Source: Schmidtea polychroa (taxonomy: Eukaryota). Taken from it: a stretch of DNA of 64,000 bases. Below the pieces are notes generated by a model. It was not told the origin of the DNA and ran no database searches. It saw only the letters and a list, made by a program, of their open reading frames with translations. The translations under genes were made by a program, and so were the position numbers. Within the stretch, counting starts at the first letter, position 1; every line of letters begins with the position of its first letter. Where the stretch lies: positions 135,904,001-135,968,000 of the forward strand of contig CM097886.1 in NCBI GenBank assembly GCA_044892525.1, in the 5' to 3' direction. Positions 1 to 64,000 of the stretch are shown piece after piece.

Positions 1-297
1 CGGGCATGATGATACTGGTAATAATAATGATAATAATATAATGATAACAATAACAATAGTAATNNNNNNNNNNNNNNNNNNNNNNNNNNNNNNNNNNNNN
101 NNNNNNNNNNNNNNNNNNNNNNNNNNNNNNNNNNNNNNNNNNNNNNNNNNNNNNNNNNNNNNNNNNNNNNNNNNNNNNNNNNNNNNNNNNNNNNNNNNNN
201 NNNNNNNNNNNNNNNNNNNNNNNNNNNNNNNNNNNNNNNNNNNNNNNNNNNNNNNNNNNGCAATACTACTAATAATGATGATAATGATTAATTGTAA
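1..297. repeat. (AAT/ATT)n microsatellite flanking an N gap (64-259)
   Basis: AAT/GAT triplet repeats on both sides of the N run. Confidence 0.9.
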
Positions 298-299
298 AT

Positions 300-1504
300 C
301 TTTATAAGTTACTTTTATACCTGTTTGAAAATTATATAAGTATTTATAGTTAATATTTAGGAGCATGTCATATACAAATAATTATAATTTATAATTTTAT
401 GTTTTACAATTTATAAATTTATATTTTATAATTCATACTTTTTCATTTTACAATTTATAATTTTCTATTTTACCCTTTATAAATTCATATTTTATAATTT
501 ATAACTTTACATTTTTCAATTTATAATTTTATATTTTACAATTTATACTTTTATATTTTATAATTTTATAATTTTATATTTTTTATTCTATATGCTACCA
601 TTTATAATTTTATAATTTATAATTTATACTTTTATATTTTATAATTTATAATTTTATATTCTATAATTTATGATTCTATATTCTACAATTTATAATTTTA
701 TATTTTATAATTTATAATTTTATATTTTCGGATTTATAGGTTTATAGGTTTATACATCCCATTTCTTTTTATGATCAACATGGTTTATTACTTACAGATT
801 TCTCGGTATTATTTGTGAGTTATAATTTCAGAGTTCTAACGCGTCTATAGTCTATATCTAATTAGTTCTAAGTTAATTTTTTATACTAAAATTTCTTCAC
901 TACTATCCTTCATCTATGATTAAAATAAACTCGAATTCTTTTTATTCCAGAATTTTCTATTTCGCGATTTTGATATTTTTAATGGCAATTTTTGTGCCAT
1001 AATTTTTTATTTTTTAATTATTTTTCGTTAATTTGACGTCCATGATGAATTTGGAACGGTTCCAGAACATTCCATGTTAATTTTAATTTAATTTTTATTT
1101 TAACTGATGTTTTATGAATTTCTTTTTAAGATTTTTTATTTTTATTACTAATTTATTTATTTTTCTAAATTTTATTGTTCTAGATGGTTTTTGTGATGGT
1201 CATCGCCATTTTTATGGAATGTTCTGGGTTTTTCTGGAATTCTTTACTGTTTTATTCGAGTCTGTTTTTTTTTGTAACTCTGTTTATTTGGTTATTTTTG
1301 AGTTCTATTTTGCATAATTTCTTGCTTTTGTATAATTTTATTTAATTTCTGTGTTTATGTTTTGTTGTTTTTTCCTTTAATTACCATTGTTTATTTTGTG
1401 TATTTTTAATATTCAACTATACTTTTTGCTTTTTGCATGTTATGTACCTACACATTTCAGTCACAATTATAAGTTTGGGTCTAGAAATCAGTTCTAGCCC
1501 AACA
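300..1504 (-). mobile_element. 5' part of TGTTGGG-family LTR-like element (copy A)
   Basis: Reverse complement starts TGTTGGGCTAGAACTGATTTCTAGACCCAAAC, as does 25512. 900-1504 matches 25512-26130 and ~750-900 matches ~27190-27340. Confidence 0.85.
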
Positions 1505-4049
1505 TTACTAAGACCCAACACAGAACAAATTTATTGATTCTCAATTCAATTTACAAATCGTCACAATATTTGCACCTTGATTTTAATTAATTTTTGGCGG
1601 TTTTCGATTTCACTAATTTACCCTACTTTAATTTTATTTTTTAATTAATCCAAATATTTTAATGAAGGTTAAGGATAATCATATTTAATTAAGAATATTT
1701 AATTAACCATATTTATATTTTGCAGAGATAATAATAGAAAAAATAGTAGAACTTTTCAAAAACTCTTAAATGAGTAAATCTAATACACTTAGATTAGAAA
1801 TCATAAAAATTAAGTTTTAGGACTAGAAATAATTACGATTTTGATTTATTATGTTTCATCAATATGATCAGAATAAATTTGTTTTCTCTGTGAAGACTGA
1901 TTTATTATTGTCATAAAATTAGAAATGATTATCACCGTGCAAAGTTTCGCTATTCATTTGACAAATTTGTCAATCAATATGCGAACTAAATCTTAAAAGA
2001 ATTATGTCATATCAAATATTTTGAAATCTAACGCTTTTCAAGTCGCTTAAAGATAGATTAGTCAGCCATCATTCATCATGAGCTAATCTATCAAACAGTA
2101 AATATTCACCTATACAAAGACTTATACATTTAATTTAAGATTAATTCGGCTTTTAATTTTTTGTCATCTAAGTCTTAATTAAATGTTTTCCTAAAGAAGA
2201 AATAAGAGAACTGAAGTCATTTAATTATCAGTTAAATTCATACCAGTAGTATTTACTGCAACAGAATAATTTGATTATAACGGACATAAAACTAGGTTTA
2301 ATTTATTTTTTATATATATTTCAGTATCAAACACATCAGTAATGGCATTAAATAATGGATCATATTCCCTTGTAACTATTCTGCAGAACTTTATTTATTT
2401 GTTAAATTCACTAACCTATTTCTGAATATGGTCATAGTATTGTTGTAAAATTCGAATACTCATTCATGCTCCATTTATTTTATAAAAAATTTATAGTAAT
2501 ATTTTTGAGCTGTTTTCCTATATTGAGGTTTGAAGCTTTGCTTTATAGTGCATTGTTTAACAAATCATTTGCAATTTTATAATTAACAATACAGAATACT
2601 TAATAATTGATACACTACTTTGTTTTATCAACTTCCTGGTTAACAGAAGTTTAAGGGAATTCTTCAACAATTTTCCATAAACCACCAAAGAAACATACAA
2701 TTTTTAGGTTATATTATACAGTAAATAGATTACCTTAAAACATTTTGAACTCGACAGGGGAGTATTTGACACCTATTTCAAATGCAAAGTAAAATATATC
2801 CCTTTCAGGATTCAAATGTGCTTTATTAGCACATTTGTGTCAATAGCTATTCGCACAAATTAATTAGTTTTTCAAAGAAAGATTCAATACAATTTTGACT
2901 AAAATAGATATAGTTACTATAGATAAAATATAAGTTGAATACATTTTATTGCACAAAAATATAAATCTGTCTGCCTAAATTATTATAATTATTTGAATCA
3001 GTAAGACTGTCGTAAACACTATCTAATTTTCATTTCTAAGCTTTTCTTTACTTCAATTATCATTGAATAAATTATGATTAAGACAGAATTTCCAGACACA
3101 GAATTTATCACATACTATAAACTACAGCACTTCCAGTGTTAATAGAATTCAAAATTATTTATTTATAAACAATATAAAAATAAATCGTTAATTTGTTTAA
3201 GGAGTTTTTCTAAAAATAATAATTAATGAATAGGAATTTCAACATCCAATCATACAAAAATAATTTAATACAAGTTATTGAAAACACCTCACGCATACTA
3301 AAATTCCTTTTGACTTTATGAATGTTTTGTTAAATAAATGTTATAAAAGATAATAAATAAATCTTTAAGTCATTTAAAATCTATGATTATAACAGTTTAC
3401 CTATTGTAAATATATTGGTATAATGAAGGTTATTTAGTAAATATTTTCAAGATATAAGTGCTGACCAAATCGATAAGTAATGTAACCGTAAAAATGTAAT
3501 TAATATGAATGAATTAATTGCAATATTTCAAATAAAAGGAAATAATCGTTTATTTAAAACCCATTCAAATATAAAATTGACTAATTTGTAACAAGGCTGA
3601 CTATATGGTTCATTGTCTTGGTTCATTAATTTTGGTTATTTTAATTTTCTTTTTATTTGATTTCTCTCATCATAGATGGCATAAAAATATTTTGGTAAGT
3701 GAAAATTAAGTATAGCCAATACTTGGACAATCTGTTGCTTGAATTCTCTCGTTTAATTCCACTATTTTTCTATAAATAGACAATGTAAAACGTTCTTCAT
3801 TTAGTGAAGATCAAAGATAATTCTGAATTCATCGTAATCGCGAAGCAATTCACCGCTGAAGCTGTCTCTGATGGAAAAAAACATATTTAATTGATCATCG
3901 CGATTTCATATATTTTTTCGCACGTAACGACAAACTATGGCGAAGTGATGTTCAGGAAGGTTGAATGGTGACAGTTTGCTTTGCTAGTCCTTAAGTGACA
4001 TCAATATATCTGGCTGAGTACAATGACAGAGAAACCCGCGTATTTGTAA

Positions 4050-5467
4050 TGTTGGGCACCTGGGGAGGGCATTTGTCGACTGGTGTGACTAGGGGTTATC
4101 GTTGTGATTTATTCATGCCAGATGCCCAAATGATTTGTTAGAAAAATATTCCCTCCCGTGTACCCATGACTACGAGTCTTGTTGGTGCTGTACACCGAGG
4201 TCGGAACCTGTGAGCAGGTGAGCTCCGTTGCCAAAACTACTCCTCACAGCATTCGCGGTTCGGGTTCGGAATGCCTTAGAAGGACTTACATCACTAAATA
4301 ATCTGCCTCTGGTCCAAGTGAGGTCTTTCGATCGGTCTATGCCTTTGTATCGATGTACTTACAGTGACAAACTCAACATTCCGACAATTGACGAAACAAA
4401 GTAATTTATATAAATTCACAGACAATCAGTTTTATTCTACTAATATGAAATAATAATTAAGAAACACCAATTCCATAAGGGAGTCCTGTCGAATCAGATA
4501 ATTTAAATGTGAGTTTGCCACGATATTGGGCGTTGTATCACTGGAGAGGTTGCGACGATAAGATATTTGTGGTTGGATGATTTGCTAAACCATTTCTCCC
4601 TCTGCCAACATCGCATCGATGTCGCACTCCAAAGCAGGGTCGAGAGGTGGCTGAGAGAGAGAGACAGGCACGACTTTGACGGGAGTGAGGATCTTGGTTG
4701 AAGATACTTCCTTCGTCTGAGAGGCTGCAAATAAAGTCGCCTCGAGGGCTGCCATCTCCTCTCGACGTTTCTTGGTTTTCTCGGCCCGTGTTAGCCGTTT
4801 CTTCCTCTTCTGCTTACTAGTGACTGGCTGTGTGGCTACGGCCGCAGTGGCCTTGGCGATGACAGCGAGAATTGGAGACACTGGAGTTTGGCCATGAGCA
4901 CCGCAACAAAGAGATTGAGCGGCCTTCGGGAGAGTCAAATCGTGATGAGTGGGAAAGAGATTTCCTTTGACTGTTATTGGGTATTCCACTACTCGCGCTT
5001 TCAGTTCAGCGTCCGAGTATATGCGATGAAGGGCAGCCGATTGTGCCTTGATGGTGAGTCTCTGGCTCAGATTTTCCTGCAACAAGCTGTCGCGGCAATG
5101 TTCAAGTCGGAGAATTTTTATGCGAACCTCCTTCATACTGGCAGGGGTGAACCATGTCCCCTCCAGAGTGTCGATTTTGCGTTTCAATGATCCTATATAG
5201 TCGGCCGATTGCTTCAAGAAGGCATTTTTGTCGGCGCACGAGAAGCAGGGTTTCGGGCCGGTTGGAGGAAGGCTTGGTTAATGTCTTTATTCTAATTTCT
5301 TGTGCTCTTTTTTATTATTTAATTTTTCTATTTTTTTAGGTAATTATTTTTACTATTTTTCTATTATTTCCCTGGTTTCTCTTTTCTCTAGGCTAGCTTT
5401 CCCCCTTTATTTTCTATTAATTATAAACTTGAGTATTATTATTTATTTTTTGATCATCAGCCCAACA
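4050..5467 (-). mobile_element. Complete TGTTGGG-family element / putative solo LTR (copy B, 1418 bp)
   Basis: Ends TGTTGGGC...GCCCAACA; 4-bp TSD GTAA at 4046-4049 and 5468-5471; internal ORF and conserved terminal structured region. Confidence 0.85.
4585..5217 (-). CDS. Element-encoded 'EGTW' coiled-coil/basic protein (ORF2 of copy B), probably a spliced exon
   Basis: 210-aa GC-rich ORF. In-frame upstream KPCFSCADK; LKRKIDTLEGTWFTP and LTRAEK motifs shared with copies C and D. Confidence 0.65.
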   Translation of the reverse strand: MKQSADYIGSLKRKIDTLEGTWFTPASMKEVRIKILRLEHCRDSLLQENLSQRLTIKAQSAALHRIYSDAELKARVVEYPITVKGNLFPTHHDLTLPKAAQSLCCGAHGQTPVSPILAVIAKATAAVATQPVTSKQKRKKRLTRAEKTKKRREEMAALEATLFAASQTKEVSSTKILTPVKVVPVSLSQPPLDPALECDIDAMLAEGEMV

Positions 5468-6049
5468 GTAAATTATAAGAAAGGTCCTTATAAATCATGT
5501 GGCTGAGTTCAAGGACGTTATTTATGCCTCAAACGTATATCAAATCACTATTATTTCACAAAAATTACCTTTTGGTGAATAGAATAAGACACTTTATTAA
5601 TTTATTAGTAATCTCCATTTAATTTTCAACTATAGATCAATGTTTTCTATTTAACATAAATTTTCGGCATTGCATAAAAGTTGTATTTTATATTTTAAAT
5701 TAATTTTATTGGATAGAAAATTGTTGTGTTTATTGAATCGCTGATGCGTTATAAATTAAACAATTACATCTCTGATTCCAATAGTGTTTTATCAATTCAC
5801 AAATTTACAATTTCAAACTATATAACCTTTATTAATAATCACAATAGATAGTACAAGTTGCAATTATAACCAATTAACTCGAATATAGACAATTATCCAG
5901 AGTTTATTACGTCACTACATGAAGAATAGCTCTCCGTTTATAAGTCACCAATAACATTAATAATAACTAATCATAGATCGATTTAAATACAGGAATAATA
6001 TACTCGATTTGTTCAATTGCTTTGACCACAATTATTCCTTTTTCCCATT

Positions 6050-6830
6050 TTGAACTTATTAATTAATGATGACCTTTGTTTTAATTTCTTGTTTGCTTTT
6101 TAGTGTTTCAGTTACATCGTTCTTTTTACTCGTATCTCGCTGCTCTTTACCATATTCAATTCTTTCTCAATTGCCACTCTCGCTCTTTGCATTACCATTG
6201 TTTGAATTCCTTCTATTGTGATATGATTGATTCCAATGTCTGCATTTCGATCATTTTCTTCTCTGTTGGATCATCAGATATTTTATTGGTTGTGGGCGAT
6301 TTCCTTTTTCTGTACTCGTCCAGCGAACATATTTTCCTGGTTACAGGTTCGGCACAATTTATGTCGTCTTTTCACTGCCTCTCGAGAGCTAAATAAACTA
6401 TCCGGATTGCTTCCATATCTTCCAGAGCTAAATGATTTCCTTGTTGCGTTTTTATGCCACAGACTTATTTCGCTACCGCTGACAATTTAAACCATTGTCC
6501 CTTTATTGTTACCTTCCTTTTAAACAGCGCTTCAGCTCTGGCGAGATCACGAACTCCTCATAGTTCATTCGGGTTTACTCCACTGTATACCAACTCATTC
6601 TGCAAATCATGTCCAACTAGAATTTTTCTAGCTGTCAAATTAATGGATTTTGCTCATGCTTTGATAATAGTCTTCTTGGTTCCTGCACATTTTTTCCATG
6701 ATTCCGTAAATCTGTGTAACGAAATTTTTTAGCTTTACTCTTGGGGTTATCGGGAAGTTATACAATATTTTCCCTGTATATTCAATCAAGCATATTGATA
6801 ATGGGATCATTCGGTTTTCTTCACTTACAC
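6050..6830 (-). pseudogene. Decayed REX4/ISG20-like DEDDh 3'-5' exonuclease followed by a K/E-rich segment shared with the Gypsy gag-side region
   Basis: Manual translation: SICLIEYTGKILYNFPITPRVKLKNFVTQIYGI..KILVGHDLQNEL..RDLA..TQQGNHLALEDMEAIRIVY. 6065-6095 (atgacctttgttttaatttcttg) recurs at ~38675-38700. Confidence 0.65.
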
Positions 6831-7012
6831 CATAAATATAATGTTTCTTCTGATTCCTTCATTTGACAGCCTTTTCCGCAAAAATAGGTGGTTCAAAGTG
6901 GTTCCAGTGAAGCTCAAAATGAAAACTTCGATGTGCTCGAATGAATAGACTCAATGAAGAGACCAAATAAAAAAATATCTACTTCTGAAGTGAGATTCGG
7001 TGAAGACATTAC

Positions 7013-8260
7013 TGTTGGCGTGCTGCTAGGTCCGCCTTGCCTTTTAATATTTGTCTAGGGAATGGTGGTTTCTCACTTAACTTTCTCTCACAGATTTGCT
7101 GAACCTAAACAGTACTCCAAATGATCACGGCATTATACCCATGAATTGCTTCATGTTGGTACTGTATCATGACGGCGATATATCATAAAACAGGTTAACC
7201 CCTACCTTTGGACTACTCATTCATGGTACCCCGGCTTACTTTCCATGACGACCGATAGAAGGACTTACGTCTTATTTTTCTTATCCGTTCTCATTACGAA
7301 AATCTTGACCTTTTCCCCTCCTCGGAACACACCATTACACATCAGTCAATGTCAAACGAAGAAATATAAATCATCATTACCATTGGAAATTTAAGCTGAA
7401 AATTTATTGCAACTAAGGCTGTTATTTCATACACTGAAGATAACCAGTTCAAGGCGTGAAAATTGAGTAATGAAATTACACTAAGTGAAATAAGATCTCG
7501 TGAGAGACATTCTCATTGATTTTCAACTGCGGCTTAAGCGAAAAAAGCTTCCAAATCGAATATTTCGGATGCATTTTCCTCCCATGTCACACCTGCGGCA
7601 GCAATAACGCGGTATAGCGTGATGGTAATAGATGATGTCGTCGGAACTGCCTCGGTATTCTCATTTGTGACACTCGCATTCTGCTTGTTTTCCTTTTCTA
7701 TGATACGTTCTTTCTGCCGGTTCTTGCGCTCAGCTCTCAATAGTTGCCGGCGTTTGAGCTTCGTTTGCTGTTTTGAAGGGTTAGGTATTCTTAACGTCTT
7801 GGTGATTTAGCTTCCACTCAACTACTGCCAGTAATAATAACTTCCGGGGTGGTAGGTGAAAGATCGGCTTCTACACACCCGTAACACGACTTCCCTGATT
7901 ATCTCTGAGCGCTCTCCGAGCAGCTATTGTGAACTAAATAAACTTTATCCTCTTCCTAGATCAGAATGTAGCCGATTTTCTTAGTTACCGTTGCCTGAAC
8001 GGACACTTTATGTAACGCTTCTGATTGCTCTTTGATTTACAACCTCTGAGATCGACTTCCTCGATCAAACTGTCGCGACAATGTTCGCTGCGATATAACT
8101 TTTTCTGGATTTATTTTACCTGTGCCGGGGTAAGCCAGGTACCCTCAAGGCGATCTATCTTCCGCTTGAGCAAACCGACTTGAGATTGTAGGGTCTTGAT
8201 AGTCGCATTTTTGTTTGCGCACGAAAAGCAGGGTCGGATAGTATACTAGGTTGTTGAGTT
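7013..8260 (-). mobile_element. TGTTGG-family LTR-like element (copy C); 5' boundary uncertain
   Basis: 3' end ...CACGCCAACA at 7013; conserved structured region 7013-7270; decayed ORF2 at 7534-8250. Confidence 0.75.
7534..8250 (-). pseudogene. Disrupted 'EGTW' ORF2 of copy C
   Basis: RPCFSCANK..LKRKIDRLEGTWLTP..EHCRDSL, then KLKRRQLLRAERK; stops and frameshifts present. Confidence 0.7.
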
Positions 8261-8999
8261 GATAATCAGTCTGTAAAAAGGAGAAATCGCTAACACGATT
8301 TAATTCTTTAAGGAAATGAAAACGAAGATTTGTAATTCGGGTAAAATTTCACCTGTTGATGTCCTTACGTGTATCACTAAGAAAAATCTAAAGAGTAGAA
8401 ACAATGAATCGAAATTAGCGAGTAGGAAATCTACATCAGAGAATCAACTTAAATAATAACTACTATATTAACCCTTTAACCACTGAAATTGAAATACGAG
8501 GAATTTCGTCATGATGATTTTTTTTAGTATATGAATTCACCCAAAAACATATAATTATGAAGTTTATTTGAAAAAAATACTTACCTGAGAACACCAGGTA
8601 AAAAAAATGAAAGACCGTCTGTTGACCGTCATGGTGGATTAGGCCAAAAAATAAAACTATTAACATATGTAAAAGATAATAATATTATTTATTTATGCAT
8701 TGTGATACAACTTAAAGCAATTTTTTGTTTTTGAGAAGCATAAATGGTGATTACATTTCATGCAAAATGTATGCGTATTAGATTTCTTACAGTGTTTACA
8801 TGATTATTAATTTTTTTTAAATTAAAAAATAATTTCGTGAATCTTGGTTAAATCAATTAGATTGAGCTGATAATCGTGGATTATGTTCCTGGATTGAAAG
8901 AAAGTTCTTGCTAACTACAAAAAAAATTCAATAATGTAGTAGAAATCCAAATCGATCTCATCTATTCTGTTGACGCAGATTATCCATAAGATTGTGTCT

Positions 9000-10301
9000 C
9001 AAATGTTATTACGTCATCGTGAAGGATTTCCTGTGTCTATGGACTTACCTAAGGTGTGTCTTAGTGCTGTGGAGTTCAGATTATTTACACACTTAGCAGT
9101 TTTAATCTCCACTGTCTCTACATTATCATTATCCGTTTCCTCATACGGAGGTCAAAATGGTATAATTATTGCATCTCTTTCATCTTCATCACTTTGCTTT
9201 GATGCGTATACAGTTGTTAATACAATTTGGATTACATACGTAATTCAGTAAATATTCATCATCATATATTTCTTGTCCTTTGAACGTCAACACGATAATT
9301 CCATCATTACCTAATATCTCCACTGCTTTTTGTCGTATTTACTTTGCCTTTACACTCCAATGTTCCTGATAATATTCAATTCTTTCATCTGCAATATTCA
9401 ACGCAATTATCAAAGACTTCACGCTATTGTCGCCACCTAATATTCGTGTCCTAGCTTTCGAATTATCTCTTTTAACTTCGCCTGATAACTTGTCGGTTTA
9501 TTAGTATACGGTAGAATGCATTCAATCAATCTTTCTTTCATATCTCTATCCATTTCAATGCTCATGATGAAGTCGATACTCTCATTAATTTCAATTTTAT
9601 TCCCTGCAAATAGTGTCTTGTAAATCTGCTAGAATTTTGACACAATTCTTTCTATCTGAATTCAAAGTATTAACTGCATTACCAACATTTATTTTATTTT
9701 TCCAGTCTGGTATTAAACCGCAATCTACCAAATACTCCTCGTCCTCCAAACATCGATTCTCGAAATTTATTTACACTTGCCATCCACTATACTGTCGCAG
9801 TATATGCTCCTTAAGCTCTCTAAATTTTCCATAGGCGTTGACGCGGAATTGGCACTTTACATTATCGATTCCAGTCGCTTACACTATGATATCAACTAGA
9901 TCCCTTGTTGACCGTAGAGTCTCGCCAAACTTCTGCATTTGTTTAAGTATCTTATCTTCTCAGTTTACTGTGAATAGCTTTACACATAAATTTATTGCTC
10001 TTTTCAGTTCACTCTGGGTTAGTGCCATCAGACTGAGTTCTGAGATCCATCGTTTCAACTGGGAGTTGTCAGTTTCCACTCTAGCAAGCCATCTTTCAAC
10101 TCGGGCTAACAATACCGTCGGATTCTCATCTGATACGATTTTTTTTACTTTTGTGGCGGGTTTTTCCTCACCTTCTGACACCTTCAACGATCGTTCGTTG
10201 TCCCAAGAAGCTCGGAAAAGTATGGAAATTGGATGAATGAGACCCTCGTGAACTTTCCAACAAAATATCCGAATTTTCATAGATTTGTTGCAGCGAAACA
10301 A
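9000..10301 (-). pseudogene. Decayed ORF with coiled coil and two ubiquitin-like repeats
   Basis: VKCQFRVNAYGKFRELKEHILRQYSGWQV*INFENRCLEDEEYLVDCGL (~9700-9880) and LTFKGQEIYDDEYLLNY (~9240-9300); multiple stops. Confidence 0.45.
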
Positions 10302-10394
10302 GCAAACTCTGTTTCTGAAGAATTTTGAGTCTTCTTTTCAAAAATATCAAAGAAAGAAGTTTCGCCAGGGGTTTCACCCAAAGGTTGGTCAGAA

Positions 10395-10715
10395 GTGGAA
10401 TTATTCATTGGGAAATCATCTCAAATGGTATTTGTTATTGGTGAAATGACGACGATGAGCTTAAACAGTGACGAATTCAGGACAAAAACTGCAAACGGCA
10501 AGTTAATAACAACAGCAACGTCTATCTGGCTCAACTAGACAGCTTTCACGCTGCAATAGAGATGAAAACAAGCAAAAAAACTAGTTTTCCGCCACAATAA
10601 TGCGTTTTGAAATTTTGAGCGTTGTGTCATCGAATTTGTCAAAAATACTGACTGGGAACCGCTTGCTCACCCCCCATATTCTCCCGTAGAGGCGTCTCCG
10701 GACATTTACTTCAAT
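10395..10715 (+). mobile_element. mariner transposase fragment
   Basis: GIIHWEII, QLDSFHAAIEMK and WEPLAHPPYSPVEA (YSPDLAP-like motif). Confidence 0.75.
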
Positions 10716-11802
10716 CGATCGCTGAAAAATTGGTTGATGAATAAAGTTTTACGATGACTTTTATGACTTGGTGGCCTCCATCAAATAGTAGTGCTGTGAT
10801 TAGTTTTAACAACAGTTTCGTCGTAGATATCCTGGTTGATATAAAAAAGTGCAGTGAAGAGGACAATCCCAACATATGGGTATTGAATAAAATTGAAACC
10901 AAATTGATCAGAATTGTCATCATAGACTACTTTAGTACTGTTCAATTTGATTTGAGCCTTCTACTAAATATTCCAAGACAATAAACTTATTTAATGGATT
11001 TAGCATATAAAAATCCTGAAAACATTTACGATGGCCATATAAACCGAAATTTATAGTCATAATAAAAAATAAATTAAACAATTCAAAAATATATTATTCT
11101 GTCTTAAATTCACATTTAATATTAAAACAAACTGTATAATTGAATAAATTTATTTTGACATTTTTTTAACAATTTTATTTAAAACCCAAAATTCTAAATA
11201 ACAGTAAACTCTGTTCAAACAAGAAATTTAAAAAGTCAAACTAATATTGGTGTTACCCAAATAATTACAGAAAATATATCAATAGACATGAATGTTTATA
11301 TAAAATGAATCAAATTGCAGATAGTAATTAATAACTTCTACAGACATTATAATTGATTGTTTGATAAAGATCACCACAAATAGATTGTTTGCAGGAAAAA
11401 ATCGGCCTGCATAAGTATGTTTAAACAGGGTAACCATCCTCTGAGTGGTTTGAAGCCGAATAAAAATTAATGGAAAATGCAAATAGTAATCCAAACACAC
11501 AAGTAGGATTCGTGACCATGGTTACTGAAACAATGTGTATATTTGTGCAAGAAGATTTATAGATTGGCAATGCGCGTGAAATTTATATAATTAAAAATAA
11601 TGTGTAGAGTTTTTTCTTTACAAACTGGACAGATACCGCGATATACCATTTATAAAATGAGTCTGCAATAAGTAGATTATTAATTTATATACATGTTTTC
11701 ATTCTGATTATCTGCCTTATTGACACCGTAACATATACAAATTGGCTTCTGTCAATATTATTCATATTTAACGTTCCCTATCTGGTCTGGTTGAAGCTAA
11801 TT

Positions 11803-12063
11803 TTATGCTAGTCTCGTTGATGCAGCGGTTGATTTTAACACTGCAATCACACCGCAAGCAATTCCAATATCAATGTCAATGGAATTTCCAGCTGGATCAT
11901 TCAATTTCCTATACAGAAATCTTTTATTCCTACTACAACATTTTTTTAATTTCTTTAATTTTGGATTCTTCTTTAAGTTGATTCCTATTATTTCGTGTTT
12001 TTTAACGGCTAATTTTGCATCATAACAGCTCATAACTGATTCTTCACATGTGGAGCATTCCAA
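11803..12063 (-). CDS. Possible exon of an unidentified gene
   Basis: 86-aa open frame with protein-like composition, preceded by an AG acceptor; no family recognised. Confidence 0.3.
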   Translation of the reverse strand: MECSTCEESVMSCYDAKLAVKKHEIIGINLKKNPKLKKLKKCCSRNKRFLYRKLNDPAGNSIDIDIGIACGVIAVLKSTAASTRLA

Positions 12064-14679
12064 TTCTACAATTTGAATGTAGTTTCTAAAAAATTGACAT
12101 TCGATACAATTGATACTTTGAAAGGTTTAATTTTCAAACCATCTCTCCAAAAACTTCGACTAAACAGATTTTGTATAGAAAAAAATCTCTATTTAACTTT
12201 TATATTGAATATTTTACTTAAAGTAGTCATAGTATATATTTTATACACCAGCCTGTAGTCATTGAGGGAAATTAGGTTGTGTGTCAAACATTGATTTAAT
12301 TTTTATATTGTAACAATAATTTTCCGAAGTAATTTAACGAATAATTTTAATTTTATTAATATTATTATCAATTTTTTTTAATATTTTTTAGTATTAAAAA
12401 GGGAGAATTTTTATTTGTATTTCGATTTTTGAAGCTTATTTTGTTGAATTCGTAACATGAAAAATCTTGTCCCTTCGGCTTTTATCGGAAGAATAAATAA
12501 TACTATGAAATTGAGTTGCCATATATCCCGATTTAAATCGGACTGTGCTGATTTGTGATTAAGGAATTCTGACATTCCTGATTATAAACTAAGTTTAACG
12601 TTAAAAATTATAAAAAATTAATTGTAATGACTTGAATTATTTACTTTGCATATCCTCCAACATAAGCTGCTTAATAATAATAAATTGTTTTAGTTTAGTA
12701 AAATAATATTTCATTCATGGCTGCAGTGTTTTACATCTTATATTTTATAAATTGAACTACAATAAAAATAAATACTTCAAAGAAAGTTGTGACTAGAGGC
12801 TTTAGTAAAAAAAATTCCGTTGGATTTCATATTTGAGAGCAAATAATAGTTTTCTGAAATATAATAACTCTAAAAGCAAATTTTTTTTTTAAATTAAAAT
12901 TCATTCCTATAAATTCCATATGAGAAATATTACATCACAATATGAATTGTGTCATAAATGTCACACTATAGATTTAGTGATTATTGCTTCATGTCGCCTA
13001 ATTTTTTTATTTTTGAGTTAAATAGCATAGAAATCTTCAAATGATTTGAGCTCATTTAATATTACGTTTTAATATATTAACTAAGTTGTTGTTAAGTCAT
13101 GGTTATGTTATTATTATATTAAAACGTATTTCATATATTTAATATTATATTATTTATTAAAAATTAGATAAACAATTTTTTTATTTAAAATATTAAAACC
13201 CTAAATTACTTAAATAATTAAAAATGTATATTCTGGTATTCAATTTTTAAATGTCATGAAACATTTTCATCAACGTCTCTTATCTTAACTATTTCATGTG
13301 TTCTAACTGTTATCGTTGATTTAGGGACCCAAATTAGATATACTCAACGACTTATTGTAACCGTTAATATTGAACCAATAATAAATTGCACCAGCTTAAA
13401 AAATTATAGTTACCTAGATTAAATGTGCGTGCGCTATCAGTAAAATCAGCATTGAATAAAACCTGCGATATTAAAGAGAGATTTACAAAATAGGCAAATA
13501 GAAAAAAATCAAGAAAAAATCAATAAAAGAAAAATAAGAAAATATCATCAAAGTTCATAAAATTTTACGGCATCAATTATAGTATATAATTTCTACCAAT
13601 ATATATGGTAAAAATTTTTATGGAATATTAGATTTTAATGGTATATACAAATTTTCGAATTTGTGGACAAATATTTTTGTAAATAGATTTCAAATATGCA
13701 AAGTTTCAAATGGCTTAATATTGAGTAAACCAAAAACACGTGTCAATAATTGAAAAAGTCAAATTTCATCGTAGATTTCTAATAAGCTAACGAACCAGCA
13801 ATTCAGACAAACACAATAAATATTTATTTAATAAAAATGGTATTTTTGTTAATTTTACCCGTAAAACCAATAGATATTAATAAACATCAATAAAAATTCC
13901 CTTGAAAAATATTTATAATCAGAAAGTTTCACAAATTAAAGGTTAGATATAATATTTTATTGATTTATATTAATATTTTAAAAGCCCATATAAATAAAAA
14001 ATGTAAATGTTAATTTTAGTCACATTTTTTCGGGTATGTATTATAACTACTTATATCAATATAGAGTAATGTGGTGCTCAGTCCTCTCTGTCTACATTCC
14101 TAGTGATAGTGTTATCGAATAAAATCTAAAATGTTATTAAAAACTAAGTTCAACGGGAAGATTTTGGTTATAAAAGTTGCTCATTAGTTTAAAATAGTTA
14201 GAAATACAATACAATAGTTAGATAAGCAATAAAATGATAATTAGAGAAGCATTATTAAATGGACATATAAATACTTGATAGAAAGATTTTCAGAGTTGAA
14301 TATTGAAAATATTGAAATATTGAAAAATCAAGATCTAAATATATTAAAATATTACTTAAATCAACTTCCCAAAAATTACCGTAAAATATAATAAAAAGAG
14401 GTTATAAAAGTAACTTAAAAATATTTGTAGAACAATTCAGTTAACAGGAAAAAATCATTCTCACTGATTTATCATTTTTCTAAACAAGTCGAAAATGTTT
14501 GTCACAAAGGAAAAGCGTCAAAAATGTTGCCATTCTGATGTAAAACTAATCAAAATACTAAAATTTAAATTATAACACAAATGAGTGATTAAAATTAAAA
14601 TCGAATATTATAACGAGTAAATATGAGAATATAAGATAAAGTATTAAAGAAGTGTGTATGCAAAGGTTGATTTAGAAAC

Positions 14680-15124
14680 TATTTGCAAATGGATTCAATT
14701 ATCATGGGATGCAGTTAGTGAGGCAATTATTATCAAAGGATTCAAGAAATGTTGTTTGAGTAATGCTATGGATGGATCAGAAGACGATGTTATTTGACAG
14801 GACGATATATCTGATGTAGGGAATGAGGATGATGATATGGAAAATGAATTAATGTTTGAAGAAGTGGACGAGTCCATTGAGATTGAGAATTTGATAAAAA
14901 GTGAAGATGAAAATAATGATCTCTGTAATGAAAAAAACATTCTGTAACTAATAAAAAAATATTTTGTATTAATTTATGCTTTATTTCCCTTGCCCATACC
15001 GGGTTTTCATAAAATTTTCTGAGTAGGAAAAAATATTTCCTGTTATACCCATGTATAAGACGCACCACGATTATCATCCCCAAAAGTGATGAAAAAAAAG
15101 CGTCTTATATTCGGATAATTACGG
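14680..15124 (+). mobile_element. pogo-family transposon 3' fragment with right TIR
   Basis: WIQLSWDAVSEAIIIKGFKKCCLSNAMDGSEDD; ends cgtcttatattcggataattacgg followed by TA. Confidence 0.75.
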
Positions 15125-16229
15125 TAATGTGTTTGTTTTGAATATTTTTTTTGAAAATTAGGAAATAAAATTTAGTGCATGTGATGTTTTGTTTTAAATG
15201 ATTTGATTAATAAAATTCTTTTTTTAAATAAAATTTTTAATTTAATTTAATAAATTTGATTTATGATTTTTAAAGATTTCTCATAGTTTGTTTAAATAAG
15301 CAATTTAAATTCTGTATGTCATACAATCTCATAACATTTATTCGAATTACAAGCATCAGAATCCCCAGGTATAACTAATAATTGGAAATAATCAACAACT
15401 CCCGTATCTGATATACAATTCATTTATTTAGTTTCGGTTGCATATTCAAGTATTTCATCTATATCAGTGGATGATAAATTAAGAGCACTCATGCCCAACA
15501 TGGCACGAAAACAATTTTTGTGACACGTGGCAACATTGTCCACAAAATTTATTTGTAACTTATTTAACATTTATATGTATCGTGATTCGTGAATATCGCA
15601 TGAAAATAATTTTTTTCTCGCTCACTTTTGAATATATGTAATAGAAATGTTCTATTTTTCACTTATTCAATACAAACTGAACACTCAAAATTAACAGTTA
15701 ATATTTTTTAATTGAAGTTTTAGCGTAAAATTGAATTTTTACTGAGTGGTCTGTATAAAAAAATATGTATTGTTTTTATTTTTTTTTGTGTCTAATAGCG
15801 GATATGATACAATCTTAATTAAATCAAAGAGTGTAAAATAGCCGCAAATATATTTTTTGCTGTTGTAAAAATCCATGTGTCAATAAAAATAGGTACAAAT
15901 AATTAATTATTACATTACAGAATTACTTTTGTTTTGACTAATTCAACTGTCCATATTTCGTTACGAAGCGATTAACAGCTTAGGTAAGCCAGGTTAAAAT
16001 TAACCTGTTGACTGCCACCATATAAATGAAAACATGTACCGCCTAGTTGGCACAAAGCACAAATTATATGTTATCAAAATTCATATACTTAGTTAAATAA
16101 TTCAATACAACATTTACAAAACTACATAAGAAAATAAAAATAATTTATTATTTATCATTTTTAATTTCCAGGTAATATTTAGGTATTTGAAATAGTTTTA
16201 TCCACTATTTTAAAAAATGTCACAAAAAA

Positions 16230-16624
16230 ATCAGAATGTCTTTTCAAAAATACTATACGGATGAGTACGTATTAATTCAGCATAAAGATAAATGCTTTTG
16301 TGTGATGTGCGTATTGATGAATGTATTTTATGTCAAACGTCTTCAGTTAAGCGTCATTTCGAAACGCACCATAAGATTATATTATCCAAAGCAAATGACG
16401 AGAGAAAAGAAATTATTGAGCAAGAGTCAAATTTACTTTCAAAATTTATTCGAACGCCGAATAATATTACAACTGCGAATTATGAAATATGCCGTGAAAT
16501 TGCTAATATGGGAAAACTTTTAATAGCGGATTTTATAATAACTGTTTTCTTGAAAACTGCGTCTGTACAATTTGAAGATTTTGACAATAAAGACAAAATT
16601 ATTGAAGGAATTCAAAATTTGTAA
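16230..16624 (+). mobile_element. hAT (GTF2IRD2/Buster-like) transposase N-terminal fragment
   Basis: FQKYYTDEYVLIQHKDKCFCVMC...SSVKRHFETHH BED-finger-like segment with a frameshift. Confidence 0.65.
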
Positions 16625-16915
16625 TTTTACCCAAAAAATTATTTAGGAGATATCCGAACACGATCTTTTCATTGTTAACTTTTAAAATTATTCAGGATTT
16701 CCACACTTGCAAAATTTTAAATCATTAATTTTGGAAAACTTTAACTCATTCAGCGTTCAGTACCGAGTTAAAAAAAATTACAGCGAATTCTGGAATTCAG
16801 TGAACCAAGAACTTAATTTCACTTAATCATAATTTGATAAATCGGTAATTTTCATGATTTTAATTAATTAATATGATTTTAATGTTAATTTGATATAATA
16901 ACTCATATGTCATTT

Positions 16916-17120
16916 TTAGAAGGTATTTTTAATATAGGTAATAGCATCGTCATAGTAGAGTTGAGGACCGTAATCTTGTTCGGGGTACCCTCGGGTTGCT
17001 CGTACTGGTGGGTGTATGTGATCTTCAGCCTCTCGGTTGACAATTGGGCCGAAATGTGAAGTCTTTTTCACGGGTCCGTCGCCGGTAGATGCCAGAGAGT
17101 CGACAGAAAATACTGGAGTA
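16916..17120 (-). CDS. Small GC-rich exon ('ORF X') with a decayed homolog at 59350-59500
   Basis: DGPVKKTSHFGP..HPPVRATRGYPEQDYGPQL; nucleotide similarity gcgacggacccgtg..cacatt(t/a)cggccca..cccacca..g(a/g)ggtacc. Confidence 0.45.
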
Positions 17121-18549
17121 CAGTGCATAAATAGAAGTTGAATCAAAAATGAAATCGAGAATATCGTTGAGCAGGGATGAATTTCGAAAAGCGAGGTGAT
17201 TGAGGCGTCATAAATCTGAGATAGCGGAATATTCCCTCTATCACATAATCGTGATCATCTGAATAAAATTTAGCTAGGCTTGAAATTTGAAATTCGTATG
17301 ACAGGGACAACATTCGACTTATTCTACATCGGCATGATTAATTCAATCGCTAGAACGACATCGAGATTCATTAAACACTATGCTAAAACATGAAATTCCA
17401 ATCAGATCTTGAAAAATTTAGGAAAACTAGTCTATTTCGCAATCTTGCAATATCCGTACAAACCGATCTGTTAACACCATGAAATCGTTCGAAATTTTCA
17501 TCATCCACAAAAGTCTACTGGAAATAGCATAGGGAACATAACTCTCCAGTGATGCACGCAAAGTGATAATCAAATTCGATTATTGAGATCAATCAGGTGC
17601 TAGGAATAATTTCATCAGACATAGTACGTAACGGTAGAGATAAGCTACACAACAGCTATATGGATATTTCGATTTAATCTACACGTAACACAGACATTCT
17701 ATATCTCAGGCCATAGGAAAATCAACTGCTGATGTTAGATAAATTTTACAAACCGATACTTAACAGTCACTTGGAACTGCACGTTTTCCAACATTGACTT
17801 CATATAATCTAAACCACCTTTCGAAATCACATCGAGAATTAGATAAGACCAACTCACTGGATAATTAAAACTACTGTAAGATAACGGCCTGATTAATCTA
17901 CTCGTTGAGTGACAATAATTAGATAATTAGTTAGACAATTTCGATCAACGTTTTGTGTTAAATTGATGAGCTATCACTAATCTATATCATTGAAATTTCA
18001 TTGATTATTTTCAATTTTTAAAAATAACATGGAAATTTGAAAAATTCCAATAATATAATATTAAAATAAATATATGCATTTTAAATGAATTATAATTAAA
18101 TTTTAATAAGATGATGAGCACAATAATAAATATTTATTATAATAAATACTGTAGAAGTCGAGAAATTTTTGACAAAATTTTTATTCTCTTTTCTAATTCG
18201 ACTTAAAGCGAGTCATAAAAACGAACAATTTATTTTTATATGAAATTGAAAAATCACAGTAAATTTAATTTTTAAAAAATACTTTTAATGAATTGTAAAT
18301 TATTTATTTAACATCTTAGTTAATATATTTCTAAATATATTTATTGTAAATATTTCAAAGGATTAATAATTAACAATAATTGAATAATCACATTTTTTAT
18401 TTAAAATTAAAAAATAAATTTGAAAAATTCTACTCTTAAAGAAATGAAACTAAGTCGAAATTCACATGAAGCTGGATTTAAATTACCAGTGGTGGATTTG
18501 CTGAGGCTGATTGGAATTCAAGAGCAACAAGAGAATATAATTAATGAGA

Positions 18550-19100
18550 AGCTTGTGCGTGATTAGGGAAGAAAAAGTGAAATTTCTAAAATTCCCGGAT
18601 AAAACATGCATAAAGAAAACGAGTTCAATAAAATTACTGTGACAAGTATCTAAATCAAGAGAATATTGCAACGTTTAAAGCATTTCCTAAGTGGTGCACT
18701 ATAATTATGGAACGTAAGTTTTTAACTTAGAGAACCAAAATTGGACAAAACTTCCACCTTCTCCAGAAGACAAAATGTAATCTTGCTATTAATCTTCGCA
18801 AAAAAAGTAGGATGGTATATAGATGAAACATCGATTACAATCGAGCCAGGAAATCGAACTACAGACTCAGTTGATTAAAAACTATTAATATAATAAAGAC
18901 TACTGCTCATGAAAGAACCTATTTTACAATTGTTCTAACATGTATGGTTGATTATGTAAAATTGAAGTCTGTTAAAATAGTCAAACGAAAAGTTCAAAAT
19001 TCTCAACAAGAATTAATGTGCAGGCGATTTCTAAAGGATGGGTGAGTGGATGAACAAAGGATGAAATATGGTTAAGAAATGTTTGGGACAAATTACATCG
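18550..19100 (+). mobile_element. pogo (POGK-like) transposase internal fragment
   Basis: IDETSI, IKTTAHERTYFTIVLTCM and WVDEQ..WLRNVW motifs. Confidence 0.7.
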
Positions 19101-19255
19101 GCCATATTATAGATTAAATTTTTGTGTTCTTCATCTTGAGAACTACCCCTAGATTTTGATGAAATTATATGCAAAAAGCGATTTAGTTTTGATTTTATGA
19201 AATTGGGGTTAAATCAATAATTAGGAGTAATTAAAATCATATACTTATTAAAATC

Positions 19256-19786
19256 AGTAGTAGGATATGTCACCACTGGCACATGTCACCTCTGTCACAC
19301 GCCCCTCTAAAAATGAAAAAATTTCTAAGTCTAAAAGTACATTTTTTCAAAGTCATTTAAACAAAGACATTATGACTCATCAAGGTCATTAGAACAAATA
19401 CCATGGCTCGTTCAAGGTCATTGGATGACTCATCAATAGTATGGCATCGCTAACATACTTAATAATATTTTTGAAAAATAATAATAAAATAATATTCTTG
19501 AAAATAATATGCTCTTGATGAGTCATACGACCTTGGGAATTGCCTTGGATGAGTCGTGTGGCCTTGGGAATGACCTTGATGAGTCATCCAATGTCCTTGA
19601 ATGAGTCGTAGTCTTTGTCCTAATGACATTCTTGGGTCATCCAATGACCTTGAGTGAGTCATGGTCTTTGTTCTAATGACCTTGTGAGTCATGGTGTCTT
19701 TGTTTAAATGACTTTGAAAATGTACTTTTAGACTTAGAAAAAAATTTCATTTTTAGGGGGTGCCAGTGGTGACATATCCTACTACT
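19256..19786. mobile_element. Miniature non-autonomous element with Polinton/Maverick-type ends
   Basis: Perfect 27-bp TIR AGTAGTAGGATATGTCACCACTGGCAC; 6-bp TSD AAAATC (19250-19255, 19787-19792); long imperfect inverted arms and ~21-bp internal repeats (tgactcatcaaggtcat). Confidence 0.75.
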
Positions 19787-20432
19787 AAAATCATATAATT
19801 TAAAATAAACAAAAAATGTTATTGATTGTATAATTAATATAGTTAATCAATCCAATTTTAATATTCTAATTTTATGTAAATTAACAGTTTATTCGATATA
19901 TGAAATGTAGCAATTAATTTAAATTTATTAAAATTTATCAGCAGACTCGTTTATTGTTTGTTCTTTTAGTTTCACATATTTTATTACGATTATAAAGCAA
20001 TTGTGTGTTAAATAGTGATAAAAATTTATATACAGTCGTAATGAAAATAAATGAAATTTTAATTATTTACAACAAAACTCGATTATCGAGAGAATTTGAA
20101 TAAAACAATTAATGATATGGGACAACTGGATCAATGGAACTGTCTTTTTGTCAAAATATGGTTTGACAGCGTTACATATTTTATATTTCAGTCAAATGCA
20201 AGAGAATCGATTGAATAAGCAACTGATTAGTATGTAAACCAATGATGGAACAGTATAGAAAAGCTAGCAAAGTCAGAATGTTTTACTCAGATAATGTTAT
20301 CGGAAATTAAATGAATTTGTTAGAATAATAATAATTTTAAGATTTCCAAAAATAAATATTAAATATGTTAAAAAATGAAGATGTGAAAAGAAATTTTAGA
20401 CGCCAATTAATAAATAACAATTCAATCAATCA

Positions 20433-20600
<168 letters not shown>

Positions 20601-20749
20601 TTAATTTGAATTGATAACTTTATCTAATTATTACATTAGCGTATATAGTGGTGTATTTAGGGGAATATGCTTATGTTTAAAATTTTATTAATCCCTTAAC
20701 CTTGCAAAAATGTTGAAAATGTTTTCGGAAACAGTATTTTTTTGTTTAA

Positions 20750-20954
20750 CACATTCACTCTGGCTCTGATTTTCATGCTGCGCATCATCTTACGGCGCAG
20801 TTTATGTTTATGCGTCTAATAACACAATCAAATACGTCCCACCTGTGGTACGCACCGCCAGATAATGCGGTCTAGTGCAGATCACCGGTGGTACGTGCCA
20901 CCCAATGGAACAAGTTAGTGTGAGTCACCGGTGATCCGCGTCGGCGTGAACGTG
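20750..20954. mobile_element. piggyBac-type MITE
   Basis: TTAA on both sides; imperfect TIR CACATTCACTC / CACGTTCACGC. Confidence 0.6.
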
Positions 20955-23900
20955 TTAAATTATATACATTAAGCCGCTTTGACAAAATAGAATTAGAATT
21001 TTAATAGTAATTTTATGCAGCTATATAAATTATAATCTCTTCGTGGTGTTTAGGATACCTAAATAATTAAATTAAATAATTATTAAAGTGAACCAAATGA
21101 GTGGAGGGAAATATACAAAATGTTGCTCCAGAATTCTAAAAAGTAGAAATGAGGAGAATAAATTGAAAAATGGCAGAAAATCAATAAAATTAAACAATGA
21201 AATACGACAAAGCCGTTAATAATAAAAAGGTACAAGTTGAAAAAAGAAAACAACAAAATGAAAACGGAATTTCTTTATCTTGACAGCTTGGACGAGCTAC
21301 CTAATAAACCACCGGAGATGTCGACAAAATTAAAAAGAAAAGGCAATCAAAATTTTATATTTTAACAGCTACTTGAGATAACAAGAATGAAAAGAAATGA
21401 CGGAGATTGCAAAAAAATAACGAAAACATGTGCCAGCAAATAACAACCTACAAAATGGAGCGATAAATGGAGAAAACAGAAAACCTACAAGAGATATAAA
21501 GAAAAATATACGAAATATTTCGAGAAAAGTAGAGAAGTGGAGAAACAGTTTCACCGGGATTAAAGAAAGCAGCCGATGGATATTAGCATATCAAGGAAGT
21601 TGGAACGGAGCGATCATTAATCTGGATTAACACTTACTGTGCATCGTAATAAGTTCTGAGTTTTAATTGGTGAATCTTTTGTGAAATTGTGTTAGAAGAA
21701 ATCAAATCGATTGTAATTAGGATAGACAATAAATATTAGTAATATCGAGAACTTGTCATTGTTGTTAATGTCAAGAAATGCTTGAAATCAGATCAATAAT
21801 TGATAATATTTTATTTCAGCGTCAACCCCGTAAAGTATAATACAATAACTTTCTGCGAAATTCAATAAATTATTATATTTATTTCAAAAATATTGATTTC
21901 CTCTCCGTTTTTTTAAATATGCAAAATTCCTAAATTTTTATATTTTAATTTTTAAAAAAATCTTGCATTTCTAATAATCTTTCCAAAGTTAAATATTCCT
22001 TATTATTTTGCATCAGTTTTGTGATGTGTTTTCAACTGAGAATTAAATATTTTAATGATTTATTAAGATAATTTTAAATGATAAATAATGAACTATTAAA
22101 AGGTTTTAAAATATAAGTTTTATTAGTAAATAATTTTTAAATAAATATATTTTAAATATCGAAATTTTAATAAATATTTTTGAAAATATTTTATTCAATG
22201 CTGAAAATTTGTTTGAAAATTATACAATATTTCATTAAATAAATACTTGGAATTATGACGTTATCTTGTGAACCTGATTTAAAAAATAATTTAGAAGATG
22301 TTCTAGCAACTTCTAATAAGTTTGATTAATTAAATTTTGTCTATTGAAATTTTCAAATATTAAATTATGTTAATTTTATGATTATAATATACATTAGGTA
22401 ACAAATTAATTGTCACTCTTACAATTGACTACTATTGCATCGTCTAATTTTTTTTTGTATAGCAAATGCGGTTCAACTATATTAAGCGATTCCTTTAAAT
22501 TAATTGTTTCTTCATGATACATATGTTCCATAACTATAATTAAAACGAGCAGTATTCATTCCACCAGAGATTTAGCGAAGAACTGTAAATAGTTCCAGAA
22601 TTTCTTATAACACCTGATTCATCGTTGAAATTCAACTTCGATATATATTCCAAAATAGATAGAAATTTATTGCTTGCAAATCGTTGATTTTAAATAACGC
22701 AATTTTAAAATAATTCAATTCATTTAACTTTATTTTAAAAAATTAATAACTTTTCAATAATTTTGATACCAACGGACAATTGATAATCATCTAGTGGACA
22801 TTGTTTAGGCTTTTTATAATATAAATATTAACTTGCCTATAATAAAATGTGTTTGTGTGTGTGTCATAGCCAGAAGTGACATTGAATTAGCTTTGTGACA
22901 TTAAATAGGCAATTACACTATAAAAAGATAGAAATCGCTGTTGGATGAAAAATAAATAGACACAAACATGGTTCACATAATTTCTATAATAAAAAATGCA
23001 CACAATAGGACATTGATTAAGCTTACGGACATAAGCTAAAAATTTTCAATTTTAAGACACAAATAACTATAAAAATATTTGAGGATATTTCAGAAGCTTC
23101 TTCAGACTCGACTATTCCATTTCAAGAAATTTTCATTAAACTTTAGTTATTTTATAAAATCTTTATATAGAATAACCATTGCTGATAGAAAAAGGATCAT
23201 TAACACTAGATTTACGGAACCCGTCAATCTGACCGATTCAATTTTTAAAATTAAAAATACAAGAGAAATATTATTTTTTCCAATTTTTTTATGTTGGTTA
23301 TTAATGATAGAATGATACGCGAATATATTACTATCCTCTTTTGTCGCCCTTTTAATTTAGCGGAAATGTGTTGTATATACCTATTTTTACAGACACCCGT
23401 CAAATTGGCGGGTTATGAATAGACCCATTGTTTTCCCTTCGCCTGCTCCGATTTTATGCAACGATGCACGTGTATTTATTAGGTCATTGCATTCTAGATC
23501 TCACTAAATAAGATAACAGTACATAAAAAAAAGATATGTCATCAGTCTTAAACTAACAAGCGACTGTTGCAATTCGAAAGCGAAAGTGAACTTTTGAAAA
23601 GTGTATTTGTTGTGAAAAACTCGTTTACTGTGTATATCACATGTGAGACAGACATTTTTATCCGATTTGTGATATATATTTTTATGTGATTTACGTTTTA
23701 CTTTCTAATTGAAAATCTGGATTCCAGAGGTATGTTTTTGGAAAATATTTGTTTATTATAGATTATAGATATAAATTCATAATTACTTTTAGAATACACT
23801 ATTATCTATTACGAAAAAGTAAAAAAATATTCTGATTTGACTTGATTTGAAATTTCCTAAAAAAGGTACGTAATTTGAAAATCTACAACATATTTATTTT

Positions 23901-26900
23901 TATGATCATGAAAAAATATATGTTCATTTATTTTATAGAGGTTAGCTACTATAGACAAACAACGAAAACAACATGAATGGTTACAAAAAAGAATTCATAT
24001 AAACGAAGACTTATCTGATACTGAATCAGATGCACAAGAAAACGATGATGAAATTGTGGAAGAAAACAACGAAATTGAACTTTCCGATAGCGAAAATGAA
24101 CATTTTGGTAAGGATGTGTATTCTTTCATACTCTGAAAACGAAAGTGACATGGATATTACTGAGATATCTTATAATGAGAACAATTTGACCGAAAAATCT
24201 TCTGATGGGACTATATGGCAAATAGAAGGTGGAGAGTGGTAGACCACCAGCTTATCTCACTGCCTATGCTAAAAGAAACATCATGTTCGGTAATGTAATT
24301 AGTGCATTCCAGCTCATAATTGATAATAAAATAATGGATTATATCAAAATTTGCACTGAAACTTAAGCATGCAAAGTTTTGAAAAAGGAATGGACTATTA
24401 CAAATTTCCAAGTACGGGCTTTTCTAGCAATTTTATATGCACGGGAAGTATATGAAGCAAAATGCTTGAAAACTTCTCATTTATGGTCAAAGAAATGGGG
24501 ATCTGCCTTCTATTCGCAAACAATGTCTAGGGACAAATTTATGGAAGTCCTTAGATTTAAACGTTTTGACAAAAGAAATGAACGAAGTGAACGTTAGAAA
24601 ACTGATAAATTCGATTTAGTTTCCAGAATATGGAATAGATTTATTGAAAATAGTCAGAATTGTTTCAAACCTGTCGCAAATATTACAGTCGATGAACAAC
24701 TATTTCCAACAAAGGCTAGATGCCGATTTCTTCAGTACTTGCCAAATAAACCAGACAAATTCGGCATAAAATTTTGGTTAGCATCGGATGTAAAAAGTAA
24801 ATATCTTATAAATGGTTTCCCATATTTGGGTAAAGATGAAATGCTAACGTCAAACATACCTTTGGGTGAATATGTAGTACTCAAACTTCCTGACCCATAT
24901 TTAGGTTGTGGACGAAATATAACCACAGGCAATTTTTTTACTAGTCTTCCACTAGCAAAAAAATTACTTTAGTTGGAACTATCCGTTGGAATAAAAGAGA
25001 AATGCAAAAAATTGCAAAAACTAAAAATGATAATATGATTCGATTTTCAACAAAATTTTATAAATCAGAAAATTACATTCTCAACATTTACATAAGGAAA
25101 CCAAAAAAAGAAAGTATTGTTACTAAATTTAAGCCTTGAATCGGTTAAAATTGAAAACAATGCAAACCTTGTCCCAGAAAGTGTAGCTTTTTCCAAAAAA
25201 ACTAAATGTGGAATTGATGTTTTGGATCAAATGGCGCGAAAATATAGTGTAAAAGCAGGATCTCGTAGATGGCCTCTGCAAGTGTTTTATAACATCTTAG
25301 ACTTAGCAGCAACAAATGCATCGAGTTTATATAAAGAGATTACTGGAGTAAAGATATCAAGAAAAAATTTTATTTTTCAATTGGCCGAAGAACTAGCAAA
25401 TGACAACATAGATGCCCCCAGTTCTAGTTCCAACCTACCATCTAATATATCAAATATACGTAATCGTAAGTCTTGTCAAATAGGTTTGTGTAAAAAAATA
25501 GATCTAACAATTGTTGGGCTAGAACTGATTTCTAGACCCAAACTTATAATTGTGACTGAAACGTGTAGGTACACAACATGCAAAAAGCAAGAAGTATAGT
25601 TAAATATTAAAAACTACAACAAATAAACAATAGTGATTAAAGGAAAAAAACAACAGAAACCTAAACACAGAAATTAAATAAAATTATCCAAAAGCAAGAA
25701 GCGATGCAAAAATAGAACTCAAAAACAACCAAATAAACACAGATAAACATAAAACAGACTCGAACAACTTAAAAGACGATAAAAACCGAAAAAATTCCAG
25801 AAAAACCCAGAACATTCCATTAAAATGGCGATGACCATCACAAAAGCCAGCTAGAACAATAAAAGTTAGAGAAAATTAATAAATTAGTATTAAAAATAAT
25901 AAATCTTAAAAAGAAATTCACAAAAGATCAGCTAGAATAAAAAAAAAATTAAAAATTAACATGGAATGTTCTGGAACCGTTCCAAATCCACCATGGACGG
26001 CAAATTAACAAAAAATAATTAAAAAATAAAAATATAAAAATAAAAACAAAAATTATGGCACAAAAATTGCCATTAAAAATAGCAAAATCGTAAAATAGAA
26101 AATTCTGGAATAAAAAGAATTCGAGTTTGTTTTAATGCATCAATACATACACGTGTACAAAATAGGTATATATACCGACACGTTTCGGGCATAATTTAGT
26201 CATTTATGCCAAAATTTTTTGTTGACCAAATTTTGAAGGAAACTGATAGTAGGTATTTTTTTTTGATTGCATTGTTTTTATGTTAACCATGTATGTAATT
26301 ATTTTAATGAACACCATTCTATAATTAAATTATTCTTACTAAATTCGTTGTTATTTAGATAAATATGACTGATCAGCGGCGTCACTGTGAGTCGCTATTC
26401 CGTCCTGCATTCGGGAATATCGAATAAAAATTTTTTATGCAATCTACCAACATGCATTATTCGTACTATATTAATCGATACTATACGACTTTTTTTTGTT
26501 CGGGTCCTTCGGAGGTCTAACTACTTCATGGTCCTGCCATGGAGTTAGGTCGAGGAAAACCTCCGTCTGACTCTTTGTATTTATGTAAGGTCGACGGTAA
26601 ATGGTTGACTCAACACTCAACACTAAGGTTTGTGGAAGTGGTCACAGTGGGGCCATGGAAGCAATATTCTTCCCGACTTTGTACGTAATACAAATTTAAA
26701 ATCAACATTAAAAATCAATGTCAAATATCTCTACAATAAGGTCTTAATCTGAGTAGAACTCATACCTAACCTTACACAATTCTGCAATCACCTTAATGAA
26801 GTCGGTTGATCAATAATAGCCATTCCAGTTGTACTCAGACATATGCCGAATCCGATTTTGATAATAGAAATTTGTAGTAACTCAAGTAATAGAAATGATA

Positions 26901-28039
26901 GTGTCCGGCATATGTGTGGGTATAACCTCATCTAGTTGGGACTTCGAGATTAATTACTATGCGAATAAATTCAATCTACCTATAGATATTACAAATCTAA
27001 CCGATTAAATTACAGATCTATTAATTCAAGCGCCCATCTTAAATATTTATAAAGATATAAGTACTTATTATAAAATTTACTAATTATAATCAAAATGCAA
27101 GTTATAGATAATTATGAGATTTTAGATATAAATTATATCGACCCTGAAAATATAAATTGATAATGGAGAAGTCTTGATAATAAGTTTTAGATGGGGATAG
27201 TAGTAAATAAATTGTAGCATAAGGATCAATTAACTTAGAACTAGTTATGTATAGACTGTAGACTCGTCAATATTCTGAAATTATACCCTAATAGTACCAA
27301 GAAATCTGCAAATAATTTTAGAAGACAATGTTGATCAGAAAGGGTACTCATAAAGAAGTATACGAGTCGACTATAAAATTATAAACCCTGAATTATGAAA
27401 TGACGAGTGGTGAAGTAATAAAATGATAAATTGTAGAACCTAGAATTACTATTTATAAAGCATAAAATTACGGATTATAAAATATAAATTTATAGATTAC
27501 AAACTACGAAATTGTAAATAGAAAACGTAAAATTTCAAAGTACAAATTCATAAATTGAAAAACATAAAACTATAAAAGATAAAATTAGAAATTATAGAAT
27601 ATAAATTTATAAATTGAAAAAAAAAATTAAAAACTATAAATCATAAAATGTAAAATTGGCAATTATAAAATATAAATTTATAAACTACAAAATATAAAAT
27701 TATAAATAGTAAAGCAAAATTATAAATTATAAAATATAAAGTTATAAATTATAATTAGTTATATATAAAATATTTAGGAATATAAATTATAAATAATTAT
27801 AAGTTCTAACTATAAGAGCAGGGAATACGAATAATTTGAGGTAAAGTCGTATTATAAAATATAATTTGTACCTAGGTATAACTACAAAGTATAAATGTAG
27901 AAATGAATTATAATTAGCTATAACCAAAATTTGACCATGAAGATATAAAGTACAAGTAGCTACTATAGCTTACATCGAAGCATTCGACGTTAAAATTAGA
28001 AATGTAAATTAGTTTTGTTAAAATTATAAAGTATGAATT

Positions 28040-28389
28040 GAAAGTGATTATATTTCCAGTTATCATTCTAAATCGTCACCATTATTATTATNNNNNNNNN
28101 NNNNNNNNNNNNNNNNNNNNNNNNNNNNNNNNNNNNNNNNNNNNNNNNNNNNNNNNNNNNNNNNNNNNNNNNNNNNNNNNNNNNNNNNNNNNNNNNNNNN
28201 NNNNNNNNNNNNNNNNNNNNNNNNNNNGATATTATCCTCATTATCATTATGATTATTATTATTATTATTATCATTATTACCATTAATGTTATCATTAAGA
28301 TTACTATTATTATTATTATTATTACTATCATTATTATTATTATTTATTATTATCATCATTACTACCATTAATATTACTATTAATATTGC

Positions 28390-28438
<49 letters not shown>

Positions 28439-28505
28439 ATTATTATTATTATTATTACCATTAGTACTATTATTATTATTATTGTCGTTATTATCATCGC
28501 TAATA
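28040..28505. repeat. (ATT)n microsatellite with N gap (28092-28227) inside copy D
   Basis: Long ATT triplet array. Confidence 0.9.
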
Positions 28506-29592
28506 CTATCATTGTCCCTATTCATAAGTTGTAGTTCACAAAAATGAAAATCTAAATCAAATATTGATTTAGGATTTCCCCCCGGAGCTAAATTTGGAAT
28601 CAACTTTTTTGAACTAATAGGAATGACTGAAATACTAGAAGGTTATTTTTAGCAACACCCCTCCCCCTAGAAAATGTTAACACCATCTAGGTTAGCTGAG
28701 GATATGGGTGGGAGTACCTGATCCAACATATAAACTACCCCCCTTTAAATCCTGAATGAATGGCAAATATATAACTTCGTTTATTAGAAGATTAAATTAC
28801 TATTAATAAAAACATAAGATTTTTCTTTTATTATGAACAACAAATCATATTACCAAGCCACTAAGAATCAAAAATTATGAATCGTAGGATGATCTCCCAA
28901 AACTAGGCTCATCCATCTCCAACCAGGAAAAGTTATCATCCAACATTCCTGGGAATCAAAATTTACGGTAAATAAATGAATTACCTCAAATGCATGAAAG
29001 TCGACTGTACCACTCATGACGAACACAACCAAGGGAGAGGTAAGCAAACGAGAAACTAAGCTCGTCGCTAATACCCATCACCCCGGCGTGCCCGAATTCA
29101 GTAGTAATTCGATAATTTCCAGAAAATGGCAAAGAATTGACATAAGAATTTTTAAATTACCAACTAGTGGTAAATAACTTTTGGTGAATAAAATAATGAT
29201 TTAAAACAAAGTGACTTTTGGGGAATTATCGATCGGGGCATAAACTTTCTAGTATTAATACTCAACATTGAAAAAATTTTTTCTTTCATTTGATTAATTA
29301 AAAGGATGATAAAATTTTTCTTCCAATTAGTTAGTTAACAAGATACCCAATAAATTAAATCGGAAGTTTCCCGTTAAATGTATGTATATTAATTATGATA
29401 GCTTTGATGATTAATTATTAAATGTATATGCATTGATTGGGATAACCTTGGTGATTAATTGTTGAATATATATACATATTAATAACTTTGGTGATTAATG
29501 CACTATTTGTGTAAAATGTTGTATATTTTATCGTACTTTAAATTTATAAGTCACACGGGCTGCACACGGGTCTTAATATTTATATTACAGAC

Positions 29593-29958
29593 ATGTCGCA
29601 ATCTAGCTCTAGCAGTGACGAGGGTACTGACCAGCAGACGATCACCCGTCTCCGGACCCGGTACATCTGGTACCATATACATCGGTGGGGTCAGGGAAGG
29701 GACCTGGATTGCGCAGCTCGAGTAATCCGGACGGGCCCCGAAGCGGATGCCCCGGCATGGGTGAAGGTGGAGCCGGAGAATAACCGGCTGCAGGAGGCTC
29801 GAGACCAAGCGGCCTGGGACGTGGAAGCCGCACAGATTCGACTAAAGAGAATAGAGGCCCAAATCCGGGCCAAGCGAGAAGGGGTGTCCCTGGAGGAACT
29901 CGAAGAAACCGAAGCAACTCCCCGAAAGAGAGGGAGGCCCCGCAAACATCAGTCGTGA
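29593..29958 (+). CDS. ORF1 of copy D: small protein with C-terminal AT-hook
   Basis: Intact 121-aa GC-rich ORF; TRLRTRYIWYHIHRW shared with 42909-43289; ends PRKRGRPRK. Confidence 0.7.
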   Translation: MSQSSSSSDEGTDQQTITRLRTRYIWYHIHRWGQGRDLDCAARVIRTGPEADAPAWVKVEPENNRLQEARDQAAWDVEAAQIRLKRIEAQIRAKREGVSLEELEETEATPRKRGRPRKHQS

Positions 29959-30252
29959 TTATTGGAGGACAATTAACATAACCTAGTCTATTCCCTTAGT
30001 ATTAGATATCGTCAAGTGTTTGTGTTTAAATAAAGTATTTTGATTTAGTCTATTTTATTAGTATCATAGTTGAGTATTAGAAACCGTAGAGTGGTTGTTC
30101 TTACGTAAAGTATTCTTCCTTTCTGTTGGTTGCATGAGTCAGTTGGTAGATGGAGGGGTTATAAAAATGGCCTAGCGATAAGCGCGAATAACAATATTAT
30201 TTAATCTTACCAATAATTTATTCTATAAAATTTTTTTTTGGTATAAAAACTA

Positions 30253-30738
30253 ATGAGACTCCTTTTAGTGTACAAGCTAATGGAGAACCTGCTTAAAGAT
30301 CGAGAGCAGGCTCAGAAACGTGCTGACGAACTCCGAGTCCGAGTGGACAAATTGAAAGGAAAATGCCGGGAGTTCGAGGGGACCTGGTTTAGTCCCGAAG
30401 CGATGAAGAAGAAAACTGCCCAGATCCTCCAGCTACAAACACAGGCCGCTCAGGACCAAATGGAGATCCGCGCCCTGAAATTGCAGGTGCGGGCACTCGA
30501 GACCGAGCGAAATGAGCAGGTGGTGCAAGAGGCCGTGGCAAGACAAATCCGGCCACTGACCGTTGAACTCGCGGCGATATATCCCCCAGCCGCCGAAAAT
30601 AAGCCCAAAAGAAAACGGCTTGGGCGAAACATTCGGGAAAAATTGAAGAAGGTCAGGCTGGCCGAGTACGAGCGGCAAGCAAATTCATCGCAAGCGTCTA
30701 CGACAGGGTTGGCCAGCTCTACCAACAAGCCGAGTTGA
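30253..30738 (+). CDS. ORF2 of copy D: 'EGTW' coiled-coil/basic protein; likely acceptor before 30269
   Basis: Intact 161-aa ORF; FEGTWFSP, heptad stretch, KPKRKRLGR; same acceptor phase (AG|TG) as copy E. Confidence 0.7.
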   Translation: MRLLLVYKLMENLLKDREQAQKRADELRVRVDKLKGKCREFEGTWFSPEAMKKKTAQILQLQTQAAQDQMEIRALKLQVRALETERNEQVVQEAVARQIRPLTVELAAIYPPAAENKPKRKRLGRNIREKLKKVRLAEYERQANSSQASTTGLASSTNKPS

Positions 30739-30929
30739 ACTTTTATTCTGGTTTATATATCCTTGTAGTGTGTTGTGAATATTTTGTAGTATTAAAAGAA
30801 TATTTTTTTTGTTAAAATAATACATATTTCGTAGTAATAAAATCATATTCGATATATTTTATGATTGCCTGAGAAATGAGAGTTTGTGCGTAAGGTTGGG
30901 AAAACAATTTTGATAAGGGACCTAAGAAA

Positions 30930-31136
30930 TCGGACACACACCTTCTATCGGTAGTCCGTGAACCCATGGAGTACTCGACAATTACAGTGCCTCGATGCGC
31001 TCACTTTTTGCGAGTACTCAACCCTTGGTACAGTACCAACGTTGATTACTCAACGGGTACCAAGCGGAAAGACAATGTTGCATGTTGGGTTACGCTGGTA
31101 ACAGCACTTAAACATTCGACCACCAGTAACCCACCA
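30930..31136 (+). other. Conserved covarying structured terminal region (putative R/U5 RNA element)
   Basis: Same stems with compensatory changes in copies at 4050, 7013, 41487, 41699, 50438 and 58866. Confidence 0.7.
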
Positions 31137-31412
31137 CAATAAATGTGATAAATATGTATGTGGAAAATGTATGTTATTTGTAAAAGTGTAAGAAATAAAG
31201 CTATTATAATAAAAATACATTGTTTCAAATTAAAATTAATAAGTTTCAAATGAAACTAATAAACGTATGTAGTGAGCCGTTACACGGCCTTAACAAAATC
31301 TAATTGGTTGCTTTCATGAAGTAAAGACAAATTATTTACTATATATTTGTTGGAATCACTCGAATCATTTAGTGTAGCGTTTTTAAAATGATTAAATCCA
31401 ACCCCACCACAT

Positions 31413-31461
31413 TGGTGTCAGAAGTAGGATTTGAACCCATGCCTCCATTCGGAGACCAGAA
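31413..31461 (+). promoter_or_regulatory. Primer-binding site complementary to the 3' 49 nt of tRNA-Leu, including CCA
   Basis: Reverse complement TTCTGGTCTCCGAATGGAGGCATGGGTTCAAATCCTACTTCTGACACCA follows the metazoan tRNA-Leu(CAA) 3' half; starts 1 nt after the 5' LTR. Confidence 0.85.
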
Positions 31462-32096
31462 TTATATAAATCATTATAGTAGCTTGACGTAGCCATTTTT
31501 TATTATTAAACTTGAAATTGCTTTCTTTGAAAATACGGAACCATTTCTACATCTTGGCTCAATTGAAGAGATTTTGGGAATTTACATGTTCATGAATTCC
31601 AATGCAAGATTCTACACTACTTGGCTGAATTACTTCTGAAATAGAATTACTTTGAAGAACTAAATTTTACTGTGTCTTTCCCATATGAAATTGTGGTGAT
31701 TGCGAACGGGGAATGGATGAAGATGTTGGTCTATGAGAGCTACCCTTAAAACTATTAGGATACGAATACAGTTAATCTTGATAATAATAACATGGCATCG
31801 AATTTGCTTTACTCGCCTGAGATTGATTAATAGAGCCTGATTGATAAGAAGAATTGCATGAATTTTGATTGACTCTTGGAATGAGATAGAGTAGACTCAG
31901 ATGTTCCAACTAATGTGCAATTATAGGTGATATTTGATTGGCCATAATTGTGTTATAATTGATACTTATTCGTTATTGATCGCCCATTTAGACTACGTTA
32001 CTTTTTGTATATAATATTTATATAGATTTTGTTAAGGCCGTGTAATGGCTCACTACATCAGCCCCATGGGAGGGTAGCGCCGCACCAGGGCCTAAT

Positions 32097-32450
32097 AAGT
32101 TCCAAATATTAATAAAAAATCCTGGAACGAATAAAACACAATCTGTTCCAGTAGACACGAACACGACAATTAATTGTCTTTCTCAAACATATGGCAGTTT
32201 AGCCAATCACAAATTCCGTTTTCTCTTGTCGTACGACACCATGTTTTCCGACAGTCATACCCTGGGCGACTACGGAGTGACACCATACAGCGTCATTCAT
32301 TGTTTGTTGCCACTTTCTGGCGGTTCCTCCGATTTGGAGAATGACTCAGGTAGCAATCACAAACCGACAAAACATAAACGTAAGTCCAACAATCGACGTA
32401 TTTATGTCAATATTTTTTGGATGAGAATAACTCTCCACTTACTTGGCTGA
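32097..32450 (+). CDS. Ubiquitin-like domain ending LSGG, in front of gag
   Basis: Open frame FQILIKNPGTNKTQSVPVDTNTTI...FSDSHTLGDYGVTPYSVIHCLLPLSGG aligns by eye with ubiquitin along its length. Confidence 0.75.
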   Translation, partial: KFQILIKNPGTNKTQSVPVDTNTTINCLSQTYGSLANHKFRFLLSYDTMFSDSHTLGDYGVTPYSVIHCLLPLSGGSSDLENDSGSNHKPTKHKRKSNNRRIYVNIFWMRITLHLLG

Positions 32451-32887
32451 TTGCTACCGAACTAGCATTTGAGGGAATCGAGATAACCAGTTCACGAGAC
32501 AAATACTGTCGCATTTTGCCGTTGAATCACCCGACGATATTAAGTAAACTTTCGTCCGTGATCCTTCGTACTTCGCCTATTAGCGTCAAAAATCCTTATG
32601 AAGAATTGCGTACGGCAATCCTCGATATTTTTAAAGAGCCTACAGCTGCCGTCTTCACTAAATACTTTAAGACGCAAACTTTGGGTAGCAGAAAACCATC
32701 ACGGTTTTTGCAACACGCTATGGCAGAACTAACTCAAATACATCCTGAGACTGCTGTGGATCAAAAACTCTTGAAGCAATTTTTTCTGTCTGCTTTACCG
32801 CCACATGCACAACAAATTTTAGCGCTTTCTTCAACCGCAGATGTGGTAGAGCTAACAAAGATGGCCGACAAGATTAACGAAGTTTGA
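32417..32887 (+). CDS. Gypsy-type Gag capsid-like ORF (DUF7041-like)
   Basis: PLTWLIATELAF..PYEELRTAIL..LGSRKPSRFLQH..FFLSALP..ILA. Confidence 0.75.
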   Translation: MDENNSPLTWLIATELAFEGIEITSSRDKYCRILPLNHPTILSKLSSVILRTSPISVKNPYEELRTAILDIFKEPTAAVFTKYFKTQTLGSRKPSRFLQHAMAELTQIHPETAVDQKLLKQFFLSALPPHAQQILALSSTADVVELTKMADKINEV

Positions 32888-33426
32888 CACATCTGATACT
32901 GAAATTCACTTAGCTTTATTTCATTTCAACAAATTCATTAATCACCGATTTTCTTTTAAGATACTATCCACTTTTGACAAATTGTCACTACACTTCGATT
33001 GACATCTTCCTACTAGACCTTTCATCAACCTCTACTCTTGGGTCCCTGTGCGCTCCGCGACTTTCCGTGGGGCTGATGTAGTGAGCCGTTACACAGCTTT
33101 AACAAAATCTAATTGGTTGCTTTCATGTAGTAAAAACAAATTATTTACTATATATTCGTCGGAATCACTGGAATTATTTAGTGTAGCGTTTTTAAAAAAG
33201 ATTAAATCCAACACCACTACAACGTAATTTTAATATTTTCGTCAAAATGACGGGTTTCAGTAAAAATAGGTATTTACTGTCAGTAAATCTAGTGTTAAAA
33301 CAATGGAAGATGGCCATGATTACTACGAACTAGGCCATATTTCGGAATTAAAAGGAGCACATTAACAAGCATCTTCATGAAACATAGGAAGACTGGAATT
33401 TTATCCGCAGGAACAAGAGGAGCCAA

Positions 33427-33980
33427 TCAACCAACAATTATTGGACAGAAATATAAGGCAGCAAAAGATTGTATAACTATTCTTTTTGTAACAATGCTTC
33501 TGGAGATCATATCATGAAGCCATTTGTAATTAGCGAAGCAAAGAAACCACGCTCGTTTAGAGGAATAAATATCAAAAATGTTCCCGTTTATTATAATGCC
33601 AATAAGAAAGCTTGGGTTACTGCCGCATGGTTCAACGATTGGTTCCATAACCTTTTTGTACCAGATGTAAAAAGGTATTCAATCAAAAGAAGACTTCCTT
33701 TTAAGGTCCTTCTTGTACGATAATGCTCCAGGTCATTCTCAAGATTTGCACCATGAAAAAAAATTTTCATTTTAGAAATTAGATTGTCTTTATGCTTTTT
33801 ATGATTGAACTGTTTTTTTATTTTTCATTAAATATGTGATTCATATTTTATTTTCAATGACTGAAAAAGCCTGTTTATAATTGTTTTCGTTTAACATGGT
33901 ATTTCTATACAAAAAATGGATTTTCAAGCTGCACGGTTTTATGAAGAACCAACCTTCCGTGTAAAACGGGGGAATAGGTG
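33427..33980 (+). mobile_element. Tigger/pogo (CENP-B-like DDE) 3' fragment
   Basis: FCNNASGDH..KPFVISEAKKPRSF..YNANKKAWVT..FNDWF..LFVP; right TIR-like end followed by TA. Confidence 0.8.
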
Positions 33981-34256
33981 TATTATATTTAAACAAAGCA
34001 AAACAAATTTAGGCTAACAATTATCACATAAAATTCAAGACTAATATTTAAATTATTTATTTTAGTTATATTTACGTATTGCCCGTTTTTAATCACGTGT
34101 AATAGATAATTTATAAATTCAACGTAATAATGACAGACATATTTTATTTTTAAATAATCTTAAATTTATTAAATATAGTATGGTAAAAATATAAATTTTC
34201 AATTTATTATTAAATGTTATAAATATTAATACCTTAAATTAATAAAAAAATAATCA

Positions 34257-34640
<384 letters not shown>

Positions 34641-34994
34641 AAATTAAATGATAAAAATCAAGGAATTCAAGTTGTAAAATTGTTTTTGAAATATAACAAC
34701 TTATTTATAAACAAAGATATTTTAATATTATAAACAACTACAAAGAATTTATTTAAAGAACTTATTAATGAATTAATTACAAAATATTAATAATAAGATA
34801 ACATTTTATAAATTTTTAATCTTATTCTATTTTTTAGTTAATAAAAAATATAATATACAAATCATGTTAATTTGATTCGATGGAGTCTCATTATCTCTCC
34901 TTTATTAATTGTGAAACGCCAATTAATGTTAATACCAATTGAATACAATCGAATTCGTTATCGTGATTATTTTTAATTTTAATAATAATTTTAA

Positions 34995-37900
34995 CTGCAG
35001 CGTTGGTACTGTACCAATGGGGTGATTGTCAAAGTTACAATTTCTTCACAAAACATAATAATAAATAACAATTAACAAATAAAGTATATTTAAATAATGT
35101 AACGGTTCCTTTCTATTATTAAAACAACCATAATTAATATACATTAATTATTGAACATCAATCGCCTCCTCTTCATTTTCTTTCCATCTCTTCAGCCATT
35201 CAATTCTTCTTGATTTGGTTGAGTTTGGAAATTGTAATTCCACTTGTTATTGAATTCCCTCCTTCTTTCGTCTATGTGGTTCCAAACGAACTAATATTAA
35301 ATTCTTGTTATATGCCAAATTTTTTCATCCAATCACGAAACATTGATCCTTCAAAAATTCTTCCTCTATCTTTAAGAATGCTTTCTCGTCTACCAAACCG
35401 ATATATCCAATTATTCAGAATGACATTCAAAATCGTTGATTCACACTGTGTACTTATTGCTGATAAACTGACCAATTTACTAAAACGATCTATTATAACT
35501 ATCATATATTTCTTACTTGCTTTTGTTTCCATATATACAATGTCCACTACTATTTGTTCTAAAAACCGTTCTCCTGTTCTTAGCAATAGGATTTCCTTTG
35601 TTCTTCCTTGATCAATCTTTCTAATAGCACAGATCTTGCATTTATATATACATTCCATAATACTCTGATTCATGGAGGGCCAAAATAGAAATCTTTTAAA
35701 TAACATAAGATCTTCTTAATGCCCAGATAGCATAATTCAATTTGAAAATAATTTACCAATGTTTTTACGTACGTGTCAGGTACTACAACTGTAATTTTCC
35801 TATCTGTATTAATCATCAATATGTCGTCTTGTGTCTGTAATATTTTTAAATACTTGAAAATATTACTACTGATTGTTTCATAAGATATATGAGCATCGTC
35901 TCCATTAAGTTGTGATATGATTTCTGAAATAATTTTGTCTTCGTTTTGCTTCTGTTTAATTATTTCCATTATGTTTGAACTTCCTTACAGACTATTATGT
36001 ACCGAGTTCTACACTTTGTTTCTTTGGCGTCTTTGTGTTTCATCTGACAATGAGCGCATATCGTATAATTTAAACGAGACATACCATCTGCATTTCCATG
36101 TTCTTCTCCCTTCCTATATTGTAACTCAAAATCGTATTCAGATAAATTTTCCATCCATGTTTGAAACTGTGGGTTCTTTGGTTTCTTTGTCGTGTTCATA
36201 AACACCTAAGCCTTATAATCTGTTCTGGCTACAAATCATCTTCCATATAAATATTGTCTGAAATGTACAATAAACTCGTAGAGTGCCAACAGCTCTTTTC
36301 TAGTAACACAATATCCCATTTCATGTGTTGTCAAATGTCTTGAACCACTTCTTCCGTACCACCTTTCTTAATCTGTGATAAAACTGCACCTATGGCTCCA
36401 AAACTAAATAGTCGATCTGCCCTTGAAAATTCTAATATTGGTGCTTCACACAAAATTTTCTTTAAATTGATAAAGCTTTTTCTACATTCTTCAGTCCAAA
36501 CAATCATTTTATCATTACCTGTCGTTGCTGAATACAAAGGTGCTGCTATCATTCAATAATTCTTAAAAAACCGTCGATAATAATTCGTTAAACCTAAGAA
36601 TGATCTCAATTCTGTGACTCTTTTTGGTTCGGTTGCATTTTCAATTTCTGAAATCTTTCTTTTATTTGTTTGAATTCCCTTGTTACTCACAATATATCCA
36701 ATGAAATTTAATACCCATTTATAGAACGCGCATTTCTCAGGATTAACTTTCAAACCGGCATCTCTAATTCGTGTGAATACTTCAAATAGAAGTTTATCAT
36801 GAGTTTCCTGATTTTCTGCATATATTAAAATGTCATCAAGATATAAAACCACTCCTTTGAAAATTAATCCTTCCAATATCTGATGCATCAATTTCTGAAA
36901 AGTGGCAGGGGCTGTTGACAAACCAAATGGCAACCTTTTGAAACAGAACTGTCCCTCTTTTGTACCAAATGCTGTCTTGGTTTATAAATTTTCATGCAAC
37001 TCTACCTGATAATAGGCCTGACCTAAATCAATTAATGAAAATATTTTTGACTTACCAAGATAATCCAATAACAACTGCATGTCTGGCATCGTAAATGAGA
37101 ACTTTTCTGTGACTGAATTTAATAACCTAAAATCTAGACACATTCGTATAGAACCATCTGGTTTTCCAATTATCACAAGTGGTGTGTTCCATGGACTCTG
37201 ACATTTTCTCACAACTCCAGCTTCTATTAAATTCTCTACAAACACTTCAAATTTGCTTTCTAAATGCATTGGTTGTCTTCTGGGATTTTGTAAAATCGGA
37301 GGACCTGAAGTCGTTATTTCATGTATTATTACTTTTGTATGACCTAAGTCAAGACTGGATGCCATAAAAATCTTGCTAAACTTAGATATTAAAGTACCCT
37401 ACTTCGAATTCTTATCCAACGTGAGCGTCGATAACGCAAACTCTAACCTATCAGAATCTGCAAATCTCTTAGTAACCAATGCGGCATCAATATTATGGAC
37501 TTTTTAAAGCTCCATGCCAAATTTTCTCATGGTGTCTACCCCTCTTATGAAATCTGGATGAATTTTTCTGACAATAATAACATTCAATTCTCGACATTTG
37601 CTGTTCCATTTTGCAACGATATTTACGCTTCCGAGAGGTTTCTCGTCTTCTTTTGAAAATACTCCACTCAACCGTACTCTGCTTTCTATCAATGTTGGAC
37701 TGCCAATCAATCTCCAACATTTTTCACTCATCACACTGATTGAAGCTTCTGAATCCCATAGCATTTCAACATAAAATCCTTTTATTTCCATCGCACTCCA
37801 CTTTCTATCATCATCCTTCTTTAACATCACATCCTTCGTTACAACATTTCGTTTTTTATACTCATCTACTATCTCGACCCTACTGACGAAATGTAAACAA

Positions 37901-38790
37901 CAGGGTCTTCGTGTTTTTTTTCTCTCAACATTATGCATGACTGGTTCTATCAATTCTTCTTATCTATCGTCATCTTCTTCGTGTATAACATACACTCTTC
38001 GTTCCGGTCTTTGAGTATTACTTCTTGATTTTGCTAACAAATTACAACTTCTAAATGAATGACCTTCTTTACCGCATATTGCGACACTACGTAAAGAATA
38101 GCTTTTCTCGTATAATTTCTGTAACAAGAATAATCACTAACCGTCAACCACTCAATTACAGCGTACTTTGATCGATTGTTGTATGGCTTTGACCACAAAT
38201 TTATTCACTCCACTTTCACTTTATATTCAATTTTACAAAAGATTCTCGTTACTCTCTTGCTCAATTATTAATTATCAACCAGTTCTCTTCTGCTTATCTG
38301 GTTTCACTCTGGTTTGAACTCTGTTTACTTCTTCTTTTAATTCTCTTTTAATTGTCTCGTTAATTCTCCTTTCAATTCTTCAAATTTAACTCTTTTAGAA
38401 CTCTCGAACTCTCTTCTACTTTGCTTCTTTTCTTCTCGTTCTAACTTCTGTGTCTTCCCTGTTATAGCTTGCCCCATTTGCGGTACTTGAGATAATTTTG
38501 TTTTCTATTTTCTTTTTCCTCGATATTCCCCGCTATTTCAGCCTTATCCCTGACAAATGTTGAGATATGCCCTATTTTACCCTTTCGTGTTGAGCCGACT
38601 TTTCCTGCCATTTCACTATCTTTTGTTTTTCTATAATTTGAAATTCCTCCTTCGTTTGTACTTTTTAATTAACAATGACCTTTGTTTTAATTTCTTGTTC
38701 GCTTTCTTTTATCTTTCTTGTTTTTCATTTCTTTTTATTTCCGTTTTCTTCTCCGAGTTCCCATAGATCGTCATGTTTGTCATGATGATC
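34995..38790 (-). mobile_element. Decayed Ty3/Gypsy gag-pol with PPT and truncated 3' LTR
   Basis: CCHC knuckle ~38045-38090; protease LWDSEAS; RT (MCLDFRLLN, MPFGL, YLDDIL); RNase H; integrase (HLG-like, VDIV..IIDRFSK); purine tract at 35162-35174 then TG. Confidence 0.9.
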
Positions 38791-38819
38791 TTCCTCCAGG
38801 TAATTTACAGAACAGGTAA

Positions 38820-39990
38820 TAGATTTTTCATCTTGCAAAATAATTTCATCAACCCTAAGAAAATTTGTGATATTATTGTTTTCAACTCTACTTATCCAAA
38901 CTTTATTCTTCTGTAAATGCTGATGTTTTTTCGTTTGCTGTGATAATGTTGCTGAAAGTTTTTGTATGGATAAATTCAATTCATTCAAGTGTTCAAAATG
39001 CCAGACAAATAGGCCAATCCTAGTATATTATCTCTTTTCTCAAAAACTTATATTAAATCAGAATTTTGTTCTGTAAGAAATTTAATTATTTCTTCTCCCA
39101 TTTCAAATACTCTAACATTAAACCTTTCGAACGTCAGCGTACTTCCGTGTGGTAAAGAAGCGTAGTGTATTTATCACCGACTTCTTCACAAAAACACGAA
39201 AAATTCGGCTATTCAGAGCCCGCTCTTTAATAAAATTTACAACTTTGACCGCAGTATCTAGGTGTTTTAACAATGTTTCGGGTTATGTTTTTATTGCAAG
39301 TTCATGACGGTACAAGATACAGCGTGTCACGGTTATATCTAGAACTTGTTTTTTTCATACTTTAATCCATAATGTTTGCCTAACATTGAAGGAGCACATA
39401 CTGATCCTATTAGTCTTAAATCAATCTATTGTTCGTTAAAAAATCTTTGATAAAATTATATACGTCAATTCTTTTTGTCGACAACGTTAGTGGTTAGAAA
39501 ATAAAACATCTTCAAGCATTTCTTTTCCTTTTATATACCTTATAAAAACTAGCAACTGACTACAATTTGCAACATCAGTTGATTCATATAATTGTATACT
39601 GATTTGAAAAGGATTTGTTGTGATATTTTCCAATGTCTTGTATCAAATATCTTTACTAATATCAACAATACGAGAATGAATGGACAGGTATCTGTTGGTT
39701 AGTTAGTCTGTTCGGCTGAACTTAACTTAATTTTTGCTACTTCACTTAAGCATGGTTAAACTAACTCCACAAATTATGTGAGGTTTCGTTTTCAAGGAAG
39801 CTTCAACCAGTGGTGTCTGTATTGCATCTGAAGTATAATTTGTTATCCAACCACGGGTGTCAAAACGTACCTTCTTAGATTTTCGTCTTTCAAGCGAATT
39901 GCCTACATCCTTGCTGTCACGGACATTGGATTCATAGTCTTTCTTTAAATAATTGCAACCATGAATATATTTTTTAATTGTTGACAAAAG
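38820..39990 (-). mobile_element. hAT Buster/ZBED5-like transposase fragment
   Basis: QLYESTDVANCSQLLVFIRY, VVNFIKERALNSRIF, LLYHTEVR, LAYLSGIF..LNELNLSIQ. Confidence 0.8.
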
Positions 39991-40269
39991 ATTTATGAGA
40001 AAAAAAATATTCTTATAGAAAATATATAAATCAAAACAAAATATAAAAATAAAATATAAAAAATATAAAAATATAAAAATAAAAAATATAAAAATATTAT
40101 GAATTGTTTAACATCAACTGTTTCAGTTAGAGAGAAAAGTAGTTGAATTTTATATATTTATTTTATTTTCACTGTGACTTTGACACTTGTACAAATAATT
40201 GAACTATTGCACTGTATAATTGCACTTTATGATTGATTGTATCACTGCATAACTTCATTTTGCTATACA

Positions 40270-41067
40270 ATGAATTTCGAAAATAAAGTTATTCTGATAG
40301 TTGGAGGTTCATCTGGAATAGGAGCAGCTTGTGTTAGACATTTTTCGGCTGCAAAAGGTACAGTTATATTCTGTTCAAATGATCAAGAAAATGGCCATAA
40401 ACTCGTCCAAGAATTGGAAGGTAGGAATGTAACATTTTTATTCTGTGATGTTATTGTAGAGGAAAACATTAAATCCGTAATTGAATTTGTCCTTAAAACT
40501 CATGGTGAAAAATTAGACTGTATTATAAACAATGTCGGAACTCATCAGGAAGACAGAAAAATCGACGATTTTGCCGCATCAGATTTGGAGTTCTTATTTA
40601 ATGTTAATGTAAAAAGCCATTTTTTGTTTTCAAAATATTCATTGCCATTACTTCGTAAAAGTTACGGATGCATAATAAACATGAGCAGTCAAGTCGGTTC
40701 TATTGGTCAACGCAACGCGGTTACTTATGCAATCACAAAAGGCGCGATAAATGCTATGACAAAATCTTTAGCTCTCGATGAAGCGGACAACGGTGTTCGA
40801 GTAAACTCGGTTTCTCCAGGAATAATTGATACGCCATTGTTAGTACAAAATACTATTGAAAATGTGAAAATTAAAGGAAATACTCTCTACGAGAATGAAA
40901 TTGCTAGATTCAAGACAATGATTCCTTTGGGATGTCTTGGATCTCCAGACGATGTAGCTCAGGTTTGCATGTTTTTAGCGTCAGATATGGCAAGGTACAT
41001 TACTGGAGCTGATATTCCAGTTTCTGGCGGTGCGGAAATTGGATACGGAATCAAATGCTCGAAGTAA
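40270..41067 (+). CDS. HSD17B14: Short-chain dehydrogenase, HSD17B14-like, intronless
   Basis: GGSSGIG, NNVG, YAITK catalytic motif, VRVNSVSPG; C-terminal GGAEIGYG matches HSD17B14. Confidence 0.8.
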   Translation: MNFENKVILIVGGSSGIGAACVRHFSAAKGTVIFCSNDQENGHKLVQELEGRNVTFLFCDVIVEENIKSVIEFVLKTHGEKLDCIINNVGTHQEDRKIDDFAASDLEFLFNVNVKSHFLFSKYSLPLLRKSYGCIINMSSQVGSIGQRNAVTYAITKGAINAMTKSLALDEADNGVRVNSVSPGIIDTPLLVQNTIENVKIKGNTLYENEIARFKTMIPLGCLGSPDDVAQVCMFLASDMARYITGADIPVSGGAEIGYGIKCSK

Positions 41068-41486
41068 ATCTGAAAAAAATCATTTTTATTTTGCTATTTA
41101 ATTAATACCATTTTTTTAATAATAGAAGTTTTTAAATTTTACAATATTTTATGTTTCATTATTTATAGAAAAGCTTTCAAGTTTCAAAATTTTTAAATTA
41201 TCAAAAATAAAATGCTCAAATGGATTTCATTTCTTATTTTTTGTTGATTGAAGCATCCAGAAATTTCATTTTTAGAAACGTTTGCTCTTAATTTGTATAA
41301 CTTTTACTTATCTACTTTGATAAGCTATAACAATAATACACTTGAGAAAGACTGACGAAATTAATTTTATGGATGTTTTTAATTACTTAAAGTCCTTTCT
41401 CAATATCTGACTTCTTGAAATAAATAAAAACATAACTTTCACAGCTTATATTTTAAACAAAATTTACTTCGCAATATATTTAAAAC

Positions 41487-41698
41487 TGGTGGGTTACGGT
41501 TGGAAGAACATTCTATGTCTATTCATTTTAATATCCGTCTTATCCTGTCGTTTCACCATCGTTCCCTTTGTAACTCCGCATCACTATTGATTTTACCGCT
41601 AAATGCCCGTCGCAAGTGACTCTGGTGCTGTAATATAGTCTCTAAGCTCAATCAGCGGTCTAGTAGTCCAAACTTTGGAGCGACGAAATACATATTAT
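41487..41698 (-). mobile_element. 3' end of an older family copy (E') that copy E appears to have inserted into
   Basis: Ends GTAACCCACCA at 41487; contains CAGCA-CC-A..hairpin-GG and AGCGGT motifs. Confidence 0.6.
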
Positions 41699-44600
41699 TG
41701 GTGGGTTACAGGTAACCAAACGTTTTACCTTGTCGTGCTGTTTCCAGCGTAACCCAGAATACAACGTTTTCATACCGCTTGACACCCGTTGAGTGAACAA
41801 CTTTGGTGATATGTCAAGAGGGTGAGTGCCAGCAAAAGGTGAGCGCAAAGTCCGCACTTTAATTGGCAAGCACTCCCATGGGTTTACGGACTACCGTTAG
41901 AAGGTTTATGTCTACTTTACATGGTCCCTGTCGATAGATTGAGCTCCTCTCCATTACATTGCTCCTTTCATCCTCCCTCTACTATCCCTTTTGCATATCA
42001 TGCTTGGTAGTCACCTTGTCTATGGGTCGGTCTGCCTCGTTAACACGAATTAACCCGAAAATTTCGTTAAGTTAGCACGAGTGGTTATGGGTCGACTCTG
42101 TTGTTGGCAGCTGTGTTCGACCAAATGACTTCAGACGGTTCCGAGCATTCTTGTGTCATCTCGTAGAACAGATCTGTTCGGTCGCGTCTCGGTCTAGCTT
42201 CTGCTGTTGAAGCTCCGTTTCTAATTTCCGGACCTGCAGCCTGAGTGCCCGGATCTTCGCCTGATCCTGCGTGGCTTGAAGTTGTAACTGCTGGACGAGT
42301 TGCATTCTTTTTCGCATCTCGCCGGGGCTAAACCAGGTGTTGGAGAGTCTCTACCTGTCACTCCGCCTTCTCCCGGTCTTCTCGCATCTTGGAGAGTAGT
42401 TCGATCACTGCAAAACAATATGATAAAGTGTAGGTAGGAACCGTGTGTGTCTCAGTTATGAATTTATACGAGAGTCTCTTGCGGGTAGACGTCATTATTA
42501 ATCCCCACGAATTTAGGCAGGCAGTTACCGTCTAGTACACGCCGCGACCTTTGTGAATCCTAAATCGTCATTTACCTATCCTTCCCTCTTAATAAACAAC
42601 AATAAGGACGAAAATTAATTTGCTCGTTCTGCCCGTGACATGCAGGCATCGTACGTGCATAAATAAGAATGAAAATAAACAGAAAATACAATAATAGCTA
42701 AATTAATCACATCGTTTATCAATACAGGGTAAGTAAGTATCTCAATGGGTCGTCTTTCTGGACCTCGCGATTCAGTTATTGTCGCGTCTCGCCACCTTCC
42801 GAGGTCGGTCACGTCTTCGAGGACCAGGCTCCTGGGCAGGGTGCGTCAGTTTGGATTTTTGTTATGACCTGGCATGCCAGGTGTTAAGCTTGGCGACCAG
42901 TGTTAGGTCTAAGCGGACCCGGGCGTTCTCACTGGGATTGATCGAATTTCATGATTCGTCCGCAGGAGGTCCGGGATCGCGTCCTCGGCGGCTTGGACGA
43001 CCTTACCATTTGCTTCCAAGGCCGGATTTGGGAGAGCCTCCTCCTTGGGAGTGACTAGACAGGTGTTCCCGTTGGCAAGGTCGGCTTGCATTTGACAGCA
43101 TCCATCGTTCCACGAGTGGATCTCATACCAGATCCACCCAGTTCGTAACCTTGTGATTGATTTTGTAGGTGGGTTTGTATCGGGGGTCTCCTCCTGCTCG
43201 TAACATGAGTCCGGACACTGCTCCTCTGACGACGGCCCGGCCCCATATTCTTCTTTATAGTTTCCGTGATTGGAAAGTGAAAACAACATTCAGAGCTAAT
43301 CGTGACATTGGTCTGGTTCGCCGATATTTTAATTATTGCATAAATTCCTATCTGTCCCATCTACACTCGCACACGTACGCCTATTCCCACGTGTTCTCCT
43401 TGTAACTTCCAGTACATTGTTCTGCACTCAATAACGTTCAACGCACTGTGTTCACTCTATAAGTTTCAGTAATTCCATACAAAACCCATCCGAGCGAAAC
43501 CCACCACCGCCTGGGACTCCACACGACTAACTGTTGAACAAACAAAAATTCGTTTATGTGGGATAGGGGACTATCCAGATGTGCATTTCAGCAAATAAAA
43601 CAGATGTTAGTGATTAGTGTACTTGTTTCTATCTTTAAGATTTGCCCTTCGTTAAGATTTATTATTGCTATTTGAGTCCGACGTTTTAGAAATCTAGTTT
43701 TATCTATCTTTATTGCAAGCGATTTACTTTCAGTAACATTTATTCTTAAAAATAAAATTTCCCTGTCTTTTAAGATTGATATTTAATTCAAGTTTGTTTA
43801 TCTCTATCAGTAGAGATTTACTTTGATTATTATTTATGTTTAGCATTCAAATTTGTTGACTAAAATTAGTTTATTATCTCATATTTAGAACAGCATATGT
43901 AGTTCATTTGCCGAAAGGGGGTTTTGTCATCGATGTGATTTATTGGTTTCATTCCTTGGCTCCAATATCTCCTCGTTGACAAAGAAGCTTACAACGGCTC
44001 GAACTTCATTTACAAACTATTTGTTGACATGTTGTTTGGTTTTTAATTCTTTTTTGTTTTCAGGTCATCGTATTAGGACACACACAAACCAGTTGGTTAT
44101 GGGCCTATGCTAGAAGTCTTTACATTTGGTAGATTTGCGCAGGTCATATTCCCGTCTTTTATTATCAGAATCTCCTATTCGTCTCATCAGCATTTCCACA
44201 CTGGTTGGATTTATTTAGGCGGATATCAATATTTGATTGTTGGAATATTATGTCTCCTTTAGTTATTCACGTTTAATGAACTCTATGAATACTACAAGAA
44301 CATATAACCCGAAGTTAAAAGTTGGTTATTATTCTCGTTGCTTCTAGCTGCCTTCTGCTGTTATGATCATGCTTCTTTTTGTTTTCAAATTATATTTTTA
44401 CCTCGCCAGGGGTTTGATTGTTTAATATTTTGCTAATTATTTTACTCCTTATTCCAACTTGAGTTAGAATACTTGTCACAACCGATTGTGTAAATAAATG
44501 GTTATACTCGGCTTGGTTTGTTTTTTATTTTTTATTATTGTAATTAATTTAAATTTTCACGTGTTTAATTATATTGGATTTCTTCTAAGCATCTGATTTA

Positions 44601-45000
44601 CCATCTCATATCCACTATTCCGTCAGGGGAGCGGATCTTAGAAAAGGGATGGACCGAAATTAGTGACTATCATTCTATCTCCGTTCGATATGAAAAGGCG
44701 GTGAAAGCTGAATTATGTCGAAGTTAGTGATTGGTTGATTTTATAGGAGTTCGGTTTGTGGTTACATAATTTTAGATCGACATTCCCCTATTGAAGTAAG
44801 GGTTTTGTTACTAAAAATAGATTTTCCAAATTACTGAAATTTTATTGCGGGGGAAGGTTATGACTAGTGGAGTTAAAATTAGGAGTAAGGGGATTCCCAC
44901 ATCGATAATTTTGTTTTAAAGTCAATAAAAATAAGTTAACAAATTATTGTTTTTTGTGTTATAAATTGTGGTATCAATAAATCTATATAGTGCTTAGAGT
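41699..45000 (-). mobile_element. Family copy E (decayed ORF1 ~43289-42775, ORF2 from 42407); 5' boundary uncertain
   Basis: 3' end GTAACCCACCA; TRLRTGWIWYEIHSW..PRRRDRPRK; TWFSPGEMRKRMQLVQQLQLQATQDQAKIRALRLQVR. Confidence 0.75.
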
Positions 45001-45843
45001 TCATTGATTGGATACCCAAAAACACGATTGAACTTAGTGCGAATCAATAAAACTTTTCATCATTGCCTTTTAGAAAAACCCAATAAATTTTATAAATGAA
45101 TAGCAAATTTGTTCAAGCCTTATTATTTTTTTGGGATTAGATTATCAAAGGTTCATTAAAGTTCGCGGAACTCACCTTGAGAAAGCTGCTGCAGATTAAT
45201 ACTTTAAATTTAACCAAAATGTTCGATCTACTTCTTACAAGTATTATTTTGTCAATTAGTGTTAAATATAGAATAGTCGAAAACTACATAAACATAAATC
45301 AAATTCTAAGACAACTCTCTCTATATTTGGCTCTATTTAAAATTAAATTTTTTAGTATATCCTTTTGATAGCACCTAACAATCAAAAGTCTGAAAAGTTG
45401 AAAAAGAAATCGATATTCTGAATTTTAGTGTTACAGAATTACATACATTCTTAATATATATTAACTTTTAATTCTTAAAATTTTCGCATACAAATTATAA
45501 ATAAGTAATGTCATGGTAAAAAATATCAAGGCACCTCAAATCACATCTCATTGGTTTCTTATCAATGAATAAAATATCTGAAAACGTTTATAAAAATTAT
45601 ACTAATTATTTCAATATTGAAAGCTGAAGTAAATTTATAAGTTAGATTTATTATTTTTTTTTCTAAATTTGTATGAAATTAAATTTTTAATGTAATTTCA
45701 AATCTTTAAATTAATCAAGTTAATGAATATTTTCAATAAGATTTTGAAATTTAATTTTAATCGTTCAAGTTAGATTAATATATAATTCTGTCTTTATTTA
45801 TAAATTTTAAGAAAATCAAAATACCATCCAGTTATTTCGAAAG

Positions 45844-46266
45844 ATGAGTGCAATACTTAATCCAGCATCTGCAGAAGTAGTTTTTATTTGTTTAACGTTC
45901 GCAATTTTAATGTTTAATTAGTTTAAATCTGTGAAAATTAAAGATTTGAAACCCGGAGAGAAAAAATATTGGTGTGCTTGTGGTCTTAGTAAAAATCAGC
46001 CGTGGTGTGACGGATCTCATAAAGATACTGGAATCACTCCATTGGAATTTATAGTACCTGAGTTGAAACCCGGTGAAACGGTTGAAACGAGGGCATTTGG
46101 AATGTGCCAATGTAAACATAGCAAGAATAAACCATTTTGCGACGGAACTCATAGCAAATTGAAACCGATTGTTACTGAAAGAATTAAAGAATGCAGTGAA
46201 AAGGGCCATATTGAGAAAGGTGCTAAGAAATTGTGTACGAACTGTGGATATGTGCCAGACTTTTAA
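45844..46266 (+). CDS. CISD3: Two-CDGSH iron-sulfur protein (CISD3/MiNT-like); exons 45844-45876 and 45922-46266
   Basis: [18 protein letters not shown] and [17 protein letters not shown]; in-frame 45-nt GT-AG intron. Confidence 0.85.
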
Positions 46267-46767
46267 TATATATTTCCAATTATTAGTTTGATTTTAGTGT
46301 ATTAGTCTATTTGTAACTGTTGTTAAGAAATTTGAAATAAATTAGCTCTTGGTTATTCATTTTATCGTTTTGAATTTTTTTAAATTGTGATGTAACAAAT
46401 TGACCAATCAAATGCCAGAGAATTAAAAGCGATTTATTTGCAATATTCAAAGGGCGAGAAAATTTCAGAACAAGGCTAGCTATCGTTATAATTAATATTC
46501 AATATTCGTCAACAATGAAAGCAAGTATATATAAATTGTAAGTGTTGTGCTAAGGTTATGCAAAAAAAGCGGTACAGATAAAAAATTGGTACTAGGTATG
46601 TTCTAATAATTTCTTGTCCAAAATTATTATGATATAAAGGTTCTGTTGTATAAAAGGTTCTTTGGATAAAAAATAATTCAAGATATTTTTTGATAAGAAA
46701 ACTAAATACAGAAAGAAATATTATTTTATTAGTGTGAATTGATTTTTATATCGCCAGGCCCCTAAAA

Positions 46768-47635
46768 ATGGCAAAACAAAAAAAAGCTTCAGTGTTTTTG
46801 GAAAATATCACGGACATTCCTGTGGAATGTTCGGATGTTGAAAATGATGAGCTTTATGATAGTGAAGGCGAATTATTAGATAAAGAAAGTGATCCACATG
46901 GAAGGAAACGTGTTGATATCGAGAGTAGTGACAGCGATATTTCTGATAAGAGAAATGTAGATGAGTTAAGCGACAGTGAATGCGAAAACATTTCAAACAC
47001 ACGTAAACGAAGGTGTTTACCACTGCCGTCCAGTTCTAGTGACGAAGTTGAAAGTGCTCTAGAAATTGGTAAAGACAGAACTGTTTGGAAAAAGATGATA
47101 GAAGGGCACGTTGCTGGAAGATTATCAATTAGCCGTATTTTCAAGGATGCTCACGGCCCTACAGCATAGGCAAAGAGAAATATTATGAAGGAGGAATTAA
47201 GTAGCGCATTTTTGTTAGTAATTGACCATTCTATTTTAGAATATGTAAGAACGTGTACCGAATTAGAAATTTCTCGAGTTTAAAAAAAATGGATATTTCC
47301 TCAAGCAAAATTGAAGGCATTCATTACGCTATTGCATGCACGTGGAGCGTACGAGGCATAAACTTTGAGACTGGAATATTTATGGAATAAGAAGTGGAGG
47401 CCAGATTTTTTTCCAAAACTTGGTGTCGAAATGATTTTACAGAGATTCTAAGATTTATTCGTTTTGACAAAAGAAATGAGAGAAGTCAACGTTTACAAAC
47501 AGACAAATTTTCATTAGTTTCAACAGTTTGGAATAAATTTCTTGAAAATAGTCAAAATTGCTTCAAACCAGGTGCACATATTACGGTGGATGAGCAACTA
47601 ATTCCAACGAAGGCCAGATGCAGCTTCACACAATA
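46768..47635 (+). mobile_element. Second piggyBac (PGBD4-like) transposase fragment, truncated at the foldback element
   Basis: Acidic N-terminus; ILRFIRFDKRNERSQRLQTDKF..HITVDEQLIPTKARC. Confidence 0.85.
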
Positions 47636-47636
47636 T

Positions 47637-49947
47637 AGTAGGTAGATAGTAGCCCACTGCAACAATGGGGGGGGTACCCCCCCCCCCTGTTGCAACTTTT
47701 TTTTTTGTTGCAACTTTTGATTACGCAATTTTTCAGACTATAGTGAGGGGGTTTCGATGGTCCTGGGATTTTCAATACAAAAAAATTTTTTCTATACAAA
47801 AACGATGGTCCTGGGATTTTCAATACAAAAAAAAATTTTCAATACAAAAATCCGACTACCACTAAAAAGCCAAGGATTTTTCAGACTATAGTGAGGGGGT
47901 CTCGTTGGTCCTGGGATTTTCAATACAAAAAATTTTTTTTCAATACAAAAACGACGGTCCTGGGATTTTCAATACAAAAAATTTTTTTTTCAATACAAAA
48001 ATCCGACTACCACTAAAAAAGCATGGTAATTTAAGGTCTCAGGATATTTTCAATACAAAAAGGTGGTCTACACTAAAAAAGCCAAGGATTTTTCAAACTA
48101 TAGTGAGGTGAGTCTCCTTGGTCCTGAGAAATAGGTGGTCTACACTAAAAAAGCATGGTAATTTAAGGTCTCAGGATATTTTCAATACAAAAGCTGGTCT
48201 ACAATAAAAAAGCATGGTAATTTAAGGTCTCAGGATATTTTCAATACAAATAGGTGGTCTACACTAAAAAGCCAAGGATTTTTCAGACTATAGTGAGGTG
48301 AGTCTCCTTGGACCCGAGAAATAGGTGGTCTACACTAAAAAACGTGGTAAATTTTTCAATTAAAGTAAATAATGGTCCTAAAAAATTAAATTACAGTAAA
48401 TTGTGGTCCAAATTTTTCAAATACAGTAAATTATGGTCCTAAAAAATTAAATTACAGTAAATTATGGTCAAAATTTTTGAATTACAGTTATTATTCCATT
48501 AAAATTTTCATTTGACTTTGAAAAATATTTCATTGAAATTATCTTAAAAATTTCCATCTAAAATTATCATTGAAAAATATTTCATAAAAATTTCCATTAA
48601 AAATTACTTAAAAAAAACTTATTTCATAAAAGTTTTCCATCTAAAATTATCATTGAAAAATATTTCATAAAATTTTCTATTAAAAATTACTTAAAAAAAA
48701 TATTCCATAAAAATTTTCATTAAAAATTACCATTGAAAATTTTCATTAAAAAATTTCAATTCTCAAACACCTTCAACTTTTTGTTAATAAATTTAAAAAT
48801 CTTACTTTAATTTACTTTAATTTACTTATTTAAAAATTATTACTTTAATTTACTTTAATTTACTTATTTAAAAATTATTACTTTAATTTACTTATTTAAC
48901 TTTAATTTAAATTTTTACCATTGATTAGTTAATTTAAAAATTTGGACCTTAATTTACTTTATTTTAATTTTTTTAGAACCTTAATTTACTTTAATTTAAA
49001 ATTTAGAACCTTAATTTACTGTAATTCAAAAATTTTGGCCATAATTTACTTTAATTTAAATTTTTGGACCATAATTTACTTTAATTTAATTTTTAGAACC
49101 ATAATTTACTTTTAATTTAATTTTTTAGGACCATAATTTACTGTAATTCAAAAATTTTGACCATAATTTACTGTAATTTAATTTTTTAGGACCATAATTT
49201 ACTGTATTTGAAAAATTTGGACCACAATTTACTGTAATTTAATTTTTTAGGACCATTATTTACTTTAATTGAAAAATTTACCACGTTTTTTAGTGTAGAC
49301 CACCTATTTCTCGGGTCCAAGGAGACTCACCTCACTATAGTCTGAAAAATCCTTGGCTTTTTTAGTGTAGACCACCTATTTGTATTGAAAATATCCTGAG
49401 ACCTTAAATTACCATGCTTTTTTATTGTAGACCAGCTTTTGTATTGAAAATATCCTGAGACCTTAAATTACCATGCTTTTTTAGTGTAGACCACCTATTT
49501 CTCAGGACCAAGAAGACTCACCTCACTATAGTTTGAAAAATCCTTGGCTTTTTTAGTGTAGACCACCTTTTTGTATTGAAAATATCCTGAGACCTTAAAT
49601 TACCATGCTTTTTTAGTGGTAGTCGGATTTTTGTATTGAAAAAAAAATTTTTTGTATTGAAAATCCCAGGACCGTCGTTTTGTATTGAAAAAAAATTTTT
49701 TGTATTGAAAATCCCAGGACCAACGAGACCCCCTCACTATAGTCTGAAAAATCCTTGGCTTTTTTAGTGGTAGTCGGATTTTTGTATTGAAAAATTTTTT
49801 TTGTATTGAAAATCCCAGGACCATCGAGACCCCCTCACTATATAGTCTGAAAAATTGCGTAATCAAAAGTTGCAACAAAAAAAAAGTTGCAACAGGGGGG
49901 GGGTACCCCCCCCCCCAATTGTTGCAGTGGGCTACTATCTACCTACT
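47637..49947. mobile_element. Foldback element with ~850-bp modular inverted arms and AGTAG termini
   Basis: Ends AGTAGGTAGATAGTAGCCCACTGCAAC in inverted orientation; internal tandem modules gggattttcaatacaaaa and ggtctacactaaaaaa; no TSD seen. Confidence 0.8.
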
Positions 49948-50437
49948 AACTAAAACCAAGAAATACAGCTGCAAAATAATAAGTGGTGGTTTGTCTTGAA
50001 TAAGTAACATTTGGAACTAAAATAATTCTTTTCATTTATAAGTATTCTTGAAATAAAATAATTTTTAATAAGTAATATTTGGATATAAAATAATTCTTTT
50101 TTCTTCTTAATACTTAAAAAAATAATATGTAAATAAAATAATTCTTGATATGATTCTTTAATACTTGAAAATAATACAATTTTTTTTATAATAACAGCTG
50201 TCCAAAAATTTGAATGAATGCAGTATTGAGATGTCACCTCTTATGATTAGGCAAAAGAAGTTCACGGAAGTTCTTGCTTAGTAGTATGTTGTGTGGTCAC
50301 TCTGCTCGGAAGTAAGCAGCATTCAAACAGCACATAGAAAGGAGTCCTTGCAGTTCACTTCTACAACAATTTATAGTATAAAAATTCACTAGTACAACAA
50401 ATCAGATCGATTTGGTCTGTTTCTGAAGTGTGAAAAT

Positions 50438-50650
50438 TGGTTGGTTACAGGTAGTCAACATTTTACCTTTTCGTGCTGTTTTCAGCTTAATCCAGAATAC
50501 AATAGTGTGTTACCGCTTGATACTCATTGAGCGATCAATGTTGGTACTGTGAGTGCCAACCAAAGTAGTGCGCAACTCGCACTGTAATTGGCAAGCACTC
50601 GTTTGGGTTCACGGACTGCCGATAGAAGGCCTATGTCTGATTCGCTCTGG
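50438..50650 (-). mobile_element. 3' structured end of family copy F
   Basis: Ends GTAACCAACCA; close nucleotide similarity to 41699-41920. Confidence 0.8.
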
Positions 50651-53396
50651 TCACCATTCTTTGATTGTTTTCCCTAACTACTCACACTACTCATCATACC
50701 ATCACGTCATTCGTTTATCACATACCTTTTTAATCTAAACAATACTAATTCAACGAAGTCCTCGGTCAGCATACACTCTCATCCAGCCATGATACCCGTC
50801 TCCAAACATATACTGATACATTTCACTGTGTCTTACTCTAACTCTTAACGCTCACAGTAGGTGTAAGCTATAGGTTTTATGTTTAATTTACAACTTTAGT
50901 CCCTCGAGGGATCAGCAATCAAACAACACTCCGGCCCGTTGAAATAAATAAAAGTAAATCCCAACCCGGTACTGGTTACTAGTGCAATAAATGTGACATA
51001 ATATTACTACTGGTTAAAAGAAATACCCACGCTTGAAACGATTGACCACAATATTAATAAATATTTCTCAACTTTAACCCCCCCCCCCCCTTCATAAATT
51101 CTTAGCTACGCTACTGATATCCTAATTGAACTTAATAGTGATAGCCAAAACATGGTCGAAAAGAAAATAATGATGGGCAGAGTTATTGGAGAAAACATAC
51201 GTATAAAATACACCATTGAGAAGCAAAAATCCATTATAAGAACGATGGATGGAAATTTGACTATAACATCTGATCATAGACGAAAATATTGTATTAAAAT
51301 GTAATATTGGTAAGAAAAAGCGATAAGGAAACTCAATGATGATAGGCGGAAATTGGCGATAAAGTGTAGGACGGATAAGCAAATCTTTACATGTAAAACA
51401 CAACAATAGACAAACTTTACACAGAAAGTCGTGCATAGAGGATGCACATTAGACGTTAGGATGAACTATTAAGCCGTACTTACATGGAAAGGAGCTACAA
51501 AGTATATTGCCAAAATGATGCACATGGAAGTGATGCCTCTTCATCACTTAGTTGACCAAGACATTCAACCATTACCTACTGCAACTCAAATGCCCTCACC
51601 ATCGACAACTACACCTATCATCGTTCCCCAGGCACCTGTTCCAACTCCATCAAACGGACACCACAACCTTAAACTTCACATTCAGTGGGAAAAGGCTCGA
51701 TTGCTCGCCAAACTAGTCGCCATGATTCCAGCAGATCGAATAGTCTTGATTCTGTAACTCTTAGGCCCCGTTCTATAATATTTATTGAGGATAAAAGTGG
51801 TGATGGGTCAACCCTCATCATCCAACAGATGCGCAAAACTTTCGGCTTGATAAACTTATGTGCCTTGGATCTCATCAACGATATTAATGTGTGTAATGTG
51901 TTAAAAATTAAATTTTTGTCTTAAAAATTTTAGATTGTGAGTTTTAGTTTTCGTGTATAGTCTATTAACTAATTCAGCTTGGAGAACGTAGAGGATATTG
52001 TATCAACATAAGAAATTCACTCATTCATGCTCTATAGGATTCAACATCTTGGTAAGTTGATTAGGTGCATCTAAGTTATCTCGAAATTAGAAGTTGATAT
52101 CAGATATGATATATAGATATATAGATATATAGATTGAGCTTGGATCTTTACCCGTTTAGCTTATTTAGATCGACACTTACTTCCTGAAGTTATGAATGTT
52201 AGTGTATATTATCACAGGTTCGGACCTCTGTTGTTTCCTTGTAGACATAAAACCTTTAAACGGCAGTCATGCGTATAATGGCAGCCCTTGAACAGCCCTT
52301 AACGTCCAGCTAATTGGTATAATCCACGTTTTGCATTTACTTTTTATCTGCAGCATTAGCTATTCCTCAGGTTAAAACATAGGGGATATTTACCATTAGA
52401 ACGAGAAATCGAATACAAGTCTTTTATCATCTGTTCATGAATCCATGGGTGGGTCAGGGCATTAACAGATCACTATATATATATATATATTGTGTTGACA
52501 ATAAGTTCAAGTAATTAAATGATTTCTGGAGGATATTTTAATTTATAGTAAACATCCAGGCCAAATGAAAAGTAGCATCATAGTATCTTTTATCAATATG
52601 TAGAACTTAACATAAATCAATCGATTATAAAGCAACCATCGATCTCTCACCATGACGTTGACGTAATGGCCTGTGATCAATACCTCCAGGGCAGTCCTTG
52701 ATCACGAGTTAATCTGAAGAAAATTATTTGCTGCAATAACTAGTAACGTAAATTGTTAAGGGTAGGATGTCAAGGACATGTAGAGTTTATCATGATTTCA
52801 GGCGAGATATTATCGACCGTAACCCAGCTTATAGGATATGAGAATATTTTATCGAAATAAAATATTTTACATCATTTTTATAAAGTTTTTATTATTTAAA
52901 TTTTCGTAATTGAAAATATTTGATTTTTAAAGGATAAAATCAAAGATATTTCTCTTGAATTAAATATTGTTTTAACTTTTACTATTATTATATATTAAAA
53001 CTTATTTGTTTTTATATTAAAACTATCCAGGTACGTTTCATGTTTTATTTAAATATTTTATTCTGTTATAATTATTTATAAAATTATAATTTTACATAAT
53101 TATTGTAATTTTCTACTGTAAACAAATTTAAATTCAAATTACTTTTTGTTAGAATGAGATAATTAATATTTAAAGGAAGTTTCATTTGAACTTGTACTTT
53201 CACTTTCACAAGGTTGCTTTTTGTAACCTTATTTGTTTTATTTGCATTTACTTAGATTGTCATAAACCAAACAGCTTTTAAAATTTCAAATTAACGAAAC
53301 AACTTTTAAATTTGCATTATTATTATTATGGCTTGTTAAATATGTTCAATATTCCAATACGAAATAATAAATTTTACGAATTACTTCTACTTAGTA

Positions 53397-55048
53397 ATGG
53401 ACAAAAAATTTATTGCTACTCGAAATTTGAACAGAGATTTAAAGAACACGGCCACAAGATATCGGATTCCAGGTATTTTAAAATTTAATTATAATTTTGT
53501 TAAAAAATGTTTTAGATTATACAAACGAAAAACATTTTTCGTCAGCAAAAGTGAAACAAGTCAATTATTACCGACCCCAACATAGAGGTTCATATTACAA
53601 AAGATCCCTTGAATATCACAGTGAATCAGTTTCACTCTCTAATGAAGAATATATTCATGCCACTTCTCAAATATGGTTGGATCAAAAATGTCTGAAATCC
53701 GATTATGATTTCGATGACATTTATAGTCAATGGGATTCAATTATTCAAATTAATTTCTATAAAACAGAAGATATTGTGTGTCCTATTTGTATGGATGCTC
53801 CAAAGGTTTGCCGAACCGATAAATGTGGCCATGTTTATTGTTTTCCGTGTTTAAATAAATTTCTATCATATGAAAACGGATATTATAAGAAATGTGCTCT
53901 ATGTAATCAGGAAATTGATTTGAAAAGAGTAAAACGGGCGGCTTTCATTGAACGATTTTCATTAAATGTTGGAGATAATATTTCTTTATTATTAATGAGA
54001 CGATCTAAATCTGATTCATTTCCCGTTCCAATCAATCTCAATGAAGCGAGAATACCCTACGTATACTCAAATGAGAGTAGATTTTCAAACACAGCTGTTT
54101 GCTCCAATGAAGACTTACAAACGTTAATTCAAATCGATATAATTGCTCTTGAAGACGAATTAGGTAACGCTATCGTGGAAGAAAGCGACAATATTGATGC
54201 CATTACTGCAGCATTGGAAGCTACTAGAAACGAATTGGAGTTATCTTGCCTCCTTCCCCATGTATCTAAACCGTCAATCAATAATTCATCAGTGATCGAA
54301 ATCGATGATTTGAATTTAATAATGAAAACTGACAATGTTTATTATCAATCCGAAGACGGAAGCAACCTATTTATGTGTCCATTAAATTGGAAATGTATGA
54401 GCTATGAATTTTTAGATAAAAATCAATGTTTACCATTGAGAATAACCGGTGAAATAATAGAAATTGAAAAATTTACAATCACATCGGATTTCGTCAATCG
54501 ATATCGATATTTGAAATATTTGCCCATCGGTTCCTCTGTGAGCTTTGTGGAAATAAATCTCACTAATATAATTTCAAATTCAACTCTGAGAAAATTCAAA
54601 AATGAAATCGACCGCAAATCTGACAACCGGCATTATAGAGAACAACTGGACAATGCTTTGACAACGGAAAAAATAAAGCAGGAAAATTCTTTCAACGTTG
54701 CCAGTGGATTTATGTGCGTTACGTCGTTAATGAATGAAACCAATCACATTTTGGATGATGATTTCGTTCCGTTGTCTCCTACTGTCCCGACATCTTCCCA
54801 TGCATCGAATGTAAATGTTTTAAGTGACAAAAAAATGAGTTATGCTGAGGTAATTTTGTTCTTTCGTAATTATGCTAAATATGACTAATTTCAAAAAATT
54901 TTAGTTGATGCACTTGAAAAAACCACCAGTAAATTATCAATCCAGGGCAGAAAATTCATCAGATGCCACCGGAGAAACCCAAGCTCGAGGATTCTCTTTG
55001 CAAGATTGTTTGGTGAAGAAATCAAATAAGCGTAACAGGAAAAAGTGA
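53397..55048 (+). CDS. RNF10: RING finger protein 10 (RNF10/Mag2); exons 53397-53472, 53516-54849, 54905-55048
   Basis: C3HC4 RING (CPIC..CGHVYCFPC..CALC) and the RNF10 block YYQSEDGSNLFMCPLN..RYRYLKYLP; introns of 43 and 55 nt keep frame. Confidence 0.88.
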
Positions 55049-55553
55049 TCGATAATGGTACATTTCCATTTTGGTTTAAGGTTATCCACGTGTAAATTTT
55101 CCCAGTTGAAATATTGATTATGAGGTGGAATAAATGTCTGCTTTCGTGATTTTCTTTTTTCAATAAATTTTATCAATCGATAATTCGATTGACTTTATTT
55201 TAAAATTTATTTTATGTGTTTTACAATTTGAGTAAAATTCTTAATTTTGATTGGCTGAAATTTGAACTTTGCTGAATGATAAATTTAATGAATGATATTT
55301 CTGAAACTCAGTTGTATTTCGGATAAAAAATTTATGATATTGTGTAAATTAATCGAAATTTTAGGATATCTGAATTTTCTTCTATAATATTTTTATTGTA
55401 ACAAAGCTTTTCAGTGTCATTTGCTAAATAGTTACTGAAAATAGTCCCACTAAAGATTTTAAAATATTTACGATAGAAGCATAATTTAAAAACATATTTG
55501 CTATGTGTTTTAATCTTTATTTATGTATAATTGACTTTTCTAGTCCATTAAAG

Positions 55554-56453
55554 TAACGTGACCAACTATTTTTTGTTCAAAAAAGTACACTGCAAGTATT
55601 TCATAGGTGAAAAAAAGAAGAAAAAACGATAAAAACTTTATTTTCTTTTAAAAACACTTTTCTTCGGAGTGGATTTTTTTGCTAAATGAGGATGTTCGTC
55701 TGATAATGTAACCACATCCGAGCAACTTTCATTTTGCATATTAAATTTGACCGTTAAGACGGCAGATAATGTTTTTACAGAAAGTTGCGACTTATCACTG
55801 CACCAATAATCATACCCTAGTGAAAATACCCTTTCAACAGCAGCATTAATGCCTGGACAACATAAGGAAATTTCTATTAAAACTTTTAAATTTTCATGTG
55901 GGATATTTTCTACTCTAAAATACCGAAAGATTTCTACCCATCTTCTGTCAAGTTCTATTTTCTCATCGTTCCATTTCTTCAATTTTTCTTCATTTAAATT
56001 CAAATTTACTCTTCGAATTTCTTCAAAGAAAATTCCCTATTGCAGATTGTGCAAGGATTCATCATTTCCGTTTTTATCTACAACGAACGGAAACTCTTTA
56101 TTTAAATTTTCGTTTAAACGATTTTTCCTTCTTTTGTTATCGCTCATATTTGAATTAATAATCTAAAAATTATATTAGTAATATATTTTTTATTTTTATT
56201 TTTAAAAAATATTATAATCTGATATTATTTAAGTAAAATGAATATTAAACTATAATAAATGAAATCACTGTCAAAATAATTTTAAATATTTAATTAATAA
56301 AATTGAAATAAAATAATCTAAAAAAATGTTTTAGAAATACAAATGAGTATAAAATTATACAAATGAGTACTTTCAGAGTACAGGGGTTGAAAGGAGTACG
56401 GTTTGCGAAAAAAGAGTACAAAACTCAGTAAATGAGTATAGTTGGTCACCTTA
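55554..56453 (-). mobile_element. Internally deleted hAT element (dimerisation domain remains)
   Basis: TIR TAA(C/G)GTGACCAACTA; flanking duplication ATTAAAG; CPGINAAVERVFS motif. Confidence 0.8.
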
Positions 56454-57156
56454 ATTAAAGATACTAAAATGCAAATTTAGTTAGATATTAATAATATTTT
56501 TTCAAAATATTGACTTCTGATAATAATATATAAACAAATCTGAAGAGGCATTAATTAAATCAACAACCATAAATCAAATGTGCATATTCATATAATCATT
56601 TATTAAAAGAGAGCTTGATGACTATAAATCAGTAAAATTCGAGAGTATAAAAAAACATCGATATATTACTGTTTTATAGTCTTCAAGCTCTCTTTATAAT
56701 AAATTCAATGGAAAAAATAATCAGTGGTGAAATTGGAAAAAAAGTTCTTCTAATTTATTAAATTGTCAATAACTTAAATAATTCAGTTTATTTTCTTGAT
56801 TTAATCCTTCCTTGTAACTTTAATAATTCAATTAAAACAATTTGATTTCTCTAAATATTCCTTACGACAATATAAATAAATAAATTTATTTAATAACACA
56901 AATAATTATAAAAGTAATGAATTATTATTAATTTTCAGAGGTATAACAATGTCAAATAACCAAAATCCTGGTCCATGATTACAATGCATCTAAAAACCAA
57001 CCTATTTCTATTTCATTTATTTCTGCTATCCAGCATTAATATGATATACTAAAAATAATTGTAATAAGGGTCAACGGATAACTTCTATAGCATGGATAGA
57101 AAAAATGGAAAGGGTTTCTTAATAAAATGATCTTTTAATTAAAACTTGTTTTGGAC

Positions 57157-58616
57157 CAGTGGCGAATTTAGATTTTGGTGCGTGGGGGGGCGAGGAAAAT
57201 TTTGAGGGGGCGCCACAAATTATGAAGATGGTACTACTTATTTTCGCGAGTATTGAGTGAATACTAATAATATTAAAAAGCATTATATTCAGTAAATTTA
57301 TTCTAGTAAATTTATTGATGTAACAAACATACAAGATTATTTATTATTTAAATTGCTTCCTGCGTGATTTCATTGAAGCAAAACGATTTATAGTCGATTT
57401 AAAGTCAATGTTCTCAGCCAGTTCGCGTTCTATTGAAATTAATGCTAATCCAGACAGACGTTCGTTTGTCATTGTTGATCGCAAATAATTTTTGATGATT
57501 TTCCGTCTACTGAAACTTCTTTCAGCAGTAGCAGATGTAACAGGAAGAGTCAAGTATATTTTATAGAGAATTGCCAAATTTGGAAGTCCTGACGCCATTT
57601 GTTTTTCAACCAAGAAAGGCAGCACCTCTTTAAGTTGTAGTTCACAAGATAGTAATGGGCGTATTGATGCATACACGTATTTGAAAGTATCATATTCTAG
57701 GATTGCTTCTTCAATATTAATATCGTTTTTGTAAATGTCGCATAAATTTTGAAAAGATTCTTTATTTTCTTCTGATATTTGTGACGGATCATGACAGGAG
57801 AATAAAGCAACAGAGTTATGAAAATCATTAAAACGTTCATCTAGTTGTGTTACAAGTGTATCCAAGACAGTGAAATACGTTTCACATTTGAAGCGTGTAG
57901 TTGGATCATCAACCCTTTCATCTCGGTTAAGTTCACCTGCCATGCGTTTCCTTTTTGCAACTCGCTTTTCTTTAAATTCTGTTTCAACATCTAGTAACGA
58001 ACAAATTTTTGATAATAAATGATTTTACAGCAACATTTAGACTTTCAAAAGCTTTATCTCATATCAGCAAACTTATTTCTGGCAACATAAATCAATTGTT
58101 TTGCAAACGCAATATCAATGTCCTTTCGTTGCAAATAGTTTGATAACACAAAAATATTATCTAACAGCTTTTGTAGAAATAGCATCAGAAAAACAAAAGA
58201 TTATTTTGTTATCAAAATAGATAGTCCCATAGCTTCTGCTCTGACACTTCCTTTGTGTTCTTTTGAGTCCCCAAAATTTATATCTTCTAGAGTAGATATA
58301 ATGGCGGAGAATGATCCAACAACTGCATCAACTGCATGCTTTAACAACATAGCAGAGTAATAGGTACTATCAATAATAATAATAATCTATAAACGGTGAC
58401 TCTGAGAAGCTGTATGCTGCAGTGATATTAGAATACATTTCAATCCATTTAGCTCTTCCAAATCAAAGATATATTAAATTGTCAGTGTCAGTGATCGGAT
58501 TAATCTTAATGCTTGTACACATTCATAAAAATTATCTTTGGGGGCGCCAATTAGGATTCAACAGGGGCGTGGAGGGGTGACTCGCCCCCCCACGTCTATA
58601 GCTAAATCCGCCACTG
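57157..58616 (-). mobile_element. Internally deleted hAT (ZMYM1-like) element
   Basis: TIR CAGTGGCG(A/G)ATTTAG; 8-bp TSD TTTTGGAC; LTLPVTSATAERSFS..LRSTMTNERLSGLALISIE. Confidence 0.92.
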
Positions 58617-58865
58617 TTTTGGACCAAAACTGAGAAAAACAGTTCGTTATTTATACAACAGGAAAAAACAATAGTAAAAAAAGGCAGACGATAGAAAGTT
58701 CAAAATATCCACTAAATAAAGAAAAAGAAATTAAACAAAAATTAAACAAAACGAAAATAAATAAAATAAAAATAGGAAAAACAACATAAAGCGCGAATAA
58801 AACACAGAAAAACAAAAATAAAACGAGTTTAAAGTAAAAAATGGAAAAATACTAAGTAAAAATAA

Positions 58866-59500
58866 TGTTAGCGCTTAGGGGTGTGTCATATTAAAATGTA
58901 GTATTTATGGATTTCGAATCGACTCATTCCTAAACACCTTCATGACTATTGTTCTTATACCATCTGTGTACCCATGGTGAGGACCATGTTGGTGTTGTAC
59001 ACAATGGCTGAAAATCCATGAGCAGGTGAGCTCTATTGCTAAAACTACTTCTCATGATATTTTCATTTACGGGGTCTGGACTACCGATAAAAGGTCTCAC
59101 GTCATTATTCATTATCTATTCTATTGTTAGATTATTGTCATGTCTTCATTTAACTGTGGTTCTCATTTCTGGATGTTTTCCAATGTTATCTTCAAAAATT
59201 TTGCGCAGGGATCTGCCTTTATTTTTCTGTTAATAAATGTTGCTCTGTGGTTTCTGTGATAATTGTGAATATTTAACTTATCCTTCAAAAAGATTGAGCA
59301 GGGAGCTACCTATCTTTTTAATTCTAACCTATGTTCCACTAAAAATACTTACAGCGACGGACCCGTGGAGAAGCTTCCACATTACGGCCCAAAATCAGCT
59401 GCGTGATTGAGATGCCAGTATACCCACCAATATTATCATCTCGAAGGTACCTCAAATCATGCTATACTGGATCTCAACTCCACTGTAACTACTATTCAAC
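58866..59500 (-). mobile_element. Family copy G: 3' structured end plus antisense ORF X homolog; 5' boundary unknown
   Basis: Ends GCGCTAACA; 58960-59100 similar to 4155-4295. Confidence 0.7.
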
Positions 59501-60000
59501 CATAAAAATTAAAATGAAAAAATAAAAAGAACAAATAAAAAAAATTAATTAGAGTTAAATTGAATACAAAGATTCATTACCTTAAAACATTACATAAAAA
59601 ATTATACATTACATAAAATTACCAAATCCAATTCAAGCTTACCACAATGGCATAAACCGAAAACTGAGAGCGTCTAAAAAATGTTTAAACTGTCTGAAAA
59701 ACAAGTTATTCAACTGAATTTGCAATCAGTAGTTATACTAATTTTGACTGTGGATCCATACATTCTCTGCCACTAGTAAAAATTTGATTTAGTTTTGCAT
59801 GCATGCATGAGTGTGTGTAATTATTTATTTTTAATTTAATTGATTTAATTAATTAATTAATTTAATTTTTATTAATTTCAACAATTTATTTTTATATATT
59901 TTATAATTTGAATAATTTAAATAAATAGTTAAACATACATGGCAATGATTTAATTATAAGATAACGCCAATCAATCCTTAATTTAACGAGTTATTATATC

Positions 60001-60040
60001 CCACCTGATGATGACAGGAAAACTGTCGAAATATATCGTG
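60001..60040 (+). ncRNA. Minimal type I hammerhead ribozyme (Penelope-like pattern)
   Basis: CCAC-CTGATGA-T-GACAG-GAAAA-CTGTC-GAAA-TATAT-C-GTG, enclosed by a perfect 21-bp inverted repeat (59954-59974 / 60051-60071). Confidence 0.6.
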
Positions 60041-60251
60041 AAAAGAATGTTTGATTGGCGTTATCTTATAAATAATTTAAGCTAATTTTATTTTAATTTT
60101 CCTTAATTTTAACCATTTAGTTATCGTTTTCTAATTAGTTATTTCTGTTGAAACTTTTAGTAACTCCCCTTATTTTGTTTATCCTCATTTATCCAACTTT
60201 TTAGATAATTGCCATTCTAAATTCCCAGTTTGTCTATTTTCCAAAATTGCC

Positions 60252-60325
60252 GCTCTCGGGTTTCCTTCATCGCTCGGGTTCTCCATTGGCTCGGACTTCC
60301 CATTAGCTCGGGTTTTCCATTAGCC
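60252..60325. repeat. Short tandem repeat, ~4 x 20 bp (gctcgggtt..ccatt)
   Basis: Direct inspection. Confidence 0.7.
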
Positions 60326-60676
60326 AATTAATTAATTAATTAATAGTTTGTGTTTTTCCATATTTGCCTGTTTTCGGTCCTATCTAAACATTTTCTAATA
60401 ATTTATTGCTCACGTCTTCTTCACCATTCCCTAATTTACATCTCTCTCGTTTTTCAGTATCAATTTCGATAACATTTTACTTTATTCCACTTTTTCAGAT
60501 TTGCGCATTTTTCCATTTCGTGTCTGATTGTACCAATTTTGTTGGGGTTGGATCCAATAAAACGATAGCCACAGGATAAAATAATAAGTAGAATAAATAA
60601 AAATTACTAAAAATAGCATAAATACTATAATAGTATTATTTAATTACCTAAAATAAATTATAAATAAAATAGTATA

Positions 60677-63442
60677 CAGTGAAACCCCGCTTAACGCTGT
60701 TTCGTTTAGCACTCTTTTATTTCAACCAGGGTATTCCTTGAAATTGCTCGCAGAACTACGGGGATTCCCCGCGAAACTGTACAATTGCATTTCTTGTTTG
60801 GTGCGGTGTTGTTTGACGCATTTTTATTATTTGAAACATTTGTTGACATTATTGTAGGTATAAATTTATATAATACTATAACGATTAATACATTGACAAA
60901 TATTATGATCTTTAGTTCTTATCATGGGTGATAATGAAAAACAAGAAAATAAAGCAACCAGAAAAAAACATTTCTCTGGAAACTAAAATGCAATTGATTA
61001 GAAGATTAGATTCTGGTGAACGTCAATCTCAAATTAGTGCTGCATTGAATTGGGCAACTTCAACAATAAGGACAATTCTTAAGAATAAAGAAAAAATACT
61101 GTCATCGGTAACTGCAACTACGTCAAGCTCTGCAACTAGAATTACCCGTTCTAGAAATAACATTATAGAGAAAATGGAAAAACGACTGTCTATATGGATT
61201 GATTACGAAATTGAACGCAATATGCCATTAAGCCAATCTATCATAATGGAAAAAGCTAGAAGAAGTTTTAATTACATTCAGGCTGAGGCAAGTGACATAA
61301 GTGAAACTTTCTTTGTTAGTAGAGGATAGTTTAATAGATTTAAACATCGATATAATCTTCACAACATAAAGATTACAGGAGAAGCAGCAAGTTGTGATAC
61401 GAAAGCGCAGCTGAATTTCCAGCGACAATAAAAAAATAATTGAACAAGGAAACTATTCTCCAGAATTGGTTTTTAATGTTGATGAAACAGGCCTGTTTTG
61501 GAAAAGAATGCCAAAACGAACATTTCTATCCCCTGAAGAGAAACGAGCACCAGGATTTAAAGCTGCAAAAGATCGCTTAACACTCCTACTGGGTGGTAAC
61601 GCAAGCGGAGATTTTAAATTAAACTCACTACTAGTTTACCACTCCAAAACCCCAAGAGCGATGAAAAAACTTGAACAAAGAGCACTACTATTAATTGATA
61701 ATGCTCCAAGCCACCCAAGAAATTTATCAGACTTAAAAACATGCATTCCAGTCGAAGTGGTTTTCTTGCCGCCTAACACAACTGCCTTAATCGAACCAAT
61801 GAACCAAGGCGTTATATCCAATTTTAAAGCTTATTATTTGAGGTGAAAATTTAAGCAGATGTTTGAAAAAACAGACGGAGAAGAGAAGCAATCAATAAGA
61901 GAATTTTGGAAAAACTACAATATCATGAATGCTGTAGCAAATATAAATCTTTCTTAGAATGAGATAACAGAAAGATCTTTGAAAGGAGTATGGAAGAACA
62001 TTTGGCCGGATTTAAGTAAAAGCGAAGACATTGGACACTCTGTCGATATGAATGAAAAAGTGGAATTAGCGAAACAAACCGGTTTAGATGAGGTAAATGT
62101 GGAAGACGTCGAAGAAATAGTTCAATAAACAGCAACTAGTTTTTCTAATGATGAACTGAAGGAATTAACTGTGCAAGAAGAAAACAAAAATATTGATAGT
62201 AGTGATTTTGAAGAAGATCAAAAAGAACTTTCGATAGCGTTTGTAAAAAGGAATTTGACCACTATAACTGAAATTATGAACCAATTTGTTGAAAATGATC
62301 CAAATTTTGATAAGAATTCAGAAGCAAGACGAGGTGTTATAGATGCTTTATCCACTTATCAACAACTTCTAACAGAACGCAAAAGTAAAACTCAAACTAC
62401 ATTAGATGCCTTCTTGACAAAAAAGCAGAAAGTTGGAAACACAGAATAGACTGAATGATCTGACTGACTAAAAAATTAATTGTTTTTATAATATATTCGT
62501 TTATATTGTTATTTATTTTGTACTAAATAAATGTTTGGTTTTATTTTTATAAAAAACCATAATTTTTAAATTTAATACCTAACGAATTTTCCCCAAACCC
62601 CATTATTTACACGTTAGTATAGCCTCGTTTAGCGCTGTTTGGCATTACACTCTAATATGATGGAACGTATCCACCACGTTAAACGGGGTCTTACTCAGCG
62701 CCGTGCTGTAACTTTTGGGGGCCCTGTGCAGAAACTAAAAAAAATTTTTTTTTAAATTTGAATTAATTTTTTATTGATTGTATTTAAAAAAATAATAGCA
62801 ATTATAAAGTAATTTTTCTAGCTCTTTTGCTGGCAAATTCATCAATTATGTCATTATAATCAATTGTTCTGGCTGTTGCATTTTCAATTGACAGTGTTTT
62901 GCTCTTTTTTGTGCGCCGCTTTCATAACATCTTTTCGACATTTCTAATTGAGGTGAAAAAATTTACAAAAACAACAGTTTACCTGATGTATTTCTTCTAT
63001 AAATTTGAATGTATGTATATGTTTTCAAACTATGTTCGTTAACACAAATTTAATTTGAAAATTGAAAATTACAATTTATTAAATATATAAACGAATCGTT
63101 AAACCTAAAATTAAAATAAAACTTATTTCTGTTTATAACTTTGAAATAATATTACTTTTCACTAATAAGACGATATAATAAACAAACAGAAGATAACAAT
63201 TTGAAGCAAAAAATAACTGAATTATTAGGTATATTTGTTTCAAATTAAATCGTTGCCAACTAGATTTTTTTGAAAGTTAAACGAATTTTGAATTTTCAAA
63301 TTTTTTTTTCTTTCAATTCGTAGTAATTTATGGTATTGGAGAAGTTTTTCTAATGTATTTAATATTTGGGGCCTCTCAAAAATAGGGGGCCCAGTGCGAT
63401 TGCACTTGTTGCACTTGCGATAGTACGGCGCTGGTCTTACTG
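60677..63442 (+). mobile_element. Tigger-type element with frameshifted transposase (60928-62449)
   Basis: TA-flanked TIRs CAGTGAAACCCCGCTTAACG / CGTTAAACGGGGTCTTACTG; HTH-psq, VFNVDETGLFWK, LLIDNAPSHP. Confidence 0.9.
62696..63433. mobile_element. hAT MITE inserted into the Tigger right TIR
   Basis: TIR CAGCGCCGT(G/A)CT; 8-bp TSD GTCTTACT (62688-62695, 63434-63441). Confidence 0.9.
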
Positions 63443-64000
63443 TATTTAAATTACTATATTTAGACAATATACTTATTATAGCAATTAAGAAAATAAAAAA
63501 TATATAAATAGTAATAGTTAACAAATTTAAAAAATAATAATTTAGTATAAATTCGAAGTACATTGGGTACTTAATCAGACAAATATTCCAGCATAAAAAT
63601 CAATAACGATTAAAAAGCATTATTCAGGAATAGTACCCGCTGTGGTTAGAAAAGAACCATTACAGTGAGCTTTTAAAATTAAATCCACAAGGATTAAAAG
63701 GAAATTTCAAATATTTACCAGCTGTTGCTTAAAATCGAGATATAAAAGGAAATTCAGAGAAAGAAAGCTATATCTAGCTTAGAAAAAATAATATTAGATT
63801 TAAACAATAAGGTTACTTAATCTATTTATTTGTTATTTTAAGGGTAATCACACACCCAACCTGTCTGTGTTGCTCGTTGGGCTAAATAGTATAGGAAATT
63901 TAATTAGGAACGTTAGATCGCCTTTGATCTAATCGATCGCGTAAAGTTTGGGAAACACCCTCCTTCTTGATCCATTTCTTTATTCAGCGCTCAGAGGCAT

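Follow-up and report, generated by a model that had tools for sequence, protein, structure and literature searches.

Putative solo LTRs of a Gypsy-type element in Schmidtea polychroa carry an orphan coiled-coil gene and a conserved strand-specific RNA fold

The window analyzed here, a 64,000-nucleotide stretch of contig CM097886.1 of Schmidtea polychroa, has a GC content of 31%, is interrupted by N gaps, and contains host genes (SDR, CDGSH, and RING) and many broken transposons; ARAGORN reported no genes over its length. The host RING gene has two database relatives at 31–32% identity, the named one being tapeworm RNF10 (32%), and a suspected exonuclease remnant at 6400–6870 gave no match in Pfam. 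Approximately 12 kb of the 64 kb are occupied by the repeats described here, which are labeled Z and A–G (Table 1). The 3′ ends at 7013, 41699, 50438, and 58866 are related to copy A or copy C.

A preliminary description of the locus had listed eight copies of a family of giant, gene-carrying elements. Seven of these are solid, whereas copy D is a weak remnant. It has an 11-nt terminus identical to that of C and E and a partial motif (nhmmer E values of 0.32–0.7), was missed by both RNA models (structure and sequence-only), and in a local-alignment control 5–6 of 297 random windows, true copies among them, scored equally high against C and E. The word giant suits C (5.6 kb, a length that includes an N gap, AT-rich arrays, and a ∼1.05-kb segment missing in Z) but not the other copies, with A reaching only 1.4 kb. 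In blastn comparisons, the 3′ ends form two groups, C/E/F and A/G/B, which are barely linked to each other.

Table 1. Copies of the repeat in the window and the features mapped within them
Feature	Position	Strand	Description
Copy Z	335..1504	-	5′ part of a C-type element, enters N gap; 5′ terminus at 1504
Copy A	4050..5467	-	Complete unit of 1418 bp; inverted termini perfect over 8 bp
TSD of A	4046..4049 (left), 5468-5471 (right)		GTAA
RNA fold of A	4150..4296	-	Weak, 10 bits, E 0.7 under C/E/F model
ORF1 of A	4585..5277	-	230-codon open frame, no ATG ahead of conserved GTW-x-P motif
Copy B	7013..8310	-	3′ end at 7013; ORF1 broken; no 5′ end detected
RNA fold of B	7131..7273	-	36.3 bits, E 1.7e-7, held out of model
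ORF1 of B	8057-8236	-	In-frame stop inside this block, frame changes downstream
Splice-acceptor-like site of B	ends at 8271	-	
Copy C	25512..31136	+	Complete unit, 5625 bp; TSD CAAT at 25508-25511 and 31137-31140
Interior of C	27418..29499	+	AT-rich tandem arrays, ATT microsatellite, N gap
ORF2 of C	29593..29958	+	121 aa, ITRLRT..W motif, coiled-coil-like stretch; acceptor-like site ends at 29590
ORF1 of C	30280..30738	+	152 aa from ATG; acceptor-like site ends at 30268
RNA fold of C	30931..31064	+	
Copy D	41487..41698	-	Weak 212-bp remnant, C-type 3′ end, abuts copy E
Copy E	41699..43300	-	3′ end, RNA fold 41778-41914, broken ORF1, ORF2 motif; no 5′ end detected
ORF1 of E	42171-42338	-	Broken; best block; acceptor-like site at 42408
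ORF2 motif of E	43101-43199	-	
Copy F	50438..50700	-	Only 3′ end with RNA fold 50516-50639
Copy G	58866..59110	-	Only 3′ end with RNA fold
RNA fold of G	58964-59105	-	39.8 bits, E 2.1e-8, held out of model

As originally proposed, two copies possess both ends together with a 4-bp target-site duplication (TSD), GTAA on either side of A and CAAT on either side of C. The 7–8-bp inverted termini attributed to them hold for A, in which they are perfect over 8 bp (TGTTGGGC), but in C two of the first 10 positions (3 and 8) do not match. Loose TG..CA pairs in the window share a flanking 4-mer at chance level (4 of 453 pairs versus ∼3.4 expected). The two TSDs carry weight only because the ends were fixed by homology (C) or by the 8-bp perfect repeat (A). 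The ends of C were set without the TSD, the 5′ end by the match to Z (86.6% over 25512–26136; Z also matches C at 71.6% over 27188–27801) and the 3′ end by matches of 71–76% to the copies at 41699 and 50438. Copy C lies within a piggyBac-type transposase (Pfam DDE_Tnp_1_7) and interrupts its Cys-rich tail, which resumes right after the TSD. The window offers only chance candidates with 2–3 mismatches as TSD-matched right ends for B, D, E, F, and G. Both ends of A fit the LTR consensus given for animal Metaviridae, TGTTRNR..YNYAACA, in the available part of PMC3601003, where conservation extends over ∼7 bp; C fits at its 5′ end and reads CCCACCA at its 3′ end. Beyond the terminal 8 bp, the two ends of the units are asymmetric. 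The junction 4-mers (TTAC, GTAA, CAAT, GTTT, ATAA, ATTT, TTAT, and GTAA) match neither the CCGG/CCGT target of Ginger1 nor the RTATAY target of Ginger2.

Frames in A, B, C, and E have a GTW-x-P motif in common and define ORF1, which is open in A and C and shows stops and frame changes in B and E. ORF1 of A is laid out as a coiled coil, a basic helix, and an acidic-hydrophobic tail. The ORFs have a GC content of 45–60% compared with 31% across the window, which bears out the GC-rich short ORFs noted earlier. In ungapped blocks of 59, 56, and 19 codons, ORF1 exhibits purifying selection with pN of 0.28–0.30 against pS of 0.71–0.89, a ratio that is biased because the blocks were picked by protein similarity, most of all in the 19-codon block. 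This selection and the database relatives described below argue that the ORFs are real coding sequence. Synonymous sites are near saturation between copies, and the pN/pS values imply that the copies are old, separate lineages; as judged from their divergence, they are several deeply diverged subfamilies and not one young family. ORF1 ties A, B, C, and E together but was found in only four of the eight copies, and the blastn groups and the synonymous divergence speak against one family.

Searched against 1.84 billion protein representatives, ORF1 of A returned 10 matches (30–41% identity, E values of 3.5e-10 to 3.6e-5), each a single record. A search with eight of these 10 aligned to A and C brought up an 11th relative, which also bears unrelated Pfam domains. 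Among the first relatives, nine of 10 are fused to a different unrelated domain (glycine cleavage P, RPL21, SNF, CRAL-TRIO, ABC, PTP, S8, actin, and hAT), so that 10 of 11 are chimeric gene models. A different fusion partner each time is expected if gene predictors catch the exon of a dispersed repeat, and the relatives probably represent such an exon spliced into the gene models of another animal genome. The first profile, built from the window copies alone, gave no matches; one built from the relatives alone recovers A (2e-27), C (9e-7), and B (1e-3), and weakly also E (0.54). None of the 11 relatives lies within a gag-pol polyprotein; the longest match, of 1025 amino acids, is joined to hAT.

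The AlphaFold model of ORF1 (pLDDT 68, pTM 0.34) predicts long helices flanking a kink at the GTW-x-P motif and a separate, confident basic helix (residues 164–192). Four of the 11 relatives feature Arg-rich 15-mers with 10–11 arginines; in A, B, and C, this site is occupied by stretches of mixed Arg and Lys. Past the basic motif, a pattern resembling a nuclear export signal is Leu-rich in relatives P0006 and P0011, doubtful and Val-rich in A, and missing from C and from the tail of B. Pfam REV was matched below the cut-off (E 0.0013) in one of 10 relatives and in none of the window copies, so the likeness to Rev is a lead; a Pfam scan of the 10 members of the domain alignment gave no REV, and its weak matches were generic coiled coils. 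No known family was found for ORF1: it had no sequence match in PDB, its model had none at E ≤ 0.001 in Foldseek searches of viral and PDB libraries, and the ESM Atlas gave nothing at ≥0.9 for ORF1 of C. An exact look-up of four window proteins had no match, and none of 86 pattern matches in prokaryotic genomes was confirmed. As far as these databases reach, ORF1 represents a new orphan protein family that combines a coiled coil with a basic helix, in many cases rich in Arg.

A second frame in C and E is linked by the ITRLRT..W motif. The two frames follow in the same order in both copies, ORF2 at 1495 nt (C) and 1458 nt (E) and ORF1 at 754 and 639 nt from the 3′ end. The C terminus of ORF2 in C reads RGRP, which we take to be AT-hook-like. 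ORF2 had no PDB sequence match, and the ESM Atlas gave nothing usable. Inspection by eye located pyrimidine-rich AG sites ahead of ORF1 in B, C, and E and ahead of ORF2 in C; in A, neither a clear acceptor nor an ATG was seen before the GTW-x-P motif.

The 3′ part of the units contains an RNA fold of ∼135 nt, positioned 110–250 nt from the element 3′ end. Its three parts are a small hairpin whose 7-nt loop is conserved, a long stem that includes an internal loop and an inner hairpin, and a further hairpin adjoining a conserved ACCAA. A covariance model built from C, E, and F detected G and B, which had been held out, in agreement with the conserved structured 3′ end claimed at the outset. The corresponding sequence-only model, the scores of which are not strictly comparable, gave 17.6 bits for G (E 2e-4) and 10.4 bits for B (E 0.04) and missed A. 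When the copies were folded singly, five of them (C, E, F, A, and G) formed the long stem, and the last hairpin likewise formed in five (C, E, F, G, and B). Fold z-scores were lower on the sense than on the antisense strand in six of seven regions (sense values of -1.0 to -3.2 in A, B, C, E, F, and G; +1.1 in D).

In a plain MAFFT alignment of A/G/B, with the structure taken from the fold of G, 91.7% of the cells are paired, and compensatory changes account for 7 of the 32 pairs (0 of 500 shuffles). C/E/F exhibits a modest covariation, with 3 of 34 pairs compensatory (19 of 500 shuffles); three sequences per group are a thin basis for either count. Both fold groups contain invariant G-U pairs, which point to a function as RNA. 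Pair counts from alignment A8 were left out, since 6 of its 11 rows had been fitted to the model from matches that were weak or spurious. An HDV-like pseudoknot considered for the 5′ hairpin was dropped, as the required pairing was not conserved by eye. Across the window, Rfam gave three matches at E ≤ 1, all under the gathering score and none inside the elements. These data indicate that the 3′ region is a conserved, strand-specific RNA fold and a new motif.

In the search for a parent element, none of the five element ORFs had a Pfam match. Stop-free frames in and around the elements (84 of the 87 listed; three microsatellite frames were excluded) gave a single match, a host AMMECR1 exon; the remaining 83 had no Burro-type domain, polymerase, capsid, or ATPase, and the reported lack of a transposase or reverse transcriptase therefore stands. 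A same-orientation pair flanking gag-pol with PBS and PPT, as anticipated for an LTR family, was sought within the 64 kb without success: no copy flanks gag-pol, and no same-family, same-strand pair brackets an internal region. A TGG-type PBS was found after none of seven 3′ ends, and a purine tract (PPT) before none of three 5′ ends. Their absence is expected for solo LTRs and thus neither proves nor refutes the LTR reading. Poly(A) hexamers occur at -297 to -396 in five of six copies, only mildly above the background of 0.42 per 110 nt. A Gypsy PR-RT-IN remnant at ∼35.1–39 kb was rejected as the parent, as it is not bracketed by family copies; a 28-bp motif match at 34998–35025 (E 0.007–0.077) was missed by the structure model and lies, by eye, beyond the apparent end of the remnant near 35099. 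A small, ordinary LTR element at 31268–33221 has TGG present after its first LTR.

We consider it probable that several related lineages of a large LTR retroelement, most likely Gypsy-type and perhaps similar to planarian Burro, left these units behind as solo LTRs and LTR fragments with spliced regulatory genes in U3. The earlier assignment to solo LTRs of a Gypsy lineage is favored as far as LTR origin is concerned (termini, short inverted repeats, strand-specific fold, and coding ORFs), but the Gypsy parentage lacks a copy flanking pol, a PBS, and a bracketed Gypsy pol in the window. Ginger2 and some IS481EU families, as far as these are described, likewise combine 4-bp TSDs with AT-rich targets and TGT..ACA ends, and each of the two complete copies is one unit with a single TSD, in which no internal retroelement region was seen. 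Non-autonomous cut-and-paste elements that carry cargo genes and depend on an integrase-like transposase (Ginger2 or IS481EU-like, or from a TG..CA lineage yet undescribed) are nevertheless unlikely. The units share a TGTNR start, the 4-bp TSD, and, with Ginger2, the AT-rich target, but their terminal inverted repeats are 8 bp (A) or imperfect (C), in contrast to 40–270 bp in Ginger1 (CCGG targets) and 45–297 bp in Ginger2 (RTATAY targets), according to the available part of PMC2836005, in which a tabulated non-autonomous Ginger2 copy retains a 52-bp repeat. They also differ from Ginger in having no transposase and neither type of target. IS481EU, with short terminal repeats and 4-bp TSDs, is reported from parabasalids only in the part of PMC10045372 that was available. 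Moreover, a strand-specific RNA fold with invariant G-U pairs would be unnecessary for a cut-and-paste element.

Slightly less probable still is that the unit is itself the mobile element, namely a non-autonomous retroelement dependent on a helper (LARD/TRIM-like or a single-LTR derivative), whose internal region disappeared long ago and which a helper Gypsy copies via RNA, with ORF1 as the sole retained function. The high copy density, the lack of an internal region beside any copy, the conserved fold, and selection on ORF1 fit such an element. Standard reverse transcription, however, requires two LTRs, a PBS, and a PPT, none of which was seen by eye inside A or C, and short-read assemblies with N gaps may collapse or break full-length elements, which would explain their absence without a new mechanism. 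We think it very improbable that an integrating DNA virus or a Polinton/Maverick-like element with small regulatory genes supplied the units as its ends or fragments, in spite of the GC-rich orphan genes, the putatively spliced organization, and the AT-hook-like motif. Polintons have long terminal inverted repeats, and the window provided neither viral structural matches for ORF1 at E ≤ 0.001 nor a frame for a polymerase, capsid, or ATPase. Mavericks are described as expanded in some planarians in partially available sources, but the TSD of Polintons is 6 bp according to the available part of PMC10045372. Finally, the repeats might be unrelated and lumped by a generic TG..CA motif, considering the chance rate of 4-bp duplications at loose termini, the barely linked blastn groups, and the weakness of D. 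This is the least credible explanation and is largely refuted save for D, since ORF1 links A, B, C, and E, the RNA model joins C/E/F to G and B at E ≤ 2e-7, and C and E show the same order and spacing.

As solo LTRs, the units would resemble those of animal Metaviridae (Ty3/Gypsy) in their short inverted repeats, a putative AATAAA-type signal, an R/U5 that is more conserved than U3, and the conservation of a stem-loop (PMC3601003, as far as available). In contrast to these, they measure 1.4–5.6 kb, carry coding exons under selection, and have no parent in the window. Long LTRs are known from rice Retrosat2 (>3.2 kb; available part of PMC3485330). Burro, a Gypsy-like element of planarians, exceeds 30 kb in total with an internal region of up to 25 kb and accessory ORFs (PMC6431247, as far as available), which implies LTRs of several kb. 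The units are similar to Burro/GYPSM1 in these implied multi-kb LTRs, the tandem repeats, the accessory ORFs, and the AT-rich genome. However, the extra domains of Burro reside in the internal polyprotein and its accessory ORF lies upstream, and the available part of PMC6431247 makes no mention of LTR genes. None of the internal Burro domains (BIR, MATH, BCL2, and env) was found in the 84 frames, and the comparison with Burro is one by description.

An invertebrate precedent for a spliced accessory protein is Cer1, a Gypsy/Ty3 element of Caenorhabditis elegans, the export protein CERV of which is needed for export of the genomic RNA (PMC10309623, as far as available). Likened by description, ORF1 may correspond to CERV as an orphan protein from a spliced mRNA of an invertebrate Gypsy/Ty3 element, its function being putative. 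Together with the accessory ORFs of Burro (PMC6431247), CERV makes it too strong to state, as was done initially, that such an organization is unrecognized in invertebrate retrotransposons. The available part of PMC2661877 attributes an Arg-rich motif to each of Rem, Rev, Rex, and Rec, and a small, putatively spliced protein with such a motif together with a structured cis RNA would be common to these systems and the units. ORF1 differs from them in its long coiled coil, its invertebrate host, and the lack of significant sequence or fold similarity. The available parts of PMC8532177, PMC11410931, PMC13465017, PMC13238120, and bioRxiv 10.64898/2025.12.11.693146 added no LTR detail, and the portion of the literature that was covered yielded no description of LTR-borne genes in planarian or Gypsy elements. 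Given that accessory genes in invertebrate Gypsy elements are already known, the unusual point is that the genes would sit inside the LTR.

For solo LTRs of a Gypsy-type element, the following scheme may be proposed. An integrase would recognize the TGTTG..C(A/C)ACA ends and generate the 4-bp TSDs seen at A and C, and recombination between the LTRs would then remove the internal region, leaving a single LTR with its TSD. The variable, U3-like part would provide one or two exons behind the acceptor-like sites of B, C, and E; the matching splice donor probably lies in the 5′ leader of the full-length element. In complex retroviruses, 3′ accessory genes are likewise spliced from a donor in the 5′ leader, sag and nef overlap the LTRs, and sag as well as the response elements RcRE/RxRE are located in the LTR. 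The ORF1 protein would be an oligomeric coiled coil with a basic helix and a nuclear role, acting on the nucleic acid of the element itself. Its role is a matter of guesswork; RNA export or processing, to which we give somewhat less than even confidence, comes ahead of transcriptional transactivation, a possibility we hold more loosely. The fold may serve as a cis-acting RNA signal in R/U5, either as the binding site of ORF1 or as a packaging or dimerization signal of the leader. If the poly(A) hexamers are used, the fold would lie downstream in U5 as a leader signal, whereas cleavage further 3′ would place it in R as a possible response element. In HTLV and HERV-K, the response element is located in R.

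The family may quite possibly figure as an LTR in existing annotation. Should its parent be a Burro family that has been annotated, the LTR itself would be known, and the novelty would be limited to the ORFs and the RNA fold. If the units are LTRs, protein-coding LTRs under purifying selection would not be confined to vertebrate retroviruses, and they would contribute a new orphan protein family and a new RNA motif without Pfam, PDB, or Rfam match. As the putative solo LTRs make up about one-fifth of the window, a regulatory exon would be dispersed through the genome in very many copies, and the contamination of gene models elsewhere by the ORF1 exon is a practical point for annotation. We tentatively raise the possibility, which we consider considerably more doubtful than the LTR origin, that a clade of flatworm retroelements independently evolved a Rev/Rex-like module located entirely within the LTR, comprising a spliced, Arg-rich, coiled-coil ORF1 and a fold bound by it. 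In that case, any solo LTR could supply a trans-acting RNA regulator as well as an exon capable of splicing into host genes. The units may also offer a testable handle on the export or regulation of giant Gypsy/Burro RNAs.

A further, decayed copy of the gene-carrying LTR-like family may lie on the plus strand at 51473-52511. At 52242-52511(+), the structure model of the conserved 3' RNA fold returns weak matches (E 0.0026 and 0.29), and upstream of these lies a proline-rich frame of 94 codons (51473-51757(+)), which the search profile of ORF1, the coiled-coil and basic-helix protein of the family, finds with an E of 0.06.

Copy C contains a 1.05-kb segment (26137-27187) that is missing in copy Z; it has no evident TSD, and either C gained it as a nested insertion or Z lost it by deletion. 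Broken frames at 6400-6870(-) resemble by eye what we take to be a REXO4-type exonuclease. They lie ∼150 bp downstream of the 3' end of copy B and upstream of gag-like DNA, and a Pfam search with them gave no match. A repeat at 59354-59484(-), ∼250 bp upstream of the RNA fold of copy G, is 72% alike to 16954-17082(+), near which there is no family 3' end.

Other elements and host genes in the window
Feature	Position	Strand	Details
Host gene/exon, AMMECR1	20433-20600
Small ordinary LTR element	31268-33221	+	LTR pair, TSD, PBS
Broken Gypsy element	35100-39030	-	gag-PR-RT-RH-IN
Host gene/exon, short-chain dehydrogenase	40273-41067
Host gene/exon, CDGSH iron-sulfur protein	45922-46266
Fold-back element	47636-49948		arms ∼860 bp, 93% alike
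Host gene/exon, RNF10-like RING protein	53482-54888

The Gypsy remnant has no family copies on its flanks and shares gag-region DNA with 5905-6099. Just past its integrase, 34997-35031(-) matches copy C over 28-35 bp in the region of its last hairpin (E 0.007-0.077); this is either a remnant or chance. The small LTR element has 146-bp LTRs (92% alike), a 5-bp TSD (ACGTA), and a PBS that begins with TGG, followed by tRNA-like sequence, presumably Leu. It encloses a DUF7041 gag-like ORF (32384-32887) and lacks pol. The fold-back element, which holds internal tandem repeats, is inserted in a second piggyBac-type transposase.

All eight junction 4-mers of the family are AT-rich, and three of them (copies A, B, and Z) read GTAA or its complement TTAC, a possible target preference.

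Follow-up and report, generated by a model that had tools for sequence, protein, structure and literature searches.

A selected protein family with a predicted coiled coil encoded within the LTRs of Burro-type giant Ty3/Gypsy elements, with a candidate RNA partner in the same LTR

Several diverged copies of a gene for a small protein with an EGTW motif are present in the window, the whole stretch of 64,000 nucleotides of AT-rich eukaryotic DNA analysed here (source assembly of 781 Mb), and the question raised by this locus is what such a protein is and on what it may act. It had been proposed, from the letters of the DNA, to be a selected accessory protein of an unrecognised family, possibly an oligomeric nuclear RNA-binding factor in the manner of Tat or Rev. 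All the peptides quoted in this original prediction were found in the four window copies (B, C, D, and E), which are listed below with the features that surround them.

4045-4048 and 5468-5471: 4-bp target duplication (GTAA) of the copy B LTR.
4049..5467, minus strand: solo LTR with copy B (TGTTGGG...CCCAACA), internal loss of about 1.9 kb.
4146..4291, minus strand: RNA element at the 3' end of the copy B LTR, two bulged stem-loops, donor-like GTAAGT at its 5' edge.
4585..5277, minus strand: copy B of the LTR gene, 230 open codons; a deletion took the acceptor and start codon.
4725..4812 (approximate), minus strand: basic helix of copy B, KQKRKKRLTRAEKTKKRREEMAALEA, 12 K/R in 18 residues.
4945..5250 (approximate), minus strand: conserved core of copy B (CFSC, helix 1, EGTWFTP break, helix 2, FPxHH), a predicted parallel coiled-coil dimer.
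7121..7270, minus strand: RNA element downstream of copy C (covariance model E 7.8e-11), LTR-end-like sequence at about 7013.
7600..8245 (approximate), minus strand: copy C, decayed, with stops and frameshifts.
25512..31136, plus strand: full 5.6-kb solo LTR with copy D, Burro1-like family, target duplication CAAT.
29593..29958, plus strand: second LTR ORF, 121 aa, with a C-terminal AT-hook-like KRGRPRK, in D/E-type LTRs only.
30280..30738, plus strand: copy D, unbroken, 152 aa, with an acceptor-like TTTTAG 11 nt upstream of the ATG.
30934..31073, plus strand: RNA element downstream of copy D (covariance model E 8e-08).
41769..41911, minus strand: RNA element downstream of copy E (covariance model E 1.6e-05), LTR end at 41699.
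42070..42410 (approximate), minus strand: copy E, a decayed D-type copy.

Copy B carries LKRKIDTLEGTWFTP and KRKKRLTRAEK on the minus strand, in a frame of 230 open codons (4588-5277), and has about 14 linker residues fewer than its closest relatives. Copy C contains LKRKIDRLEGTWLTP near 8146, with KRRQLLRAERK in a different frame, whereas copy D, which runs from an ATG at 30280 to a stop at 30738, includes KCREFEGTWFSP at 30376 and KRKRLGR. Copy E is broken, with TWFSP at 42338 and the residues preceding TW out of frame. The CFSC motif described upstream in B and C was located at 5247 and 8230, respectively, and falls outside the span first given for the gene (4585-5217), which begins at TTG. 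Copies B and D had both been regarded as intact; this holds for D, whose ORF is unbroken and whose solo LTR is complete, but only the open frame of B remains, because the LTR deletion of about 1.9 kb removed its acceptor and start codon. Copy B probably does not yield the complete protein. Three of the four window copies (B, C, and E) are damaged. An antisense frame at 4795-5190 was treated as a shadow frame and discarded as a gene.

The core shared by the four copies reflects one homologous gene, with a similarity beyond chance. Copies B and C matched each other in tblastn (E 2e-20), and D scored 24.6 bits against a profile built from 16 B/C-type copies only, a score reached by none of 1000 shuffles of D (best 11.0), while all six other ORFs of the same elements scored below 0 bits with this profile.

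At least hundreds of copies were found in the genome, many of them in solo LTRs with 4-bp target duplications. Searches of the same genome returned at least 177 matches with copy B as the query (150 of 6017 candidates scored), at least 150 of 6391 candidates with D, and at least 150 of 7121 candidates with a third type; 132 of 150 D matches and 141 of 150 third-type matches were without internal stop. The copies reside in units of about 3.4, 4.2, and 5.6 kb that have common sharp ends, TGTTGGG and CCAACA/CCACCA. An exact 4-bp target duplication was present around five of the seven B-type LTRs examined (of the other two, one has an inexact duplication and one is a 3' LTR) and around five of five D-type solo LTRs. 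In two long natural elements, both LTRs contain the gene, the LTR pairs being 99.2-99.8% identical and target duplications being present; the occurrence of a near-identical unit at both element ends, with target duplications, identifies these units as LTRs. A primer site just 3' of the 5' LTR can pair with the 3' end of the host tRNA-Pro(TGG), and its position and complementarity indicate that the gene is sense to pol; it lies 400-540 bp from the LTR 3' end, its placement in U3 being an assumption. The gap between the primer site and the LTR end is 6-8 nt (L046:560-600; L113:6141-6170). Across the genome, the tRNA 3' pattern was counted 2164 times, and the occurrences listed form a tandem array with a period of about 475 bp.

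The interiors of these elements encode PR-RT-RH-IN, a Monjiviricetes-type fusion protein, and RING, MATH/TRAF, and ankyrin proteins, to which the D-type element adds a CCHC Gag and a BIR-RING ORF; a Bcl-2-like cargo match is weak (E 0.058). Locus coordinates give sizes of 34.7 kb (the D-type element) and 28.6 kb. Burro/GYPSM1 are described as giant Ty3/Gypsy elements of planarians (PMC6431247), and the accessible portion of that description has in common with our elements a length of about 29-35 kb, long LTRs, an Env between Gag and PR, and accessory ORFs, as well as Ubl/MATH/Bcl-2-like/BIR/RING/ankyrin cargo. Our elements have an Env in frame upstream of PR and the order PR-RT-RH-IN, TG...CA LTRs with a target duplication and a tRNA primer site, and MATH, BIR, RING, ankyrin, and Bcl-2-like cargo at a size near or over 30 kb. 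By its match to the published description, the host element is assigned as a Burro-type giant Ty3/Gypsy element, and the organism that carries it is accordingly likely to be a planarian. A 5'-truncated LINE, a DNA transposon, and a Helitron were ruled out by the direct repeats, the primer site, and the Gypsy pol.

In the 28.6-kb element (L046:3695-4700), whose LTRs are 99.8% identical, a Gag-like N-terminal piece of only 28 residues was seen, with no CCHC knuckle. The idea of a 4.2-kb-LTR family devoid of Gag was dropped: the one element examined was without CCHC, but the spacing of other LTR pairs is about 2 kb greater. A tandem array of units of about 74 bp (L046:2083-2745) is located between the first RING ORF and the polyprotein.

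Other features of the window were recorded in parallel. The second LTR ORF of the D/E type, which was not found in B or 4.2-kb LTRs, has an LRTxxIWYxIHxW motif, an AT-hook Pfam match below the cut-off (E 0.018), and a relative at 42912-43289 (minus strand). An (ATT)n/(AAT)n microsatellite (28092-28494, plus strand) inside the D-type LTR differs in length among copies, and a fragment of a D-type LTR 5' end lies at 335-1504 (minus strand). A large inverted repeat at 47636-49948, with arms of about 850 bp that are 93% identical and nested tandem units, interrupts a remnant that is presumably piggyBac-like and related to 24259-24972. A decayed ordinary Gypsy pol with protease and RT matches was found at 35138-37959 (minus strand), and a ubiquitin-like ORF at 32046-32887 (plus strand) stands beside a DUF7041 ORF, in a small unit between 146-bp direct repeats (31267-31411 and 33076-33221). 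Three likely host genes, all on the plus strand, we take by eye to encode a short-chain dehydrogenase (40237-41067), a CDGSH iron-sulfur protein (45922-46266), and a RING-finger protein (53482-54888).

Selection on the gene was analyzed in 69 of 90 loci having an unbroken frame that reaches the normal end, 64 of them distinct after removal of duplicates. Codon maximum likelihood gave an omega of 0.111 for the core in 15 B-type copies and 0.088 in 26 copies of the 4.2-kb type, and of 0.080 and 0.244, respectively, for the basic segment; these loci were picked by protein similarity and an open frame, a choice that biases omega downward. Constraint was weak in the linker (0.44 and 0.61, in the same order), the tail gave 0.49 and 0.25, and 23 young D-type copies gave 0.39. 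An omega of 1 was rejected (2dlnL 388, 119, and 25), and third codon positions had 2-4 times more differences than the first and second (0.44 vs 0.21 and 0.15). Between families, dS is saturated and yet the protein is conserved, which the bias of copy choice does not explain. The dN/dS among genomic copies is thus far from 1, a value that would have spoken against selection.

Proteins of this family are predicted to be helical and are 150-250 aa long. The AlphaFold2 model (mean pLDDT 63, pTM 0.33) predicted helices at residues 15-41 and 49-101 parted by GTWFSP, a disordered linker, a helix at 182-212 spanning the basic segment, and at the terminus a short acidic helix. When residues 10-116 of one copy (L097) were modeled as a pair, with no use of the alignment, an in-register parallel coiled coil was obtained with a score of 0.63, against 0.00 for the best of three controls; the runs showed a contact agreement of at least 98% and a pLDDT of at least 82. 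In a microbial benchmark, 21 of 30 solved homodimers attained the mark for a dimer and none of 23 monomers did; in a eukaryotic one, 17 of 29 homodimers and none of 30 monomers did so, with the caveat that coiled coils may pass through likeness to solved ones. The core is therefore predicted to form a parallel coiled-coil homodimer, and the modeling lends support to the word oligomeric in the original prediction. In full-length copies, the basic arm holds 9-12 K/R per 18 residues. An acidic DIDAML-like tail is present in the B and 4.2-kb types and absent in D, and a single CxxC is found in the B/C types and absent from the D type and from distant relatives.

No Pfam, PDB, Foldseek, or Atlas family accounts for the EGTW protein, which remains, as first described, an unrecognised family. 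Pfam profiles and PDB folds gave no Gag (CA/NC) or host-domain match, Foldseek gave no match at E<=0.001 against PDB and BFVD, and a word-index search found none at E<=0.001 among 740 candidates of similar length; no viral-contig relative was found among 45 pattern matches, and the best Atlas neighbors (0.79 and 0.89) are unnamed clusters. A Gag fragment was rejected as its identity, and neither a CCHC knuckle nor a capsid fold was found in the EGTW protein. Two matches below the cut-off, to Pfam REV (E 0.0013, in one of 15 distant relatives) and to nodavirus coat proteins in their Arg-rich N-terminal segment (E 0.09), both concern the Arg-rich arm only and can be compositional, and a Pfam scan of the genome copies gave no Rev-family match. 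With an omega far below 1, no Gag or host-domain match, and a location within the LTR, the EGTW gene is almost certainly a real, selected LTR cargo, as the proposal of a selected accessory protein implied.

A profile search of 1.84 billion representatives returned 15 matches. The two distant relatives tested share about 30-40% identity with anything in this genome, and such relatives are thus likely to come from another species. GTW, E71, and PxHH are kept in the distant relatives and CFSC is absent, and many have Arg-rich arms such as NRRRRERRR. Twelve of the 15 (P0002-P0016) fuse the EGTW domain to unrelated Pfam domains (transporter, phosphatase, actin, ion channel, and others); these are likely chimeric gene models that have absorbed an LTR exon. 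Annotators should thus be warned that most of the 15 database relatives resemble such models.

A structured element had been suggested downstream of the gene, and a covarying structure was indeed detected behind all four window copies. Double-sided changes were observed in 19 of 43 predicted pairs over 20 LTR ends, and 97.6% of paired cells could pair, against 88% in shuffles (0 of 500 reached this value) and 30-46% when the alignment was slid, although the relatedness of the copies and the derivation of the structure from the same alignment inflate these statistics. A covariance model built from 15 B/4.2-kb-type copies gave six window matches at E<=1, four of them, on the correct strand, behind copies B, C, D, and E and the other two at further LTR ends. 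The z-scores of single-sequence folding were modest (-1.9 and -2.3), double changes were seen in only 4 of 56 pairs in a D-type alignment of five sequences, and Rfam gave no match at the gathering score within the window. The two further LTR 3' ends with the RNA element (50438-50642 and 58954-59128, both minus strand) had no EGTW motif nearby.

The sequence upstream of the gene carries possible signs of splicing. Of 52 distinct upstream 40-mers, 44 held an acceptor-like site (a pyrimidine-rich YAG at most 25 nt from the ATG), compared with 429 of 3280 random windows (13%), the acceptor counts being taken over related copies. Most internal accessory ORFs have an AG 0-3 nt from an ATG. Acceptor-like sites before the EGTW ATG and most accessory ATGs make many spliced mRNAs likely, and these signals suggest that such mRNAs may coexist with one unspliced genomic RNA. 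The RNA element of the B and 4.2-kb types starts with a nearly invariant donor-like GTAAGT/GTAAGA, which is missing from this position in D and E. Among contigs of four runs, only presumed to be RNA, those of X1 covered 30 of 30 bins of the 4.2-kb LTR, including its non-coding parts, and X7 gave pieces in the ORF; no joint with clear GT..AG ends was seen in the presumed-RNA contigs on this LTR. Neither a TATA nor a poly(A) hexamer was seen to be conserved in the LTRs, where such signals were inconsistent.

The predicted dimer, the constrained basic helix, the acceptor-like sites, and the conserved RNA structure in the same LTR lead us to favor, tentatively and at a little under an even chance, a Rev/Rex-like regulator that would bind the structured LTR RNA of its own element. 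The element would yield one unspliced genomic RNA and many spliced mRNAs, and the EGTW protein would be translated from a spliced mRNA that terminates in the 3' LTR. Its basic arm would bring it into the nucleus, where the parallel dimer may present two basic helices on flexible linkers to the bulged stem-loops of the RNA element, and the bound protein would tip the balance towards export or stability of the unspliced RNA. Several points argue against this reading. Matches to a leucine-rich export signal were not enriched and were inconsistent across copies, shuffled tails of full-length copies matching the pattern about 50-80% of the time in most cases, and no match was found in D-type tails. 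Priming, dimerisation, packaging, or polyadenylation would in any case lead one to expect structured RNA at an LTR end, and the protein and RNA element would share an LTR with or without binding.

Other explanations of the same features have to be considered. The dimer's paired basic helices might instead bind LTR DNA or chromatin and, with use of the acidic-hydrophobic tail, activate or de-silence the element, for which foamy-virus Tas and transposon anti-silencing proteins are models. We consider this DNA-level role possible but doubtful: the predicted parallel dimer and basic helix would suit it, as would the DIDAML-like tail of the B/4.2-kb types and the AT-hook-like ORF adjoining the gene in D-type LTRs, and a bZIP cluster among the Atlas neighbors (0.84) is a lead only; nevertheless, a variable disordered linker parts the basic helix from the coiled coil, unlike in bZIP, the tail is weakly constrained (omega 0.25-0.49) and missing in D, and no DNA-binding family was matched. 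Silencing of Burro1 by PIWI, as given in the accessible portion of one report (PMC8532177), is also in line with such a role.

It is unlikely that the protein is a host-modulating cargo whose coiled coil engages a host partner, with the basic stretch serving merely as a nuclear localisation signal, a role for which MMTV sag and Nef are models. The LTR protein does diverge fast, its identity being about 28% across families that are 75-79% identical in Pol, and other Burro cargo aims at apoptosis and ubiquitin pathways according to the available text of two reports (PMC6431247, PMC13465017), but no host-like domain was found, constraint on the basic helix in B-type copies (omega 0.08) matches that on the core, and the basic arm of distant relatives exceeds in length and Arg content what a localisation signal requires. 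A particle-associated RNA chaperone or packaging factor, helping Gag to select or condense a genome of about 30 kb, would agree with the Arg-rich arm and its weak match to the nodavirus coat N-terminus, with a structured RNA that adjoins the primer site, and with the great length of the genome; such a factor is very unlikely here, given a protein without CCHC knuckle or capsid fold and a D-type element that encodes a CCHC Gag separately. Damage to three of the four window copies could point to a non-functional frame held open by GC-rich LTR sequence or recent amplification, an explanation rendered highly improbable by the third-position excess, a core omega of about 0.1, the conservation of the protein between families despite saturated dS, and the relatives at 30-40% identity.

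The Rev/Rex-like regulator may be compared with known systems. As far as the sources covered describe them, HIV Rev, HTLV Rex, HERV-K Rec, and MMTV Rem are like the EGTW protein in being small, basic, oligomeric (predicted here), produced from a spliced mRNA (likely here), and accompanied by a structured LTR RNA, and their Arg/Lys-rich motif is present in the EGTW protein; the HERV-K RcRE is reported to be located in U3 (PMC6916052, in the part available). The EGTW protein differs from them in having no significant homology, a long predicted parallel coiled coil, export-signal matches no better than chance, and a Ty3/Gypsy host element, and its ORF lies wholly within the LTR, so that solo LTRs keep the gene. 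It would resemble Rev/Rex at best in its working, by analogy, and is not a member by sequence. The Cys-rich zinc domain and core that Tat has beside its basic motif are not seen, the EGTW protein having its single CxxC in the B/C types only.

MMTV sag and HIV nef are LTR-overlapping genes that encode membrane-associated host modulators with an architecture unlike that of the EGTW protein. They share with it, as do the plant additional ORFs (PMC7264820, in the portion available), the position of an accessory ORF at the 3' end of an element, in or beside the LTR; the plant ORFs are described there as lying between pol and the 3' LTR and not inside the LTR. A closer precedent is CERV of the C. 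elegans Gypsy element Cer1, which, in the accessible part of its description, is required for genomic RNA export (PMC10309623). Both are novel proteins of Ty3/Gypsy elements with self-association (a predicted dimer for EGTW) and a proposed role in unspliced-RNA export, CERV being made from a spliced mRNA. Compared by description, CERV is a large protein that has a G domain and an M domain with a Cys loop, whereas the EGTW protein is of 150-250 aa, predicted to be all-helical, and LTR-encoded. CERV nonetheless supports the Rev/Rex-like reading, as it shows that factors of this kind can arise in Ty3/Gypsy elements.

The available text of the published account of Burro/GYPSM1 (PMC6431247) covers polyprotein domains and internal accessory ORFs, whereas an LTR gene and a conserved LTR RNA structure are features of the elements here. 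A gene inside Burro LTRs is not described in the portions covered of the Burro and retroelement literature (PMC6431247, PMC8532177, PMC11410931, PMC13465017, PMC13524379, PMC7264820), although the primary Burro papers, supplements, and repeat libraries may already show it. The element is known, and the selected LTR protein family with its candidate RNA partner is apparently undescribed.

Planarian genomes are rich in Burro elements, of which one family is reported, second-hand, to support stem-cell survival (PMC13465017, in the part available). An element genome of about 30 kb in which many accessory ORFs are flanked by acceptors has to keep unspliced and spliced RNA in balance, and the literature covered names no factor for this. 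The LTR gene and the adjoining covarying RNA constitute a concrete, testable candidate protein-RNA pair. We regard with some doubt the further idea that the Burro LTR is a self-contained module, comprising a convergent Rev/Rex-like protein and its RNA element a few hundred bases downstream, in which solo LTRs would supply the regulator in trans and place the response element on host transcripts. If the EGTW protein is Rev-like, it would represent an independent origin of the Rev strategy in Ty3/Gypsy elements besides CERV, with solo LTRs that retain both parts.
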